Of a stretch of DNA of 64,000 bases, positions 1 through 64,000 are shown one piece after another. The stretch lies in assembly GCA_965243855.1 (NCBI GenBank), contig CBDEWE010000003.1, forward strand, positions 3,206,288-3,270,287, read 5' to 3'. This DNA comes from an uncultured Candidatus Binatia bacterium (lineage in GTDB: Bacteria > Desulfobacterota > Binatia > Bin18). How positions within the stretch are numbered: position 1 is the stretch's first letter; every line of letters begins with the position of its first letter. The notes beneath the pieces were generated by a model. It searched no databases, was not told the origin of the DNA, and saw only the letters and a list, made by a program, of their open reading frames with translations. Position numbers and translations under genes: made by a program.

Positions 1-1484
1 GCTTCGGCGGCTATATGCAGGACTGGAGCATCGCCTTTGGCCTGCGTGGAGAGTTGGAAAGCGAGTACGCGCTGCTGAACGGCTGGTTCTATGACGCCAG
101 CGCCAGCTTCGGCCAACATAGCGCGGACTTCTTCATGCACAACACCATTAACCCACAGCTCGCAGCCAGGCGCACGAATATTCCGACATCGTACCGACCC
201 GGCGGCTACCGCGAGTTCGACAAGGTGTTCAACTTCGATATCTCCCGGCCATTTGACGTGGGCCTGTTCTACTCCCCGCTCAACATCGCCTTTGGGCTGG
301 AATACCGTGAAGAGGAGTTCGAGGTCAAATCTGGAGAGAAGAATTCCTGGCATGTTGACGATAATCTTGCCCGCCAGGGGTTCGGTATCGGCTCCAACGG
401 TTTTCCGGGCTTCAGGCCGGATATCGCCGGCACATTCAACCGGGGCAGTTATGCGGGCTATCTTGACCTGGAAGCTGAGGTGCTCAAGGATGTGCTCCTC
501 GGTATAGCCGGGCGGTATGAGGATTTTGAACGGGTGGGCGACACGCTGAACGGCAAGGCATCGGTTCGCTGGCAAGCGCTGGACGCGGACCTGGTCCGGG
601 CAGCTCTGCGCGGTTCGGTCAGCTCCGGGTTCCGCGCCCCGACCGTGGGGCAAGCCAACGTCCGCAACGTCTCAACCTCGTTCGCCGGAGGTATGCTGTC
701 GGATCAGGCCACCCTGCCTCCGGACCATCCAATATCGGCCCTCAAGGGTGGCAAGAAGCTGGAGCCGGAAAAGTCCGTCAACTACTCCGTGGGCACAGTC
801 TTCAGCGTGGGTAAGCTTGACGTGACCGTCGACTATTTCCGGATCAAGGTGCAGGGGCGTATCCAACAGGGAAGCCCACAATCATTAACCGATTCTGATA
901 TAGCGGCGCTGTTGGCCCAGGGCGTTCAAGACGCAAGCAGTTACTCGTCCGTGGTGTTCTTCTCCAATGCCTTGGACACCACTACGCAAGGTGTCGACGT
1001 GGTGGCGAGCTACCCACTCCAGACCTTTGCCGGCCACACCCAGTTCACACTTGTGGGAAATTGGACCGACACCAAGATCGACAGCTTCGACTCTGACGTC
1101 ATCGTTAGCGGTGAACGGTTCATGCTTCGTAATAACCTGCCGGAGTTCCGTTTCACGCTGACCGCCGACCACACCTGGGGGCCGTGGCGGCTCCTGGTCC
1201 GGCAGCATTACTTCGACGGGTTTTGGGACGACCAGTTGAATACCAATCTTGCATTAGCCAGTAAATCCAGTGAACGCTGGCTCACGGACGCGGAACTCTC
1301 GTACACGTTTATGAACCTGCCGTTCATGCAGGCGGCGACGGTCGCGTTTGGCGCGGAAAATCTGTTCGATCAGTATCCGGCTAGAAGTCCGTATGCACGG
1401 GTAGTCGGCTATAAATACCCGCCCTCCTCGCCGTACGGTTTCAACGGCGGCTTCTACTATCTGCGAGCCAGGTTTGAGTTCTAA
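1..1484 (+). CDS. TonB-dependent receptor, C-terminal part (5' end cut by window edge); paralog of the next three genes
   Basis: ORF 15..1484 continues open to base 1; aligns with C-terminal ~490 aa of the downstream 858-866 aa paralogs; ends ...YYLRARFEF with terminal Phe typical of TBDR beta-barrels. Confidence 0.8.
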   Translation, partial: FGGYMQDWSIAFGLRGELESEYALLNGWFYDASASFGQHSADFFMHNTINPQLAARRTNIPTSYRPGGYREFDKVFNFDISRPFDVGLFYSPLNIAFGLEYREEEFEVKSGEKNSWHVDDNLARQGFGIGSNGFPGFRPDIAGTFNRGSYAGYLDLEAEVLKDVLLGIAGRYEDFERVGDTLNGKASVRWQALDADLVRAALRGSVSSGFRAPTVGQANVRNVSTSFAGGMLSDQATLPPDHPISALKGGKKLEPEKSVNYSVGTVFSVGKLDVTVDYFRIKVQGRIQQGSPQSLTDSDIAALLAQGVQDASSYSSVVFFSNALDTTTQGVDVVASYPLQTFAGHTQFTLVGNWTDTKIDSFDSDVIVSGERFMLRNNLPEFRFTLTADHTWGPWRLLVRQHYFDGFWDDQLNTNLALASKSSERWLTDAELSYTFMNLPFMQAATVAFGAENLFDQYPARSPYARVVGYKYPPSSPYGFNGGFYYLRARFEF

Positions 1485-1512
1485 GCACAGTTTGACAAAC
1501 ATGGCTACAAAA

Positions 1513-1549
1513 AGAGGGATGGGTTCATACCCGTCTCTCTTTTCCTTTT
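1513..1549 (+). terminator. rho-independent terminator-like hairpin after TBDR1
   Basis: AGAGGGATGGGT-tcat-ACCCGTCTCTCT stem followed by TTTTCCTTTT. Confidence 0.45.
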
Positions 1550-1615
1550 GTCTGATTTCTATCGTCCCCTCAAAACGGTAATGGTGTTGTAGCGAGAATC
1601 CGTTATCAAAAAGAG

Positions 1616-4192
1616 ATGAAGAAATCGAGAACGTGGACATACGGCCTGCTGATCGCTCTGCTCCTTAGCCTGGGAGTCGCGCCGGTCGGAGCCCAGGACG
1701 CGGAACCCCCATTGGAGGCACGGCAAGAACAGGAGGGAATTGTCGAACTGGAAGGCGTCAGGGTGCTGGGCTCCCGTCATGCAGCGCGTTCAGCCCGGGA
1801 CTCGCTGGTGCCGGTAGACGTGATCCAGAGAGAAGACTTGCAGACCTACGGCATCCGGGACATGGACACGCTGCTGTCGGCCACTGTGCCGTCCTACAAC
1901 GTCAACCGGCGTGCCGGCGATGCCGCCGCACTGGTTCGTCCGGCCAATATGCGTGGCCTGCCGCCCGACTCCACCCTGGTGCTGGTCAACGGCAAACGCC
2001 GGCATCGCGCCGCGGTGATTACCTTCCTGGGCAACGGCATTTCGGACGGCGCGCAGGGGGCTGATATTTCGGTGATTCCGGCCATTGCGCTCAAGCGGCT
2101 GGAAGTGTTGCGCGACGGTGCTTCGTCCCAGTACGGCTCCGACGCCATTGCCGGAGCGTTGAATTTCGTGCTGCGCGACGACCCCGAGGGGGCCATGCTG
2201 GAAACGCGCTGGGGTCAGAACTACCAGGGCGACGGCGACAAGGTAAGTGTTGCCGGCAACCTCGGCCTACCGTTGACCGCGGCCGGCTTTGCCAACTTCA
2301 GCTTCGAGTTCATGAACGTCGACGAGACCAGCCGCAGTGTGCAGCGCAGCGATGCGCTGGAGCTGATTGCCGCCGGCAACGACCACGTTCGTCAGCCGGC
2401 GCAATTTTTCGGCACACCCGCCGTGCAGTATAATTACAAATTCTTTGGCAACCTGGGCCTGGACCTGACCGACAGGCATAGCCTGTATGCGTTTGGCAAC
2501 TATGCCGAACGTAAGGCCGAAGGCCACTTCTTTTTCCGCAATCCCAATACCCGGAGCGGGGTGTTCCGGGGCGACCCGCTTGAAGACGGTACGCCGACGA
2601 TCCGGGTGGCCGACCTGTCCGACAATCTCAAAGGCTGTCCGGTAGTACCAGCCAATCCGGCCGCAGACTATACCAATGTGAATCTGCCGGCCCACTGCTT
2701 TATTTTCAACGAACGCTTTCCGGGCGGTTTTGCGCCGCGGTTCGGTGGCTCTATGCAGGACTGGAGCGTCACCTTCGGCCTGCGCGGGGAACTGTCCGAC
2801 ATGCTGGACGGCTGGCACTACGACATGAGCGCCAGCTTCGGTCGAAACAGCATTGATTTCTTCATGCATAACACCATCAACCCCCAACTCGCCCATATGC
2901 AGACCGCCATTCCGACCTCGTACAAACCCGGCAGCTATAGCGAGTTCGACAAAGTGTTCAATTTCGACATCTCCAGGCCGTTCGACCTGGGCCTCTTTTA
3001 TTCCGCGTTAAACCTCGCCTTTGGGCTGGAGTACCGCGAAGAAGAATTTTCAGCAAACGCAGGTGAGCCGAACTCCTGGAAAATCGAAGAAAGCCTCGCC
3101 CGCCAGGGTTTTGGTATCGGCTCCAACGGCTTTCCCGGCCTCAGCCCCACGCATGCCGGTACGTTCAATCGGGGCAGTTATGCCGGCTATCTGGACCTGG
3201 AAGCCGAGGTGATCAAAAACCTGACCATCGGCCTCGCCGGACGGTATGAGGCGTATGAAGGCATAGCGGATACCCTGGACGGCAAGGTCTCCGCCCGCTG
3301 GCAATTCCTGGCCGATATGGCCGTACGCGGCTCGGTCGGTTCCGGCTTTCGCGCCCCGACTGTGGGCCAAGCGAACGTTCGCAATGTGACAACATCGCTC
3401 ATAAACGGCAGGCTGGCGGACGAAGCCACCCTCTCTCCCACCGACCCGATTGCGCGCCAGAAGGGCGGCAAGGAGTTGGAGCCGGAAAAATCGGTCAACT
3501 ATTCCGTCGGCACGGTCTTCAGCCTGGGTAAGCTGGATGTCACCCTCGACTATTACCGCATCAAGATGCAGGATCGCATCGGGCTGACGAAGACGCTGAC
3601 CCTAACCGGGTCGGATATAGCGTCACTCCTGGCCCAAGGAGTCGTGGACGCGAGCAGTTTTACCGGGGTACGGTATTTTACCAACGACTTTGATACCACC
3701 ACACAAGGTGTCGATCTCGTGGCGACCTACCCGCTGGAGACGTTCGCCGGCAGTACGCTATTCACCTTTGTGGGCAACTGGAACAACACCAAGGTTGACA
3801 GCCGCAATCCAGCCATCATCGACGATGGGCGAGTACGGCAGCTTGAAGACAATCTGCCGGAGTTTCGTTTCTCACTCACGAGTGACCACACCTACGGGCC
3901 GTGGCGGCTCCTGACCCGGCTGCATTTCTACGATAGTTTTTATGCGGCCTATCTAAGAGACTTGCCCATAGAGGCGGGTGAACGCTGGCTCATGGACGCG
4001 GAACTCTCGTACACGTTTATGAACCTGCCGTTCATGGGAGTGCTGACCCTCGCGTTCGGCGCCGAGAACCTATTCGATCAGTACCCGGCCAGAAATCCGT
4101 ATGCACGTCTCGCCGGCGCCAAATACCCAGCCTCGTCACCCTACGGCTTCAACGGCGGCTTCTACTACCTACGGGCTGGCTTCGAGTTTTAA
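1616..4192 (+). CDS. TonB-dependent receptor (858 aa)
   Basis: Signal peptide; TonB-box-like LEGVRVLGSR; plug motif RLEVLRDGASSQYGSDAIAGALNF; C-terminal ...YYLRAGFEF; RBS upstream. Confidence 0.85.
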   Translation: MKKSRTWTYGLLIALLLSLGVAPVGAQDAEPPLEARQEQEGIVELEGVRVLGSRHAARSARDSLVPVDVIQREDLQTYGIRDMDTLLSATVPSYNVNRRAGDAAALVRPANMRGLPPDSTLVLVNGKRRHRAAVITFLGNGISDGAQGADISVIPAIALKRLEVLRDGASSQYGSDAIAGALNFVLRDDPEGAMLETRWGQNYQGDGDKVSVAGNLGLPLTAAGFANFSFEFMNVDETSRSVQRSDALELIAAGNDHVRQPAQFFGTPAVQYNYKFFGNLGLDLTDRHSLYAFGNYAERKAEGHFFFRNPNTRSGVFRGDPLEDGTPTIRVADLSDNLKGCPVVPANPAADYTNVNLPAHCFIFNERFPGGFAPRFGGSMQDWSVTFGLRGELSDMLDGWHYDMSASFGRNSIDFFMHNTINPQLAHMQTAIPTSYKPGSYSEFDKVFNFDISRPFDLGLFYSALNLAFGLEYREEEFSANAGEPNSWKIEESLARQGFGIGSNGFPGLSPTHAGTFNRGSYAGYLDLEAEVIKNLTIGLAGRYEAYEGIADTLDGKVSARWQFLADMAVRGSVGSGFRAPTVGQANVRNVTTSLINGRLADEATLSPTDPIARQKGGKELEPEKSVNYSVGTVFSLGKLDVTLDYYRIKMQDRIGLTKTLTLTGSDIASLLAQGVVDASSFTGVRYFTNDFDTTTQGVDLVATYPLETFAGSTLFTFVGNWNNTKVDSRNPAIIDDGRVRQLEDNLPEFRFSLTSDHTYGPWRLLTRLHFYDSFYAAYLRDLPIEAGERWLMDAELSYTFMNLPFMGVLTLAFGAENLFDQYPARNPYARLAGAKYPASSPYGFNGGFYYLRAGFEF

Positions 4193-4280
4193 GCGGAGGA
4201 GCAGGTATTTTTCTGGCAAAAGAAACAGGAGTCTGTCAGGGCAGATGGATTGATTCAAACGCACTGGAGGGAGAGAGAAA

Positions 4281-6881
4281 ATGAAGACCAAACGATGGCA
4301 ATGTGGGGTGGTAGTGGGACTTTTGGTCGTAACGGGTGCGCTGACAGTCTCGGCCCAAGAGACGAGCCAGCCAGAGCCGGCCGCCACCCAAGACACCGAA
4401 CAACAGGAGTCTGTCGTGGGGCTTGAGTCCCTCAAGGTGATCGGCTCCCGCGTGGCGGGCCGCTCGGCCCAGGACTCCGTAGTGCCAGTGGACATTATTC
4501 AAGGCGAAGACTTACAGACCTACGGCATCCGGGACATGGACTCGCTGCTGTCCGCCAGCGTGCCGTCCTATAACGTCAACCAGCAGCCCATCAGCGACGC
4601 CGCTACCCTGATTCGCCCAGCCAACCTGCGCGGATTACCGCCCGACTCCACCCTGGTGCTGGTCAACGGCAAACGCCGCCACCGCGCCTCGGTCATCCCC
4701 GAATTTGGAGGCATTTCGAACGGGTCGCATGGGGCCGATATCTCCGCTATCCCCACCATTGCGTTGGATCGGGTGGAAGTCCTGCGCGACGGCGCCGCCG
4801 CCCAGTACGGCTCGGATGCCATCGCGGGGATTCTGAACTTCCGGCTGCGTGAAGACCGGGAGGGCCTGACCGTGCAGACCAGCTACGGCCAGAACTATCA
4901 CGGTGACGGCGACAGGGTGAATGTGGCTGCCAACCTTGGACTGCCATTAACCGACAACGGCTTTGCCAACTTCAGCTTTGAATTCACCAACGCGGACGAG
5001 ACCAGCCGGAGTGCGCAGCGCGCCGATGCCCGGGGCTTGATTGAAGCCGGTAACGAGCATGTACGCCGGCCGGCGACCCAGATTTGGGGAGCGCCGGAGG
5101 TGCAGTACGACTATAAGTTTTTCGGCAACCTGGGGTTAGACCTGGAGGAGATCAACAGCCGTGCATATGCGTTTGGCAACTACGCGGAGCGTCGGGTGGA
5201 GGGCGGCTTCTTCTTTCGTAATCCCAACACCCGCGGCGGAATCTTCGATGGTGGCGAGAATCTCTTGGTCGCCGACCTGTCAGACGACCGTCGTGGCTGT
5301 CCTCCAATTGCGAAGAACCCCACGGCCGATTATGTCGCGGCATTGGCGGGCTTGCCCGACCACTGCTTCGCCTTTAACGAGCGGTTTCCGGGCGGGTTTA
5401 CGCCGCGTTACGGTGGAGTCGTCGAGGACTGGAGCATCACCTTTGGCCTGCGCGGGGAGGTTGAGAGCGCGTCGGCACTGCTCAATGGCTGGTTCTATGA
5501 TGCCAGCGCCAGCTTCGGTCACAACAGCGTGGACTTCTTCATGCATAACACCATCAACCCCCAACTCGCGGCCATGCGCACGAATATCCCGACCTCGTAC
5601 AAACCCGGCGGTTACCGGGAGTTTGACAAAGTGTTTAACCTGGACATCTCTCGGCCGTTCGATGTGGGGCTGTTCCATTCGGCATTGAATTTCGCCTTCG
5701 GGCTGGAGTACCGCGAGGAAGAGTTCGAGATTAAATCCGGCGGAGAAAATTCCTGGTATGTTGACAACAGCCCCGGCGGCCTAGCGGCTCAGGGCTTCGG
5801 CATCGGCTCCAACGGGTTTCAAGGCTTCGGGCCGGATATCGCCGGTACGTTCAATCGGGGCAGTTATGCCGGTTATCTAGACCTGGAAGCCGAGGTGATC
5901 AAAAACGTGACCCTCGGCGTCGCCGGGCGGTATGAGGCGTATGAAGGGATAGCGGATACCCTGGACGGCAAGGTCTCCGCCCGCTGGCAGTTGGTGGAAG
6001 CTCTTGCCGTGCGCGGTTCGATCAGCTCGGGCTTTCGCGCCCCGACCGTAGGACAGACCAACTACCGCAAGACCTCGACCTCATTAGAGGGAAACCGGCT
6101 GGTGGACAACGCGATCCTGCCGCCGGACCATCCGGCGGCAGTCCTGAAAGGCGGCAAGCAACTGGAGCCGGAAAAGTCGATCAATTATTCCGTGGGTACG
6201 GTCTTCAGCCTGGGCGACCTCGACGTGACCGTCGACTACTACCGCATCAAGGTGCAGGGCCGCCTCGCCTTGACGAGCAATCTCAAGCTGACGCAGGCGG
6301 ATATCGACACATTACTGGCCCAGGGTATTTCAGACGCGCGCAGCTTCGCGGGGGTGAACTTCTTCACCAATGATTTCGACACCACCACCCAAGGCGTCGA
6401 TGTCGTGGCAACCTATCCGCTCCACACTTTCGCCGGTCAGACCCTACTGACCTTCGTGGGCAACTGGACCGACACCCAGGTGGATAGCTTTAACCCGGAT
6501 ATCATCAATTCCAGGCGACGGCGACAGTATGAAGACGCCCTGCCGGAGTTTCGCTTCTCCCTCACGGCTGACCACACCTGGGGGCCGTGGCGATTTCTGA
6601 CCCGACTGCATTACTACGACGGCTTTTTCGAGGATATCGTTGAGGCTGGCTTGACCTCCATAAACGGGGAGCGCTGGCTCACCGATATGGAACTCTCCTA
6701 CACCTTCAGGAACCTGCCGTTCATGCAGATGGCGACCTTTGCCCTCGGCGCGGAAAACCTGTTCGACCAGTATCCGCGCAGGAGTCGCTGGGCACCTGTG
6801 CTCGGTAATAAATATCCACCCAACTCACCCTACGGCTTCAACGGCGGCTTCTACTATCTCCGAGCCAGCTTTGAGTTCTAG
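4281..6881 (+). CDS. TonB-dependent receptor (866 aa), paralog
   Basis: Same architecture (signal peptide, LESLKVIGSR, plug motif RVEVLRDGAAAQYGSDAIAGILNF, terminal Phe); RBS GGAGGGAG. Confidence 0.85.
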   Translation: MKTKRWQCGVVVGLLVVTGALTVSAQETSQPEPAATQDTEQQESVVGLESLKVIGSRVAGRSAQDSVVPVDIIQGEDLQTYGIRDMDSLLSASVPSYNVNQQPISDAATLIRPANLRGLPPDSTLVLVNGKRRHRASVIPEFGGISNGSHGADISAIPTIALDRVEVLRDGAAAQYGSDAIAGILNFRLREDREGLTVQTSYGQNYHGDGDRVNVAANLGLPLTDNGFANFSFEFTNADETSRSAQRADARGLIEAGNEHVRRPATQIWGAPEVQYDYKFFGNLGLDLEEINSRAYAFGNYAERRVEGGFFFRNPNTRGGIFDGGENLLVADLSDDRRGCPPIAKNPTADYVAALAGLPDHCFAFNERFPGGFTPRYGGVVEDWSITFGLRGEVESASALLNGWFYDASASFGHNSVDFFMHNTINPQLAAMRTNIPTSYKPGGYREFDKVFNLDISRPFDVGLFHSALNFAFGLEYREEEFEIKSGGENSWYVDNSPGGLAAQGFGIGSNGFQGFGPDIAGTFNRGSYAGYLDLEAEVIKNVTLGVAGRYEAYEGIADTLDGKVSARWQLVEALAVRGSISSGFRAPTVGQTNYRKTSTSLEGNRLVDNAILPPDHPAAVLKGGKQLEPEKSINYSVGTVFSLGDLDVTVDYYRIKVQGRLALTSNLKLTQADIDTLLAQGISDARSFAGVNFFTNDFDTTTQGVDVVATYPLHTFAGQTLLTFVGNWTDTQVDSFNPDIINSRRRRQYEDALPEFRFSLTADHTWGPWRFLTRLHYYDGFFEDIVEAGLTSINGERWLTDMELSYTFRNLPFMQMATFALGAENLFDQYPRRSRWAPVLGNKYPPNSPYGFNGGFYYLRASFEF

Positions 6882-6892
6882 CGGAGAAAAGG

Positions 6893-9469
6893 ATGAAAAC
6901 CATACGGTGGCCCTGCTGGGGAACAGCGGCGCTCTTCATCCTGCTGGGAGCAGTGACGGCCAGACCGCAGGAAGTGGAATCGCCCGCGGAGGTCGTCGGG
7001 CTTGACACCTTGCAGGTTGTGGGGTCGCGTCTGGACAGGCGTTCGGCCCAAGACTCGCCAGTGCCGGTGGACATCATTCAGGGGGAGGACTTACAGACCT
7101 ATGGCATCCGGGACATGGACGCCCTGCTGTCCGCCACCGTCCCGTCCTATAACGTCAACCAGCATCCCATCGGCGGGGACGCCACCTTTGTACGACCGGC
7201 TAATCTGCGCGGAATGCCGCCCGACTCCACACTGGTGCTCATCAACGGCAAACGCCGCCACCGCTCTGCCGTTATTGCCTTCTCCGCGGACGGCAGCAAT
7301 CGCGGGACGCAGGGCGCCGACCTGTCTGTCATCCCGGCCATCGCACTGGAGCGGGTCGAAGTCCTGCGCGATGGGGCCGCGGCCCAGTACGGCTCGGACG
7401 CCATCGCCGGTATCCTGAACTTCAAGCTGAAGGAGGCGTCCGATGGCCTGTCGCTCCACACCAGTTGGGGCCAGACCTACCACGGTGACGGCGACAAGGT
7501 GAATGTCGCCGCCAACCTGGGTCTGCCGCTGACCGACAACGGTTTTGCCAACTTCAGCTTCGAGTTTCTGAACGCCGACGAAACCAGCCGCAGTATACAG
7601 CGCGACGACGCGCGGGGGCTGATCGAAGCCGGCAATATGCATGTGCGCCGACCCGCGGCCCAGATCTGGGGGGCGCCCGAAATCCAGTTCGACTACAAGT
7701 TCTTCGGCAACCTCGGCCTGGACCTGGAGGCGCTCGACGCCCAGCTGTACGCCTTTGGCAACTACGCCGAGCGTAAGGTGGAGGGCGGCTTCTTTTTCCG
7801 TAACCCCAACACGCGCGGCGGGATATTCAGGGGCGACCCGCTCGGAGACGGCACGCCCACCGTCCGGGTGGCCGACCTGTCCGGCACTGGCCTCGGCTGT
7901 CCCGCCGTGCCTGCCAACCCGGCGGCCGACTACACCGGCGTGAATCTGCCCGAGCACTGCTTCCTCTTCAACGAGCGCTTTCCCGGCGGTTTCACACCTC
8001 GTTTTGGCGGCTACCTCCAGGACTGGAGCATCGCCTTTGGCCTGCGCGGGGAATTGGAAGGCGCATACGGCTTGCTGAACGGTTGGTCATACGACGCCAG
8101 CGCCAGCTTCGGCTACAACAGTATTGATTTCTTCATCCACAACACCATCAACCCGCAGCTGGCCGCCATGCGCACCGCTATTCCCACGAAATACCGACCC
8201 GGTGGAAACGCGCAGTTTGAGCGGACGTTCAACCTGGATATTGCCAGACCCCTGGATATCGGCCTCTTCCACTCTCCACTGAACGTGGCCTTCGGATTTG
8301 AGTATCACATGGAGGAGTTCGAACAGAAAGTTGGGGAAGCGCAGTCCTGGTTCATCGATGAAAACCTGAGAAATCAGGGTTTTACCATTGGCTCCAACGG
8401 GTTTTCGGGCTACCCGCCGCAGTCGGCCGGCGTGTTCGAACGCAACAACTATGCGCTGTATCTGGACCTGGAAGCTGAAGTCATACAGTCCCTCAGCCTC
8501 GGCCTGGCCGGGCGATATGAAAACTTCGACAGTGCCATAGGAGAGTCGCTGAACGGCAAGGGGTCGGTCCGCTGGCAACTGCTGGACGCTCTGGCCCTGC
8601 GCGGTTCGGTCGGTTCGGGCTTCCGCGCCCCAACACCGGGACAGGCGAACATCCGGAAAATCAACTCGCAGTTTACCACCGCAGGCCTAGTCGACCAAGG
8701 CATTTTCCCCTCGCATCACCCGGTCTCGGCCTTCTTCGGAGGCAGGCCGCTGGAGTCGGAAAAATCGGTCAACTATTCCGTCGGCAGCGTGTTCAACTCG
8801 GGTGACTTCAGTCTGACCGTCGACTATTATCGGATCAAAATTCAGGATCGCATCGGACTGACGCAGGATTTCAGAGTCCCGGACGAGCAGCGGGCGGCCT
8901 TCAACCGCCTCGCTCCCGACGCGAGTACCCTCACCTCGGTGCGCTACTTCACCAATGCATTTGACACGACCGCGCAAGGGGTCGATATCGTGGCGACCTA
9001 TCCGCTGGCAACGCGGGTCGGTGACACCATGTTGACCTTTGCCGGCAACTGGAACCGGCTGAGGCTCGACCGCTTCGACCCGCACGTCATCAATACCAAG
9101 CAGGTGCATCAGATAGAGGATGGCTTGCCGCAATTCCGGTTTTCGCTGACCGCGGATCACACCTACGGGCCGTGGCGCTTTCTGACCCGCGTGTATTTCT
9201 ACGACGAATTTTTTGAAGCCCACGCCAACACCGAAACGCGTTTCCTGACCGCCGGGGAGCGGTGGCTGATGGATGTCGAAGCCTCGTACACCCTGCTGAC
9301 GCTGCCCTTCACCCAGGCAGTGATTCTTGCAGTAGGCGCGGAAAACGTGTTCGACACCTACCCGCGCAGAAATCCGTACGCGCGCGATACGGGCGCGAAA
9401 TACCCGGAATCCTCACCCTACGGCTTTGGCGGCGGCTTCTACTACGTACGGGCTGGCTTTGAGTTTTAA
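6893..9469 (+). CDS. TonB-dependent receptor (858 aa), paralog
   Basis: Same architecture (LDTLQVVGSR, plug motif, ...YYVRAGFEF end); stop overlaps stop of convergent gene. Confidence 0.85.
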   Translation: MKTIRWPCWGTAALFILLGAVTARPQEVESPAEVVGLDTLQVVGSRLDRRSAQDSPVPVDIIQGEDLQTYGIRDMDALLSATVPSYNVNQHPIGGDATFVRPANLRGMPPDSTLVLINGKRRHRSAVIAFSADGSNRGTQGADLSVIPAIALERVEVLRDGAAAQYGSDAIAGILNFKLKEASDGLSLHTSWGQTYHGDGDKVNVAANLGLPLTDNGFANFSFEFLNADETSRSIQRDDARGLIEAGNMHVRRPAAQIWGAPEIQFDYKFFGNLGLDLEALDAQLYAFGNYAERKVEGGFFFRNPNTRGGIFRGDPLGDGTPTVRVADLSGTGLGCPAVPANPAADYTGVNLPEHCFLFNERFPGGFTPRFGGYLQDWSIAFGLRGELEGAYGLLNGWSYDASASFGYNSIDFFIHNTINPQLAAMRTAIPTKYRPGGNAQFERTFNLDIARPLDIGLFHSPLNVAFGFEYHMEEFEQKVGEAQSWFIDENLRNQGFTIGSNGFSGYPPQSAGVFERNNYALYLDLEAEVIQSLSLGLAGRYENFDSAIGESLNGKGSVRWQLLDALALRGSVGSGFRAPTPGQANIRKINSQFTTAGLVDQGIFPSHHPVSAFFGGRPLESEKSVNYSVGSVFNSGDFSLTVDYYRIKIQDRIGLTQDFRVPDEQRAAFNRLAPDASTLTSVRYFTNAFDTTAQGVDIVATYPLATRVGDTMLTFAGNWNRLRLDRFDPHVINTKQVHQIEDGLPQFRFSLTADHTYGPWRFLTRVYFYDEFFEAHANTETRFLTAGERWLMDVEASYTLLTLPFTQAVILAVGAENVFDTYPRRNPYARDTGAKYPESSPYGFGGGFYYVRAGFEF

Positions 9470-10512
9470 CCTGACCGACGGGTCGGCTGCGGATCAGGCC
9501 GGGGAGTTTTCTCCGGAAAAAGGGCGTAGCCGGCGCGGGCCAGGACGATCAGACCGACCGAGTTGTAGACGGCCTCGCGTGCGCGTTTGAGAAGCATGAG
9601 CGTCAGACCGGCGCTCTCCTCAATACCGAGCAGACGGCAAAGGAAGACTCCACCCGCTTCACGCACCCCCAACGCGCCCGGGATGATCAACGCCGCGGCT
9701 GTGACGGGTTGAATCATGGTTTCAATAATGAGGGCATCCATCCAACTGACCGGTGCGCCGATCAGAACCAAAAACACATAGACTTCCACCGCCCCAACCG
9801 CCCAGCCCAGAAAATGATACAGGCTGGCCGCAATGAAATCCTTGGCGTCTCCGTCATACAAATGAAAGAGATGCGTATCGATGTGCTTGGCCCGTTCCTG
9901 CCAGTATGCCAGGCGGCTCCAGCCGGGAAATCGACGCCGTAGCCAGCCGACGCATTTTTCAACAAGACCCTGCTGCTGCCAGCGCACAATAACCATCACA
10001 AACCCGTACGCCATGACAAAAACGGCACCGAATATCCACCAGGCATGGTAGCCGATATCCAGGCGATACAGAAAAAACGGCAGGCCCAGCACGATAAAAG
10101 CAACCTGAGAGACGGTCAGGGCCGTCTTGGCAGCGACAACCGAGGCCGTACCAACATCGGAGGTCACGCCGTGTTGTCGCAGGAGATAGACCTTGACGGC
10201 CTCGCCACCGACATTCGCCGTTGGGGTCAGATTATTGATGGCCTCCCCAGCCAGTCGGGTGAGCGAAAGCTGAAGCAGGGAGAGCTGCCTGGCGGCCACC
10301 GAGCCGCCCATGGTATAGCCCCAGCCCTTGGCGTCAAACAGCGCCACAAAGCTCTGCGGGATCAAGATCAGGGGGGCGAGCCAGCCAATGTGGTAGAGAT
10401 GCTGGGCGACCTCAGCAATACCGACCTTCCAGAAAAGAATCCCCAGCAAACTGAGGCCGAGCAGAGCGGCGCCAAGCTGGAGGACCCGGCTCTTTTTCTG
10501 CGCGGCGGTCAT
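9466..10512 (-). CDS. lysylphosphatidylglycerol synthase TM-region-like / flippase-like membrane protein
   Basis: 348 aa, multiple TM helices, N-terminal MTAAQKKSRVLQLGAALLGLSLLGILFWKVG typical of the UPF0104/LPG-synthase TM family. Confidence 0.6.
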   Translation of the reverse strand: MTAAQKKSRVLQLGAALLGLSLLGILFWKVGIAEVAQHLYHIGWLAPLILIPQSFVALFDAKGWGYTMGGSVAARQLSLLQLSLTRLAGEAINNLTPTANVGGEAVKVYLLRQHGVTSDVGTASVVAAKTALTVSQVAFIVLGLPFFLYRLDIGYHAWWIFGAVFVMAYGFVMVIVRWQQQGLVEKCVGWLRRRFPGWSRLAYWQERAKHIDTHLFHLYDGDAKDFIAASLYHFLGWAVGAVEVYVFLVLIGAPVSWMDALIIETMIQPVTAAALIIPGALGVREAGGVFLCRLLGIEESAGLTLMLLKRAREAVYNSVGLIVLARAGYALFPEKTPRPDPQPTRRSG

Positions 10513-10535
10513 ACCTGGATTTCTCTAGGGAGCAA

Positions 10536-10587
10536 AAGAGTAAACGTGTCAACAGCTTTGTATCTATTGAAAGACACGTTTACTCTT
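10536..10587. repeat. palindromic element copy 1 (15-bp arms AAGAGTAAACGTGTC / GACACGTTTACTCTT, 22-bp spacer)
   Basis: Perfect inverted repeat 24 bp upstream of start of the 9466..10512 gene; same element recurs at 29109..29162 and 31398..31451. Confidence 0.8.
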
Positions 10588-10657
10588 TGCGGACGGGGGA
10601 AGGGCGGTACGGGCTGCAAGCAGTCGCTCTCTTGTCCGGGTGCGTGTCTTGGGTCTG

Positions 10658-11557
10658 TTACTCAGGGACTCCGGACGGAAGGCCGGCCATCTCTCGGATA
10701 ACAGTTGCCAGCGCGCCCCAGTCGAGGTCGCCCCGTCCTCTGGCAAAGGCGGCCCGCAAATGGTTGTCAGCCAAGTCGGCCAGCGGCAGGGGCGCGGCAA
10801 CATCTTTGGCCAGCTTTTGCATCAGCCCGACATCTTTCAGTCCCAGCGCCAGCGCAAAGCCCGCAGGAACAAACTCCTGCTTGGCGATCCGGCTGCCATA
10901 GCCTTGAAACAGAGGCACGGGCAGCAATGCTCGGATCAACTCCAGAACGGTCTCGTTTTGCAACCCACCCTTCTCGGCCAAGGTCAGCGCCTCGCTAATG
11001 GTTTCGATGCCGGCAATCACAAAAAAGTTCCCCACCAGCTTGAGGACATTGGCGAGGTGAGGCTCTTCACCCACCACGATAACCCCCTGCCCCATGGCCT
11101 CGAACGCGGGTCGGCAACGGTCGATGGCCGCAGCTGGGCCAGCCGGACAGATCCACAGTTTTGCCGCGGCCGCGGCCTCCGGACGGCCAAAGACCGGCGA
11201 GGCCACAAAATGCGTCCCCCGGTCGTGATACAGCGGTGCCAGTTCTTTGGTTACGTCGGGTGAGACGGTGCTCATATCAACGTGAATCCCATCCGGTTTG
11301 AGGCCGGCCAGAATGCCGTCCTCACCCAGCGTAATCGCCCGGAGCGCGGCATCGTCAGCAATAATGCTGATCACAACATCGGATCGCGCGGCCAACTCGC
11401 GGGGGGAATCGGCCCACTGCGCTCCGTTTTGGCGCAAGGTGTCGGCCCGTGAGGCCGTGCGATTAAAAAGCGCGAGGGGAAAATCGGCATCGAGCAGATG
11501 CTGTGCCATGGGCAGGCCCATCCTGCCCAGTCCGATAAAGCCAATTGAAGGGGTCAT
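10658..11557 (-). CDS. NAD(P)-dependent oxidoreductase, 3-hydroxyisobutyrate dehydrogenase / 2-hydroxy-3-oxopropionate reductase family
   Basis: IGFIGLGRMGLPMAQHLL Rossmann motif at N-terminus; ~300 aa; start chosen at internal ATG with RBS AAAGGA (ORF extends to 11629). Confidence 0.8.
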   Translation of the reverse strand: MTPSIGFIGLGRMGLPMAQHLLDADFPLALFNRTASRADTLRQNGAQWADSPRELAARSDVVISIIADDAALRAITLGEDGILAGLKPDGIHVDMSTVSPDVTKELAPLYHDRGTHFVASPVFGRPEAAAAAKLWICPAGPAAAIDRCRPAFEAMGQGVIVVGEEPHLANVLKLVGNFFVIAGIETISEALTLAEKGGLQNETVLELIRALLPVPLFQGYGSRIAKQEFVPAGFALALGLKDVGLMQKLAKDVAAPLPLADLADNHLRAAFARGRGDLDWGALATVIREMAGLPSGVPE

Positions 11558-11640
11558 ATCTGCTTTGTCCTTTGAGTCCTTGAGTCTATGGGGTCCTTGA
11601 GTCCGACTCAACAGACTCAATAGACCCAACAGACCTAATC

Positions 11641-12030
11641 TCAGTGCATAGCGTGCGGTTCGCGCAGAATAAATTCGGCGATTTCCGCATCAAATTGCTC
11701 GCCGTCAGCCGTGGTCATCTGATAGCTGCCGCGCATGGAACCAAAGGGGGTGGTCAGCGGACAGCCCGAGGTGTACTCAAAGGACTGGCCTTGCGCCAGG
11801 ACGGGCTGCTCGCCCACCACACCCGGTCCTTTGACTTCCTCCACATGGCCGGTCGCGTCGGTAATGATCCAGTGGCGGGTCATGAGCTGGGCGGTGACCG
11901 ACCCTTCGTTGGTGATGCGGATGGTATACAGGAAGAACCACTGGCTCTGTTGAGGAGAAGAGCGGGTTGGATCGTATTGGGTTTCCACGCTGATGCGAAT
12001 CCCTCGGGTGACTGCTTCAGAGGCTGGCAC
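11641..12030 (-). CDS. apaG: ApaG (DUF525) protein
   Basis: GIRISVETQYDPTRSSPQQSQWFFLYTIRITNEG... matches ApaG; start set at GTG preceded by RBS AAGAGGAGGAG (ORF open to 12111). Confidence 0.75.
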   Translation of the reverse strand: MPASEAVTRGIRISVETQYDPTRSSPQQSQWFFLYTIRITNEGSVTAQLMTRHWIITDATGHVEEVKGPGVVGEQPVLAQGQSFEYTSGCPLTTPFGSMRGSYQMTTADGEQFDAEIAEFILREPHAMH

Positions 12031-12112
12031 GCTGTCTCCTCCTCTTTCTCTCATTGGCACGCATGTCGGAGTGTATGACCGCCCTGCCAGTGCGTCAACC
12101 AAGGACGTCAAC

Positions 12113-12544
12113 TTACTCTTCAGCCAGGGCTACTGCGATATCGGCCGCCAGTTGCCGGCCCGTTTCATTGTCCAGCGTACCCGCCGACCATTCAATGCCG
12201 AGCCCCGCGCCCTCGGTCGAATCCGGGAATCTGGGAATAATATGGAAGTGGACGTGCATCACGGCCTGGTGTGCGCTGGCGCCGTTATTTTGCAGGACGT
12301 TGAACGCCGTAGCCCCGGTGGCTTTGAGGACGGCCCGGCTCAGCCGGGGCAGCACCCGGCCAAGGGCCGCTGCGGATTCGTCCGAAAGCTGGTCGAACGT
12401 TTCTGCCGGCTCTTTTGGGATGAGCAGGGTATGGCCGCTGCTCAGCGGACCAATATCGAGAAAGGCGAAGACCTGGTCGTCTTCATAGACTTTGTGACAC
12501 GGAATCTCGCCGGCAATGATTTTCAGAAAGATCGTTTCCGCCAT
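12113..12544 (-). CDS. HIT family (histidine triad) hydrolase
   Basis: 143 aa; ...HVHFHIIPR histidine-triad motif; HinT-like N-terminus. Confidence 0.85.
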   Translation of the reverse strand: MAETIFLKIIAGEIPCHKVYEDDQVFAFLDIGPLSSGHTLLIPKEPAETFDQLSDESAAALGRVLPRLSRAVLKATGATAFNVLQNNGASAHQAVMHVHFHIIPRFPDSTEGAGLGIEWSAGTLDNETGRQLAADIAVALAEE

Positions 12545-12678
12545 GCCCCGAGAGTAGCGTATGAACGGATGGACGGCTAGGGTTGGGGCCTTGAGCTATT
12601 TAGGACCCAACAGTGGCGTGTGATACACATTCCCAGGAGCCTGCGCTCGCCAGACGTGCGGTGGCCGCCGGGACGGGG

Positions 12679-12749
12679 CAACCCACCCCGCCGCTACGCG
12701 GCACCCCTCCCGAGAGGGGAGCTTATCTTATCTCCCTTGGAGAGGGGAG
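12679..12749. repeat. REP-like GC-rich hairpin cluster (CCCCTCC-cgaga-GGGGAG; TCTCCC-ttgg-AGAGGGGA)
   Basis: Shares ACCCACCCCG...CCCCTCCGAGAGGGGAGCTT..TTATC..CCCTTGGGAGGG core with element at 24732..24815. Confidence 0.6.
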
Positions 12750-12764
12750 CAGTATGGCGCCGGC

Positions 12765-13607
12765 TTAGGGTAATCCGGCGCCGGGTACCTCAACCTGGAC
12801 CGTTTCGATAGCAGCTTCAGACTTCCCCTGGGCCAACTCCTCCACGGTTGTGGCTGCGGTCAGCATGAAGAGCGTACGACGCCCTTCCCCGCCCAACATG
12901 CAGGCAACGGCCCGTTTGTCCGGGACAGGAATACGATGCGTGACCTCTCCGCCGTCTTTGACCCGAATAAATTCACCACTCCCAAACGAACTCACCCAGA
13001 CCGCCCCTTCGGCGTCCAGACAAATCCCGTCAGGAGTCGCTTCCCCCAGCTGGGCAAATACGCGCCGGTCCGACAGCGAACCGTCGGCGGCGATGCTGAA
13101 AGCGCTCAGACAGTTCGCAAATGTCTCGGCAACAATGAAGGTGCTCCCGTCCGGACTGATCACGCTGCCATTCGGGAAGCTCAGACCGTCCGCGACCACC
13201 CGAGTCTGTCCGTCCGGCGTGACCATGACAATGTTCGCCGGCTGGGCTTCTTCACCGCCCATCAAGTCGTAGCCAAAGCTCCCGATATAGGATCGGCCCT
13301 GGGCATCAACGACCATATCATTGATATCACCCCGGACGAGCGCAGAGACATCTGCGACTTCCGCGAGACCGTTCGGGTCCTGCCGGAGCAGTTTCCTATC
13401 GTGCATAGAGACGATGAGCAGGCGTCCATCCGGCAGAAAGCCCAGTCCCGACGGGCGCTGTGGCACCGTTGCGACCAACTCGGTGTTGCCCTGCGCGTCA
13501 ACCGTGAGCACTTTCTCGGCAAACATGTCGGAAACCCAGAGTTTACCGTCGTGCCAACGCGGGCCTTCAAGAAAAACAAATCCATCTGCGAGAAGCTGCG
13601 GAGTCAT
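12765..13607 (-). CDS. SMP-30/gluconolactonase/LRE family protein
   Basis: 280 aa; N-terminal ...LADGFVFLEGPRWHDGKLWVSD and beta-propeller repeats typical of SGL family. Confidence 0.8.
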   Translation of the reverse strand: MTPQLLADGFVFLEGPRWHDGKLWVSDMFAEKVLTVDAQGNTELVATVPQRPSGLGFLPDGRLLIVSMHDRKLLRQDPNGLAEVADVSALVRGDINDMVVDAQGRSYIGSFGYDLMGGEEAQPANIVMVTPDGQTRVVADGLSFPNGSVISPDGSTFIVAETFANCLSAFSIAADGSLSDRRVFAQLGEATPDGICLDAEGAVWVSSFGSGEFIRVKDGGEVTHRIPVPDKRAVACMLGGEGRRTLFMLTAATTVEELAQGKSEAAIETVQVEVPGAGLP

Positions 13608-13625
13608 GCTGTCCCCCTTTCATGC

Positions 13626-14423
13626 TTAGCGGCCACGGAAGACCGGTTGCCGTTTGTCCATAAACGCGTTGACGCCTTCTTGATGATCTTCCGTCTGACC
13701 ACAGCGTAAATGCGTTTCCGCCTCCCGGTCGAGCATGGTACGAAAATCCACCCCCCCCGCTGCATTGACGTTGGCTTTCATATAGCGGTAGCTGACCAGG
13801 GGGCCGGAGGCGATCCGTTCGGCCAGTTCCAGCGCTTCGTTCATGAGCTGGTCGTGGTCAAAGACACGGTTGACCAGACCAATCCGCAAAGCTTCATCCG
13901 CGTTAATCATGTCCGGCAAAAAGAATAACTCCTTGGCCTTGGCTTGGCCGACCAAACGGCTGAGCTGCCAGGTGGTGCCGTAGTCGCCACCGTAGCCCAC
14001 CCGCGCATAGGCCGTCCCGAGCCGGGCCCGGTCGGAGGCAAAGCGCAGGTCACACGACAGGGCAATACCTAGGCCGGCGCCGGCGGCCGGACCGTTAATG
14101 ACCGCGATCGTGACCTTGGGCATATGGTGCAGCATCCAGGGCCAGGTATGACCTTCGCGGAGTTCGTCGACCTGCTGCTCCAGGGTGGAATCCCGAGTGC
14201 CGATTTCCTCCCCCTTTTGCATGGCTGACACATCGCCACCCGCACAAAAGCCCCGGCCCGCACCCGTCAGCACAACAGCGCCAATATCGGGGTCTTCCGA
14301 CATCTCGCGTAGCACCGAAACCGCCGCCTGGTTCATATCTCTGGTGAGCGCATTGAGCTTATCCGGGCGATTCATGGTCAGAATGCCGACACGGTTTGTG
14401 ACTTCGATATTAAGATCCGCCAT
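13626..14423 (-). CDS. enoyl-CoA hydratase/isomerase (crotonase) family protein
   Basis: 265 aa; ILTMNRPDKLNAL...GAGRGFCAGGD oxyanion-hole motifs. Confidence 0.85.
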   Translation of the reverse strand: MADLNIEVTNRVGILTMNRPDKLNALTRDMNQAAVSVLREMSEDPDIGAVVLTGAGRGFCAGGDVSAMQKGEEIGTRDSTLEQQVDELREGHTWPWMLHHMPKVTIAVINGPAAGAGLGIALSCDLRFASDRARLGTAYARVGYGGDYGTTWQLSRLVGQAKAKELFFLPDMINADEALRIGLVNRVFDHDQLMNEALELAERIASGPLVSYRYMKANVNAAGGVDFRTMLDREAETHLRCGQTEDHQEGVNAFMDKRQPVFRGR

Positions 14424-14521
14424 CTCTCTTCCTCCTTAGTCTCCCTGTGGATGAAGCTTGCACTTTATCGTGTTTTGCGTAGAAAGGAAGGGACAGCTCA
14501 GTAATGGAAAAGGAGAGGGAC

Positions 14522-15151
14522 ATGACGGCAACCGCAGACCCGCATCAAATTACGAGCGTGGAACAGCTTCGCGAACGCATTGGATCACCGAGTGAGCTTG
14601 TCCCGCATAAGCTCTGGACCGAGTTGGACGAGTCGTGCATGGACTTCATCAGACGCTCGCCGTTTCTCCTGCTCGCCACGGCAGACGCCGAAGGCAATCA
14701 GGATGTCTCGCCCAAGGGGGACGGGCCGGGGTTTGTCTGTATTGAGGATGCACACACACTGCTCATCCCGGACCGGGCGGGCAACAAGCTGGTCTTCGGG
14801 CTGACCAATATCATTGAGAATCCCCATATTGGCCTGATTTTCCTGCTGCCGGGAACACCGGAAACCATGCGGGTCAACGGCACGGCTGAGCTTACGGCCG
14901 ACCCTGAAGTCCTGGAGCGCCTGTCCGCGCGTGGGAAACCCGCGGTGGTTGCCATCCGGGTCCATATCAAAGAAGTGTTCTACCACTGCGCCAAGGCCTT
15001 TATCCGGTCACAACTCTGGAAGCCCGATACCTGGGAGGAGCGCCTGAAGATTTCGTTCGGCAAGATTCTGGCAGCCAAGATGGGCGGCGATACCGGCATG
15101 GCCAACAAGATCGACGAATTTGTCGAACAGGACTATCGGACCAATCTGTAG
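14522..15151 (+). CDS. pyridoxamine 5'-phosphate oxidase family (FMN-binding split barrel) protein
   Basis: ~210 aa; HIGLIFLLPGTPETMRVNGTAELTADPEV pattern; ATG with RBS AAAGGAGAGGG (ORF from 14504). Confidence 0.6.
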   Translation: MTATADPHQITSVEQLRERIGSPSELVPHKLWTELDESCMDFIRRSPFLLLATADAEGNQDVSPKGDGPGFVCIEDAHTLLIPDRAGNKLVFGLTNIIENPHIGLIFLLPGTPETMRVNGTAELTADPEVLERLSARGKPAVVAIRVHIKEVFYHCAKAFIRSQLWKPDTWEERLKISFGKILAAKMGGDTGMANKIDEFVEQDYRTNL

Positions 15152-15174
15152 ACTTCCTCCGCCCTCCTCGCATT

Positions 15175-15229
15175 CCCTCTCCCTCTGGGAGAGGGCTAGG
15201 GTAAGGAGACCTGCTTCTTACAGCAGGTC
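15175..15229. terminator. pair of hairpins between convergent genes (CCCTCTCC-ctctg-GGAGAGGG; GACCTGC-ttcttaca-GCAGGTC)
   Basis: Two GC-rich stem-loops; second overlaps the stop codon of the minus-strand gene. Confidence 0.5.
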
Positions 15230-16111
15230 CAACCCCCTCCGCTCCCATTCCATGGCCACCACCCGGCCCAACCCCGACTCCGTAATATATAAGGTCCTCG
15301 AATCGACACCGCCAAAGGCGATATTCGTGACCGCTCTGTCCTCACTCGGAATCCGGTCGACCTGCTGCCCGTGCGGATCAAAGACAATAATGCCCCCTCC
15401 CAGCACACCACAGACCAGAACATAGCCTGCTTCATCCAGACAAAAGCCATCGGGATAATGGCCGGTCGGCAGTTGACAGAATGGTCGGCGCTGGTCGAGT
15501 TCACCTGGGGCAAGAGCGGGAAAGGCACACAGGCTGGCGGCAAAGGTTTCCGCTACGAGCAGGGTTTTACCGTCCGGGGTGAGGCCGATGCCGTTTGGAT
15601 GTTGAAGATTGGTAGCGACACGCCGAATCCAGGTCCCATCCGGACTGGCGTAGTAGACGCTGCCCTGGCGCCGCGTTGGTGCATCCATTGGTTCAGGCCG
15701 CGTGGGATCGCGCTGGATCGGATCGGTAAAGTAGAAATTCCCTTCAGCATCAAACACCAAATCGTTTGGTGCGCTGAGTTGCACGCCGTCACATGAGGTG
15801 TATAAGCGTTCGACCTTACCCTCGGCGTCAATCCGCTCAAGGCGTCCGGTCTCGTAATCCGGAGCCGGTCCAACGGGCAGCCCCTTGCGCCAGCGAAAGC
15901 CGCCGTTATTCGTGACGTATAGGGCTCCGTCCGGCCCTCGGGCGGCCCCGTTCGGACCACCACCCGGAGTGACGAAGGTGGAGAGTGTTCCGTCAGGCGC
16001 AATTTTCCGAACGCGGCCCCCACGGATTTCCACACAATACACGCTGCCGTCCGGGTCACAGACCGGACCTTCCGGGAATGCCAAGCCGGTTGCAATGATG
16101 GTGTGACTCAT
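15218..16111 (-). CDS. SMP-30/gluconolactonase/LRE family protein
   Basis: 297 aa; N-terminal TGLAFPEGPVCDPDGSVYCVEIRGG typical SGL start. Confidence 0.8.
   Translation of the reverse strand: MSHTIIATGLAFPEGPVCDPDGSVYCVEIRGGRVRKIAPDGTLSTFVTPGGGPNGAARGPDGALYVTNNGGFRWRKGLPVGPAPDYETGRLERIDAEGKVERLYTSCDGVQLSAPNDLVFDAEGNFYFTDPIQRDPTRPEPMDAPTRRQGSVYYASPDGTWIRRVATNLQHPNGIGLTPDGKTLLVAETFAASLCAFPALAPGELDQRRPFCQLPTGHYPDGFCLDEAGYVLVCGVLGGGIIVFDPHGQQVDRIPSEDRAVTNIAFGGVDSRTLYITESGLGRVVAMEWERRGLDLL
16047..16092. repeat. 46-bp perfect direct repeat, copy A (inside 5' coding end of SGL gene)
   Basis: CCGTCCGGGTCACAGACCGGACCTTCCGGGAATGCCAAGCCGGTTG identical to 17847..17892, exactly 1800 bp away. Confidence 0.9.
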
Positions 16112-16145
16112 AAGGGCGAGCGTACCCGGCGGACGCTCAAAAATT

Positions 16146-16691
16146 TCAGGCCGCTTGCTGCTCTTTTTGTTTCAGCAACTTGCCAGCAATCTGGTCAATA
16201 ACCTGGTCGGCCAGCACGCGGACTTCATCCTCGAGCTTGGGCTGAATAGGATGCGGGACCAGAATGGGCTCATACTGAGGCATACCAAGAGCCGCACATT
16301 GGGCGTGCGCGGCGCTCAGAAACTCCGTGGTCGTGATATTTGCAGTCGGAATCCCTCTCTCTTCCAGCGCGATGACATCGTGCGAACTGCACGATATACA
16401 GCCGCCTCAATCGCTGAGCGCTTCAATGACCGCGTCGCACTTTTCTTGTAGCTCCTGCTGAATAGCTTCAGCCGCAGGCCGACCCGGGGTCAGTTTCGTC
16501 CGCCGCAGCACCTCCTTGACACCGTACTGCTCGCGCAGGATTTCCTCCAGGCGGTCCAGGAAGAATGCGCCTTTTGCCTTGTTAATATCCAAGAGACCAA
16601 TCGTGGTACCGGACAGGCTGTCCAGCCGGGTCGCAAAGACCTTGGGCGATTGGTCCGCCTGCGAGGTCGGGTCTAGTAATACGGTTCCCAT
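16146..16691 (-). CDS. candidate selenoprotein with U-G-G-C (UxxC) motif; in-frame TGA at 16407..16409 read as Sec (UGSC-family-like)
   Basis: ORF 16407..16691 stops at TGA, but the same frame stays open 87 more codons with good coding character to TGA at 16146; SECIS-like hairpin 10 nt after the UGA; 16 bp after the upstream gene. Confidence 0.6.
16375..16398 (-). promoter_or_regulatory. bacterial SECIS-like stem-loop downstream of in-frame UGA
   Basis: mRNA UGA-GGCGGCUG-UAUAUCGUGC-AGUUC-GCACGAUGU: 9-bp stem (one G-U), 5-nt loop containing GU, starting ~10 nt after UGA. Confidence 0.5.
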
Positions 16692-16706
16692 ACATTCCTC
16701 CTTTAC

Positions 16707-17795
16707 TTATGTATGAATCTCCTTTGTCGTAATGGTACTCCCGGAGCTCCCCCGGACCAAGCCTGGAACAGCCGCAGAAAAACGACCAGCCGTTCCACCC
16801 GCGACAACAATAAGAATACTCTCCGGTGCGGGAAACTTCGGATAGAGCGTGTCATCAGTCGGCGGTTCGGTCTGGGCGTTGACGCCGGCCAACATACTCA
16901 CTCCAGCGCCCTCTCCGCCGTTGACCCCAGGCCGCAGTTCACGCAGCGGGCGACGGATGTGTTCAAATAAAAATTGACGGAGATCATTTTTAGACCATCC
17001 ATCCTGGGCAAAGGTCTTGGCATGCTCCGGTCCGACAATCAGCGCCGTATCCGAGAACACCGGAAAATTCTTGTGATTCCAGACCGAGGCCATAGTCCAG
17101 CCAAGCGAGAGGGCTAACTGCTCTGCACTGCGACTGGCATGGTCATTGATCTGAAGCGGGGAGTGACCACCAAACAGGGTGACGGTATTCTGTTCCGGAC
17201 GAAAACCTTTCTCGACGTGCAGCGGCTCCCACGGACTCTCCTCCTCGGCCTCGCCAATACAGAACGTAAATTGGGCTGGATGGCCCAGGGTTGCCTTGCA
17301 AATCTCTTGGGGCTTTGCGCCGCCAATGTTGAGAATGATCAGGCGCAACGCACGCCCGATGGTGGCATTCGCCCGAAATCCATGGCCCAGGGCATTATGC
17401 CCGCAATTCACCCCAATGGTATGGCGTATGGGACCGTTAATAATCGTCAGTGGGGTTGCCGAGAATGTGGTGACATTAATAGCGTGGGCCGCAAACTGTT
17501 CTTCACACAGGGCTTCCACCGCGGCAACGACAACCGGAAAATACGACGCCTGACACCCCGCCATCACCGCATTAATCGCAACTTTTTCAAGACTGGCCGG
17601 TCCATAGTTGGGTCCCACCGTCCCCAAGAGCTCTTGTGGGTCGCGGTCCACTGTGGCGAGCAGCGCCATAACACGCTCTGCGGTTGGCGGAACAACCGGC
17701 AGCCCATCGGTGAGCCCACTTGAAAAGAGGGCTTCAAAAGGGTCGTTCTCCTGAATATCGATGGGTTGTGAATGGAATGCGGCGGCGTCCGCCAT
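16707..17795 (-). CDS. hypothetical protein (362 aa), first gene of the selenoprotein operon
   Basis: Long ORF with strong RBS GGAGGGGAG; no family recognised by eye. Confidence 0.6.
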   Translation of the reverse strand: MADAAAFHSQPIDIQENDPFEALFSSGLTDGLPVVPPTAERVMALLATVDRDPQELLGTVGPNYGPASLEKVAINAVMAGCQASYFPVVVAAVEALCEEQFAAHAINVTTFSATPLTIINGPIRHTIGVNCGHNALGHGFRANATIGRALRLIILNIGGAKPQEICKATLGHPAQFTFCIGEAEEESPWEPLHVEKGFRPEQNTVTLFGGHSPLQINDHASRSAEQLALSLGWTMASVWNHKNFPVFSDTALIVGPEHAKTFAQDGWSKNDLRQFLFEHIRRPLRELRPGVNGGEGAGVSMLAGVNAQTEPPTDDTLYPKFPAPESILIVVAGGTAGRFSAAVPGLVRGSSGSTITTKEIHT

Positions 17796-17846
17796 GTCTC
17801 CCCTCCAAGCCTGCCCAGCCTTTCACCCTTGCTGTCCGGCTGTCAA

Positions 17847-17892
17847 CCGTCCGGGTCACAGACCGGACCTTCCGGGAATGCCAAGCCGGTTG
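17847..17892. repeat. 46-bp perfect direct repeat, copy B (5' leader of the 16707..17795 operon)
   Basis: Identical to 16047..16092; in the SGL reading frame it encodes TGLAFPEGPVCDPDG followed by a stop. Confidence 0.9.
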
Positions 17893-17968
17893 GCAATAAC
17901 AGCGCAACTGAAGCAGAGTGCATGGCAATCAAGAAGTCAGCGCAATGCAGACTGAATCGGAGATAAAA

Positions 17969-17985
17969 TAAACATTCAGAATGTT
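17969..17985. promoter_or_regulatory. 17-bp perfect palindrome AAACATTCAGAATGTTT in AT-rich divergent promoter region
   Basis: Lies in the ~200-bp AT-rich island (17940..18140) between the minus operon and the cytochrome gene; TTGACA at ~18040. Confidence 0.4.
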
Positions 17986-18184
17986 TCTAGCCTTTATATA
18001 CATATAACTGTCTGTATTTAATTATGAAATGAAATATACTTGACACCCCCTAAATTAGGTGTTTATGAGTATTTCGTATTCATTATTCGTTAAAGCGACT
18101 TTCAGAAAATCCCTAATGGCGATCCACGATCACATGTGGATTACGGGGGCAGAACTCTCAGAAATATAGACAGATTCCTTATCC

Positions 18185-19620
18185 ATGCTCCGCCTCTTCC
18201 AGTCTCTTATTATCCTGCAACTGGCTCTCCTCTTCGCTCTGCCCGTAGGAAGCTTTGCACAAACCCCACCTGGGGAGCGCTCCGCCATGAGCGATCTCCA
18301 GATGAGCCAAGAAGATATTGCCAACGAGCGCGTCTCGCCCTATACGTTGCGCCGCAAGGGTGGCCTGATCTTCTCAACCCCGTTTACCAAGCTTGATGGG
18401 TTCGGGCACGCACCCTTTAGCGCGCACGAGCCTGATTTTCTTGAAACACGTCCCACTCTTCAGGGAAACGGGGCTTTTTTACGCGTCAACGGGCTCGACG
18501 CTCAGACCTGCATGGAATGTCACTCGGTCCTGAGCAATGCGGTTGTGCCTTTCCGGTTTGGTGTCGGTGGGGTTGGATCAGGCAGTTCGAATGTGATGTT
18601 TAAGCCGACATGGATTGACCCAACGACCGGCGGCAAAGAAAATTTCAACGGTCGGTTCATTAACCCTCCCTTTTTATTCGGCTCGGGTGGAGTGGAGCTG
18701 TTGGGAAAAGAAATGACCCTGGATTTGCAGCAGCTCAGAGCGCAGGCGCAACAAAGCCCCGGAACACGGGTCTCCCTAGTTTCCAAAGGGGTCTCTTCGG
18801 CAGCATATCCTGCCAACAGGACGGCACGTGCGATACCTCACAGGTCGAAGGGGTGAATACCGATCTGGTGGTTCGCCCCTTTGGCCGCAAAGGTGAGTTC
18901 GCCACCGTCCGTGCATTCGATGTGGAAGCAATGGAGTTCCACTTTGGCATGGAGCCCGTGGAACTGGTTGGGGACGGGGTGGACAGGGATGGCGATGGCG
19001 TGATCAACGAGGTCACTATCGGCCAGATATCCGCCTTACATATTTTTAATACGACCCTCACGCCGCCGATTATGCACCTCAGCCGTGAAGCCCAAGACGG
19101 ACAGGAGCTGTTTGCACACATCGGCTGTGCGGACTGTCATATCCCGTCCCTGACAACCAACAGTCCGATGCTGACCTATAGTTTTCCCGAAGTGCCGACA
19201 GACCCGACCGCCAACGTCTTCTACCGGGTCGATCTGAGAGACTATCCCACGTTTTTTGAGGAGGCGGCGCAGGGGGGCCTCGTGGTCCCGCTGTTCGCCG
19301 ACCTCAAACGGCATGACATGGGGTCGGCGCTGGCCGAATCATTCGGAGAAGAACTGGCCGCCCAGTTCACCACCGCCCGGCTGTGGGGCGTGGCCGATAC
19401 CGCCCCCTACCTCCACGACGGACGAGCGCTGACCCTCACCGAGGCGATTACGCTCCACGGCGGGGAGGCGCAAGCGGCCCGCGATGCGTTTGTCGATACG
19501 CTGGACACTCAGGAAAAGGAGACCCTCTTAACCTTTCTCCGCTCGCTCAGGACCCCTCACGCAGACGACGTGGCCCCTGATCTTCGGTCGGAGAGTAACG
19601 GAAGAGACTGGGAACATTAG
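18185..19620 (+). pseudogene. di-haem cytochrome c peroxidase-like protein (two CxxCH), interrupted by a frameshift near 18750-18765
   Basis: ORF1 18185..18856 (signal peptide, CMECH) and ORF2 18853..19620 (GCADCH) are in different frames; ORF2 frame reads through from 18664; shift maps near a CCCC run at 18757-18760. Confidence 0.55.
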
Positions 19621-19711
19621 AGCAAAGAACGATGCGGTGTAGCGCGGCTCTCTCTTCCCCTTTAGGAGTGCGGGCTGGAAGCCCGCAGGCGACCATCCTG
19701 GCCGCCCTCCC
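19621..19711 (+). repeat. ~90-nt 3'-UTR repeat element, copy A (hairpins GCGGGC-tggaa-GCCCGC, GGCGACCA..TGGCCGCC)
   Basis: About 90% identical to reverse complement of 22381..22469; starts immediately after stop of the cytochrome gene. Confidence 0.75.
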
Positions 19712-19889
19712 AGGAGGAGAGCCGCCCACCTCCCCTCCCAGGCCGTTTGGAGCAAGCCCCTGTCCTTCCCGACGAGAGCGGACTGGTACGGCTACAATTT
19801 ATCGTGAAACGCTCCAGCAGAATCTCCCCTCCAGGCGCGCTTCTCGGTATCCTCTCGGACACGGCTATCAATCTTATGGGTCGGCCTGC

Positions 19890-20444
19890 TCAGTCGAGCG
19901 GTTTTTCTTTAAACACATCGTCCGGACTATACTGCACCTGAAACGCCTGAAGCGCCTGATTGAAGGACGGGTCTTCTTCCGTATCGAGCAGCGCGTCCGC
20001 CGCGGGCGGATCGAGCCGGGCCACGGCCGCCCGCCAGTGCTCCAGTTGCGACAGAGACAGGGGAACGGACACGGTGTAGTGCAGTTCGGTATCCTCACTG
20101 AGCAGGATAACCGTCAGCTTCTCCCGTCGGACGAGCTTCCGCAGAATGGCGACGTCGCTCGCCTGTCTCGGGTTGAGATAAAACACGCCTCCCTTGCTCC
20201 CCCCAAACGTCGGGTGCAGTTGGTAGCCGATGGCCACCACCCATATCCCCTTTGGGCTCTGCCACGTACACAGGCTCAGGCTGAGCGGCAGGGGCGCGTC
20301 AATAAACCAGTCCAGGTCTTCGACCCGGCTGACAACGGCCAGCTCCTGTGTACCCTCACGGTCAATAAACCGGACGGAGTACAGGGGTTCTTCCATTAAA
20401 AGCAGCCAGCTTTCTCGGTTAATCACCACACCGGTCGGTTGCAT
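19890..20444 (-). CDS. hypothetical protein (~184 aa)
   Basis: Protein-like C-terminal 184 aa from MQPTGVVINRESW...; ORF extends upstream to 20657 but that part looks non-coding. Confidence 0.45.
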   Translation of the reverse strand: MQPTGVVINRESWLLLMEEPLYSVRFIDREGTQELAVVSRVEDLDWFIDAPLPLSLSLCTWQSPKGIWVVAIGYQLHPTFGGSKGGVFYLNPRQASDVAILRKLVRREKLTVILLSEDTELHYTVSVPLSLSQLEHWRAAVARLDPPAADALLDTEEDPSFNQALQAFQVQYSPDDVFKEKPLD

Positions 20445-20598
20445 TGAGGATGCTCCTCTCCTTACGCGCTTGACCCACAGGCACGCATCTATCATACATG
20501 GCACTCGCATGGCAGGTTCGACGCCGGAACGCCCAGTGGCCACAGCGGGGCGTTCGGTGTAGGGAGCGTAGACACCGGTCATCATACAAGGAGGGACC

Positions 20599-21885
20599 AT
20601 GGCGAGGCCGGTCAGGTATAAGATCGTTGGACTGCTGTTCTCCGGAACCATCATCAACTACATCGACCGGGTGAATATCTCTGTGGCCGCGCCGGTTATC
20701 ATGGCCGACTCCGGCTGGAGCAAGAGTGAGTTCGGGATGGTCTTTTCCGCCTTCCTGGTTGGCTACGCCGTGCTCCAGTTGCCAGGCGGCCTGGTGGCCG
20801 ACCGCTGGAGCGCACGGAAAGTGTTGGCCCTCGCCTTTTGTGGCTTCTCGCTTTTCACAGCCCTGACCCCGCCGGCCATTGCCGCCTTTTGGCTGCTGCT
20901 CAGCGCGCGTTTTCTGGTCGGCATGTTTGAGTCCGTGACTATTCCGGCGCTCACCTCTGTCAACGCTCGGTGGATTCCGCGGGCCGAGTTTGGCCGCGCG
21001 CAGACCCTGAGCGTGTCCGGCGTGACGGTCGGCCAGATGATTGCCTACCCGCTCACCACCTGGATTATTCTCCACTTCTCCTGGCAGCTCGTCTTCTATT
21101 TTAACGCCCTGCTCGGCTTTGTCTGGGCGGCGCTGTGGCTGTGGTCTTCCACGGACACGCCCGGTGAGCATCCGAAGATTGATGCAGCGGAACGCGCTTA
21201 TATTGAATCAAACCTGTCCCCCCGTCCGGCCGTTCCGCTGCCGTTGTGGACCGTGTTTTCCAGCGCGTCGCTGCTGACCGTGACCCTGGCCTTTATGTGT
21301 TATGCCTACGTGCTGTGGATGTTTCTGTTCTGGTTTCCGACCTATTTGGTCGAGGCGCGTGGCATGTCTCTGGGGGTCATGGGCACGGTCGGCATTTTTA
21401 TGCACGGCGCGTCGTTCCTGGGTGTTATCGGGGCCGGGATGCTGTCAGACTGGCTGCTGCGCAACGGCTGGAGTGCGCAGTTCGCCCGCGTGCGCTTTGG
21501 TGCCTTCGGCCTCACCCTGGCCCTGCCCTGTCTGGTGCTGGCGGCTCAGACCGCCTCGCCGCTGATCTGTACCGTTTTTCTGGTTCTTTTTTACGGGCTG
21601 TTCAGTATGGGCATCGGGGTGTTTACCACGGTTGCCCTGGAGTTTAATCCGCACCAGGCCGGCGCTATCTTCGGCATGATGAATACACTCGGGACCTTTG
21701 CTGGGGTTCTGGGTCCCTGGTCCGCCGGACAGATGATTGAGTACAGCGGAGGAGATTGGACTATACCGCTGTTTGTCGCGACCGGGGTGGGAGCGGTCAG
21801 TGCCCTTATCCTATTTGTGGTCAAGATCAGGAAGATCGAGATAGAGGACGTTGCCTTGGCGGAGGCAGCGGAAAGCGGTTCGTGA
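20599..21885 (+). CDS. MFS transporter (anion:cation symporter-like)
   Basis: 428 aa, 12 predicted TM segments, N-terminal GTIINYIDRVNISVAAPVI... and LPGGLVADRWSARKV MFS signatures. Confidence 0.85.
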   Translation: MARPVRYKIVGLLFSGTIINYIDRVNISVAAPVIMADSGWSKSEFGMVFSAFLVGYAVLQLPGGLVADRWSARKVLALAFCGFSLFTALTPPAIAAFWLLLSARFLVGMFESVTIPALTSVNARWIPRAEFGRAQTLSVSGVTVGQMIAYPLTTWIILHFSWQLVFYFNALLGFVWAALWLWSSTDTPGEHPKIDAAERAYIESNLSPRPAVPLPLWTVFSSASLLTVTLAFMCYAYVLWMFLFWFPTYLVEARGMSLGVMGTVGIFMHGASFLGVIGAGMLSDWLLRNGWSAQFARVRFGAFGLTLALPCLVLAAQTASPLICTVFLVLFYGLFSMGIGVFTTVALEFNPHQAGAIFGMMNTLGTFAGVLGPWSAGQMIEYSGGDWTIPLFVATGVGAVSALILFVVKIRKIEIEDVALAEAAESGS

Positions 21886-21923
21886 GTATAGTTAAGGAGA
21901 ACAGTGACAGAGAGGAGGACCCT

Positions 21924-22223
21924 ATGGCAGACCGACAGAAACTCTCGGATACGGACATTCAGGCCAGGCTGGGCAGTATGCCGGGCTGGAGTGTGGTCGA
22001 CGGGAAGTTGCACCGGGAGTATAAGTTCCAGGACTTTGTCCACGCCTTTGGTTTTATGGCCAGTGCGGCCCTGGTAGCGGAATCCATGAATCACCATCCC
22101 GAATGGTTCAACGTCTACAGCACGGTAAACGTTGACCTGGCCACCCATGACGCCGGGGGCATCACCGAGCTGGACTTTACTCTGGCCGACAAGATGGAAG
22201 AACTCGCCAGCGCAGGCGGTTGA
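21924..22223 (+). CDS. 4a-hydroxytetrahydrobiopterin (pterin-4a-carbinolamine) dehydratase
   Basis: 99 aa from ATG with RBS GAGGAGGA; ...REYKFQDFVHAFGFMASAALVAESMNHHPEWFNVYSTVNVDLATHDAGGIT PCD/DCoH signature. Confidence 0.85.
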   Translation: MADRQKLSDTDIQARLGSMPGWSVVDGKLHREYKFQDFVHAFGFMASAALVAESMNHHPEWFNVYSTVNVDLATHDAGGITELDFTLADKMEELASAGG

Positions 22224-22276
22224 AAGCTGATTACCGTTTCCTCTCCCCTGGCGGGGCGACGGGCGGCCCAAGGGCC

Positions 22277-22302
22277 GGGCAACCACAGGGGGTTGCCCCT
22301 AC
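22277..22302. repeat. 26-bp hairpin GGGCAACC-acagggg-GTTGCCCCTAC, copy 1
   Basis: Identical 26-mer recurs at 56022..56047; both lie between convergent gene ends. Confidence 0.8.
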
Positions 22303-22380
22303 GATACACATTCCCTCTCCCCTGGCGGGCTGAGGGCCTGACAGTTTGGCAGAGACAGGGAATCCGGGGGGCAGGAAACA

Positions 22381-22469
22381 GGGAGGGCGGCCATACTGGC
22401 CGCCATGCGGGCTTCCAGCCCGCACTCCTAAAGGAGGAGAGAGGCGCGCTACACAGCAGCGTGATTTGC
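22381..22469 (-). repeat. ~90-nt 3'-UTR repeat element, copy B (inverted relative to copy A)
   Basis: Reverse complement aligns to 19621..19711; lies ~55 nt downstream of the CaiB-family gene stop in sense orientation. Confidence 0.75.
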
Positions 22470-22524
22470 TCTAGGGTGAGGGGGTTCTCAACGGGGAACA
22501 GCTCTCGGCTGGCTTGCTCCCGAG

Positions 22525-23721
22525 TCAGATAACGCCCGCTTGTTCGAGCTTTTGCAGCTTTTCTGTGGAGAGGCCCAGCAGACCCTGGTAAACGTCTCCG
22601 TTGTGCTGACCGAGCAGGGGGGCCGGGGAGACTTCGACCGGGGAGTCGTCGAGTTGGACCGCGCAGCCGGGCATGGTGATGGTGCCGCGGGTTGGATGTT
22701 CGACGGTGGCGACCATGCCGCGTTCACGCAGCTGCGGGTGGGTGAAAATATCGTGCGAGTCAAAAACCGCTCCACACGGCACACCAGCCTTTCCAAATCG
22801 CTCCATGACCTCGAACTTGGTGTACCGTGTGGTCCAGGCGCAAATAATGTCATACACCTCGTCAAAGCGAGTGTTGCGCTCGGACGTGGCGGTATAGCGC
22901 GGATCGCCGATCAAATCTTCGCGCTCAATCGTGCGTAGCAAACTCTCCCACATCCGCGGCGTCGTGGACATGAGATAGACGTAGTCATTGGGTCCGCCCG
23001 GCGCGCAGGGATAGGTGTCTGTGGGGGCGGCATGGCTGAGGCGGTTACCGGTGCGCTGCACCACAGCATCGGCCTGGAGATGGTGGCGCATGGGCACACG
23101 CACATAATTGACTACCGCATCCTGCATGGACACTTCCACGTGCTGCCCCTTGCCCGTTTTGCCCCGTTGCAACAGGGCCGCCAGAATGCCGACGGCGCAG
23201 TGGATACCCGTACCGGTATCGCCGATAGTCGGGCCGGGTTTGAGCGGCGGCGAGTCGGGCAGGCCGGTAATGCTCAGGGCTCCGCCGGTTGACAGGGCAA
23301 TCGAGTTGAAACTCTTATACTCGCTCCACGGCCCGGATGTGCCAAAGCCCTTGATGGTGGCATAGATCAGCCGCGGGTCAAGCTGCTGCAAGTCCGCATA
23401 GCCGAGGCCCAGCCGTTCCATGGTGCCCGGAGAGAAATTCTCCAACACGACATCGACCTGCGGGATCAGGGAGCGGAAGAGATCACAGCCCTGCTCGGTC
23501 TTGAGATTGAGGGTAATGCTGCGTTTATTGGCGTTCAGCAGAATAAAGAAATGCGAATCGAGCCCCGGCTCGTTGGTCAGAAAGTTCCGTCCCGACTCGC
23601 CGGTGCGGGGTGGTTCGACCTTAATCACATCCGCACCAAGAAAGGCCAAGAGCTCCGTACACGACGGACCGGCCTCAAAATGCGACAAATCGAGAATACG
23701 CACATGATCGAGAGCGAGCAT
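22525..23721 (-). CDS. CoA transferase family III (CaiB/BaiF) protein
   Basis: 398 aa; MLALDHVRILDLSHFEAGPSCTELLAFLGADVIKVEPP family III N-terminal signature. Confidence 0.85.
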   Translation of the reverse strand: MLALDHVRILDLSHFEAGPSCTELLAFLGADVIKVEPPRTGESGRNFLTNEPGLDSHFFILLNANKRSITLNLKTEQGCDLFRSLIPQVDVVLENFSPGTMERLGLGYADLQQLDPRLIYATIKGFGTSGPWSEYKSFNSIALSTGGALSITGLPDSPPLKPGPTIGDTGTGIHCAVGILAALLQRGKTGKGQHVEVSMQDAVVNYVRVPMRHHLQADAVVQRTGNRLSHAAPTDTYPCAPGGPNDYVYLMSTTPRMWESLLRTIEREDLIGDPRYTATSERNTRFDEVYDIICAWTTRYTKFEVMERFGKAGVPCGAVFDSHDIFTHPQLRERGMVATVEHPTRGTITMPGCAVQLDDSPVEVSPAPLLGQHNGDVYQGLLGLSTEKLQKLEQAGVI

Positions 23722-23850
23722 CAGCTTTCTCCTTTTTTCTCAGCGCCTGATACCCTACCATTTGGGTCGCGTCTCTGCCAAGCTTGTCAAATGGAGAACG
23801 GCAGGAGATAATCAGAGCGCAGACTTTCAATCAGGGAGGGACGACAGGCT

Positions 23851-24717
23851 ATGCAAAACAAGAAAACGTACGATCGCACCACGCAGGATGTCGGCAATAT
23901 CATTGGCATGGAACATGTGAATGTCACCGTGCCGGACCAGGCGGTTGCTTCGACCTTCTATATCTCCGGCCTCGGGTTCACCCGCGACCCGTATATGATG
24001 GTCGGGCCGGGCAATATGTGGGTGAACGTTGGCCAGCAACAGTTTCACCTCCCGGCGAGTGATCCCCAGGTGTTCAGAGGCCATATCGGGTTGGTGGTCC
24101 CGGACTTGAATACCTTGCAGACACGGCTTGAGCGGATCCAAAAACGCCTCGCCGATACGGCCTTTCGCTGGTCGGCCAAGAAAAGCTATGTCGCGGTCAC
24201 CTGTCCGTGGGGGAATCAGCTACGCTGTTACGCGCCAAGTCCGCAGTTCGGCAGCATGACGCTGGGCCTGCCCTATGTTGAGATGCCGGTCGCACCCCGC
24301 ACGGCTCGCGGGATTTGCCAATTCTATCAGGATGTGATGAACACCCCGGCGAGAGTCATCCAAGAGCGCGGCGCGGCGGTGGCCCAAGTCCAGGTCGGAC
24401 GTTCTCAGGTCTTACGTTTTCGGGAAACCTCGAAAACCATCCCCGCCTATGACGGCCATCATATAGCCGTCTATGTTACCAACTTTTCCGCTCCGCATAC
24501 GTTCCTGAAGCGTCACAAACTGATTACCCAGGAGAGCGACGATCATCAGTATCGCTTTCAGGCCATCGTCAACCCCAAAACCGGCAAGCTATTGTGCGAG
24601 CTTGAGCACGAGGTTCGCAGCCTGTTTCATCCCATGTACGAACGGGAATTAGTGAACCGCAACGCCGGCCAGAGCATTTTTGCCTATCAGAAAGGGCAGG
24701 ACGCGTTTGCCGCCTGA
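23851..24717 (+). CDS. VOC (glyoxalase/dioxygenase-fold) family protein, putative
   Basis: 288 aa; MEHVNVTVPDQAVASTFYISGLGF resembles VOC beta-alpha-beta-beta-beta start; second similar half. Confidence 0.45.
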   Translation: MQNKKTYDRTTQDVGNIIGMEHVNVTVPDQAVASTFYISGLGFTRDPYMMVGPGNMWVNVGQQQFHLPASDPQVFRGHIGLVVPDLNTLQTRLERIQKRLADTAFRWSAKKSYVAVTCPWGNQLRCYAPSPQFGSMTLGLPYVEMPVAPRTARGICQFYQDVMNTPARVIQERGAAVAQVQVGRSQVLRFRETSKTIPAYDGHHIAVYVTNFSAPHTFLKRHKLITQESDDHQYRFQAIVNPKTGKLLCELEHEVRSLFHPMYERELVNRNAGQSIFAYQKGQDAFAA

Positions 24718-24731
24718 GCGGCCTACAAGCG

Positions 24732-24815
24732 AAACCCACCCCGGCCACCCCTCCGAGGAGGGGAGCTTTTTTATCCCCTCTTGGGAGGGCTGCCGCGTAG
24801 CGGCGGGGTGGGTTT
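24732..24815. repeat. nested palindromic REP-like element with hairpin-plus-T-tract terminator
   Basis: Outer arms AAACCCACCCCG / CGGGGTGGGTTT; inner CCCCTCCgaggaGGGGAG + TTTTTTAT + CCCCTCttggGAGGG. Confidence 0.6.
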
Positions 24816-24851
24816 CCCAGCCCCTAACCCCCAATCCCTAACCCCCAACCC

Positions 24852-25847
24852 CTAATACCCCCCACGTTTGTCCACAACATTATCCATGGGCTCGCCGCGC
24901 AGATACTGACCCAGAATCGGTTGGAACAGCGCCACCGCGTGCTCCCAATAGTGAGAGCGAATACCGGAATAGTGCGGGGTGAGAATCACATTCGGCAGGT
25001 AAAATAACTCGCTGTCCGCCTCCGGTGGCTCGGGGTCGGTAACGTCCAACCCGGCACCGCCGAGACGGTCTTCTTTGAGGGCCTGGATTAAGGCCGCTTC
25101 CTGAATAATCGCCCCGCGTCCGACGTTCAGAATAAAAGCTCCCGGCTTCATCAAGCGCAGTTCGGGCTCTCCGATCAGACCCCGGGTTTCCGGCGTCAGC
25201 GGGGCGGCCACCACCACATAGTCCGACTGTGCCAAGAGCTGGGGCAGGCCGTTTGGCCCGAGCAATTCATCAACACAGGCCGGTTTGTCGCCACCCCGCC
25301 GCTTGTTGGCAACTACCCGCATGCCGAGCGCCTGACAGCGTTCGGCCACGGCCAGGCCGATACTGCCCAGCCCGATAATGCCGACGGTCCGACCGTGCAG
25401 CTCGGCAATCAGGGAAAACCGGCTGATCATTTCCTGGCGCGCCCACTTGCCTTCCCCCTGGAGGCGGTACGCCTCGTGCAGGCGGCGCGCAAACATGAGC
25501 ATCATGCCCAGCACGTGCTCGGCAATCGGAATGCCGTAGAGGCCGCGCGAGTTGGTGACAATGATGTCGCTCTCGACCAGCTCTGGAAATAAGACGTGCG
25601 TGGCTCCGGCCGAGGTGAGGTGGAGCCATTTGAGCTGGGTGGCGGTCGCCAGGTCCTTTTTGCTGAATCGGACAGCACACAGCACCTCGGTATCGGCCAG
25701 TTCGGCCAGCCGCCGGTCCGGGTCCTGGATCAGATTGATGTGGGCCTGCGGAAATGCGTCTTGCAGTTGCCGGACGAGCGCCAGGGGAAAATCCGGCCAG
25801 CCGGCCAGCCCGGCCGCACCGGCAAACGAAATACTCACCTTGGTCAT
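24852..25847 (-). CDS. D-isomer-specific 2-hydroxyacid dehydrogenase family protein
   Basis: NAD-binding GXGXXG motif VGIIGLGSIGLAVAERCQALGMRVV; start at ATG with RBS AAGAGGA (ORF open to 25970). Confidence 0.8.
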   Translation of the reverse strand: MTKVSISFAGAAGLAGWPDFPLALVRQLQDAFPQAHINLIQDPDRRLAELADTEVLCAVRFSKKDLATATQLKWLHLTSAGATHVLFPELVESDIIVTNSRGLYGIPIAEHVLGMMLMFARRLHEAYRLQGEGKWARQEMISRFSLIAELHGRTVGIIGLGSIGLAVAERCQALGMRVVANKRRGGDKPACVDELLGPNGLPQLLAQSDYVVVAAPLTPETRGLIGEPELRLMKPGAFILNVGRGAIIQEAALIQALKEDRLGGAGLDVTDPEPPEADSELFYLPNVILTPHYSGIRSHYWEHAVALFQPILGQYLRGEPMDNVVDKRGGY

Positions 25848-25866
25848 GGCTGTCCTCTTGATGGGC

Positions 25867-26403
25867 CTATTCGTTGCCTTCCATTTGCGTGTCCCGCCAA
25901 TAACTCCACGGCACGGGATAGTGCACCAGTTCCAATTTGATGCCGTCCGGGTCGGCAAAGAATACGGCATAATAATGCGGCCCGTACTCGGGATAATCCG
26001 CCGGCGGATCGAGGACGGTTATTCCTTCAGAAAGCAGAAAATCGTGAAAGCGGTCCACATCGGGCTTCTGCCTGACCTTGAGGGCCAGATGGTGCAGGCC
26101 GGCGCGAAAGCGGTTATGGCCGAGCGCTTTTTCTTCGGCCGCGGCTTCCTTGATGCCGATGATCAGATGGGCGTTGTGGAAGCCATTGTAGTGCGGGTGA
26201 ACGAGCTTGCGAAATCCGAGCGCGCCCAGAATTTTTTCATAAAAAGGCAGCGAGCGGCTCAAATCCGTGACCGTCAGGTCCAGATGATCAACGCCCAGAA
26301 CCTCAAAGGTCTCGAAGTCGGGATCGACCGTTTCCAGCGGGACCGAGCCCGGAATGACCGCGCTTTTCAGATGGTCGGCGTGAAAGAGTTCGGATGGAGA
26401 CAT
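25867..26403 (-). CDS. VOC family protein (glyoxalase/bleomycin resistance/dioxygenase fold)
   Basis: 178 aa; LGVDHLDLTVTDLSRSLPFYEKILGALGF and ...GLHHLALKV VOC motifs. Confidence 0.75.
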   Translation of the reverse strand: MSPSELFHADHLKSAVIPGSVPLETVDPDFETFEVLGVDHLDLTVTDLSRSLPFYEKILGALGFRKLVHPHYNGFHNAHLIIGIKEAAAEEKALGHNRFRAGLHHLALKVRQKPDVDRFHDFLLSEGITVLDPPADYPEYGPHYYAVFFADPDGIKLELVHYPVPWSYWRDTQMEGNE

Positions 26404-26529
26404 CGCAATCCTCCTTTGCCTGAGCAGACCGCGTGCAGGTGCCCCCAGGCCCCAGAGCGTTCATCCGGTGTCGTCCCGTCTACGGGAGCGGCACCCTGGG
26501 TGAGCGCTCTCGGAGCCCTGAGATGACTC

Positions 26530-28932
26530 CTAATCCAGCACCTTCTCTTCTTTGAGCCGCGCAATCTCTTCCGGCGCATAGCCCAGCACGTCCCGCATGA
26601 TCTGGTCCGTATGCTGGCCGAGCAGTGGCGCGGGCGCGCGAACGCCGTTGGACGATTCGGCCAGTAACCAGGGGATACCCATATGCAGCCGGGGGCCGAC
26701 TTCCGGATGCGGCAGGCGCGCAAACGCTCCGCGCGCCTCCAACTGCTCGTCCTCCGCCAGGTCAGACGCACTCAGCGCCGGAAAGGCGGCCACACCCGCC
26801 TCCTGGAGCATCTGCGTGACTGCCCAGCGGTCGCGCTGGCTGGTCCACGCGGTCAGCAGTTTTTCCAGCTCGTCTTCGTTTGCTTTCCGGTCGGAAGCGG
26901 TATGAAAGCGCGAGTCACTCGCCAGTTGGGGCTCGCCCATAGCCTGACACAGGGCCTGCCATTCTTCGTCCGAGCCACACGCGATCGAGACCCAGGCGTC
27001 TTCTCCCGCGCAACGAAAACAGTTATGCGGAGCCATGACGGGGTCGTGGTTGCCGTCGCGCTCGGGCTGGGTGCCGTTCATGACGTAGTCCATCCAGCCC
27101 TCGGACACCAGGGCCGCCACCGCGTCAAACAGCGACACATCAATATACTGGCCCTGGCCAGTGCGTTTCCGGGCGACCAGTGCGGCACAGACTGCCGCGG
27201 CAGCGTGAATGCCGCTGTTCGGGTCGCCGTACGAAATCCCGACCTCTTGTGGCGAGCCGCCCTGATAGCCGCTCAGGGAAGATAAACCGCTGACCGGAGC
27301 CATGGCCGGGCCATAGCCCATGTACTTTTTCCGCGGGCCGGAATGGCCGAAGCCCGAGATCGAAGCCACAATGATATCCGGCTTGATCTGCTTGAGCTCA
27401 TCGTAGCTGAGCCCCAGATTGTCCATCACGCCGGTCGCAAAATTATCCACCACTACATCGCTCTGCCTGATGAGCTCTTTGATAATCTCCATCCCCTTTG
27501 GTTTGGCGACGTTGAGGAGCAGACTCTTCTTGCCCATGCTCCACTCGTTAAAAATACCGGAGCGATTCACCCCGGCTTCCATACCCTTCGGGTAGATCGG
27601 CAGCCGACGGGTAATATCCACCCGGGCGTTGGATTCGATCTTAATCACCTCGGCCCCCAGGTGGGCCAGATGCATGGTGCCAAACGGCCCGGCCCAGACC
27701 CAGGTAAAATCCGTCACCCGCACGCCTGCCAGGGGCAGACGGGAGTCGGGGGTTGGGGATTGGGGGTTGGAGGGACGTGACGGGCTTGGCAGTTCGGCGA
27801 AGACTTCGGCAGTATGCTCTCCCAGTTGTGGGGCGGGACGGCGAACCTGCCACCACGGCTCGCGCAGTCGGTAGGGTGCACCGAGCTGGGTCAGCTTGCC
27901 CGCTTTGGGATGTTCCACATCCACGAAAAACCCGCGCGCGCGGAGATGCTCGTCTTCGGCGAGCTGGGCCATGGTCTGCACCGGAGCAAAACAGATCCTC
28001 CGCTCCTGGCCCATCCGAAACAGCTCGTGCACCTTCTGCTGCTGGAACCACTCATCCAGATACATTTTGAGCACGTCCTGGTTCTTGGCCCGGTCTATCC
28101 CCCCTTGAAAAATCTCCCAGCTCCCCCACTCGGGATTCCCCATGAGGTCAACCAAGCGTTCCCACTGGTCCTCTTCCGCAACGACTAGAAAGATCAGGCC
28201 GTCCTGACACTCATAAATACCCCAGGGGTACAACAGCCGTTTGCCCAGGCGCGAGGCGACCCGCTCGCTATACGTGTAATGGACGAAGCTCTGTTCCATG
28301 AAAGAGGACACATAGGCTTGAGTGCTAAGATCAATATGTTCTCCACGCCCGGTCTCCAGCGCCCGATAATAGGCACCAAGCGTTGCGACCGTGGCGGCCA
28401 GCCCGCCTTGGAATCCCGTCTGCTGGCCATACGCCTTGAGGGGCGGCAGGTCCGGATAGTCCGACGCCCCAGGGCTCAACCAGGCCCAGCCGCCGGCATT
28501 GGCGACGGTGATGTCGTACGCCTTGTAGTCTTTATATGGCCCAGTCAGACCAAACGGCGTAATCGAACACATCACCAGCCGTGGGTTGAGTGCCCGAAAG
28601 GCCGGATAATCGATACCCAGTTCCGCCATCCGTGGTGGCGCATAATCATGGACCAGGATATCGGCCCACTGCACGAGTTGAGCGAGGCGGTCTTGCTCCT
28701 GCGCCACGTCAAGCGTGACACTGCGCTTATTGGTATTGAGGGATAAGAAGAGGCCGCTCTGCTCGGGGTCTGCTTTACCACCAGGAAAAGGCCCGCGCCA
28801 ACGGGACTGGTCGCCGCCCGGTTCTTCGGCTTTGACGACATTCGCGCCAAGGTCAGCCATGAGTTTTGTGGCGTAGGCTGCCGAAGCAAGATGGCCGAGT
28901 TCCAGCACTTTGACATCTTCGAGACCCTGCAT
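26530..28932 (-). CDS. tandem-fused CoA transferase family III protein (two CaiB/BaiF domains, 800 aa)
   Basis: Domain 1 MQGLEDVKVLELGHLASAAYATKLMADLGANVVK...; Pro/Ser linker; domain 2 LAGVRVTDFTWVWAGPFGTMHLAHLGAEVIKIES... Confidence 0.8.
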   Translation of the reverse strand: MQGLEDVKVLELGHLASAAYATKLMADLGANVVKAEEPGGDQSRWRGPFPGGKADPEQSGLFLSLNTNKRSVTLDVAQEQDRLAQLVQWADILVHDYAPPRMAELGIDYPAFRALNPRLVMCSITPFGLTGPYKDYKAYDITVANAGGWAWLSPGASDYPDLPPLKAYGQQTGFQGGLAATVATLGAYYRALETGRGEHIDLSTQAYVSSFMEQSFVHYTYSERVASRLGKRLLYPWGIYECQDGLIFLVVAEEDQWERLVDLMGNPEWGSWEIFQGGIDRAKNQDVLKMYLDEWFQQQKVHELFRMGQERRICFAPVQTMAQLAEDEHLRARGFFVDVEHPKAGKLTQLGAPYRLREPWWQVRRPAPQLGEHTAEVFAELPSPSRPSNPQSPTPDSRLPLAGVRVTDFTWVWAGPFGTMHLAHLGAEVIKIESNARVDITRRLPIYPKGMEAGVNRSGIFNEWSMGKKSLLLNVAKPKGMEIIKELIRQSDVVVDNFATGVMDNLGLSYDELKQIKPDIIVASISGFGHSGPRKKYMGYGPAMAPVSGLSSLSGYQGGSPQEVGISYGDPNSGIHAAAAVCAALVARKRTGQGQYIDVSLFDAVAALVSEGWMDYVMNGTQPERDGNHDPVMAPHNCFRCAGEDAWVSIACGSDEEWQALCQAMGEPQLASDSRFHTASDRKANEDELEKLLTAWTSQRDRWAVTQMLQEAGVAAFPALSASDLAEDEQLEARGAFARLPHPEVGPRLHMGIPWLLAESSNGVRAPAPLLGQHTDQIMRDVLGYAPEEIARLKEEKVLD

Positions 28933-29108
28933 AAACTCCCTCCTTCGTCAGAGCGGGTCAGACGGCTCCGACATCTATCTCATTATCGATCAGAGCACAC
29001 GTTTCTACCATTGATCGAACGAATTTCCTAACGTTCTTCTCAGTTCTTGCCTGACTCACGATTTGATCTCTTACCGAGACCTGGGATAGTATTCCTGTCC
29101 ACGGATTG

Positions 29109-29162
29109 AGAGAGTAAACATGTTCTGCACCGATTCCAAGCTGTTGTACACGTTTACTCTTT
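29109..29162. repeat. palindromic element copy 2 (AGAGTAAACATGT ... ACACGTTTACTCT, one mismatch, 24-bp spacer)
   Basis: In divergent promoter region between fused CoA-transferase gene and SnoaL-like gene. Confidence 0.7.
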
Positions 29163-29211
29163 GAGGTCAATCCAGAAGGAGCGCACCGAAGCAGAGAGCT
29201 GGAGAGGTTAT

Positions 29212-29679
29212 ATGCGTGGGATACGTCGTCGTCTGGTCATAGGCATCAGTCTGTTGGGCATCAGCCTGCTGTCCGGCATTGGGGGGGAGTCTGTGCGGGC
29301 AGATGATCTGGCCGACATCCAACAGGCATTTGAGGCGGATATCCGCTTGTTCAACGGACAGGACCCCACGGCGTTCACGGCCATAGCCCACGAGCATGTC
29401 GTCTTATTTGGTCCCTTATCTCCCTTTGCAGTCGAAGGCAAAGCGGCCATTCAGCAACTCGTGCAGGAGTATTTTACGAACCACGATTACGTCAAATGGC
29501 GTTCGGTCAACGCGAAATTCCTGGTGATTGAAACGAGCGGGCTGGCCTGGGGGCATTATACCGTGCGCGAGCAACCGCGGGTCGGGCCACGGCGAATACT
29601 GCACGGACGCTACACCTTCACCTATGCCAAGGAGGAGAACAAATGGCTGGTCGTTGCCTTGGACTTCTCACCGCTGTAA
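29212..29679 (+). CDS. SnoaL-like/NTF2-like (DUF4440-like) secreted protein
   Basis: 155 aa from ATG with RBS GGAGAGG; signal peptide; paralog of next gene (…GLAWGHYT…/…GVAWGHYQ…). Confidence 0.6.
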   Translation: MRGIRRRLVIGISLLGISLLSGIGGESVRADDLADIQQAFEADIRLFNGQDPTAFTAIAHEHVVLFGPLSPFAVEGKAAIQQLVQEYFTNHDYVKWRSVNAKFLVIETSGLAWGHYTVREQPRVGPRRILHGRYTFTYAKEENKWLVVALDFSPL

Positions 29680-29744
29680 TGAGGACAGACCGGAGCCGAC
29701 AAAGAAACGCGAACGTGATGAGCGTACGCTAAGGGAAACTGAGA

Positions 29745-30203
29745 ATGACGCTGCTACGCATCTCCCTGGTCTGTGCCTGGAGCCTCGTGCTGGGTGGACT
29801 GTCTCCAGCCCTCGGACAATCGGAACGCAAGGCCCTCATCACCGCTTTCAGCACCGAGATTGAAGCCCTCAATACCGGAGACCTGAACGCGGCGGTTGCC
29901 GCTGTCCACGACAAAATCGTCCTGTATGGACTGTACTCGCCGTTTCCCATCGAGGGCAAGGAGGCTTTTCGACAGGCGGTTCAGGACTACTTTGATGAAC
30001 AAGAGCACGCCATGCTCGAAATCGTCCATCCGCAATATCGCCTGACCGGGGCAACCGGGGTGGCGTGGGGCCACTACCAGCTCACCCGAAAACTCAAGGG
30101 CGAGCCGGTCGATATCACGCCCGGCCAGTATATGCTGACCTATGTGCAGATCGATGGTGCATGGCTAGTGATGAGCATGCACTTTGCGCCCTTACCGCAG
30201 TAA
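29745..30203 (+). CDS. SnoaL-like/NTF2-like secreted protein, tandem paralog
   Basis: 152 aa; signal peptide MTLLRISLVCAWSLVLGGLSPALGQ; conserved with upstream paralog. Confidence 0.6.
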   Translation: MTLLRISLVCAWSLVLGGLSPALGQSERKALITAFSTEIEALNTGDLNAAVAAVHDKIVLYGLYSPFPIEGKEAFRQAVQDYFDEQEHAMLEIVHPQYRLTGATGVAWGHYQLTRKLKGEPVDITPGQYMLTYVQIDGAWLVMSMHFAPLPQ

Positions 30204-30265
30204 AGAGGCTCGAACCTGTCTTTTTGGCTCCGCAGGCGGATGCCGCTTAATCCACGGACCGCTAC

Positions 30266-31375
30266 CTAACTCATTCCATAAAACTGCTTCGCGCTCTCCG
30301 CTAAAACCTTGTGCTTGTTCTCGTCCGAGAGCTTTTCGGCAATCATTTGAGGGGCTCCAGGAAAGAAGCCGTCCGGGTGCGGATAATCGGTGGCCCACAG
30401 AATCTTTTCCGCGCCAACATAGTCCACCAAGTGGGCCAGGCTACCCTCAACCGGTTCGTACGAGATCCAGCACTGGCGCTTGAAGTACTCGCTCGGGAGC
30501 AGCGTGAGGGGTGAGTCCGTAAACACTCCGTGATCGTCGCAGTGGCGGTCCATGCGGTCCAGCCAGGGCGCAATCCAGCCACCACCGGACTCCAAGAACG
30601 CAATGCGCAACTTCGGGAAACGCTCGCACACGCCGTCCCAGATAATGCTCAAACTCGCCAGCATCATTTCCACGGTGTGCGAAACAATATGGCGCGGGGC
30701 TAGCTCCTCAAAGCGGTCGGCCCCCGCTGCCGGCATCCCGCCCGTCCCCTCGTGGATGCCGATGGCAAAGTCGAGCTCTTGGGCTTCGGCCCAGAAGACA
30801 TCGTAGTCGCGATGCCCCAGCATGCGGTCGTTATACGGGTTCGGACGCAGAAAGCCGCTCCGCATCCCCAGTTCATGCCGAGCGTAGCGCATTTCTTCAA
30901 TAGCCAGCTCGATGGATTGCATGGGCAGCATGGCCACCCCGAACAGCCGGTCGGGATAGGGCTGACAGTAGTCGGCCAGCCAGCGGTTATACGCCCGGCA
31001 GGTGGCCGCGGCGAGTTGGGGGTCTGCTATCGCCCCGGAAAAAAGGCCCAAGGTGGGATACAGAAAAACGGCGTCTATGCCGTCCAGTTCCATGTCCGGC
31101 ATCCGCGCGTGCGGATCAAAGCCGCCCTTCCGGCCTTCGGTGTATTTAATATCGGTCGAAGCCCGGCCGTCCCGCGCGCCAATGGCACCGGCAAAGCCCA
31201 GCCCTTTTTGCCCGCCCAGGACACGGCCTTCAATCCGCAGGCGCTCTTTGCCGTCCGTATCGACAATCAGTTCGGGCACACGGTCCCGGTAGGTCGGGTC
31301 AATATAGTCGGCCCAAAAATCGGGTGGTTCCAAGACGTGGCCGTCCGAATCAATAACATTATAAGTGCGACTCAT
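30266..31375 (-). CDS. amidohydrolase family 2 (ACMSD-like metal-dependent hydrolase)
   Basis: MSRTYNVIDSDGHVLEPPDFW...; RBS GGGAGGGA before ATG at 31375 (TTG ORF start at 31396). Confidence 0.8.
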   Translation of the reverse strand: MSRTYNVIDSDGHVLEPPDFWADYIDPTYRDRVPELIVDTDGKERLRIEGRVLGGQKGLGFAGAIGARDGRASTDIKYTEGRKGGFDPHARMPDMELDGIDAVFLYPTLGLFSGAIADPQLAAATCRAYNRWLADYCQPYPDRLFGVAMLPMQSIELAIEEMRYARHELGMRSGFLRPNPYNDRMLGHRDYDVFWAEAQELDFAIGIHEGTGGMPAAGADRFEELAPRHIVSHTVEMMLASLSIIWDGVCERFPKLRIAFLESGGGWIAPWLDRMDRHCDDHGVFTDSPLTLLPSEYFKRQCWISYEPVEGSLAHLVDYVGAEKILWATDYPHPDGFFPGAPQMIAEKLSDENKHKVLAESAKQFYGMS

Positions 31376-31397
31376 TGGCGTTCCCTCCCTGCTCAAT

Positions 31398-31451
31398 AAA
31401 GAGTAAACGTGTCGACATCTGCATGTCTATTGGAGGACACGTTTACTCTTT
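31398..31451. repeat. palindromic element copy 3 (AAAGAGTAAACGTGTC / GACACGTTTACTCTTT, 22-bp spacer)
   Basis: Divergent promoter region between amidohydrolase and dienelactone hydrolase genes; spacer GACATCTGCATGTCTATTGGAG ~64% identical to copy 1 spacer. Confidence 0.8.
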
Positions 31452-31602
31452 TCACAACGCGTTGCCTTGCCTCCTACCACCTTCTCCAGAGGGGTACAAG
31501 CTTTGTCCGCCTGTGCCGGTATGCTCATACGACTTGAAACCGAGCGGGGCAAGACATATGCTCCCGGTAACAATTTTCCTATCTCCAAAGGAGGAACGAC
31601 GC

Positions 31603-32343
31603 ATGAGACCACCAGAAGTTCAATCCAGTATGATGCAGTATCCTGGCCAGGGTGATACGCCGGTCAACGCCTACCTGAGCCAGCCCACCACCGATGGTCC
31701 GCATCCCGGCGTGATCGTTATCATGGAGGCCTTTGGCTTAAACGATCATATCAAAGACGTGGCCGACCGGTTTGCCCGCGAAGGCTATATTGCGCTGGCA
31801 CCGGATATGTACACGCGCGAGGGCAACCCCGACCCCACCGATATCAACGATGTCATCAAAGTGATGTTCTCCGTCCCGGACTCTCAGGCCATGGCCGACC
31901 TGGACGCCGCAGCCCGCTATATCAAGGGCCAGGATGACTCCAACGGGAAAGTGGGCGCCATCGGCTTTTGTTCCGGTGGGCGGTACACCCTGATGTTTGG
32001 CTGCACGAGTCAAAACCTGGATGCCGCGGTAGATTCGGCCGGCGGTTTCATCATTCAGGACGATTTTCCGCCGACCCGCCCGACCTCGCCTATTGACTTG
32101 GTCAAGGACCTGTCCTGCCCCCTGCTTGGCTTATTCGGTGAAGAGGACCCCAACCCTTCGCCCGAACACGCCGACCGCCTCAAAGAGGAACTCGACAAGC
32201 ACGGCAAGACGTATGAGATGCGCATGTACCCCAACGCCGGCCACGCTTTTTTCGCTGACTATCGGGATAGTTATCGCCCGGTAGCTGCCCAGGATATGTG
32301 GCATCGCGTGCTGCTGTTCTACGGCAAACATCTCAGCAACTAG
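31603..32343 (+). CDS. dienelactone hydrolase family protein
   Basis: 246 aa from ATG with RBS AAAGGAGGA; GVIVIMEAFGLNDHIKDVADRFAREGYIALAPDMY typical DLH. Confidence 0.8.
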   Translation: MRPPEVQSSMMQYPGQGDTPVNAYLSQPTTDGPHPGVIVIMEAFGLNDHIKDVADRFAREGYIALAPDMYTREGNPDPTDINDVIKVMFSVPDSQAMADLDAAARYIKGQDDSNGKVGAIGFCSGGRYTLMFGCTSQNLDAAVDSAGGFIIQDDFPPTRPTSPIDLVKDLSCPLLGLFGEEDPNPSPEHADRLKEELDKHGKTYEMRMYPNAGHAFFADYRDSYRPVAAQDMWHRVLLFYGKHLSN

Positions 32344-32351
32344 TGTCGTCT

Positions 32352-32374
32352 CTCTCTCCCCTCGTGGGAGAGGG
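32352..32374. terminator. GC-rich hairpin CTCTCCC-ctcgt-GGGAGAG after dienelactone hydrolase
   Basis: Member of the CCCTCTCCC..GGGAGAGGG hairpin family. Confidence 0.45.
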
Positions 32375-32439
32375 CCGGGGTGAGGGGGCCTTTGTCTCCC
32401 CTACCCTGCTCACTAATATTCACAAAAGGAGACACACCC

Positions 32440-32934
32440 ATGGCAGTAGAGAAATTCCCCGTCGAAGCGAGCCATATCCTCATGTTTGCTCGTTCCGTGG
32501 GCGACTATAACGAGATTTATGCCGACGAAGAGTATGCCCAGACCACCGAGCCTGGGTCCATTATTGCTCCGCCGACCTTTGTTCAGGCGAGTGCCCAGTT
32601 TGATCCTGATTATTTTCTGCGGCCCAAACCGGGCAAGCCCTGGTTCGGCTCGGGCAAAGAACCCACAGGCATAAAAAAAGAAGACAGCAGCGGCGGGGGC
32701 GGAGGCGGCGGCGGTCTGCACGCCGAACAGCACTATGTCTACCACCGTCATCCCAAACCGGGCGATGTCCTGGCCGCCACGGTAAAACCGGGTAAGAAAT
32801 GGGAAAAGCAGGGCAAGCGTTCAGGTAAGCTGCTCTTTTCCGAGACCATTACCGAGTATCGCGATCAGAGCGGCGAACTGGTTGTCACCGCCCGGAGTGT
32901 TGGTGTTCAAACCGAGCGGCCTGTCGATCAGTAG
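32440..32934 (+). CDS. MaoC-like hot-dog protein, HadA-like (non-catalytic) half
   Basis: ~164 aa from ATG with RBS AAAGGAGA; FAS1-like dehydratase N-terminal pattern; contains Gly8 run. Confidence 0.65.
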   Translation: MAVEKFPVEASHILMFARSVGDYNEIYADEEYAQTTEPGSIIAPPTFVQASAQFDPDYFLRPKPGKPWFGSGKEPTGIKKEDSSGGGGGGGGLHAEQHYVYHRHPKPGDVLAATVKPGKKWEKQGKRSGKLLFSETITEYRDQSGELVVTARSVGVQTERPVDQ

Positions 32935-32944
32935 GAGGGAGAAC

Positions 32945-33367
32945 ATGGCATTATCAGCAAGCAAACTCACAGTCGGAGATACCTACGAAGAACAGGTGGT
33001 CGAAGACCTCAAACGCACCCAACTCGTCCAATACGCCGGAGCGTCGGGCGATTATAATCCGGTTCATACCGATGAAATTTTTGTCACCAAAGTGGCCGGC
33101 TATCCGTCCGTCTTTGCCCACGGCATGCTGTCCATGGGCATGACCGGCAAGATGTTGACCAATTACGTCGGCGACGGCCGTCTCACCCAATACGGCGTGC
33201 GCTTTACCCGCCAGGTCTGGCCCGGCGACTCCCTGACCGCCAAAGCCACGGTGAAAGCCATCCGTGAAGAAGAAGGCGGCCACATCGTTGATCTGGATGT
33301 CTCAACCGTCAATCAAGACGGGGTCGAGGTCGTCAGCGGCTACGCCTCGGCCCGGGTTGATCCATAG
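32945..33367 (+). CDS. MaoC family dehydratase (HadB-like (R)-specific hydratase half)
   Basis: 140 aa from ATG with RBS AGGAGGGA; ...YAGASGDYNPVHTDEIFVTKVAGYPSVFAHGM hydratase motif. Confidence 0.8.
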   Translation: MALSASKLTVGDTYEEQVVEDLKRTQLVQYAGASGDYNPVHTDEIFVTKVAGYPSVFAHGMLSMGMTGKMLTNYVGDGRLTQYGVRFTRQVWPGDSLTAKATVKAIREEEGGHIVDLDVSTVNQDGVEVVSGYASARVDP

Positions 33368-33393
33368 TTTCCTTCAACAAGACTTTCCATCTG

Positions 33394-33423
33394 CCCTCTC
33401 CCTCTGAGTCTGTTGGGAGAGGG
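33394..33423. terminator. hairpin CCCTCTCCC-tctgagtctgtt-GGGAGAGGG
   Basis: 9-bp GC stem directly after MaoC gene. Confidence 0.45.
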
Positions 33424-33471
33424 CGCTGGATTGCTCTTCTACTTTTCCATTGCAGGCCATGCAAAGAAAAC

Positions 33472-33726
33472 ATGGAACATGCCGTTCTCGACCGTTTTCT
33501 GAGGCCGTTCGCTGAATGCCTGACACCGGAAGTCGCTCAACGAATCGTGGACCTTGAACTCGACCCACACTCTCAATCGAGGCTTGATGAGCTTGCTGCT
33601 AAAGCCAATGAGGGACATTTGACCGACGACGAACGACAGGAATATGAGGAGTTTGTCGAAGGTATTGACCTCATGGGCATTCTCAAGACCCGAGCGCGGC
33701 CCGTCCTGGTGAAACACGCGTCATAA
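33472..33726 (+). CDS. hypothetical small acidic protein (84 aa)
   Basis: MEHAVLDRFLRPFAECLTPEVAQRIVDLELDPHSQSRLDELAAKANEGHLTDDERQEYEEF...; conserved-looking but unassigned. Confidence 0.45.
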   Translation: MEHAVLDRFLRPFAECLTPEVAQRIVDLELDPHSQSRLDELAAKANEGHLTDDERQEYEEFVEGIDLMGILKTRARPVLVKHAS

Positions 33727-33762
33727 TGGATGCCGCCCGCCACCTGGTACGCCCAGTTCTGC

Positions 33763-34065
33763 TCAGGCAGCATCCTTTTCTGAAGTCGTAAAAGTCACAC
33801 TGATCCCAACGGCTCTGAGGATGGAAAGAAGACTCGCCAGTCTTGGATTTCCATCTTCAGAGAGCATCTTGTGCATACTCTGCCGATTGAGCTTCGTTAT
33901 TGCGGATAAGACTCCAAGTCCACCGTGGGCTTCGGCAACATTTCGGAGAGCAATGAGAAACTCGTCTACTGCGCCATCTTCTATTGCAGCAGAGAGATAG
34001 GCCGCCGCGGTCTCTGGGTCTCGGAGTTCTTCGAGCAGGAATGTATCGTAGTCTTTAGTTGGCAT
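33763..34065 (-). CDS. putative addiction-module antidote protein (HTH, HigA-like), no cognate killer gene nearby
   Basis: 100 aa; ...AAYLSAAIEDGAVDEFLIALRNVAEAHGGLGVLSAITKLNRQSMHKMLSEDGNPRLASLLSILRAVGISV matches the antidote family. Confidence 0.65.
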   Translation of the reverse strand: MPTKDYDTFLLEELRDPETAAAYLSAAIEDGAVDEFLIALRNVAEAHGGLGVLSAITKLNRQSMHKMLSEDGNPRLASLLSILRAVGISVTFTTSEKDAA

Positions 34066-34093
34066 TGTGCTGAAACTCCTTCCAATAGTAACG

Positions 34094-35275
34094 CTACCCT
34101 TCTAGACTTCGAGTGAGGTTTGTCACCATACGCCACGGCAAGGCAGGCCCGATTTCGCGGGTCTGATATTGGTCCCCGCCATAGACGAGATAAGACTGTC
34201 GCACCTGCTCTTTTGCCAGATGTTGATAGTATTCGAGCCCCTGAAAAAAATCGGCGTTCAGGGTAGCGCCGGATTTGATTTCGAGCGCGGTCACCTGATC
34301 GCCCCAGTCGACGAGCACATCGACCTCCTTGCCCTTGTGATCCCGCCAGAAATGGAGTGGCAACCGCTTGCGGTGGCGGGCGTTCCATTTGTACAGCTCG
34401 CTGACGACCCAGCACTCAAACAGGCTGCCCCGCAGAGTGTGCAGGCGCAGTTCGTCTGCTGAACGGATACCGAGCAGTCGGCTCGCGAGTCCGGTGTCGT
34501 AGAAATACAGCTTCGGTCGCTTGACCAAGCGTTTAGAGAAATTGCGGTGGTGGGGTGTGAGGCGGTAGGCGATATAGCTCGCTTCCAGAACGGAAAGCCA
34601 GGCATTGGCGGTATTATGGGTGATCCCGGCGTCGTTCGCGAGCCCGCTCAGGTCGAGCACCTGCCCGATTCGTCCGGCACAAAGCCGTACAAAGGTTTGA
34701 AAAACATGGAGATTTTGGACAGCCGTAATCTGACGGACGTCCCGTTCGACATAGGTGCGAATGTAGTCGCCGTACCAGTCGAGCGGGTCAAGGTCGCGGT
34801 CGAACAGGGGGGGATACTGTCCGGTGAAGAGCAGGTGATCGAGCGACGGAATCTGGATGTCTGCTGTTTGCAACTCGGCAAAGGAAAGGGGCAGGAGGTC
34901 GAACAGCGCCACTCGCCCAGCCAGCGTTTGCGAAATCCCGGCGAGAAAACCAAAGTGCCGAGAGCCTGTGAGGACGAAGAATCCCGGCTCTTGACGTTCA
35001 TCCACAATCCCCTGGATATAGGAGAAAAGGTCGGACGCCCTTTGGACCTCGTCGAGAATAGCGCCCCTGGGAAAGCCTCCGAGAAATCGTCTGGGATCAG
35101 ACAGGGCAAAGTCCAACTGGTCCGGATCTTCCAGGCTGACATAGGCTTTGTCTGGAAAAACCGCACGCGACAACGTTGTTTTTCCAGACTGGCGAGGTCC
35201 GGTTATGGCGATAACAGAATAGCTTTGCGCGGCTTGACGAAGAGCTTGAGCCACTTCTCTTTCGATCATAAGCAT
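34094..35275 (-). CDS. AAA-family ATPase with DUF4143 (COG1373-like)
   Basis: 393 aa; Walker A ITGPRQSGKTTL; typical DUF4143 C-terminal half. Confidence 0.75.
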   Translation of the reverse strand: MLMIEREVAQALRQAAQSYSVIAITGPRQSGKTTLSRAVFPDKAYVSLEDPDQLDFALSDPRRFLGGFPRGAILDEVQRASDLFSYIQGIVDERQEPGFFVLTGSRHFGFLAGISQTLAGRVALFDLLPLSFAELQTADIQIPSLDHLLFTGQYPPLFDRDLDPLDWYGDYIRTYVERDVRQITAVQNLHVFQTFVRLCAGRIGQVLDLSGLANDAGITHNTANAWLSVLEASYIAYRLTPHHRNFSKRLVKRPKLYFYDTGLASRLLGIRSADELRLHTLRGSLFECWVVSELYKWNARHRKRLPLHFWRDHKGKEVDVLVDWGDQVTALEIKSGATLNADFFQGLEYYQHLAKEQVRQSYLVYGGDQYQTREIGPALPWRMVTNLTRSLEG

Positions 35276-35458
35276 GGATAATAGAATGATAAGTCCAATA
35301 TTTCAATCATTTTAATAAAATGTACTATCAAAACTTGAGCCTTCAAATTGGCATAACAGGCGGAAGAGAGGACTGACAGTCGAGGTTCCGTCTGGTCTTT
35401 ATAAGCTGGTCGTCGTATGGTGAGAGTATCTTGTCATACGAATGTCGCGAGGAGCGCT

Positions 35459-36190
35459 ATGGATACCGAAGCCATTCGGCAGGCACGCATTGATCTTACG
35501 GCCATACTGCGCTGGGCAGACCGGCTCGGCCTGAGTGAGGGCATCTGTAATCACTTCAGTCTGGTCGTCCCAGGCACGACAGACCGCTTTCTGATCAACC
35601 CTCAGGGCCTTCACTGGTCTGAGATGCAGACAAGCGACCTGCTCGTCGTCGACCCGGACGGAAACGTGATCGAAGGCAAGTGGCAGGTTGAGCCCACGGC
35701 CTTCTTTATCCATTCCCAGATTCACCGCGGTAACCCGTCTGCCCGGTGCGTGCTCCACACTCATATGCCGTATGCGACCGCCCTGTGCGCCATCGACGGC
35801 GGCCGTCTCGAATGGATCAGCCAGAATGCGCTACGCTTCTATCAGCGGGTTGCGTACGAAGAGGCGTATAACGGCCTTGCCCTGGACGAGGCGGAAGGGC
35901 AGCGGCTCAGGGAGAAGCTGACCGAGGGGAAGGTTGCCTTTCTCGCCAACCACGGCGTAATCGTAACCGGGCCGGACGTGGCAACCGCGTTCGACGACTT
36001 ATACTACCTGGAACGGGCATGCATGGTTCAGGTGCTGGCCCACTCAACCGGCTTGCCGCTCAAACGCATCTCCGATCAAGTGTGCCGTCATACGCGCGAT
36101 CAACTTGAAACGGCACGCCAACAAGCCGCCCTCCATCTGGAGGCGATCAAACGAATGCTGAAACGTGAGGCTCCCGAATTCCTGGAGTAA
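35459..36190 (+). CDS. class II aldolase/adducin family protein
   Basis: ~243 aa from ATG; ...GLSEGICNHFSLVVPGT...VLHTHMPYATAL... class II aldolase motifs. Confidence 0.75.
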   Translation: MDTEAIRQARIDLTAILRWADRLGLSEGICNHFSLVVPGTTDRFLINPQGLHWSEMQTSDLLVVDPDGNVIEGKWQVEPTAFFIHSQIHRGNPSARCVLHTHMPYATALCAIDGGRLEWISQNALRFYQRVAYEEAYNGLALDEAEGQRLREKLTEGKVAFLANHGVIVTGPDVATAFDDLYYLERACMVQVLAHSTGLPLKRISDQVCRHTRDQLETARQQAALHLEAIKRMLKREAPEFLE

Positions 36191-36204
36191 GTTCAATGCG
36201 AAAA

Positions 36205-36225
36205 GGGGGGCCTCCCGGCCCCCCC
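36205..36225. terminator. bidirectional rho-independent terminator GGGGGGCC-tccc-GGCCCCCCC
   Basis: 8-bp G/C stem flanked by AAAA on one side and TGCTTTG on the other, between convergent genes. Confidence 0.6.
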
Positions 36226-36248
36226 TGCTTTGATCAGGATTGTCTTGA

Positions 36249-36280
36249 TAATCCTGTAATCCTGTAATCCTGTAATCCTG
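36249..36280. repeat. 8-bp tandem repeat (TAATCCTG)x3 + TAATCCTA, preceded by inverted copy CAGGATT
   Basis: Direct reading of 36235..36285. Confidence 0.85.
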
Positions 36281-36296
36281 TAATCCTAATTGGTCT

Positions 36297-37184
36297 TTAG
36301 ACGTCCAGACGATAGCCGGCACCGTCTCGGACCAGCTTGCCGGCGGTTGGTCCGGCAAAATGGGTGCCGATGATCAGCGTCGGTGTATCCGCAAACTGCT
36401 CAAAGGTCCGCCAGCGAGTGGCCAGCGCCATATTGTTATCGACATCGAACGGGGTGCAGATATTCGGGTTATGGAACTGAATCGGGTGGTGAATGAAGTC
36501 CCCGGTAATCATGGCCGCCTCACCATTGGACTCAACCACGACCGAGCAGTGGCCGGGCGTATGGCCCGGCGTCGGGATCAGCCGGACCCCTTCACAAATC
36601 GTCGTCGGCGCGTCGATCGACTTGGCCAGACCGGCGTCAAAGACCGGCTGCATGGAGTCCTCAAACACGCGACGTTGAATATTGAAGAAGTCCACCGCAT
36701 CGGCCGGCAGGTTGGCGATCATGTCGTCGTCAATCTTGCCAAACAGTTCCAGGTCTTTCTGATCCATCAGATAGGATGCGTTCGGAAAGGTCGGGACCCA
36801 TTTGCCGTCAACCAACTTCGTGTTCCAGCCCACATGGTCAAGATGCAGGTGGGTACACATGACGTAGTCGATGCCGTCCGGGTCGTAACCGGCGGCCTTC
36901 ATGTCGTCCAGAAACGAGGTGGACAGATTGCTCATGATGTCTATGGGATCGCGGTTGCGGCCGTTGCCGATGCAGGTGTCCACCATCACGGTCGCACCGG
37001 GCGTGTCCACGATCAGCGCATGAATGCTCAGGGAGAGCATGCCTTCGGGCGTAACAAAGTGAGGAAAGAGCCACTCGACCTGTTTCACCACCTCGGGTGT
37101 TGCGGTCGGCAGCACATCCGAAAATTCCGGATACACGATCTCCTCAACCTTGGTGATTTTGGTATCACCTATCTGCCAATGCAT
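36297..37184 (-). CDS. MBL-fold metallo-hydrolase
   Basis: 295 aa; MCTHLHLDHVGWN metal-binding motif. Confidence 0.85.
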   Translation of the reverse strand: MHWQIGDTKITKVEEIVYPEFSDVLPTATPEVVKQVEWLFPHFVTPEGMLSLSIHALIVDTPGATVMVDTCIGNGRNRDPIDIMSNLSTSFLDDMKAAGYDPDGIDYVMCTHLHLDHVGWNTKLVDGKWVPTFPNASYLMDQKDLELFGKIDDDMIANLPADAVDFFNIQRRVFEDSMQPVFDAGLAKSIDAPTTICEGVRLIPTPGHTPGHCSVVVESNGEAAMITGDFIHHPIQFHNPNICTPFDVDNNMALATRWRTFEQFADTPTLIIGTHFAGPTAGKLVRDGAGYRLDV

Positions 37185-37244
37185 AATATCCTCCTGTTCT
37201 CTGCATTGTTCTGGCGTTTTTGTTGCTTGGTGTTGGGCCTTTTT

Positions 37245-37265
37245 CCGCTCCCACTAGGGGAGCGG
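37245..37265. terminator. hairpin CCGCTCCC-acta-GGGGAGCGG
   Basis: 8-bp stem downstream of VOC gene 37284..37808 (minus). Confidence 0.45.
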
Positions 37266-37283
37266 GCTTGCTTTGCAACTGGT

Positions 37284-37808
37284 CTATAGCGGTCCTGGTC
37301 GGACGGGGTCCTTGCCGTCCCAATTTTTTGCTGCGTCCTCAACTAGCATAAACAAATCCTTGAAGACAGCATTATTGTCCCACAGCTCGGTATAATGACC
37401 GATGGTGTTGACCGTATCAAAATACACCAGTTCGGCGTTGCCGACCGTGCACTCAAACGCGGCTTCATGGCCCAGCTCTTGATACTGGGCATAGGCGGCC
37501 TTGTAATCCTCGGGCATCAGGCCGAAATGATGGACGCCGACCCGACCGGCATCCAGAAACTCTTTGTAGACGGACGGCTCGTCGTTATGTTGCACGATCA
37601 ACTCGATCTGGAGAGCACCGCTATTGCCCAGGGCTAAGGTCACATCCACGTTCGAGGGATTGCCCCGGTAGCGCTGATTTCGGAGCGGACAGTGTTCAAA
37701 CAAATAGAACGGTCCGACCTTCAGCACATCCACCCAGTATTTGAGCGCGGCGTCCATGTCTTTGACCACATAGGCCAACTGACGAACGGTATACAGCGGT
37801 TGTGTCAT
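37284..37808 (-). CDS. VOC family protein
   Basis: 174 aa; LYTVRQLAYVVKDMDAALKYWVDVLKVGPF and GVHHFGLM VOC signatures. Confidence 0.75.
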   Translation of the reverse strand: MTQPLYTVRQLAYVVKDMDAALKYWVDVLKVGPFYLFEHCPLRNQRYRGNPSNVDVTLALGNSGALQIELIVQHNDEPSVYKEFLDAGRVGVHHFGLMPEDYKAAYAQYQELGHEAAFECTVGNAELVYFDTVNTIGHYTELWDNNAVFKDLFMLVEDAAKNWDGKDPVRPGPL

Positions 37809-37993
37809 CTGATTCCCCCCTTGTGTAAATATTCGATCACGGTCAGGATCAGGCAGTTGAGCCAGCCGGACTGTTAGCGTCTTAGCTTACATCGGAGTGA
37901 TCGACAAGGATAAGTGTCCACCAGTGTGGGCGTACGGACCACGAACCCGGCTGACCTGCCTGGAGCGGGTGTACACGTTAGGAGGAGAATTCC

Positions 37994-38242
37994 TTGGACT
38001 CGCCAAAAATTGAGTATCCGTGCACTTGGTCGTTCAAGATCATTGGTTCCGATGCCGCCCAGATCACGGATGCCGTAGTCATGATGCTCGAAGCGTTCGA
38101 ATATCAGTTCGGCGAATCGCGCCACAGTCGGACGGGGAAGTACACGTCGTTTAATCTCTCCGTTCACGTCAAGAGCGAACAAGAGCGGCTGGCCATATTC
38201 AGCGGCCTCAAGCGTATTCCGAGTGTCAAAGTAATCCTGTAA
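37994..38242 (+). CDS. DUF493 (YbeD/UPF0250) family protein
   Basis: 82 aa; YPCTWSFKIIG... signature; TTG start with RBS AGGAGGA. Confidence 0.65.
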   Translation: MDSPKIEYPCTWSFKIIGSDAAQITDAVVMMLEAFEYQFGESRHSRTGKYTSFNLSVHVKSEQERLAIFSGLKRIPSVKVIL

Positions 38243-38275
38243 GTAAGAAGACACCTATCAAAAAGGAGATTTCGT

Positions 38276-39505
38276 ATGAAGTTCATGTATTTTTGTCTGC
38301 CGTCCATTCCCGCCACTCCCCAAGAGCGGAAAGACCTCCGACCCATTGCCCACCACACCGAGCGCTGGCAAAAAATGTTCGACGAGGTTGCCGAGATTGC
38401 GCGTATGGTGGAAGACCTGGGCTTCACCGGCGTCGGCTTCCCCGAGCATCATCTTCATACCGAAGGCATGGAGATCGGCAGCCTGCCCCTTCTGACCCAA
38501 TACGTCATTCACCAGACCTCAACGCTCAAGGTCGGCCCCATCGGCTACGTCCTGCCGGGCTGGAACCCGCTGCGGCTCGCCCTTGAGATTGCCTGGCTCG
38601 ACCAGCTCACCAAAGGGCGCACGCATGTCGGGTTCGCCCGCGGGTATCAATCCCGCTGGCTCAGTCCCATGGCGCAGAAGATTCACGTCGGCGCAACGGC
38701 CAGCGATCAGAGCGACGTCGACATGCGTAATCGCGAGGCGTTTGAGGAGGTGTTTCAGATTTTGAAACTGGCCTGGAAGGATGAACCCTTTCGGTTCAAG
38801 GGCAAACACTACGAGTATCCGTACCCGTATGAGGAAGGCACTCCCTGGCAAGCCCACGAATGGACACGCGAACACGGCTCTCCGGGCGAGGTCGATGACA
38901 ACGGCCGAGTCCAGATGATCGACGTCGTACCCAAGCCGTATCAGAAGCCCCACCCCACCCTCTTCCAAGCCTTCTCCATGAGCGAGGCCACCGTCCGCTG
39001 GTGTGCCAGGGAGAATATTGTGCCGACCCTGTTCATCTCTGACCACGATCAGGTACGCTTTTTTGCCGAGACCCACGTCGAAGAAGCCAAGACCGCGGGC
39101 CGTACCCTCAAGTTCGGCGAGTCGCTCGGTGTGCTGCGCGCCATCTACCCCGGAGACACCCAAGAGGCTGCCAAGAAGATGCTCGCCGCCGGTTTTTGTG
39201 GCTATGGCTTTCAGAATTTCTTCTACCATTTCGGCTTTCTTGAAGCCTTTCGTACCGAAGCCGACAACAAGAAATACGGCGAGGGGCCGATGCCGGCCTC
39301 CGAAGCCACTCCCGAACGGATGATCGGCTCGAACTTTGCCCTGGCCGGAACAACGAGCGATATCCGCCGCGCCATGGATCAGCTCATCGAAGCGGGAAAT
39401 CCGGAGTGGTTTATCTGGCAGGGCGACCAGGGGCTCCTGCCTATTGAAGAAGTCAAACGCTCCATCAGGAAGGTCGGTGAGGAAGTCCTGCCGTACTATA
39501 TGTAG
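38276..39505 (+). CDS. LLM-class flavin-dependent oxidoreductase (luciferase-like monooxygenase)
   Basis: 409 aa; N-terminal MKFMYFCLP..., GFTGVGFPEHH region typical of LLM TIM-barrel enzymes. Confidence 0.8.
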   Translation: MKFMYFCLPSIPATPQERKDLRPIAHHTERWQKMFDEVAEIARMVEDLGFTGVGFPEHHLHTEGMEIGSLPLLTQYVIHQTSTLKVGPIGYVLPGWNPLRLALEIAWLDQLTKGRTHVGFARGYQSRWLSPMAQKIHVGATASDQSDVDMRNREAFEEVFQILKLAWKDEPFRFKGKHYEYPYPYEEGTPWQAHEWTREHGSPGEVDDNGRVQMIDVVPKPYQKPHPTLFQAFSMSEATVRWCARENIVPTLFISDHDQVRFFAETHVEEAKTAGRTLKFGESLGVLRAIYPGDTQEAAKKMLAAGFCGYGFQNFFYHFGFLEAFRTEADNKKYGEGPMPASEATPERMIGSNFALAGTTSDIRRAMDQLIEAGNPEWFIWQGDQGLLPIEEVKRSIRKVGEEVLPYYM

Positions 39506-39607
39506 GGCGTTCTCGACCTGAACACCGCGGCCAGTAATCAGCGGGCCAGTGTTACGTCGGTCGATGCACCGCCACGCGAATTTACAGAGACATATAAGAG
39601 GAGAGAG

Positions 39608-41716
39608 ATGAGTACAAAGTGGAACACCATTATGAGTGTGCTCGCAGTGTATATGTTGACGGCCAGTCATGCCCTGGCGGTAGAATGGGAGGTCTGGCTG
39701 TCCGACCAATCGAATAGTGCCGATATCAGCCCCGAGAACCCCACCGGAACCTTTGGCAGCCGGATTCTCATCTACGAAGGCCGCGACATCATGGCAGCGC
39801 CACCCGGAACATATGCGGAAGACCATGAGGCATATGCCCCGGCTGTCATCGAAGCGGACAATGTCTTTCCACACGCCCTCTCGGCACTCGGCGTGCACGT
39901 CGAGCGTCTACACGGCATGTTACCCCATCCGTCCCATCGATATATGAATACGAACTTCTTTGGGCCGGGCGTCGGGCTGGTCGGCATTATCGATGCGGAG
40001 GGACAATGCACGCTATCAGACAACGGGGTCAAGCAATGTGGACCGATTCAAGGGGGACCGCGTGAGGCGGAGAAGTTGGCCAAAGCCCTCTTTCGGACTA
40101 CTGGACCGGAAGGCTCCGTGCCCTCAAATCATATGTCCTTTTGGACGGCGGATGGCACCAAGCTGATCGTGGCCAATCTTGGCGCAAAGCTGTTGGAACG
40201 CATTGATTACGATGCAGAGACCGACACCTTCACTTTCAACAAAGCGGCCACACTCGATTTGGTAGGGGATCGAGACCTGACCGCCATAGAAGCGATGGCC
40301 GATTCCACCTTACCCGCTGGGCAGGTGAGTGGGGAGTATGCCAATTTCCAAACGATATACACGCCAAGCGGTGCGCTCAAGGAAGGGCCGGGGCGGCCCA
40401 ATAACGTCGTCGTTTGCCCTATCCCTAGCAGCAATAATCAGCATGTGTATGTCACGTTCGGCGGGGGCGGCCTGTTTGTGGTCGATCTTACGACTGAACC
40501 GATGTCCATCGTTGCCGAATATACCAATGACGTCATCAGTGGCGCTGGGTGTGGCGGCGCGGAAGGGGGCGGCTTTATGCATCTGAACGCGGGTGTCTCC
40601 GCGAGTGCCGCAGGCGCGGATGACTCCGTGTTCATCATGTATCGTCTGCCGCTCGACTACCCTGATGGCGCAAGCCCTCACACGACGCCGAATATGCCGT
40701 CGGTCGTCAAGTTTTTTGAAGAGAAAACACTGGGGATCACCTCTGAAGAGGCGCTGGCCAGTCGTCGTGATGCCCACGGCATGACCATTTCGCCCACCCG
40801 TCGGTACCTCTATCAGTTTGACCGAGTTCAAAATAATGCCGAAGTGTTCGATCTGGGTAAGGTTATCAACGATCCCGACGCAACGCTGGAAGAGCAGGCA
40901 GAGGCGCATGTGGGTACTATTGATCTCACTGAGTCAGAATGGTGTGTTGGCGAAGGAGCGCCCTTTGTCAACCAGGATGATGAAGACTATGAATTCAACG
41001 ACGATCCTGCCCCAGACCTCGTTGATATTACTCCCGATGGCAGCCGGCTCATCGTCTCCTTCCGGGGTCCGCATCCCGTTACCGTGAAGCACGCGGCGTT
41101 GGGCAGTTGCCCTGGGTTCGGGGTGGTCACGCTCGATGGCGATGGATCAACCGGCACACTGACCCATGTATTCCGAACCTTCCTGTCTGACGCGACCGGC
41201 ACCAAAAATCTGAGTGACATTCATGCGGCGGCCGTTCGGATCAAAGGGCCAAACGTCGTGCCCTCATTCCGTCACAGCGAACCGCCAGTGTCGACCGGGC
41301 CTCAGCGAGGAGTGCTAGAGAATCCGGGCCCAATGTCCTTTCAGAGCGGTATTGGGACAATCTGGGGCTGGGTGTGTGCAGCCGACGAGATGACTATTGA
41401 GATCAACGGGCGGGCTCAACCCGCGAGCTATGGCATGAAGCGTCCGGATACAAAAGCCGTGTGTGGTGACACGTACAACGGCTTTGAGCTATTGCTCAAC
41501 TGGAATCTGCTAGGTGACGGGGAGCATATGGTGGTGGCCAAGGCAGATGGGGTAGAGTTGGGCCGAGCGACGGTACAGGTGACAACGCTGGGCGAGGAAT
41601 TCTTGCAGGGAGCCGAGGGAGAATGTGTGGTGACGAACTTCCCGATGCCTGGAGAGATGGTCACGCTAGAATGGCAGCAGAATAGTCAGAATTTTGTCAT
41701 TACCGATAGGCAGTGA
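39608..41716 (+). CDS. secreted beta-propeller-repeat protein (YVTN/lactonase-like blades) with Cys-containing C-terminal domain; function unknown
   Basis: 702 aa; signal peptide; repeated ...LIVANLG / ...HVYVTFGGGGLFVVDL / ...ITPDGSRLIVSF blade-like segments; visibly lower GC than neighbours. Confidence 0.5.
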   Translation: MSTKWNTIMSVLAVYMLTASHALAVEWEVWLSDQSNSADISPENPTGTFGSRILIYEGRDIMAAPPGTYAEDHEAYAPAVIEADNVFPHALSALGVHVERLHGMLPHPSHRYMNTNFFGPGVGLVGIIDAEGQCTLSDNGVKQCGPIQGGPREAEKLAKALFRTTGPEGSVPSNHMSFWTADGTKLIVANLGAKLLERIDYDAETDTFTFNKAATLDLVGDRDLTAIEAMADSTLPAGQVSGEYANFQTIYTPSGALKEGPGRPNNVVVCPIPSSNNQHVYVTFGGGGLFVVDLTTEPMSIVAEYTNDVISGAGCGGAEGGGFMHLNAGVSASAAGADDSVFIMYRLPLDYPDGASPHTTPNMPSVVKFFEEKTLGITSEEALASRRDAHGMTISPTRRYLYQFDRVQNNAEVFDLGKVINDPDATLEEQAEAHVGTIDLTESEWCVGEGAPFVNQDDEDYEFNDDPAPDLVDITPDGSRLIVSFRGPHPVTVKHAALGSCPGFGVVTLDGDGSTGTLTHVFRTFLSDATGTKNLSDIHAAAVRIKGPNVVPSFRHSEPPVSTGPQRGVLENPGPMSFQSGIGTIWGWVCAADEMTIEINGRAQPASYGMKRPDTKAVCGDTYNGFELLLNWNLLGDGEHMVVAKADGVELGRATVQVTTLGEEFLQGAEGECVVTNFPMPGEMVTLEWQQNSQNFVITDRQ

Positions 41717-42099
41717 TGGGGATACGGCGGCGGAGGCGGGCCAAGCGACTCTAACCGAACAGGTCGCCTTCGCCGCGGACATGTTGCTGGCGCTGCCGGT
41801 CGAATTCGTTCCGGTACCGCTCCTGGGTTGTGGCCCAGCCCCTGCCAGTCGCTCGACCCAATCCTTGGCCGTGAATTCAGCGGTTGTCATTAATATTCCC
41901 TGCTACGGTCCTACCGCGCATGCGGGAGGTATTGGAATAGGTATGCGGAACGCTCCGAACGCCGTGGCTATGCCCAGGCTTGACCCGCCCTGGTGCGCAA
42001 CTTCAGCAATGAGGGCGGTGGGCTCGGCCGTGGCGGTGTTGGTCGCCAGAACTTGCGGCCGTAACGCACCGGCTGCGGGCGGGTCATCACCCTTCCCTG

Positions 42100-42369
42100 T
42101 CACGCGGCCGCCCTCTCCTGACGCAGCCGCTCTTGGGCCAAGTCGTACTGCGCCTGGCGTCGGACCCAGAACGCGGCGTTGCTCCATCCGAGACGTTCCA
42201 AAGCCAACGCCATCGCCGGCGAGATGCCGGTGCGGCCATTCAGCAGCCGCGAGAACGTCTGCCGGGTGCAGCCCAGCTTGGCGGCCGTCTCGGTCACGGT
42301 CCAGCCTGCGGCCGCCATTGCGTCCCGTAGGCTTTCGCCAGGGTGCGTGGGGTCGTACATCGTCGCCAT
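42100..42369 (-). CDS. higA: HigA-family antitoxin (XRE-type HTH)
   Basis: 89 aa; ...ESLRDAMAAAGWTVTETAAKLGCTRQTFSRLLNGRTGISPAMALALERL typical HigA. Confidence 0.85.
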   Translation of the reverse strand: MATMYDPTHPGESLRDAMAAAGWTVTETAAKLGCTRQTFSRLLNGRTGISPAMALALERLGWSNAAFWVRRQAQYDLAQERLRQERAAA

Positions 42370-42398
42370 GAGTCGTCTCCTCTTCAGATAGGTAAACC

Positions 42399-42650
42399 CT
42401 AGTGGTAATCGAGCAGGTCCACGTCTGCGACCTCGCCATTCACAAAGCGGAAGATGATGCGCCGGTTTCCAGAGACGCGCACACTCCAGTAGCCGCGACG
42501 GTCGCCTGTTAGCCGGTGGAGTCGATAGCCGGGCATATCCAGGTCCCTCGGTCCTATTGCCGCATCCATGTCTGACAGTATGCGCCGAATCCGCGGAACC
42601 AGGTCCGTAGGGAGGTGGCGTGCATCTCCTCGCTCGAAAAATGTCCGCAA
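42399..42650 (-). CDS. higB: HigB toxin (RelE/ParE superfamily)
   Basis: 83 aa; ...HRLTGDRRGYWSVRVSGNRRIIFRFVNGEVADVDLLDYH typical HigB C-terminus; immediately upstream of higA. Confidence 0.85.
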   Translation of the reverse strand: MRTFFERGDARHLPTDLVPRIRRILSDMDAAIGPRDLDMPGYRLHRLTGDRRGYWSVRVSGNRRIIFRFVNGEVADVDLLDYH

Positions 42651-42678
42651 GCCCTTGTGTTTAATGTTGATCCGTCAA

Positions 42679-42706
42679 TTGTCACATGCCACGTTCCATG
42701 TGACAA
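42679..42706. promoter_or_regulatory. operator-like palindrome TTGTCACATG-ccacgttc-CATGTGACAA upstream of higBA
   Basis: Perfect 10-bp inverted repeat 29-56 bp upstream of the higB start codon. Confidence 0.55.
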
Positions 42707-42854
42707 TCCCTATCTCCGTAATGTTGACAGGGCCAAGCAGGATGCTATGGGGGCGGAGATAAAGATGTATGGGTTGATGTAGAACCGCACGCTGGCAAAG
42801 GCGTCGCTCGGACCGATTCATGTTGGGCCAAGGTCCTCCTAACAGAGGAATTCT

Positions 42855-43994
42855 ATGAAGTTTGGAATCTTTCTCCCGAATGGTAGCAACGGCTATATCC
42901 TAAGCAAAGCGATTCCGCCGTATATGCCAACCTGGGAGCTGAACAGAGATATTACCCTTGAAGCCGAGCGTCTCGGATTCGATTTCGTCTTATCAATGAT
43001 GAAATTTCGTGGGTTTGGGGGCGAGACGGGATATTGGGATGGGTGCCTGGAGTCGTTCTCACTGACCTCGGCCCTCGCCACCGTAACGCGGCGGATCGGC
43101 TTGATTCCGACCGTCGCTCTGCTTGCGCTTCACCCGGCTTATGTCGCGCGCACCATGGCAACCCTGGATGATATTAGCGGTGGTCGGGCTGGGCTCAATA
43201 TTGTCACCGGCTGGAATAAGCCTGAGTATGCCCAGATGGGTCTCTGGCGTGGGGATGCGTATTACGAGCAACGCTATGCGTATGCGCTCGACTACGTCCA
43301 CGTGCTACGGACCTTGTGGAGAGATGGGACCATCACCCACCACAGCGCCTACTTTGATCTGGACGACTGTCAGTGTTTTCCCACTCCCACTCACGAGATT
43401 CCCCTGGTCTCCGCAGGGCAGTCGAGCACTGGACAAGATTTTGTCTCTCAGATTGGTGGACACAGTTTTGCGATGGCCCCTCCCGAACGGCTGCATACTA
43501 TTGCCTCCGGCCTCAAGCAGGCTGGAGCAAAGTACGGGACGCGGGTGGGCACCTACGGCTTGTTTCAAATTGTCACAGCAGAAACCGACGACCTGGCCTG
43601 GCAAACCGCCTCGGATATTGCCGCCGGGGGCGATATAGAGGCCATCAAGTCGATGCTCTACTCGGCAAGTCTGGACACGGTCAAGGATGGGACATCGGAC
43701 CAGTTCCGGAATGCAGATGCCGACGCTGATGCAGCCTTGCTGGCCGGGGACATTGAGAGCGGGAATATGGCGTTTATGAGCGTACCGGCCCTGATCGGTT
43801 CGTATGAAACGGTCGCTCGAAAAATCAACCGCATTGCTGAGGACCGGAATATCGAAGGCATGGTGCTCTGCTGGCCAGACTGGGTCGCAGGGGTTCGGAC
43901 CTTTGGCGAGCAGGTGTTTCCACTGCTCGACTGTCGGAAAAATTGGGACGGAGAAACCATGGGGGACCTACGGACACTTCGGACTGACTGCTGA
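42855..43994 (+). CDS. LLM-class flavin-dependent oxidoreductase
   Basis: 379 aa; MKFGIFLPNGSNGYILS... and LGFDFVLSM... LLM signatures. Confidence 0.8.
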   Translation: MKFGIFLPNGSNGYILSKAIPPYMPTWELNRDITLEAERLGFDFVLSMMKFRGFGGETGYWDGCLESFSLTSALATVTRRIGLIPTVALLALHPAYVARTMATLDDISGGRAGLNIVTGWNKPEYAQMGLWRGDAYYEQRYAYALDYVHVLRTLWRDGTITHHSAYFDLDDCQCFPTPTHEIPLVSAGQSSTGQDFVSQIGGHSFAMAPPERLHTIASGLKQAGAKYGTRVGTYGLFQIVTAETDDLAWQTASDIAAGGDIEAIKSMLYSASLDTVKDGTSDQFRNADADADAALLAGDIESGNMAFMSVPALIGSYETVARKINRIAEDRNIEGMVLCWPDWVAGVRTFGEQVFPLLDCRKNWDGETMGDLRTLRTDC

Positions 43995-44035
43995 ACCGCC
44001 ATCCTCTCCGCCCATCGATTCAGGAGGAGAAATCG

Positions 44036-45637
44036 ATGCAAAAAGCAACGCGCATGCCGCAGGAGACCAGCAACGGCTCAGTGTCCCACCAGCCCGACAC
44101 CTCACAACAACAAGTCGTACGCGAGCCGCCAACGGGTCAGGAATTTCTCGAAGGACTCCGTGACGGACGGGTCATCTATTTCGATGGTGAATTGGTCAAA
44201 GATGTCACCACCCACCCCGCCTTTGCCACCAGCGCCCGCTCGTATGCCCGCATGTACGACACGCTCCACGACCCGGAGAAGCACGACCTCTTGACCTACG
44301 TGACGGAGCGGGGGGCTCGTTCACACAAGTTCTACAAACTCCCCCGTACCCCTCAAGACCTCCTTGAGGCTCGTGATGCCATCGCCGAGTGGGCGCGCTT
44401 GAGTTGGGGTACGCTCTCTCGCGGCCCCGATTATAAGGCCGCGTTGGTCGGAACGCTGGCCGGGGATGTTGACTTTTATGGTGAGTATGCCCCGAACGTC
44501 CAGCGTTGGTATGAGAAGATCGCCGACGAGGTGATGTTCGTCAATCTGAGCTTGATCAATCCGGCCGGCGATCGCTCAAAGCCACCGGCCGAGCAGCGCG
44601 ATGTCTATATGCACGTCGTGAAAGAGCGTGATGATGGCATTGTTGTGCGTGGGGCGCGCATGGTCTCCACCGGGGCCGCCTTCAGCCATGTCACCTATAT
44701 GAGTCAGTATATCCAGCCGACCGGACTGGTTGAGGGCGAAGAGGACTTCGCCATTGGCTTCTTCGTGCCCTTCAACGCCCCAGGCCTCACCTTCATGGGT
44801 CGCTACTCTTACGAATACCTGGCGAAAAAAATCGGCTCTCCCTTCGACTATCCTCTCTCCAGCCGTTTCGATGAGTCTGATCTGAGTATCGTACTCGACG
44901 ACGTGTTTATCCCCTGGGAAGACGTGACGGTCTACCGCAACCCAGCCGTTGTCAACGGCCTCTTCCCACGCGGCTTTGCCCAGCGGTTTGCCTTTCACGC
45001 CGCGGCACGAACCGCGGTCAAGCTTGATTTTATTTGCGGCTTACTCCTCCGGGCAACAGCAATGCAGCAGAAGACCGGCTTCCGCGAGGTACAGGCGAGG
45101 ATTGGCGAGTTGCTCGGCATGCGGCATAACCTCTGGGCACTATCCACGGCAATGGCAGCCGAGGCCGAACCTGGGCCAGGGGGCTATCTCCTGCCAAAGA
45201 CCGAGTACGCGCTTCAGTGGCGCAATATCTACGGCGATATCTTCAGTACGGCTCGGACGATATTCCACAATCTCCTTTCCGGCAATTTGATCCAGATCCC
45301 CTCCTCGGCCAAGGATTTTAAGAACCCGGCCACCCGTCCGTTGCTCGACCGCTACTGGAAAGGGGCCACTGCCCCGGCCGAAGAACGAGTGAAGCTGTTA
45401 CGCGTCATCTGGGACTTGTTTCTCACCGAGTTCGCCGGCCGCACAGAGGCCCACGAGCGGAACTTCGCCGGTGGTTATGAACCGAATCGGGTAGAGACCT
45501 ATCAGGCGGCCGAGCATTCGGGTCTGAACGCCTCGATGAAAGCGATGGTCGACGAGTGCATGAGCCACTACGATCTGGATGGCTGGACAGATTCGACCTG
45601 GGCAGACGTGCCTTGGTCACTCCCGGATTCAGAATAG
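44036..45637 (+). CDS. 4-hydroxyphenylacetate 3-monooxygenase oxygenase-component (HpaB) family protein
   Basis: 533 aa; EFLEGLRDGRVIYFDGELVKDVTTHPAF... N-terminus characteristic of HpaB/PheA-type FADH2-dependent hydroxylases. Confidence 0.8.
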   Translation: MQKATRMPQETSNGSVSHQPDTSQQQVVREPPTGQEFLEGLRDGRVIYFDGELVKDVTTHPAFATSARSYARMYDTLHDPEKHDLLTYVTERGARSHKFYKLPRTPQDLLEARDAIAEWARLSWGTLSRGPDYKAALVGTLAGDVDFYGEYAPNVQRWYEKIADEVMFVNLSLINPAGDRSKPPAEQRDVYMHVVKERDDGIVVRGARMVSTGAAFSHVTYMSQYIQPTGLVEGEEDFAIGFFVPFNAPGLTFMGRYSYEYLAKKIGSPFDYPLSSRFDESDLSIVLDDVFIPWEDVTVYRNPAVVNGLFPRGFAQRFAFHAAARTAVKLDFICGLLLRATAMQQKTGFREVQARIGELLGMRHNLWALSTAMAAEAEPGPGGYLLPKTEYALQWRNIYGDIFSTARTIFHNLLSGNLIQIPSSAKDFKNPATRPLLDRYWKGATAPAEERVKLLRVIWDLFLTEFAGRTEAHERNFAGGYEPNRVETYQAAEHSGLNASMKAMVDECMSHYDLDGWTDSTWADVPWSLPDSE

Positions 45638-45678
45638 GCCACGAAGCTTGGTGTCGCGATGGATGAAGGAGAAGAACA

Positions 45679-46953
45679 ATGAATGAATCAAATAGAGTGG
45701 CTGCCGAAGCCAGGCCTATACACGGCTCGGAGCGAGGCATGCCGATCGATCCCCCCGAGCCGAACCTCACGCCCGAAGCGATGGTGGCTCGAGCTCGCGA
45801 GCTCGTACCGCGCCTCCGCGAGCGGGCGGAGGCGGCGGACCGTCTGCGCACGCTCCCGCCCGAAACCTACAAGGACTTTTTGGACGCGGGCTTCTACCGG
45901 ATCCTGCAGCCGCGCCGCTTCGGTGGCTACGAGTTCGATCTGCGGACCTTCTGCGACGTCATGATCGAGATCACGCGGGGCTGCGGCTCATCGGGCTGGG
46001 TGCTCTGCCTGACGGCGGCCCACGTCTTCCACATGGCCGGGGTATCCGAAGAGGGGCAGATCGAGATGTACGGGGACGACGGAGACTTCCGCTCGCCGAT
46101 GACCTTCGCACCGCAGGGGACGGCCACCCCCGTCGACGGGGGATACCGCATCAATGGCCGCTGGAACTACAACTCCGGCGGCGACTACGCGAACTGGCTC
46201 GGCGTCTCCGCGGTCGTTCCCGGCGATACGGCGGGCGGGCCTCCCCGGGACACGATCCTCGCATACCTCCGGCAGGAGGAATGCGAGGTCTTCGACGACT
46301 GGTTCGTCATGGGCCTGCGCGGAACCGGCTCGAAGCAGGCGATCATCGAGGACGTCTTCGTCCCCGAGCGGCGCGTGCTCTCCCAGCTTCCCTGGTTCGC
46401 GGGTCGAGCCCCGGGTTACGGCGTCCACGAGAATCCCTTCTACCGGACGTCGCCGTTCGACGTCTTCCTCGCCGAGCTGGCGTGCATCTGCGTGGGCCTC
46501 GCAGAGTCAGCGATCGACGCCTTTTACGAGCGGGCGATGACGAAGGTCAATAGCTATCCGCCGTTTACGCCCGTAAAGAATGAGCGATCGGTACAGCGCC
46601 TCATCGGTCTCGCGCGCGCCAAGACCGACGCCGCCCAGGCGGTGCTCCAACGCATCATCGATAATCAGAAGCGTCGCATGGAGCAGATCGCGCAGAGCGG
46701 TCCCGTTGATGTGACCGAGGAAGAGACGCGACGTACCTTCATGCTCACCCACCAGACGCTCCACCTCACTCGCGAGGCCGTGGAGCCGCTCTTCGACGCG
46801 AGCGGCACGAGCGTCGCTCTGACCGGTCAGCCTATGGAACGGATCTTCCGGGACCTCAACATGGTTCGAACCCACTACATGATGAACGGCGACCGGACCG
46901 CCGAGAACTGGGGGGCCACGTTCTTTGGGCAGGAGGCGTACAGCCTGTTCTAG
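45679..46953 (+). CDS. acyl-CoA dehydrogenase-fold flavin-dependent monooxygenase (HsaA/DszC-like oxygenase component)
   Basis: 424 aa; ...YKDFLDAGFYRILQPRRFGGYEFD...ITRGCGSSGWV...; markedly higher GC and GC3 than surrounding genes. Confidence 0.7.
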   Translation: MNESNRVAAEARPIHGSERGMPIDPPEPNLTPEAMVARARELVPRLRERAEAADRLRTLPPETYKDFLDAGFYRILQPRRFGGYEFDLRTFCDVMIEITRGCGSSGWVLCLTAAHVFHMAGVSEEGQIEMYGDDGDFRSPMTFAPQGTATPVDGGYRINGRWNYNSGGDYANWLGVSAVVPGDTAGGPPRDTILAYLRQEECEVFDDWFVMGLRGTGSKQAIIEDVFVPERRVLSQLPWFAGRAPGYGVHENPFYRTSPFDVFLAELACICVGLAESAIDAFYERAMTKVNSYPPFTPVKNERSVQRLIGLARAKTDAAQAVLQRIIDNQKRRMEQIAQSGPVDVTEEETRRTFMLTHQTLHLTREAVEPLFDASGTSVALTGQPMERIFRDLNMVRTHYMMNGDRTAENWGATFFGQEAYSLF

Positions 46954-47003
46954 GCCAGCGGCAACGATTCGAGGGTAGGCGGCGAAGCCGTGTTCGCACG
47001 TTC

Positions 47004-48098
47004 TCACCAGCTGCCTTTGCGCTGAGAGCCGCCCGGTCCGCTATAGGATGCGGTAAAGCCGGGCTCCTGTTGGAACAAATCTCTCGGCATCGACTGAACC
47101 GCCCGCTTCCAGGCAGCGACTAAGCGATCCTCGGCCGTATAGTCAAACGGGTCTTGCAGCATCACTTCCTCTCGCCCCCCATATGCCAATGGATGGTCGC
47201 GTAACCAGACCGCCGCCTGTTTGATGCCCTCAACCGGCGAGACCATATCCCGATAGCCGAGTTCTGATTTGATTTTGGTGAGATCAAACACCCGGTGGGT
47301 CGTCCAGGGTTGTGAGATTAACGGTCTGGCGCTGACGGCCAGATCGTACGGCATCGAGATCATCTCCCACTCGTGACCGAGCGCTTCGGCACACAGCTGC
47401 ACGACCTGCTTTAAGGTCAAGACATGATCGTCGCCACAGTTATACACCTGCCCGGCGGCAACCTCGGGTTGATCCACGGCCAACAGCAGGGCGTGCGCGG
47501 CGTTGGCAGCAGCGCCGGAGTGATTGAGCGATAAGCCGTCGTCCGGGAGGATGATGAAAGGCCGCCTGTCCAGGATACGGCGAACAATGGACCATTCGCG
47601 TGGAACGACTTGATAGGCGCCATAGATTTGGGGATACCGAAAATGCGTGGCGTTCGGGTGGTGTGCGAAAACCACCTCTTCCGAGCGATACACCCGGTAG
47701 CCTTTGCCATCTTCCGCTTCGCTCGTCGTCTTGACCGCATCCTCCCCGGTGGGCACGGGCAGGCCCGGCGGGTGGACCATATCCGCGTTCATAAAGCCCC
47801 GGTAGGCAGGCCCGCCCCCGACCGAGATAAACCGCTCCGTCCGGCCAACCATAATCTCGGCCACCCGCCGTAAGCGGCCGTACATGGCGAGGGTTATATC
47901 AAAATGGGAATCACCGAGGGCGTCAATCAACTCCTGCTCATCGAACGGGTTGGTATGAATGTGGACGACGGATGCGGGAATCTCAGCCACTTCGTGGTTC
48001 CCCGTGTGAAGAATAGCTACATCGTATCCTCGCTCAAGCAATCCGTTGACAATAAAGTGACCGGTCGGTCCGGTCCCGCCGATAACCAAAGCTCGCAT
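47004..48098 (-). CDS. NAD-dependent epimerase/dehydratase (extended SDR) family protein
   Basis: 364 aa; MRALVIGGTGPTGHFIVNGLLERGYDV Rossmann N-terminus. Confidence 0.8.
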   Translation of the reverse strand: MRALVIGGTGPTGHFIVNGLLERGYDVAILHTGNHEVAEIPASVVHIHTNPFDEQELIDALGDSHFDITLAMYGRLRRVAEIMVGRTERFISVGGGPAYRGFMNADMVHPPGLPVPTGEDAVKTTSEAEDGKGYRVYRSEEVVFAHHPNATHFRYPQIYGAYQVVPREWSIVRRILDRRPFIILPDDGLSLNHSGAAANAAHALLLAVDQPEVAAGQVYNCGDDHVLTLKQVVQLCAEALGHEWEMISMPYDLAVSARPLISQPWTTHRVFDLTKIKSELGYRDMVSPVEGIKQAAVWLRDHPLAYGGREEVMLQDPFDYTAEDRLVAAWKRAVQSMPRDLFQQEPGFTASYSGPGGSQRKGSW

Positions 48099-48152
48099 GG
48101 TTAGTGCACTCCGGTAAGCTTCTCCCGCATTCGTTTTGCGCTCTCCGGTTTT

Positions 48153-49970
48153 CTATCCAGGAATCACCGGCAGCAGGACGTAGGACGCCCGGTCTTCCTG
48201 GTGAAACACGGTCTGCTGGGCGGATACGCCCTGCGTGCCCTCGCCAAACGGCTCGCCCGTGTTCAGGTTGCGGTCAAACTCCGGGAAATGGCTGGAGCTG
48301 ATTTCCAGGCGGAGGCGGTGACCCGGTAGGAAGACGCTGCTCGTCGCCCATAGATCAATCGTAAACTGATACGGCTTGTTCGCTTCCATCAATGCGGGCG
48401 TAGACGCAGAGTCACGATAGCGGGCGCGGATGATGCCATTGAGCAGGTTCTGCGCATAGCCGTCAGGATGGACGTCAACAAGTTTGGCCGTAAAATCCGT
48501 ATCAACGGCTGAGGACGCAGCCCACAACGTCACCGACACCGGTCCGGTGATTTCCAGCGCTTGGGTGAACGGATCGGAGGTATAGACCAGGACATCATTA
48601 CGTTCCTCGACCGGGCGTTGATCCTGCACACCCATATCAACGGCCAGATTATTGCCGCCCAGGGACGGAACTGGATTGTCGGGATCATAGACATAGGTGT
48701 CTATCTGCTCTTGGCCGGGCGGGACGGTTGAGAGGGTCCCATTCCCGTTGAGCGTGTTCGCCTCACCGCCACTATGCAGAAAATAGCGCATCTGGCGCAT
48801 GTTGGGCGGTGGCCAATCGGACAAGTGTTGCCAACGGTTTTCACCCAGCGTGAAGACGCTGACTGGCGGCTCGTCCATAATCCCGTTGGCGACATCTTTG
48901 AGCCAATAATCGAACCAGCGCAGCAAGGTTTCATTGAGGTCGATCAAGGCACTTGGACCAAAATCGATATCACCCGCACCGCGTGAAGCCGGCGTCGTAT
49001 ACGGCAACAAATGGCCCCACGGACCAATGATCAGCCGTTGACCGGTGCGGGCGACCTCAAACTGACTTTTCCGAGTGATGCTCTGATACGCGGCCGGCCC
49101 ACCCTCGGCAAACGTGTCGTACCACGAGGTCACATGGAGCATCGGCGTCCGAATAGTCTCGGCAAAGCGATTCACATTGGCCCGGTACCAGTACTCTCCA
49201 TCGTCGGCATGGGCGATGTGATCGGCCATGTATGGCGCGGTTTCTTTGAGCAACTCACCCCAATCCTTGATGGGCAGGTGGCGATACCACTCGTCGGTCA
49301 GGGGGGTGAAGGCGTTTAAGCCCCAGCGGGTCGTCCGTACGCCGGCTAGCTCGCCGCCTTCGACATACTCCTTCATCTTCTCCATGAGGTCTCTGCGACC
49401 TTGGCGCTTGAGCGTATTCAGGCCCTTAAAGATGGCATACGGCACCATCCAGCCCCACTTTGACACTCCACCGGTCTGATAGATCCAACTGGCATGATAG
49501 TCGGCCGAAGCGGAAACCGGCGCCATACACTGGAGGGAGGGCGGCATGGGATCGTTACAAGCGATGAGATACTGTGTCAGCCCCATATAGGACTGGCCGG
49601 TCGTCCCCACCCGGCCATTCGACCACGGCAACCGGGCAGCCCATTCGACGGCATCATAGCCGTCGGCAGCTTCCTGAAAGATGGTGTCGTATTCTCCTTC
49701 GGACTCGAAACGGCCGCGACAGTCCTGGGTAATAAGAACATAACCATACTGGGCGTACGAGGCATTGAGGCCATTGGGGTCGGCGGAGCCCGTTTTGCCA
49801 TACGGAGTGCGGATCAGCAGGACGGGAAAACGTTCGGCGGAGTCTGGCCGAACGATGTCGGCGTACAGCGTGATCCCATCCCGGGTTTTCATCGGGACAC
49901 TCTCTTCAGAGGTGACTTTGTACTGTTTGCGCGCTTGGACGATCATGGCTCCCTCCTTGGCATGCGTCAT
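48153..49970 (-). CDS. CocE/NonD family hydrolase (S15 X-Pro dipeptidyl-peptidase-like)
   Basis: 605 aa; ...MKTRDGITLYADIVRPDSAERFPVLLIRTPYGK... characteristic CocE/NonD start. Confidence 0.8.
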   Translation of the reverse strand: MTHAKEGAMIVQARKQYKVTSEESVPMKTRDGITLYADIVRPDSAERFPVLLIRTPYGKTGSADPNGLNASYAQYGYVLITQDCRGRFESEGEYDTIFQEAADGYDAVEWAARLPWSNGRVGTTGQSYMGLTQYLIACNDPMPPSLQCMAPVSASADYHASWIYQTGGVSKWGWMVPYAIFKGLNTLKRQGRRDLMEKMKEYVEGGELAGVRTTRWGLNAFTPLTDEWYRHLPIKDWGELLKETAPYMADHIAHADDGEYWYRANVNRFAETIRTPMLHVTSWYDTFAEGGPAAYQSITRKSQFEVARTGQRLIIGPWGHLLPYTTPASRGAGDIDFGPSALIDLNETLLRWFDYWLKDVANGIMDEPPVSVFTLGENRWQHLSDWPPPNMRQMRYFLHSGGEANTLNGNGTLSTVPPGQEQIDTYVYDPDNPVPSLGGNNLAVDMGVQDQRPVEERNDVLVYTSDPFTQALEITGPVSVTLWAASSAVDTDFTAKLVDVHPDGYAQNLLNGIIRARYRDSASTPALMEANKPYQFTIDLWATSSVFLPGHRLRLEISSSHFPEFDRNLNTGEPFGEGTQGVSAQQTVFHQEDRASYVLLPVIPG

Positions 49971-50115
49971 ACCACCTCAGCTACACGCGCGATATATTAG
50001 CCAGAAGATTGACCCCATAGCAACGAAACCTTTATGAGGGAGTGAGCTGGCGGAGCTTGTGCACACCGTTTTGACGCATTGATGACACAATCGAGGTGAC
50101 ACTGGAGGGACACCA

Positions 50116-50865
50116 ATGGCAGAGCCCGATACCCTGTGCGGCTGGGGAGACCAGGACAAAGTTGACTATTTTGTACAGCGGAGCGCGTTCTTGATTCCGA
50201 AACGCCTTGAGCAACTCAACACCTTGCTCGACCTCTTCCCTTGGTCGGCTGATGAACCGATTCGCGTGCTCGATTTAGGCGCGGGCTATGGTGCGGTCAC
50301 GGAGACGATTCTCTCCCGTTATCCACACGCAACAGTCACCTGGGTTGACGGCTCGACCGCCATGCACGAGCATGCCGAGCCCCGCCTCAACAAATATGGC
50401 TCGCACGTCGAATTTTTTCTGCGCGACCTGGCTGATCCCACCTGGCATGTCGGCCTGCCCGGACCGTTTCATGCCGCAGTCTCGGCCATTGCGCTGCATC
50501 ACCTGACTGACAGTCGTAAAGGACAATTATGTGCTGAGGTGTTCAACCTGCTCCAACCTGGCGGTCTGTTTCTCAACAATGATGTCGTTGCCGGCGACCC
50601 GGCATTACGCGACCAGTTTACGCCCTTGGCTGATCGAGTGATTCAACAGCAGGTCCAGGAACAGACCGGAGAACTCCACTCGCTCGAAGAAATTCGCCAA
50701 GCGCGGACCGCCCTGCCGCGTCCCGAGGGGCAGCGCAGCCACATCGCTCCGCTGGAGCCTCAACTCAATTGGTGGCGAGAGGCCGGCTTTACGATTGTGG
50801 ACTGCTATTGGAAGTTTCTGAATTTTGCGATTTTTGGGGGCTTCAAGCCTCAAGCCGAGAGCTGA
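50116..50865 (+). CDS. class I SAM-dependent methyltransferase
   Basis: 249 aa; VLDLGAGYGAVTE motif I. Confidence 0.8.
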   Translation: MAEPDTLCGWGDQDKVDYFVQRSAFLIPKRLEQLNTLLDLFPWSADEPIRVLDLGAGYGAVTETILSRYPHATVTWVDGSTAMHEHAEPRLNKYGSHVEFFLRDLADPTWHVGLPGPFHAAVSAIALHHLTDSRKGQLCAEVFNLLQPGGLFLNNDVVAGDPALRDQFTPLADRVIQQQVQEQTGELHSLEEIRQARTALPRPEGQRSHIAPLEPQLNWWREAGFTIVDCYWKFLNFAIFGGFKPQAES

Positions 50866-50877
50866 GGAGAGCACACG

Positions 50878-52278
50878 TCAGTTCGATGTCAGACTCGTCT
50901 TGACGAGTTCATGCTCTTCCCCAAAAACAATCTGCCCAGCCGCATCTTGGGCGCGAATACGCGCTTCGATTGCAGGTGATAACTGCAAGTTTCGCTCCTC
51001 AGGAAACTTGTCCTTGTATAAGTGCGGGCGTAAAAAAAATTCTTCTGGAGCCCTGATTACCGCTTGAGTTTTTAAAGGCGCAGGGAACCAACCGCGCCGC
51101 ATGAAGTCGGGCGAGAAGAATACGTCCACGTCTTTCTGCGACCATTCTTTGACCTGCATGGCATCATGCACCGTATAGCCATAATAGTCTTCCTGGGCAT
51201 CCCACCAGACCGCAATCAGGTTATGATAGCCGCGCTCCCCGAGGTTCGGATTCATCATTTTGGTAATCCGCTCCTCAACAAAGATGAGTTCATCCTGCCG
51301 TCCATACACCTCCATCCGAAGCGGATAAAAATAGTGTTGCTCTAGCCAGTACACCACCTTGCTGGCGTAATAATCCGGCAGCCAGTCCGACTTTGGGCGC
51401 GCTTCAAGGACGTAGGTCCGCACGCCGCCACTCGGCTGATAATGTGGATATTCGTCTCCCATGATTTTCAGGTCTTGGACGGGCACATCGGTAAAGGACC
51501 CCTCCGGCGTGGCCAGCGTCATCACCGGTCGCGTTTTCGGAAAGCGAACCGTCTCGGTCAGGATATCGGTTCCCAATACGCGCCACGAAAACTCCCAGGC
51601 GTCGCGACCGAGCGAGTCGTCAAACGTCATCGGCCAGGTGGCCATTTTGTCTTCCCGCTGGGGTTGCGGGAAACGGCGAACCCGACGGATGGCCGGCGAA
51701 TAGCCAAACAGGTCGGCCTTGGTACGCTTCTCCTGATCGGTCCGGTAGGTAATGAAGAGCATTTGATTGCCGTAATTTTCAGGCGGAGAGAGATCCTGCG
51801 TCAGCCAGTGAGCCAACAGTTCTCCCGGTTGTGCTGTCAGGTGACCCATCAGGCCCTCGGGTTTCCGATAATGAACCAGGACGAGAATTTGTGCACTGGA
51901 CAGAGAGCCGCTGGGAGTCAGCAGCCCCATGTCTTCGACCTGGACGCAGTTCCAGCGCGGCATATGCGGGAATTCCATGGCCCGAAAGCCCATTTCCTCA
52001 GCCGTGTACGGAGCGCGGAACGGATAGGCTTCGGCCGGCAGATACGGGATGGTTGCATCGCGTGGCGTGTCCTGTGCCATGTCGATCGCGGTCCGCTCCT
52101 CTTCAGAGAGTTCGACCAGCGTCTTCCAGGTTTTCTCCGGTCGCCCGTTCTGGTCTTCCGCGGCCCAGAGAGGCTGCATGTAAAAAATAAGGCTGAAACC
52201 AATCAGGCAGATGAGTCCTGCGCTCAGGCCGATCAGATATTCAAGATGGTTGAGATGTCCGGGCTCGCTCCGCATCAA
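50878..52278 (-). CDS. DUF1329 (LolA-like) family protein with N-terminal membrane anchor
   Basis: 466 aa; TM helix then ...YSPAIRRVRRFPQPQREDKMATWPMTFDD... and ...YVLEARPKSDWLPDYYASKVVYWLEQHYFYPLRMEVY resembling DUF1329 conserved blocks. Confidence 0.55.
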   Translation of the reverse strand: MMRSEPGHLNHLEYLIGLSAGLICLIGFSLIFYMQPLWAAEDQNGRPEKTWKTLVELSEEERTAIDMAQDTPRDATIPYLPAEAYPFRAPYTAEEMGFRAMEFPHMPRWNCVQVEDMGLLTPSGSLSSAQILVLVHYRKPEGLMGHLTAQPGELLAHWLTQDLSPPENYGNQMLFITYRTDQEKRTKADLFGYSPAIRRVRRFPQPQREDKMATWPMTFDDSLGRDAWEFSWRVLGTDILTETVRFPKTRPVMTLATPEGSFTDVPVQDLKIMGDEYPHYQPSGGVRTYVLEARPKSDWLPDYYASKVVYWLEQHYFYPLRMEVYGRQDELIFVEERITKMMNPNLGERGYHNLIAVWWDAQEDYYGYTVHDAMQVKEWSQKDVDVFFSPDFMRRGWFPAPLKTQAVIRAPEEFFLRPHLYKDKFPEERNLQLSPAIEARIRAQDAAGQIVFGEEHELVKTSLTSN

Positions 52279-52310
52279 GTCTCTCCTTTCGCTTTCGTCA
52301 CGCTCATGAC

Positions 52311-53084
52311 CTATTGGGCCGCATATCCCCCGTCAACCGTGAACACCGAACCAGTGACCCATGACGACTCATCCGAGGCCAGAAAGAGTCCCATGGACGC
52401 CACATCTTCTGGCGTGCCCACACGACCGAGGGGGTGGCTCTTGGCCACGCGTTCCAGGCGTTTGGGATTGGAACCATGCAGAACGTGGGCCATCATCGGC
52501 GTATCCACAGCGCCGGGACAGATAGCGTTACAGCGGATGTTCTTGGCAGCATAGGCCGTCGCAATCGCTTTGGTGAGCGAAACAACGCCACCTTTGGCCG
52601 CGGTATAGGCGTGGACATTCCCAACGCCGAGGATCCCGGCCAGCGAAGAAACGTTGATAATCGATCCACCTCCGACCTTGGTCATTTCGGGAATCGCATA
52701 TTTACAGCCCAAGTAGATGCTCTTGAGATTCACGTTCAGAACGAAATCCCACATCTCCTCTTCAAGGTTGGTGACGGTCGTGTCGTGCTTATGCAGGACA
52801 GCCGCGTTGTTATACATGATATGTAAACCACCGTACGCCTCGACCGCCCGGTCAACTGCCGTTTTGATATCGGCTGCATTTGAGACGTCCGTCTCTTGAA
52901 ACACCGCCTCTCCCCCGGCCGCTTTGACCAACTCGACCGTCTCGTTGCCGCCCTCGACTTTAATGTCGGTGACAACGATCTTTGCGCCTTCTTGGGCGAA
53001 CATCACTGCGGCGGCCCGTCCCTGTCCACCGCCGGAACCGGTAATTAATGCGACCTTGTCCGCTAATCGTCCTGGCATAAGCAT
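52311..53084 (-). CDS. SDR family oxidoreductase
   Basis: 257 aa; KVALITGSGGGQGRAAA (TGxxxGxG), NNAA and YxxxK motifs. Confidence 0.85.
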   Translation of the reverse strand: MLMPGRLADKVALITGSGGGQGRAAAVMFAQEGAKIVVTDIKVEGGNETVELVKAAGGEAVFQETDVSNAADIKTAVDRAVEAYGGLHIMYNNAAVLHKHDTTVTNLEEEMWDFVLNVNLKSIYLGCKYAIPEMTKVGGGSIINVSSLAGILGVGNVHAYTAAKGGVVSLTKAIATAYAAKNIRCNAICPGAVDTPMMAHVLHGSNPKRLERVAKSHPLGRVGTPEDVASMGLFLASDESSWVTGSVFTVDGGYAAQ

Positions 53085-53226
53085 CTCCCCTCATTCGACC
53101 TCTACGCAAACGCGACTGCAATGTGCTCTAACAGAACACAGCGAGAAGCACTATACGCGGCTGCGCCTTGGCCTTCATCTTCTGACCGATTACGATGAGT
53201 TCGCTATCCGTTACTGGACGAAAAAG

Positions 53227-53592
53227 ATGAAAAAGTCGCTTGGCTGGGTGTACCTCTTCTTTGCTTTGAGTCTTTTTGGCCTCTTTGGCTTGCATACGAT
53301 CTACTTGGGAAAGCCGCTGAAGGGCGTCTTTTTTCTGCTGGCGACCTGGGCAGGACTCTGGGCCCTCACCCAAGTGCTCATTCTTCCTTCTCCGAGTATC
53401 CCGCTTGTCATTGGTCTGGCGCTCCCAAAGCTCTATCAGAATTTTGTGCTCACCATCCCCTCCCCGAGCCTGCCCCTGGTGATCGGGCTGCTGATGCTGC
53501 CTGTTCTTGGGGTATGGTGGTGGGTTGATCTCTTGACCCTGCCCCGGCAGACACGAAAGGCAAACGAGAAGGTTGAAACCATATTGCTGTAA
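53227..53592 (+). CDS. TM2 domain-containing membrane protein
   Basis: 121 aa from internal ATG; ...LFGLFGLHTIYLGKPLKGVFFLLATWAGLW... TM2 pattern; rest of long ORF upstream is antisense of SDR gene. Confidence 0.55.
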   Translation: MKKSLGWVYLFFALSLFGLFGLHTIYLGKPLKGVFFLLATWAGLWALTQVLILPSPSIPLVIGLALPKLYQNFVLTIPSPSLPLVIGLLMLPVLGVWWWVDLLTLPRQTRKANEKVETILL

Positions 53593-53822
53593 TCACCGTG
53601 GGCAATGGAAAGTACAGTATTTTCAGGAGGATCACGCGCGTCACGCCAGAGCGGAGCCGATCACTGGCCCGTCTGGGAATCATCGACATCTGCCCAAACT
53701 TCCAGTACAGTGCGCTCTAAGACTCGGACAGGTGATGCAAAAAGTAACCCACCCCGGCAGTCCTCGCATATCTGGCGAGCGCGAGTTCCTGGGAATGTGC
53801 ATCACACGTAAATGAGGTGTGT

Positions 53823-54614
53823 ATGGACGCCGAAATCATTCAAACCGATATCAGAGACTATATTGCCACGGTCACGATTGATCGCCCCCCCGTCAATGCC
53901 ATGAATCGGCAGATGTTTGATGAGATTCAAGCCTCCTTTGACGCTCTGAATAATCGGACCGATGTCCGGGTGGCCATCTTTACCGGGGCGGGGAAATGTT
54001 TTTGCGCGGGCGCGGATATGAAAGCGCGTTCGCGCTCGCTGGATGACGGCGCACAGCAACCGCGTCACGGGGCCATGTGGGCTCACTCGCGGGCCGCCCG
54101 CGAAGCTTTTCATTCCATTCTGGAATGTTCTGTCCCCGTCATCGGTGCGATCAACGGCCCGGCTCTCGGTGGAGGGCTGGCCCTGGTGGCATCCTGCGAC
54201 ATGCTGATTGCGTCAGAACGGGCGCTGCTCGGTCTGCCTGAGATCGATGTTGGCCTGTTGGGCGGTGGCCGCCATACCCAGCGCCTGTTTGGTATCTATA
54301 AAGCCCGCAAGATGATGTATACGGGCGAACGGATCGGCGCCGAGGAGTTATACCGTCGGGGCATTGTTGAAAAGGTTGTGCCGGCGGAGCAACTCATGGA
54401 CGAAGCCCGGGCTCAGGCCCAGGTAATTGCCGACAAAAGTCCGCTGGCCATCCGGCTTGCCAAACATGCCATGAATGCGATTGAGTTTATGGATCTGCGC
54501 GATGGTTACCGCTTTGAGCAGAATATGACGCACGAGCTGACGGGGAGCGAGGATGCCAAAGAGGCAGCCCGGGCGTTTGTGGAAAAACGAAAGCCTGTAT
54601 TTACAGGACAATAA
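53823..54614 (+). CDS. enoyl-CoA hydratase/isomerase family protein
   Basis: 263 aa; ...IATVTIDRPPVNAMN...FTGAGKCFCAGADM crotonase motifs; RBS GAGGTG. Confidence 0.85.
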   Translation: MDAEIIQTDIRDYIATVTIDRPPVNAMNRQMFDEIQASFDALNNRTDVRVAIFTGAGKCFCAGADMKARSRSLDDGAQQPRHGAMWAHSRAAREAFHSILECSVPVIGAINGPALGGGLALVASCDMLIASERALLGLPEIDVGLLGGGRHTQRLFGIYKARKMMYTGERIGAEELYRRGIVEKVVPAEQLMDEARAQAQVIADKSPLAIRLAKHAMNAIEFMDLRDGYRFEQNMTHELTGSEDAKEAARAFVEKRKPVFTGQ

Positions 54615-54638
54615 ACACGACTGGAAGGAGACAGGGGT

Positions 54639-55982
54639 ATGCTGTTTGGCTATTTTACTGAGCGGCCGTATCGGTGGGTCAACGAAGACGAGGTGCTTGA
54701 GCACCGGGGGTTCTTTGCCCTGCCCAACTCACGCTTTGACCGCGAAAAGGCGGCCGATGACTATAACTTCTTCCTGGACGAATACTGCTATGCCGAAGAA
54801 GTCGGTTTCGATGCGCTCATGTTGAACGAGCACCACGGCAATCCCTTCTGCATGGGCAGCGTCATGAATGTCGAAGCTTCCATCCTGGCGCGGATTACCA
54901 GCAAGGCCAAGATCGTTCTGATCGGCAACCCGTTGCCGGTACTGAAGCATCCGTTGCGGATGGCCGAAGAGTTGGCGGAAATCGATCTGATCTCGCGCGG
55001 TCGCCTCGTGACCGGCTGGGTGCGCGGAGCGGGCAGCGAACAGTTCTTTAATAATGCCAACCCGGCCTATAACCGGGAGATGTTCAACGAGGCTCACGAC
55101 TTCATTATCCAGGCCTGGACCAAGCCCGGTCCGTGGCGCTACGAGGGCAAGCATTTTCACTATCGCCATGTGAACCCGTGGGCACTGCCCTACCAGAAGC
55201 CGCATCCGCAAATGTGGATTCCTGGGGTGTTGAGCCCGGAGACGGTGCACTGGGCGGCCCAGCATAACTATCCCTATCTGGCCCTGGTGACCGCCCTGAG
55301 TCCCACCTGCGACCTGCTGGACTATTACGCCGATACCGCGGCCGAAAACGGCTATCAGGCCGGTACGGAAAATTTTGCCTATTTGATTGGCGTATTCTGC
55401 GCGGACACGGACGAAAAGGCGCAGGAGCTGGGCAAGGGATTTGTGTGGGGTGGCGGAGCCAGTGCGTTCTCCAGACCGGAACACACTCTACCGCCGGGTT
55501 ATAATTCCAAAAACGCCATCCGTCTGCTCGCCCAGCGTCCGAGCGGCGGCTGGGTCGGGGTTGATTCGGACCGACTCAAAGAGGCCCAGCAGGGCCGCAG
55601 GAAAAAGAAGAGTACAGACCTGAATGAGGTTCGCCAAAAGCTGGAGAAATCGTATAAGCGGGCTCAGGATGACTACCTGATGATCGTCGGCTCGCCCAAG
55701 ACGGTCATTGAAAAGATCAAGACCATGATCCGCGTGCTGCGGCCGGGAACATTCGCCTGTTTCCAGGTTCAAGGGCCCGTCGGCAACGAAGACCGGATGA
55801 ACAGCATCCGTCTGATGGGCCAGGAGGTCATTCCCGCAGTCAAAGAATACGCCAAGGAAATCGAGCTGGTCGATCAGTTCACCCGCGTACCGGGCTCGGT
55901 CAAACTCACGCCAGGAACAAAACGCATGCCAGTCGTGGACCGCACTCCGCTGGTAGACCTTGGCATGCAGCCGAAGGCGTAG
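54639..55982 (+). CDS. LLM-class flavin-dependent oxidoreductase (long form)
   Basis: 447 aa; ...VGFDALMLNEHHGNPFCMGSVMNV... LLM signature; RBS GGAAGGAG. Confidence 0.8.
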   Translation: MLFGYFTERPYRWVNEDEVLEHRGFFALPNSRFDREKAADDYNFFLDEYCYAEEVGFDALMLNEHHGNPFCMGSVMNVEASILARITSKAKIVLIGNPLPVLKHPLRMAEELAEIDLISRGRLVTGWVRGAGSEQFFNNANPAYNREMFNEAHDFIIQAWTKPGPWRYEGKHFHYRHVNPWALPYQKPHPQMWIPGVLSPETVHWAAQHNYPYLALVTALSPTCDLLDYYADTAAENGYQAGTENFAYLIGVFCADTDEKAQELGKGFVWGGGASAFSRPEHTLPPGYNSKNAIRLLAQRPSGGWVGVDSDRLKEAQQGRRKKKSTDLNEVRQKLEKSYKRAQDDYLMIVGSPKTVIEKIKTMIRVLRPGTFACFQVQGPVGNEDRMNSIRLMGQEVIPAVKEYAKEIELVDQFTRVPGSVKLTPGTKRMPVVDRTPLVDLGMQPKA

Positions 55983-56021
55983 GATGGATTTTCCCTCACC
56001 GACAGGGGAGCGGGCAACCAC

Positions 56022-56047
56022 AGGGGGTTGCCCCTACTCTATGCTGG
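56022..56047. repeat. 26-bp hairpin GGGCAACC-acagggg-GTTGCCCCTAC, copy 2
   Basis: Identical to 22277..22302; overlaps stop of the convergent amidohydrolase gene. Confidence 0.8.
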
Positions 56048-57229
56048 GGCCTCGTGCATCCGCCACGACTTTTTCCCTGCGGGTAGATTGAACAGCTTGG
56101 CGGCATTCTCCCGCATGATGTCCTGACGTTGCTCTTCCGTGATATGGGCCGCGTGGTCGGCCAGCAATTGCTGGGAGCGCGGCCAGGTGGAATCCGTATG
56201 CGGAAAATCACTGGCCCACAGCAACTGCTGGTGCGGCATGATATCGACCGCATGAAACGCGGTCGGATCGTCCTGAAAGGTCATCCAGACATTGCTCTTG
56301 ATATATTCGCTGGGCAGTTTTGACAGGCCGTCGATAATCCCGCCCTCGGCGTTAATCCTGGCGGCGTGGTCCATACGATACATATAGTGCGGCATCCAGC
56401 CGGCGTCGCCCTCGGCACACACGAGCTTCAGACGCGGATGACGCTCGAAAACCCCACCCAGGACCATGAGGCCGACCACATCCTGGACGGCCCGGATGAT
56501 GCCCAGAAAATTATTCATCTCATGACCTCGGTGCGGCATGTTCAGGCTGCCCTCGCGCGATGTCAGAATATGAAAACAGATGGGCAGTCCGAGGTCGGTT
56601 GCGCACTCCCACAGGGCGTCGTAGTCGGCGTGGTCATAGTCTTCGTAGATGGGCCGGCCGGGCATCATCATACCGACCATACCCATGTCCTTGGCGCGCC
56701 GGAAATCCTCAATCGCGCTGTCCACGCTCAAGACCGCGGTCTGCGCCAGACCCAGGATGCGGTTCGACGCTTCGCTGCACGTAGCCTGCAACCAGCGGTT
56801 ATAGGCCAGCATGCAGGCGTTCTTATAGTCCGGGTCGCGGTGCATACACAGGCCCATACCAATAGAGGCGTAGATGACCTCAGCCGCAATCCCATCCTCG
56901 TCCATATACGGAATCCGCGCGTGGCCGCCATAGGCTCCCTCGCGAATATCCGGGAACCTGATTTTTGCCGCCCGGTTGTTGCGTTCCGTGACCGTAAAGC
57001 CGGCACCGTCAATGAATCCCAGTTGAATCGGACGCTTCATGCCGTGGACGACAAAGGCGTCCGTACCATCCGGTTGCTCGACGATGCGCGGCGCGACGTC
57101 CCGGTATTTGGGTTCGATATAGTCGATATAACAATTGGCCGGCTCGCACACATGGCCGTCGGCTGAAATGATTCCTGCCGGTATCTCTTGCATCTTGCTC
57201 TCCGTTCCAGATCGGATTGGTCCTGACAT
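56039..57229 (-). CDS. amidohydrolase family 2 protein
   Basis: 396 aa; ...IISADGHVCEPANCYIDYIEPKY... typical Amidohydro_2 start (true start may be internal Met at 57193). Confidence 0.75.
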   Translation of the reverse strand: MSGPIRSGTESKMQEIPAGIISADGHVCEPANCYIDYIEPKYRDVAPRIVEQPDGTDAFVVHGMKRPIQLGFIDGAGFTVTERNNRAAKIRFPDIREGAYGGHARIPYMDEDGIAAEVIYASIGMGLCMHRDPDYKNACMLAYNRWLQATCSEASNRILGLAQTAVLSVDSAIEDFRRAKDMGMVGMMMPGRPIYEDYDHADYDALWECATDLGLPICFHILTSREGSLNMPHRGHEMNNFLGIIRAVQDVVGLMVLGGVFERHPRLKLVCAEGDAGWMPHYMYRMDHAARINAEGGIIDGLSKLPSEYIKSNVWMTFQDDPTAFHAVDIMPHQQLLWASDFPHTDSTWPRSQQLLADHAAHITEEQRQDIMRENAAKLFNLPAGKKSWRMHEAPA

Positions 57230-57345
57230 AAAAACGCTTGCGGCCCAGAGTACGGAAAGCGCGCCCTCTTTTCAAGAAAGCAGGAGAAACGGTGATTTCT
57301 ACAGGGACTTGTGGTAGGGGGGACACAACGTCAGAGGAGGGAGTC

Positions 57346-58623
57346 ATGCCAGCAACAACCAGCACACTCACCCAAGGACTCCGCGTCAGCATCATCGGGG
57401 GGTCGATTGCCGGCTGTACCACGGCAATCGAACTCCTGCGCTTAGGCTGCGAGGTGACGCTTTTAGAGCGCACGGGCGACACCCTGAAAGACAGGGGGGC
57501 GGGTATCGGCGTTCCACCCTCGGTCATGGACACTTTTATTGAACGCGACCTGGTCGATGCGGATACCCCCTTCTTCGCCGGTCATGCGTTCACGCGTATA
57601 TGGCGCACAACGAAAGAGCGGCGCTACGGCTATCTCGCCTGGGACCAGCCCGCAAATTTGGCTTTGCTCAACTGGGGTGGCTTGTATAGGAATCTTCGCA
57701 AACGCGTTCCGGACAGAGTGTATCACTCGGGGCAGCGCGCCGTGGCCCTGCACCAGCGATCCGATGGAACGGTTGAGGTGGAGTTGGCCGATGGCTCCAC
57801 GCATGCCTTTGACCTGGTAGTCTGTGCTGATGGCTACACTTCGCTCGGGCGGCGGACCCTCTTTCCCGATAGCACCCTGAGGTATGCCGGCTATGTCTTG
57901 TGGCGGGGCTTCCTGTCTGAAGAGGAACTTGAAGAATCACAGCCGCTCGAAAGCGGTGTTCGCTGTTTGGGCTATCCGGGCGGACACGGTATTTTTTATT
58001 TCGTGCCGGGTCTGGGCGGAGCGACCGCGCCGGGTCAGCGTCTGGTGAACTGGGGTCTGTATGTCCCGGTTGCCGCCTCCGCGCTGACCGATTTTCTGAC
58101 CGACAAGGACGGCAACGCGCACTCGGGCTCGCTCCCCCCCGGCGGTATGCCCCTGGTCACGGAAGCCGAGTTGAAACGGCGCGCCTACGAACGGCTGCCC
58201 GACTATTACGCCGAGATCGTCGATAAATGCCAGGACACATTTGCCTACGCCATTTATGATTGTGAAGTCCCAGCCTACCGTAAAGACCGGATCTGTTTGG
58301 TGGGCGACGCCGGGGCCTTCGCCCGCCCACATACGGCAGCCGGCGCGCTCAAGGGGATTAACGATGCCATCGCGCTGGGCGAAGCGCTCACGACTCATAG
58401 CTCATTGGAAGCGGCGCTCAGCCAGTGGGACACAACCCGGACCGATACGAACAACGACTTGGTGAGATTTGGCAACCAGCTCGGACGGGCGCTCGTCCTG
58501 GAAATTCCCGACTGGTCGCAGATGGACGCTCGGAGCATGGAGCAGTGGTTCACGTCGATCGTGACGATCAAGACCGAAGTCCTCGACCCCGACCTGCAGA
58601 GCGCAGACGACGCGCGGTTGTGA
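57346..58623 (+). CDS. FAD-dependent monooxygenase (FAD-binding, UbiH/salicylate-hydroxylase-like)
   Basis: 425 aa from ATG with RBS GAGGAGGGA; RVSIIGGSIAGCTTAIELLRLGCEVTLLER dinucleotide-binding motif; ...VGDAGAFARPH... FAD motif. Confidence 0.8.
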   Translation: MPATTSTLTQGLRVSIIGGSIAGCTTAIELLRLGCEVTLLERTGDTLKDRGAGIGVPPSVMDTFIERDLVDADTPFFAGHAFTRIWRTTKERRYGYLAWDQPANLALLNWGGLYRNLRKRVPDRVYHSGQRAVALHQRSDGTVEVELADGSTHAFDLVVCADGYTSLGRRTLFPDSTLRYAGYVLWRGFLSEEELEESQPLESGVRCLGYPGGHGIFYFVPGLGGATAPGQRLVNWGLYVPVAASALTDFLTDKDGNAHSGSLPPGGMPLVTEAELKRRAYERLPDYYAEIVDKCQDTFAYAIYDCEVPAYRKDRICLVGDAGAFARPHTAAGALKGINDAIALGEALTTHSSLEAALSQWDTTRTDTNNDLVRFGNQLGRALVLEIPDWSQMDARSMEQWFTSIVTIKTEVLDPDLQSADDARL

Positions 58624-58712
58624 CAAAATTCACGCGAAAGCGTTGATTTCCGGTATTGAGAAGGAGTAGAGAAGGAAGGAGAGACTGCAAGAGTTGGGTA
58701 AAGGAGGGTTTT

Positions 58713-58835
58713 ATGCTCACCATCCTTGCGATAACAGTTTCTTTTCTCGTCTTTTTGGTCCTCGTCGGCCTGCTCGCCCAACGGGCAGACCGGATACGGG
58801 ACGAGGACGCTCAGGGGGAAGCAGACAACCCCTAG
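58713..58835 (+). CDS. possible small membrane protein (40 aa)
   Basis: ATG 5 nt after strong RBS AAAGGAGGG; encodes MLTILAITVSFLVFLVLVGLLAQRADRIRDEDAQGEADNP (one TM helix + acidic tail); below ORF-track size cutoff. Confidence 0.3.
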   Translation: MLTILAITVSFLVFLVLVGLLAQRADRIRDEDAQGEADNP

Positions 58836-59113
58836 TCGCCACCGTAGCCTACTACACGTCGGGTGAGAAATCAGTGGTTCGCTTCGAGGTACAGCCCTCC
58901 CCCAGCATCGGGCGTGTGGAAAATCACGGCTGACTGTTCCGGTCCCAGCGCTTTCGTGCGGGTGCTGAAGACTACGGGTTTGTAGGTTGGCCGTCGTAAA
59001 ACAGCCTACCAAAGATATTTGTACGCTTGACTCTTTCCTTGAGAAAAGTGGATAACAACAAAGATCCAAACCGTCAGTAAGGCGTGTCAGTCAGAGAAAA
59101 GGGGGAACAATCT

Positions 59114-60274
59114 ATGTCAGCGACCGCGGAACGTGTACCAGAGGCAAACAGCATTTTTCAACAGGCCGTGGAAACCACGATCCAGGAAAACGGCGAGCTT
59201 GGGATGCAGGTCGCCGTGTATCTCGACGGCGAGCAGGTCGTGGATGTCTGGGGCGGTATTGCCGACGAGACCACTGGCCGGGCAGTCGATGGGGATACGC
59301 TCTTCCCCTCCTTCTCCGTCATCAAGGCGACCACGGCAACCGCGCTCCACCTCCAAGCCGAACGTGGCTTGATTGAGTATGATGCGCCTATTGCGCGCTA
59401 CTGGCCCGAGTTCGCGGCGCACGGTAAAGACACCGCAACCGTCCGGGATGCGCTGAGCCACCGCCTGGGAATTCCGTATATGCCCGAGGGCGTCACACCG
59501 GAACTCATGAGTAATTATGACTGGATGGTCGAGCAACTGGCAAATATGAAGCCTATCTTTACGGGTGGCACTCAGAATGCCTATATGTGCTACACCTTCG
59601 GCTGGGTCATTGCCGAGTGCGTGCGCCGGACCGATCCCAAGCACCGGCCCTACAGCACTTTCGTACAGGAAGAGATATGTGCGCCCCTTGGTATGACGGA
59701 TCTCTGGATCGGGATTCCTGAAGAAGCCGAATCGCGCGTGGCGCGGCTCAAGAACGCGCCTCCGCTGCCATTACCGGCAGATGCTCCGATCCTGCGTGCC
59801 ATGCCGCCTCAAGTCGGAGCGACTGAGGAGGTCTTTGGCCGTTCCGATATGCGACGCGGCTGCATTCCGGGTGCCCACGGCATCATGAACGCCCGCAGCT
59901 CGGCCCGGCTGTTTGCCATGCTGGCCAATGGTGGGGAACTGAACGGCGTTCGCTTACTGTCCGAAGAGCGGGTGAAGACATTCAGCACCCCGCGTCCGGA
60001 TACTGATCAGCCGGACACGGTACTGGGCATGGCGATCCGCATGGGTACCGCCGGGCTGTGGGTCGGTGGAGTAAAAGATCCCAAATACCCGTTCCGCCTT
60101 GCCGGTTTGAATCCACGTACGGTGTTCCATCCGGGCGCTGGCGGAGCGATTGCCTGGGCCGACCCGGACGCGCGTCTGGCGGTTGCGATCTGTCATAATC
60201 GCATGGTCCATAATCCCACGGTGACCTTCAAGCCCATTCAGACTGCGGTCGAGCAGGTCTTTGGGGTCGTGTAA
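59114..60274 (+). CDS. serine hydrolase, beta-lactamase-related (EstB-like esterase / penicillin-binding fold)
   Basis: ~386 aa; S-x-x-K motif in ...LFPSFSVIKATTA...; RBS AAAAGGGGGA before ATG 59114. Confidence 0.75.
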   Translation: MSATAERVPEANSIFQQAVETTIQENGELGMQVAVYLDGEQVVDVWGGIADETTGRAVDGDTLFPSFSVIKATTATALHLQAERGLIEYDAPIARYWPEFAAHGKDTATVRDALSHRLGIPYMPEGVTPELMSNYDWMVEQLANMKPIFTGGTQNAYMCYTFGWVIAECVRRTDPKHRPYSTFVQEEICAPLGMTDLWIGIPEEAESRVARLKNAPPLPLPADAPILRAMPPQVGATEEVFGRSDMRRGCIPGAHGIMNARSSARLFAMLANGGELNGVRLLSEERVKTFSTPRPDTDQPDTVLGMAIRMGTAGLWVGGVKDPKYPFRLAGLNPRTVFHPGAGGAIAWADPDARLAVAICHNRMVHNPTVTFKPIQTAVEQVFGVV

Positions 60275-60284
60275 GGAGGGCAGG

Positions 60285-60779
60285 ATGACGCTGCCGGATT
60301 CTGCAATCGTGCTTCAGCGTGGAGAGGGTGACTCGGTAGCCATTGGGACAGGCACCCGGTGTACATTCAAGGTCAGGGGGAAAGACACCGAGGGTCATTT
60401 TGGTCTGTTCGAGTATATAATGGAACCGGGGACTGAGGGACCGCGCCGCCATATTCACCGGCAGATGGCGGAAATATTCTACGTGGTCGAGGGCGCAATC
60501 GAACTCCTCGTCGGGGACGAGAAGATGACGGCCCAGGCCGGAACGACCGCCCTCGTCCCCAAGGAAGCGATACACGCCTTTTCCAACCCAGGCGCGCAGC
60601 GCTCCGTATTGTTGATTATGTTCTGTCCGGCCGACTCACGCGAGAAATACTTCGAGGGCCTGGCCGAACTCACCAAAGGCGGAAAACCGCCGGACCAACG
60701 CGCCCTCCTTGAGTTAATGCGCAAGTATGACACGGAGCCGGTGGCGGAACCGCTCTATGGGGAAACGGAGACACCGTAA
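60285..60779 (+). CDS. cupin domain protein
   Basis: ~164 aa from ATG with RBS AAGGAGGG; ...GHFGLFEYIMEPGTEGPRRHIH...GTTALVPKEAIHAF cupin motifs. Confidence 0.7.
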   Translation: MTLPDSAIVLQRGEGDSVAIGTGTRCTFKVRGKDTEGHFGLFEYIMEPGTEGPRRHIHRQMAEIFYVVEGAIELLVGDEKMTAQAGTTALVPKEAIHAFSNPGAQRSVLLIMFCPADSREKYFEGLAELTKGGKPPDQRALLELMRKYDTEPVAEPLYGETETP

Positions 60780-60855
60780 ACGGTCTGCGGCTCACACCCA
60801 AACAGACTGACAACACACCCTTTCGATTCGGCGAAAGGGTCTTTCATTGCGATGA

Positions 60856-61119
60856 CTAGGCCCATGGATTGGTTGGAGGTCGGTCGGCTCGATTGATCCG
60901 ATCGAGATCGTCCGCGAAGCGATCATCGCTTGGCTCGGTTCCAACCCAGACGCTAAACGCTTCGCGCAACGTTGTGTCTGAATGCGACGGAAGGGGCGAG
61001 AGCTTGGCCACAGCCTCACCGTTTCGTTCAACGACGAAAACGTCCCTGCGGTATCGAACCTTGCCCAGGATGTCTCCCAACCTCTGAGCTAACTCCGTTG
61101 CGCTGACCTTGGTTTGCAT
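60856..61119 (-). CDS. Phd/YefM-like antitoxin, apparently without a cognate toxin
   Basis: 87 aa; MQTKVSATELAQRLGDILGKVRYRRDVFVVERNGEAVAKL matches Phd/YefM N-terminal fold. Confidence 0.55.
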   Translation of the reverse strand: MQTKVSATELAQRLGDILGKVRYRRDVFVVERNGEAVAKLSPLPSHSDTTLREAFSVWVGTEPSDDRFADDLDRINRADRPPTNPWA

Positions 61120-61336
61120 AGGTACAGATTACGCACAAATATGTATTTCATGGAAGAGGAAGAGGTCTGTTGAAATCTACCTTCAACTTGACAGATCACC
61201 TGACCTGATTAGGATTTTCCCATGAAGACAAGGCTCGTGTCTGAATTCGAAGCGAAGCGTATAGCCGCACTCAAGGAAGAGCATCCCCGGCTCTACACGC
61301 CTTGAGCGTCACACCACGCTGGGCTAACGTGTCGGC

Positions 61337-62956
61337 ATGAACGCCCAACAGGAATATCAGCCGCACGAGACGCTCACCTTCGATAATCGCTTTACACGGG
61401 AACTGCCTGCCGACCCTGAAATCGGAAACACCCGCCGTCAGGTCTCCCGGGCGTGTTATTCCCGTGTCCAGCCGACAAAAGTTGCCCAACCCCAGTTGGT
61501 TGCCTATGCGTGTGAAGTGGCCGAGGAATTGGGCTTTTCTCGCGCGTTTTGCGAGTCAGACGATTTCCCCCATATCTTCTCGGGGAATCGGGTGCTGGAC
61601 GGCATGGACCCCTACGCGATGTGTTACGGCGGCCATCAGTTCGGCAACTGGGCCGGGCAGCTTGGGGACGGCCGGGCCATTAATCTGGGCGAGATCATCG
61701 GTCCGACCGGAAAACGCTGGGTGGTCCAACTCAAAGGGGCTGGCCTGACACCCTATTCGCGGAGTGCGGATGGACTGGCCGTCCTGCGCTCGTCCATCCG
61801 TGAGTTCTTGTGCAGCGAAGCCATGTACCACCTCGGTGTCCCGACCACCCGCGCGCTCAGCCTGGTCTCGACTGGTGAACACGTCATCCGCGATATGCTT
61901 TATGATGGTAACCCTAAACCCGAGCCGGGAGCCGTGGTATGTCGGGTCGCACCGTCTTTTGTGCGCTTTGGGAATTTTCAGATCTTTGCCGCCCGCGGAG
62001 AAATAGACGTCTTGCAGCAGTTGGTGGATTACACCATCCGGACCGACTTTCCTCACCTGGGCGAACCGTCCCGCGCGACCTATCTGGCCTGGTTCGAGGA
62101 GGTCTGCCGGACAACCGCCCAGATGATCGTACACTGGCTGCGGGTCGGCTTTGTCCACGGGGTGATGAACACGGATAATATGTCCATCCTGGGATTGACG
62201 ATTGACTACGGTCCGTACGGCTGGCTGGAAAACTATGACCCCAACTGGACGCCCAATACCACCGATGCCGCAAGTCATCGTTACGCCTTTGGCAAACAGC
62301 CCCAGATTGCCCATTGGAACTTGGTCCAGCTTGCCAACGCCCTCTACCCCCTGATTGAGCAGACGGAACCGCTGGTAGAGGCGCTGAACAGCTACGGGCA
62401 GGAGTTTGAGTCATGCTGGCAATCCACGATGGCCCACAAGCTGGGACTCCAAGCCTTCAAGCCCGACCTGGACGATGGCCTGATCACCGGTCTGCTGGAA
62501 ATTTTGCAACTGGCCGAGACGGACATGACCATCTTCTATCGGCGGCTGGCGAGCCTCGATCTCGACACTCAACCTGGAGACCGGATCGACGATGCCACTT
62601 TTATCGAACCGCTGTTGGACGCCTACTACGTCCCGGAACAGCTCACCCCGGAGACAACGGCCCGTATCGCTGCCTGGCTGCGCCGCTATCACGACCGTGT
62701 GAGGGAAGATGGAACGGATAACGAGACACGCCGGAAACGGATGAATACGGTCAACCCGAAATATGTGCTGCGCAACTACCTCGCCCAGCTCGCTATCGAC
62801 AAGGCCGAGCAGGGCGACCCCTCCATGGTGCACGACTTGCTGGAACTCCTCCGCCATCCCTATGATGAACAGCCTGACAAAGAGGCCTACGCCCAAAAAC
62901 GGCCCGACTGGGCCCGCCAACGCCCCGGCTGTTCCATGCTGTCGTGCAGTTCGTGA
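61337..62956 (+). CDS. selO: protein adenylyltransferase SelO (YdiU/UPF0061), Cys-type
   Basis: 539 aa; ...[14 protein letters not shown]...[24 protein letters not shown]... SelO kinase-fold signatures; C-terminus ...SCSS. Confidence 0.85.
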   Translation: [539 protein letters not shown]

Positions 62957-63068
62957 GCTTTAGCTAAATCCGAACAATGCACGCTAAACCATTTGGAAAC
63001 GATTTATAGACAACAGAGATATAACACGCGGAAATATAATACGTTGACCATTAAGCGAAAGCAGCGGC

Positions 63069-63398
63069 ATGTCCCTTCCAAACGCAGAGTACGCTGTAGT
63101 GGACATTCGTAAACTCCGTGACTACTGCTTAAGTCCCTTACACGACGAGGGGAAACATAAAGCGCGGTTGTTTGCTGCTCTGGGCCTCAACGCTAACGAC
63201 GCCGAGGCATTACGTGGCATCTTACTCCAGGTAGTCAAAGCCCACGAAGCACGGTTGGGACGCCGCGACGCGTATGGACAACGGTATATCGTAGATTTCT
63301 TTCTTGTGTGGCGTGGTAAACGAACCCTGGTCCGAAGTGGGTGGATTATCGAGCATGGGAGAGATATCCCCAGGCTCACGACGTGCTATCCTCTCTGA
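63069..63398 (+). CDS. DUF6883-like protein
   Basis: 109 aa; MSLPNAEYAVVDIRKLRDYCLSPLHDEGKHKARLFAALGL... matches DUF6883 pattern. Confidence 0.55.
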   Translation: MSLPNAEYAVVDIRKLRDYCLSPLHDEGKHKARLFAALGLNANDAEALRGILLQVVKAHEARLGRRDAYGQRYIVDFFLVWRGKRTLVRSGWIIEHGRDIPRLTTCYPL

Positions 63399-63414
63399 GA
63401 AAAAGAGGTGGACA

Positions 63415-63660
63415 ATGACAATCCCGATAAAATTGTTAGACGTAGTGGCCCTCACGATTGACTTGCCTGACTACAAGCTGTGGCGTGGGCAGGTGGGGAC
63501 GATTGTAGAGATTCTGGCAGATGGGGCAGCGTTTGAAGTCGAATTTTGTGACCGAGAGGGCCGGACATACGAGTCGGTGGGCCTTCGCCCGGATCAGATC
63601 ATGGTGTTACACTATGAGCCTTGGGCATCTCAACCACCCTCTGCGCCGGAGACCGCCTAG
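63415..63660 (+). CDS. DUF4926-like protein
   Basis: 81 aa from ATG with RBS AAGAGGTGGA; ...VVALTIDLPDYKLWRGQVGTIVEILADGAAFEVEF... matches DUF4926. Confidence 0.55.
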   Translation: MTIPIKLLDVVALTIDLPDYKLWRGQVGTIVEILADGAAFEVEFCDREGRTYESVGLRPDQIMVLHYEPWASQPPSAPETA

Positions 63661-63739
63661 AAGATTTGTGACACTCCCGAACAGCCTCGACTGCTCCGTT
63701 CGTGACAATGGCTCAAGAGAAATTCAGAAGGAGAGAGTA

Positions 63740-64000
63740 ATGGCACATCTGACAACCCTCCCGGCAACGGCGGACACCGCGGATATCCTCCCGATCATTG
63801 AAAAGGACGGGGCGGTTATCCTGAAGGATATGCTCACTCCTGCCGAGGTCGATCGGGTGCTGAGCGAAACCGGGCCGTATATCGAAGCCACGCGCAACGG
63901 CCAGGACCCTTTCGTCGGTCTCCGGACCACACGCACGGGCGCGCTGGTGGCCCGCTCGCCGGCGTGTCGAGACCTGGTGACCAATCAGTCGGTGCTCAAA
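63740..64000 (+). CDS. phytanoyl-CoA dioxygenase (PhyH)-like protein, 3' end beyond window
   Basis: ATG with RBS AAGGAGAGAG; MAHLTTLPATADTADILPIIEKDGAVILKDMLTPAEVDRVLSE... resembles PhyH-family N-termini; open to window end. Confidence 0.45.
   Translation, partial: MAHLTTLPATADTADILPIIEKDGAVILKDMLTPAEVDRVLSETGPYIEATRNGQDPFVGLRTTRTGALVARSPACRDLVTNQSVLK

Follow-up and report, generated by a model that had tools for sequence, protein, structure and literature searches.

REPs are stem-loops of 20-40 bp that carry either GTAG or CGTC at one end (Di Nocera et al. 2013, PMC3733652). The definitions of REPs, RPEs, MITEs and RAYTs used throughout this work were taken from the same source. There, REPs are short, interspersed and hairpin-forming palindromes that are abundant and lineage-specific and differ from strain to strain; they do not duplicate the target, are found chiefly in intergenic regions and occasionally within genes and are recognised by their structure (PMC3733652). 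RPEs are palindromes that end in CGTC and occur in frame in genes whose products are probably still functional (PMC3733652). MITEs such as the Correia elements of Neisseria are non-coding, 70-300 bp in size, resemble deleted insertion sequences and have terminal inverted repeats of 15-30 bp; they lie near gene starts and are co-transcribed (PMC3733652). Here, we describe a palindrome of Candidatus Binatia that shares traits with all of these families. RPEs are about 100-150 bp long, and MITEs make target-site duplications. For chloroplasts, Kelchner and Wendel reportedly described in 1996 a hairpin-loop 'flip-flop' between perfect inverted repeats that does not need a dedicated recombinase.

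The stretch of DNA that was analysed (64,000 nucleotides, hereafter the window) contains three palindromic units, all at the places given by an earlier sequence-only reading. The full unit comprises 54 nt in each case, with the ends AAAGAG...CTCTTT:

10535 to 10588, minus strand: copy 1, complete; arms 10535-10550 and 10573-10588, complementary at 16 of 16 positions; loop 10551-10572
29109 to 29162, plus strand: copy 2, degenerate; arms 29109-29124 and 29147-29162, complementary at 13 of 16 positions; loop 29125-29146, diverged from the consensus
31398 to 31451, minus strand: copy 3, complete; arms 31398-31413 and 31436-31451, complementary at 16 of 16 positions; loop 31414-31435

We consider it probable (roughly 80%) that all three belong to a family of non-autonomous mobile hairpins of 54 bp. 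When up to three mismatches are allowed, the arm 15-mer GACACGTTTACTCTT occurs six times in the window, always as part of one of the three inverted pairs. By comparison, shuffled windows contain 0.81 occurrences on average, and none of 100 shuffles reached six. Neither the arm search nor a profile search detected lone arms or further copies in the window.

Copy 1 is located between two genes on the minus strand, and the region is not divergent. It follows the stop codon of the upstream gene (10658-11557), which encodes a dehydrogenase and ends at 10658, by 69 nt, and on its other side the ATG of the LPG-synthase-like gene at 10512 is 22 nt away, where about 25 nt between arm and start codon had been given before. 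Read on the minus strand, its loop CTTTCAATAGATACAAAGCTGTT is a variant of the family consensus CCTCCAATAGACATGAGATGCTGG. The predicted RNA fold has a free energy of -24.8 kcal/mol for the plus and -27.4 kcal/mol for the minus strand (z -4.7 and -7.5, respectively), and an orthologue is present in OZ219926.1 (L041; L-numbers L001-L166 denote retrieved genome blocks and metagenome loci). Copy 3 lies in a divergent region between an Amidohydro_2 gene (ATG at 31375) and a DLH gene. Its minus-strand loop CTCCAATAGACATGCAGATGTC is near the family consensus, and its fold reaches -24.8 and -28.3 kcal/mol (z -5.3 and -5.6). The loops of copies 1 and 3 are identical at 14 of 22 bases, including TCTATTG, as read from the sequence; the earlier statement that the whole hairpin and not the arms alone is conserved is correct.

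Copy 2 is found in the divergent region between a fused CoA-transferase gene (start at 28932) and a DUF4440/SnoaL gene (start at 29212). It had been credited with a single arm mismatch; compared to the consensus, three mismatches are present in the left and one in the right arm, and its arms therefore pair at 13 of 16 positions. The hairpin is weaker than those of the other copies (-20.2 and -18.5 kcal/mol, z about -2.2 to -2.5). The same sequence in the same orientation is present in L007, L076 and three metagenome contigs that were found via the SnoaL gene. The flanking genes of all three copies agree with the earlier assignments, as Pfam matches identified LPG_synthase_TM, a fusion of two CoA_transf_3 domains, two DUF4440/SnoaL proteins, Amidohydro_2 and DLH. 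The fused CoA-transferase (26530-28932) is a single open reading frame of 800 amino acids and contains two family III CoA-transferase domains, both of them complete. Enzymes of this family are very common at loci with the element, and in-frame copies occur in them repeatedly.

To define the family, one genome per species was scanned with the pattern AGTAAACRTGT-N15-35-ACAYGTTTACT. The scan returned at least 113 blocks, 111 of which belong to Candidatus Binatia and derive from at least 22 assemblies; the two remaining blocks are chance matches. One assembly among the 111 blocks is labelled Thermodesulfobacteriota, yet it is 95.6% identical to the window. A single chromosome, OZ244620.1, contributes at least 17 blocks. 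Among the matched genomes, none is identical to the window, and the nearest relatives show 92-96% identity. A profile built from the exact copies detected 167 copies in 888 kb plus the window, about 50 of which are more degenerate than the pattern. Moreover, a metagenome scan yielded 59 additional copies in 36 Binatia-like loci. The density amounts to one copy per 12-17 kb, with the copy that selected the block excluded, and to one per 21 kb in the window. By extrapolation from blocks that were chosen for holding a copy, a genome of 4-5 Mb probably carries, very roughly, 200-350 copies. According to the sequence-only reading, many scattered copies lacking a link to promoters would speak for a generic repeat and against a regulon operator, and this pattern was found among the matches listed, with at least 226 copies in the approximately 1.2 Mb of Binatia DNA sampled.

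The consensus unit consists of a 17-bp perfect terminal inverted repeat (AAAGAGTAAACGTGTCC / GGACACGTTTACTCTTT) and a loop of about 20 nt. The loop consensus TCCAATAGACATGAGATGCT is asymmetric and most conserved beside the stem; counted from inside the 15-nt arm core, it reads CCTCCAATAGACATGAGATGCTGG or the reverse complement thereof. Judging from these searches, the family appears so far to be restricted to Candidatus Binatia. A scan of viral contigs gave two AT-rich chance matches only, and a phage origin was rejected on these grounds. In the literature, the arm sequence was encountered only in unrelated guide-RNA papers. None of the 15 best matches of a literature search on repetitive and palindromic sequences in Binatia or Binatota dealt with Binatia, and a description of this repeat was not found. 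The pattern also matched a 2.8-kb metagenome contig with 49% GC (L125, Ga0137411_1322499) at ten positions between 1868 and 2488 on both strands (20 matches). This dense array does not match the Binatia profile and is an unrelated tandem repeat.

The presence or absence of the element at orthologous sites is evidence for mobility. About 23 comparisons of filled and empty sites could be made among the retrieved loci. In about six of them, the difference is exactly the 54 nt from AAAGAG to CTCTTT, and no target bases are duplicated (for instance L012/L037, L008/L025, L102/L073, L087/L038 and L034/L032). A few comparisons differ by 67-72 nt, and one locus retains a half-deleted remnant. Copy 3 of the window is itself polymorphic. 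It is present in L007 and L019 and absent at the orthologous site of L076, where 1 nt replaces the 68 nt that span the copy (window 31391-31458) between flanks of 92-95% identity. A locus-specific pattern search for copy 3 in metagenomes gave no match. Conversely, the window provides the empty allele of a site that is filled in a relative:

19389 to 19390, no strand: empty target site; L026 (OZ244620.1) has a 55-nt copy at 4261-4315, exactly between these bases

In the alignment of L026 with the window, GGGG[C AAAGAG...CTCTT]CGTGG, a duplication comprises 1 nt at most. At this site, the window shows the uninterrupted coding DNA of a di-haem oxidoreductase (DHOR domain match on 18853-19620), and the gene of L026 is disrupted by the copy. 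The DHOR gene of the window appears to be split into the overlapping reading frames 18185-18856 and 18853-19620, of which the second alone matches the C-terminal part of the Pfam model; the split may be due to a frameshift, a pseudogene or an assembly error.

At 107 unique sites, target duplications of 2-6 nt occur at chance frequency. No conserved target motif was found in the flanks of the element, just a weak one-sided nnnGC. Two pairs of near-identical loop variants stand 450-830 nt apart in L030 and L098, and such neighbours at a distance of less than 1 kb suggest that the element may be copied over a short range. Among the unique copies in L001-L166, about 72% show a GC at a distance of 4-5 nt on one side but not on the other. 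Flank position -6 is A in none of 103 copies (1 of 107 in a second set) and position +6 is T in none of 103 (3 of 107), and positions -3 and +3 are similarly depleted (103-107 copies).

The element can also be accommodated by coding sequences. Gene positions were obtained with a codon-usage gene caller made for this analysis, which assigned 95 of the 167 copies to spacers between tandem genes, 30 to divergent and 9 to convergent regions; another 26 fall within called genes. Several of the intragenic copies are start-codon artefacts, and at least six are genuine. The element corresponds to 18 codons and is open in three of six frames. Indeed, a single continuous Pfam match spans the 18-residue insertion in CoA_transf_3 (twice), GIDA (MnmG/GidA) and VWA_2, and a further in-frame copy is located in the linker of a MoxR-type ATPase, between bpMoxR and AAA_lid_8. 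Relatives carry empty alleles of these in-frame insertions. Between tandem genes, the element often makes up the entire spacer; in many of these pairs a TAA within the arm serves as the stop codon of the upstream gene, and the next gene often starts 0-30 nt past the other arm. Altogether, 64 of 159 adjacent gene starts lie within 30 nt of a copy.

These data bear on the proposal that the element is a shared operator in promoter regions, with the arms as half-sites of a dimeric or tetrameric transcription factor that co-regulates a regulon. All three copies of the window are located 5' of genes, the arms are strongly conserved, and at least one gene start adjoins 93% of the intergenic copies, compared to 75% under a simple null, and only 9 of the 134 intergenic copies are found in convergent regions. 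However, the genes that would form the regulon are incoherent. The 84 proteins whose genes begin no more than 80 nt away from a copy fall into 77 Pfam families that have no theme in common, among them enoyl-CoA hydratase, CobW, thiolase, EPSP synthase, ribosomal protein L20, signal peptidase and TatA. An operator would also not be expected to come and go at orthologous sites, to stand in housekeeping operons and in frame inside enzymes or to disrupt a gene as in L026, and compensatory changes in the arms are not predicted by a protein half-site model. The arm centres are about 37 bp apart, that is about 3.5 helical turns, and they are therefore on opposite faces of the helix. Moreover, no regulator gene was seen around the three window copies (Pfam) or between neighbouring copies (translations). 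The insertion behaviour, the entry into genes and the lack of a regulon taken together, the shared operator reading fails, and we give it hardly any credence. The operators BirA bioO, parS, CIRCE and the sigma-54 -24/-12 element were also considered, and their spacings or bases do not fit. The option that the sequence-only reading had listed third, a miniature mobile palindromic element, is the one favoured by the filled and empty sites and the insertions into coding sequence.

A mobile hairpin is also consistent with the way in which the stem has been maintained. Across 149 distinct copies, 96.2% of the stem cells form standard pairs, and 10 of the 17 stem pairs show changes on both sides. 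Double changes were counted in 38 stem cells, compared to 6.2 in shuffles and 7-26 in slid controls, and none of 500 shuffles reached 38. Examples of compensated arm variants are GAGGAAAC/GTTTCCTC, GAGTGAAC/GTTCACTC and CGTATCC/GGATACG. Part of the covariation signal stems from subfamilies that spread after gaining a compensated pair, and self-correction of the palindrome could contribute to the compensatory changes without selection on each copy. The bases outside the element behave in the opposite way. Complementary pairs at flank positions ±1 to ±4 were observed 15, 8, 17 and 20 times, compared to 28, 27, 30 and 37 expected. As these positions are 54 nt apart, the avoidance of pairing between them argues that the element folds in vivo, and the pattern would suit a hairpin or cruciform substrate with a foot that has to remain open.

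Stem covariation would likewise be expected if the transcribed hairpin acted in cis as a stabiliser, a processing site, a weak terminator or a modulator of translation, and a function at the RNA level has been proposed for other palindromic repeats (PMC3733652). Copies 1 and 3 form stable hairpins (-25 to -28 kcal/mol, z about -5), and many copies are located within operons, 0-30 nt before a start codon. In addition, the loop orientation that brings CCTCC onto the sense strand is somewhat commoner relative to the local gene direction (101 vs. 66), and the CCUCC of the transcript could pair with a downstream Shine-Dalgarno sequence. However, the orientation flips between orthologues of which the neighbouring genes are unchanged, the same 54-bp element also occurs within coding regions, and the loop is too large to be accepted by the terminator scan. 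A known RNA family was rejected, as Rfam 15 gave no match at the gathering score in the whole window. We therefore regard an RNA function as improbable, and at best as a secondary role of some copies. A small reading frame starting in the loop was also rejected, because the distances to the downstream reading frames are out of frame.

The flipping of the loop deserves attention on its own. In 13 of 75 orthologous pairs (17%), one loop is the exact reverse complement of the other. One of these pairs has 97.75% flank identity, and L061 and L062 differ in this way between identical flanks. These comparisons were made among species-level genomes and consensus assemblies. Orientation did not follow the replichores, as judged from chromosome coordinates and local GC skew on seven chromosomes. 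The flips appear to reflect an inverted-repeat-driven flip-flop and not a programmed switch. In chloroplasts, minute hairpin-loop inversions similarly turn a short loop exactly around among close relatives; those are single-copy non-coding hairpins of an organelle, whereas the Binatia element is a dispersed mobile family.

A programmed switch would be at work if the element were an invertible promoter. According to this idea, the outward TACTCT in the arms is a -10 box, the loop provides in one direction a -35-like TAGACA 18 nt upstream, and flipping redirects transcription. Indeed, TAGACA-18-TACTCT can be read in the consensus, start codons follow 5-25 nt past the arm, some of them near enough for leaderless transcripts, and the loop orientation is mildly biased, with the adjacent gene start on the 'promoter' side in 59 vs. 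35 cases. However, TACTCT agrees with TATAAT at only three of six positions, and TAGACA is missing from several loop subfamilies. Copies inside genes and in housekeeping operons do not fit a switch either, and copy 2 has the same orientation in all six sequences compared. A loop of 20 nt is far too short for the known kinds of recombinase-mediated inversion. A TTGACA hexamer had been assigned to the gene-proximal arms of copies 1 and 3; it is present at the arm junction of copy 1 only, and most copies elsewhere have CTGGACA. We consider an invertible promoter very improbable. Scans for consensus (sigma-70-like) promoters and for terminators identified no site in any window copy, and a promoter or terminator within the element was rejected on this basis. 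Individual copies may have a promoter or RNA role, for which neither the consensus scans nor Rfam provide support.

We thus return to the mobile hairpin family. The element is inserted as an exact unit without target-site duplication, and lands in the intergenic spacers of operons, in divergent regions and in coding sequence, where copies in frame persist; the insertion adds 18 codons, and three of six frames are open. Its stem is maintained by compensatory changes, the helix is kept out of the flanks, and the loop turns up exactly inverted in related genomes. In its folded form, either a single-stranded hairpin or a cruciform, the element would be recognised and moved by an enzyme whose gene lies elsewhere in the genome. 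As the insertion is flush and leaves no duplication, a DDE transposase is improbable, and the candidate enzyme would be neither a classic enzyme of this type nor evidently a RAYT. Since no target motif and no strand bias were found, an IS200/IS605-type mechanism receives no support, and neither does a lagging-strand insertion bias of this kind, given that the orientation has no replichore pattern on the seven chromosomes. Six-frame open reading frames from about 0.95 Mb of sequence (the window together with the 111 genome blocks) were searched for HUH/Y1-like proteins (HUH...Y..NP regular expression); none was found, only two irrelevant Y-only matches. According to their translations, the genes that separate adjacent copies in the genome blocks are ordinary and include those for RimM, a KH-domain protein, Jag, RadC, Nth and ComEA, and the RadC region of L135, the metagenome locus that was read, is ordinary as well. 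A full-length parent element was not seen in the sample, and the only lone arms belong to a remnant left by a deletion (L023, 7030) and to a copy truncated at the end of a block.

Loop flipping would be a by-product of the inverted repeat, arising through recombination or template switching, and most copies would be neutral or mildly harmful passengers. Nevertheless, individual copies may influence the genes that they abut by supplying a TAA stop codon or by placing a hairpin 0-30 nt before a start. The non-random placement near gene starts could reflect a function or a target preference and not selection alone. Likewise, the conserved loop ends and the mild orientation bias are not required by a purely selfish model. 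A bolder version of the mobile hairpin, which we hold to be unlikely, assumes an undescribed mechanism in which a 54-bp hairpin is recognised solely by its fold and inserted flush, without duplication and with hardly any preference for a target. The enzyme would then belong to neither the DDE transposases nor the RAYTs, and the flipping loop could in addition act as a minimal orientation switch for neighbouring genes.

How does the family compare with the described repeats? Similar to REPs and REPINs, the Binatia element is a short interspersed palindrome that forms hairpins and is abundant and lineage-specific; it causes no target duplications, varies between strains, is mostly intergenic and occasionally intragenic and appears to be recognised by its structure. 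In contrast to REPs, it is 54 bp long, its ends AAAGAG/CTCTTT carry neither the GTAG nor the CGTC tag, its large loop has a conserved sequence, and it does not form BIME-like arrays. In the screen of the genome blocks, no RAYT gene was encountered in the neighbourhood of the 167 copies. The in-frame insertions that leave the domain structure intact are a trait of RPEs. However, the Binatia element does not end in CGTC, most of its copies are intergenic, and its hosts have genomes of about 4-5 Mb and come from environmental metagenomes, whereas RPEs inhabit the reduced genomes of obligate intracellular bacteria. With the Correia-type MITEs, it shares the non-coding nature, the terminal inverted repeats (17 bp and perfect in the consensus) and the location near gene starts, where co-transcription is expected. 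Yet it is smaller than any MITE size given in PMC3733652, has no target-site duplication, and an insertion sequence that shares its ends and could be its parent was not encountered in the sample. The family thus works like REPs or RPEs, and lacks the REP tag and the duplication typical of MITEs. Integron attC sites end in the inverse core RYYYAAC and the core GTTRRRY; the arms AGTAAAC and GTTTACT fit neither.

The main interest of the family lies in its unexplained mode of insertion and in the caution that it recommends for regulon prediction in Binatia. A motif upstream of many catabolic genes could pass as a regulon signal during annotation, and this false lead can now be removed. In addition, a well-defined repeat family has been added for a phylum that is known from metagenomes only. 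The repeats are natural strain markers, and their filled and empty alleles form natural pairs for studying how MnmG and family III CoA-transferases tolerate insertions of 18 residues. The flush insertion, together with the covariation of the stem and the scarcity of pairing between the flanks, points to a mobilisation mechanism that depends on structure.

The window contains other repeats as well. Positions 3 to 9469 are occupied by four paralogous genes in tandem, each about 2.6-2.7 kb long and encoding about 840-860 amino acids; the first is cut by the window edge. One of them was scanned and has the Plug and beta-barrel domains of a TonB-dependent receptor. A second repeat family is GC-rich. 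Its 51-nt segment in the intergenic region at 12670-12720 is 90% complementary to a second intergenic site at 24774-24824, and a neighbouring segment of 61 nt (12617-12677) recurs at 53748-53808. The 51-nt segment contains CCGCCGCTACGCGGC, and since the reverse complement of this sequence holds GTAG, the genome may also carry classical GTAG-tagged REPs. Inverted repeats at 19650-19711 and 22381-22443, consisting of 38 nt (95%) and 24 nt (83%), flank a 2.7-kb segment that encodes an MFS transporter, a pterin-4a-carbinolamine dehydratase and a 184-amino-acid reading frame without a Pfam match; no transposase was seen in this segment. Finally, a C-rich, telomere-like run of low complexity, CCCCTAACCCCCAATCCCTAACCCCCAACCCC, is located at 24821-24852, 3' of both stop codons in the convergent gene pair formed by 23851-24717 and 24852-25847, and its 84% complementary partner lies at 27742-27773 inside the fused CoA-transferase gene.
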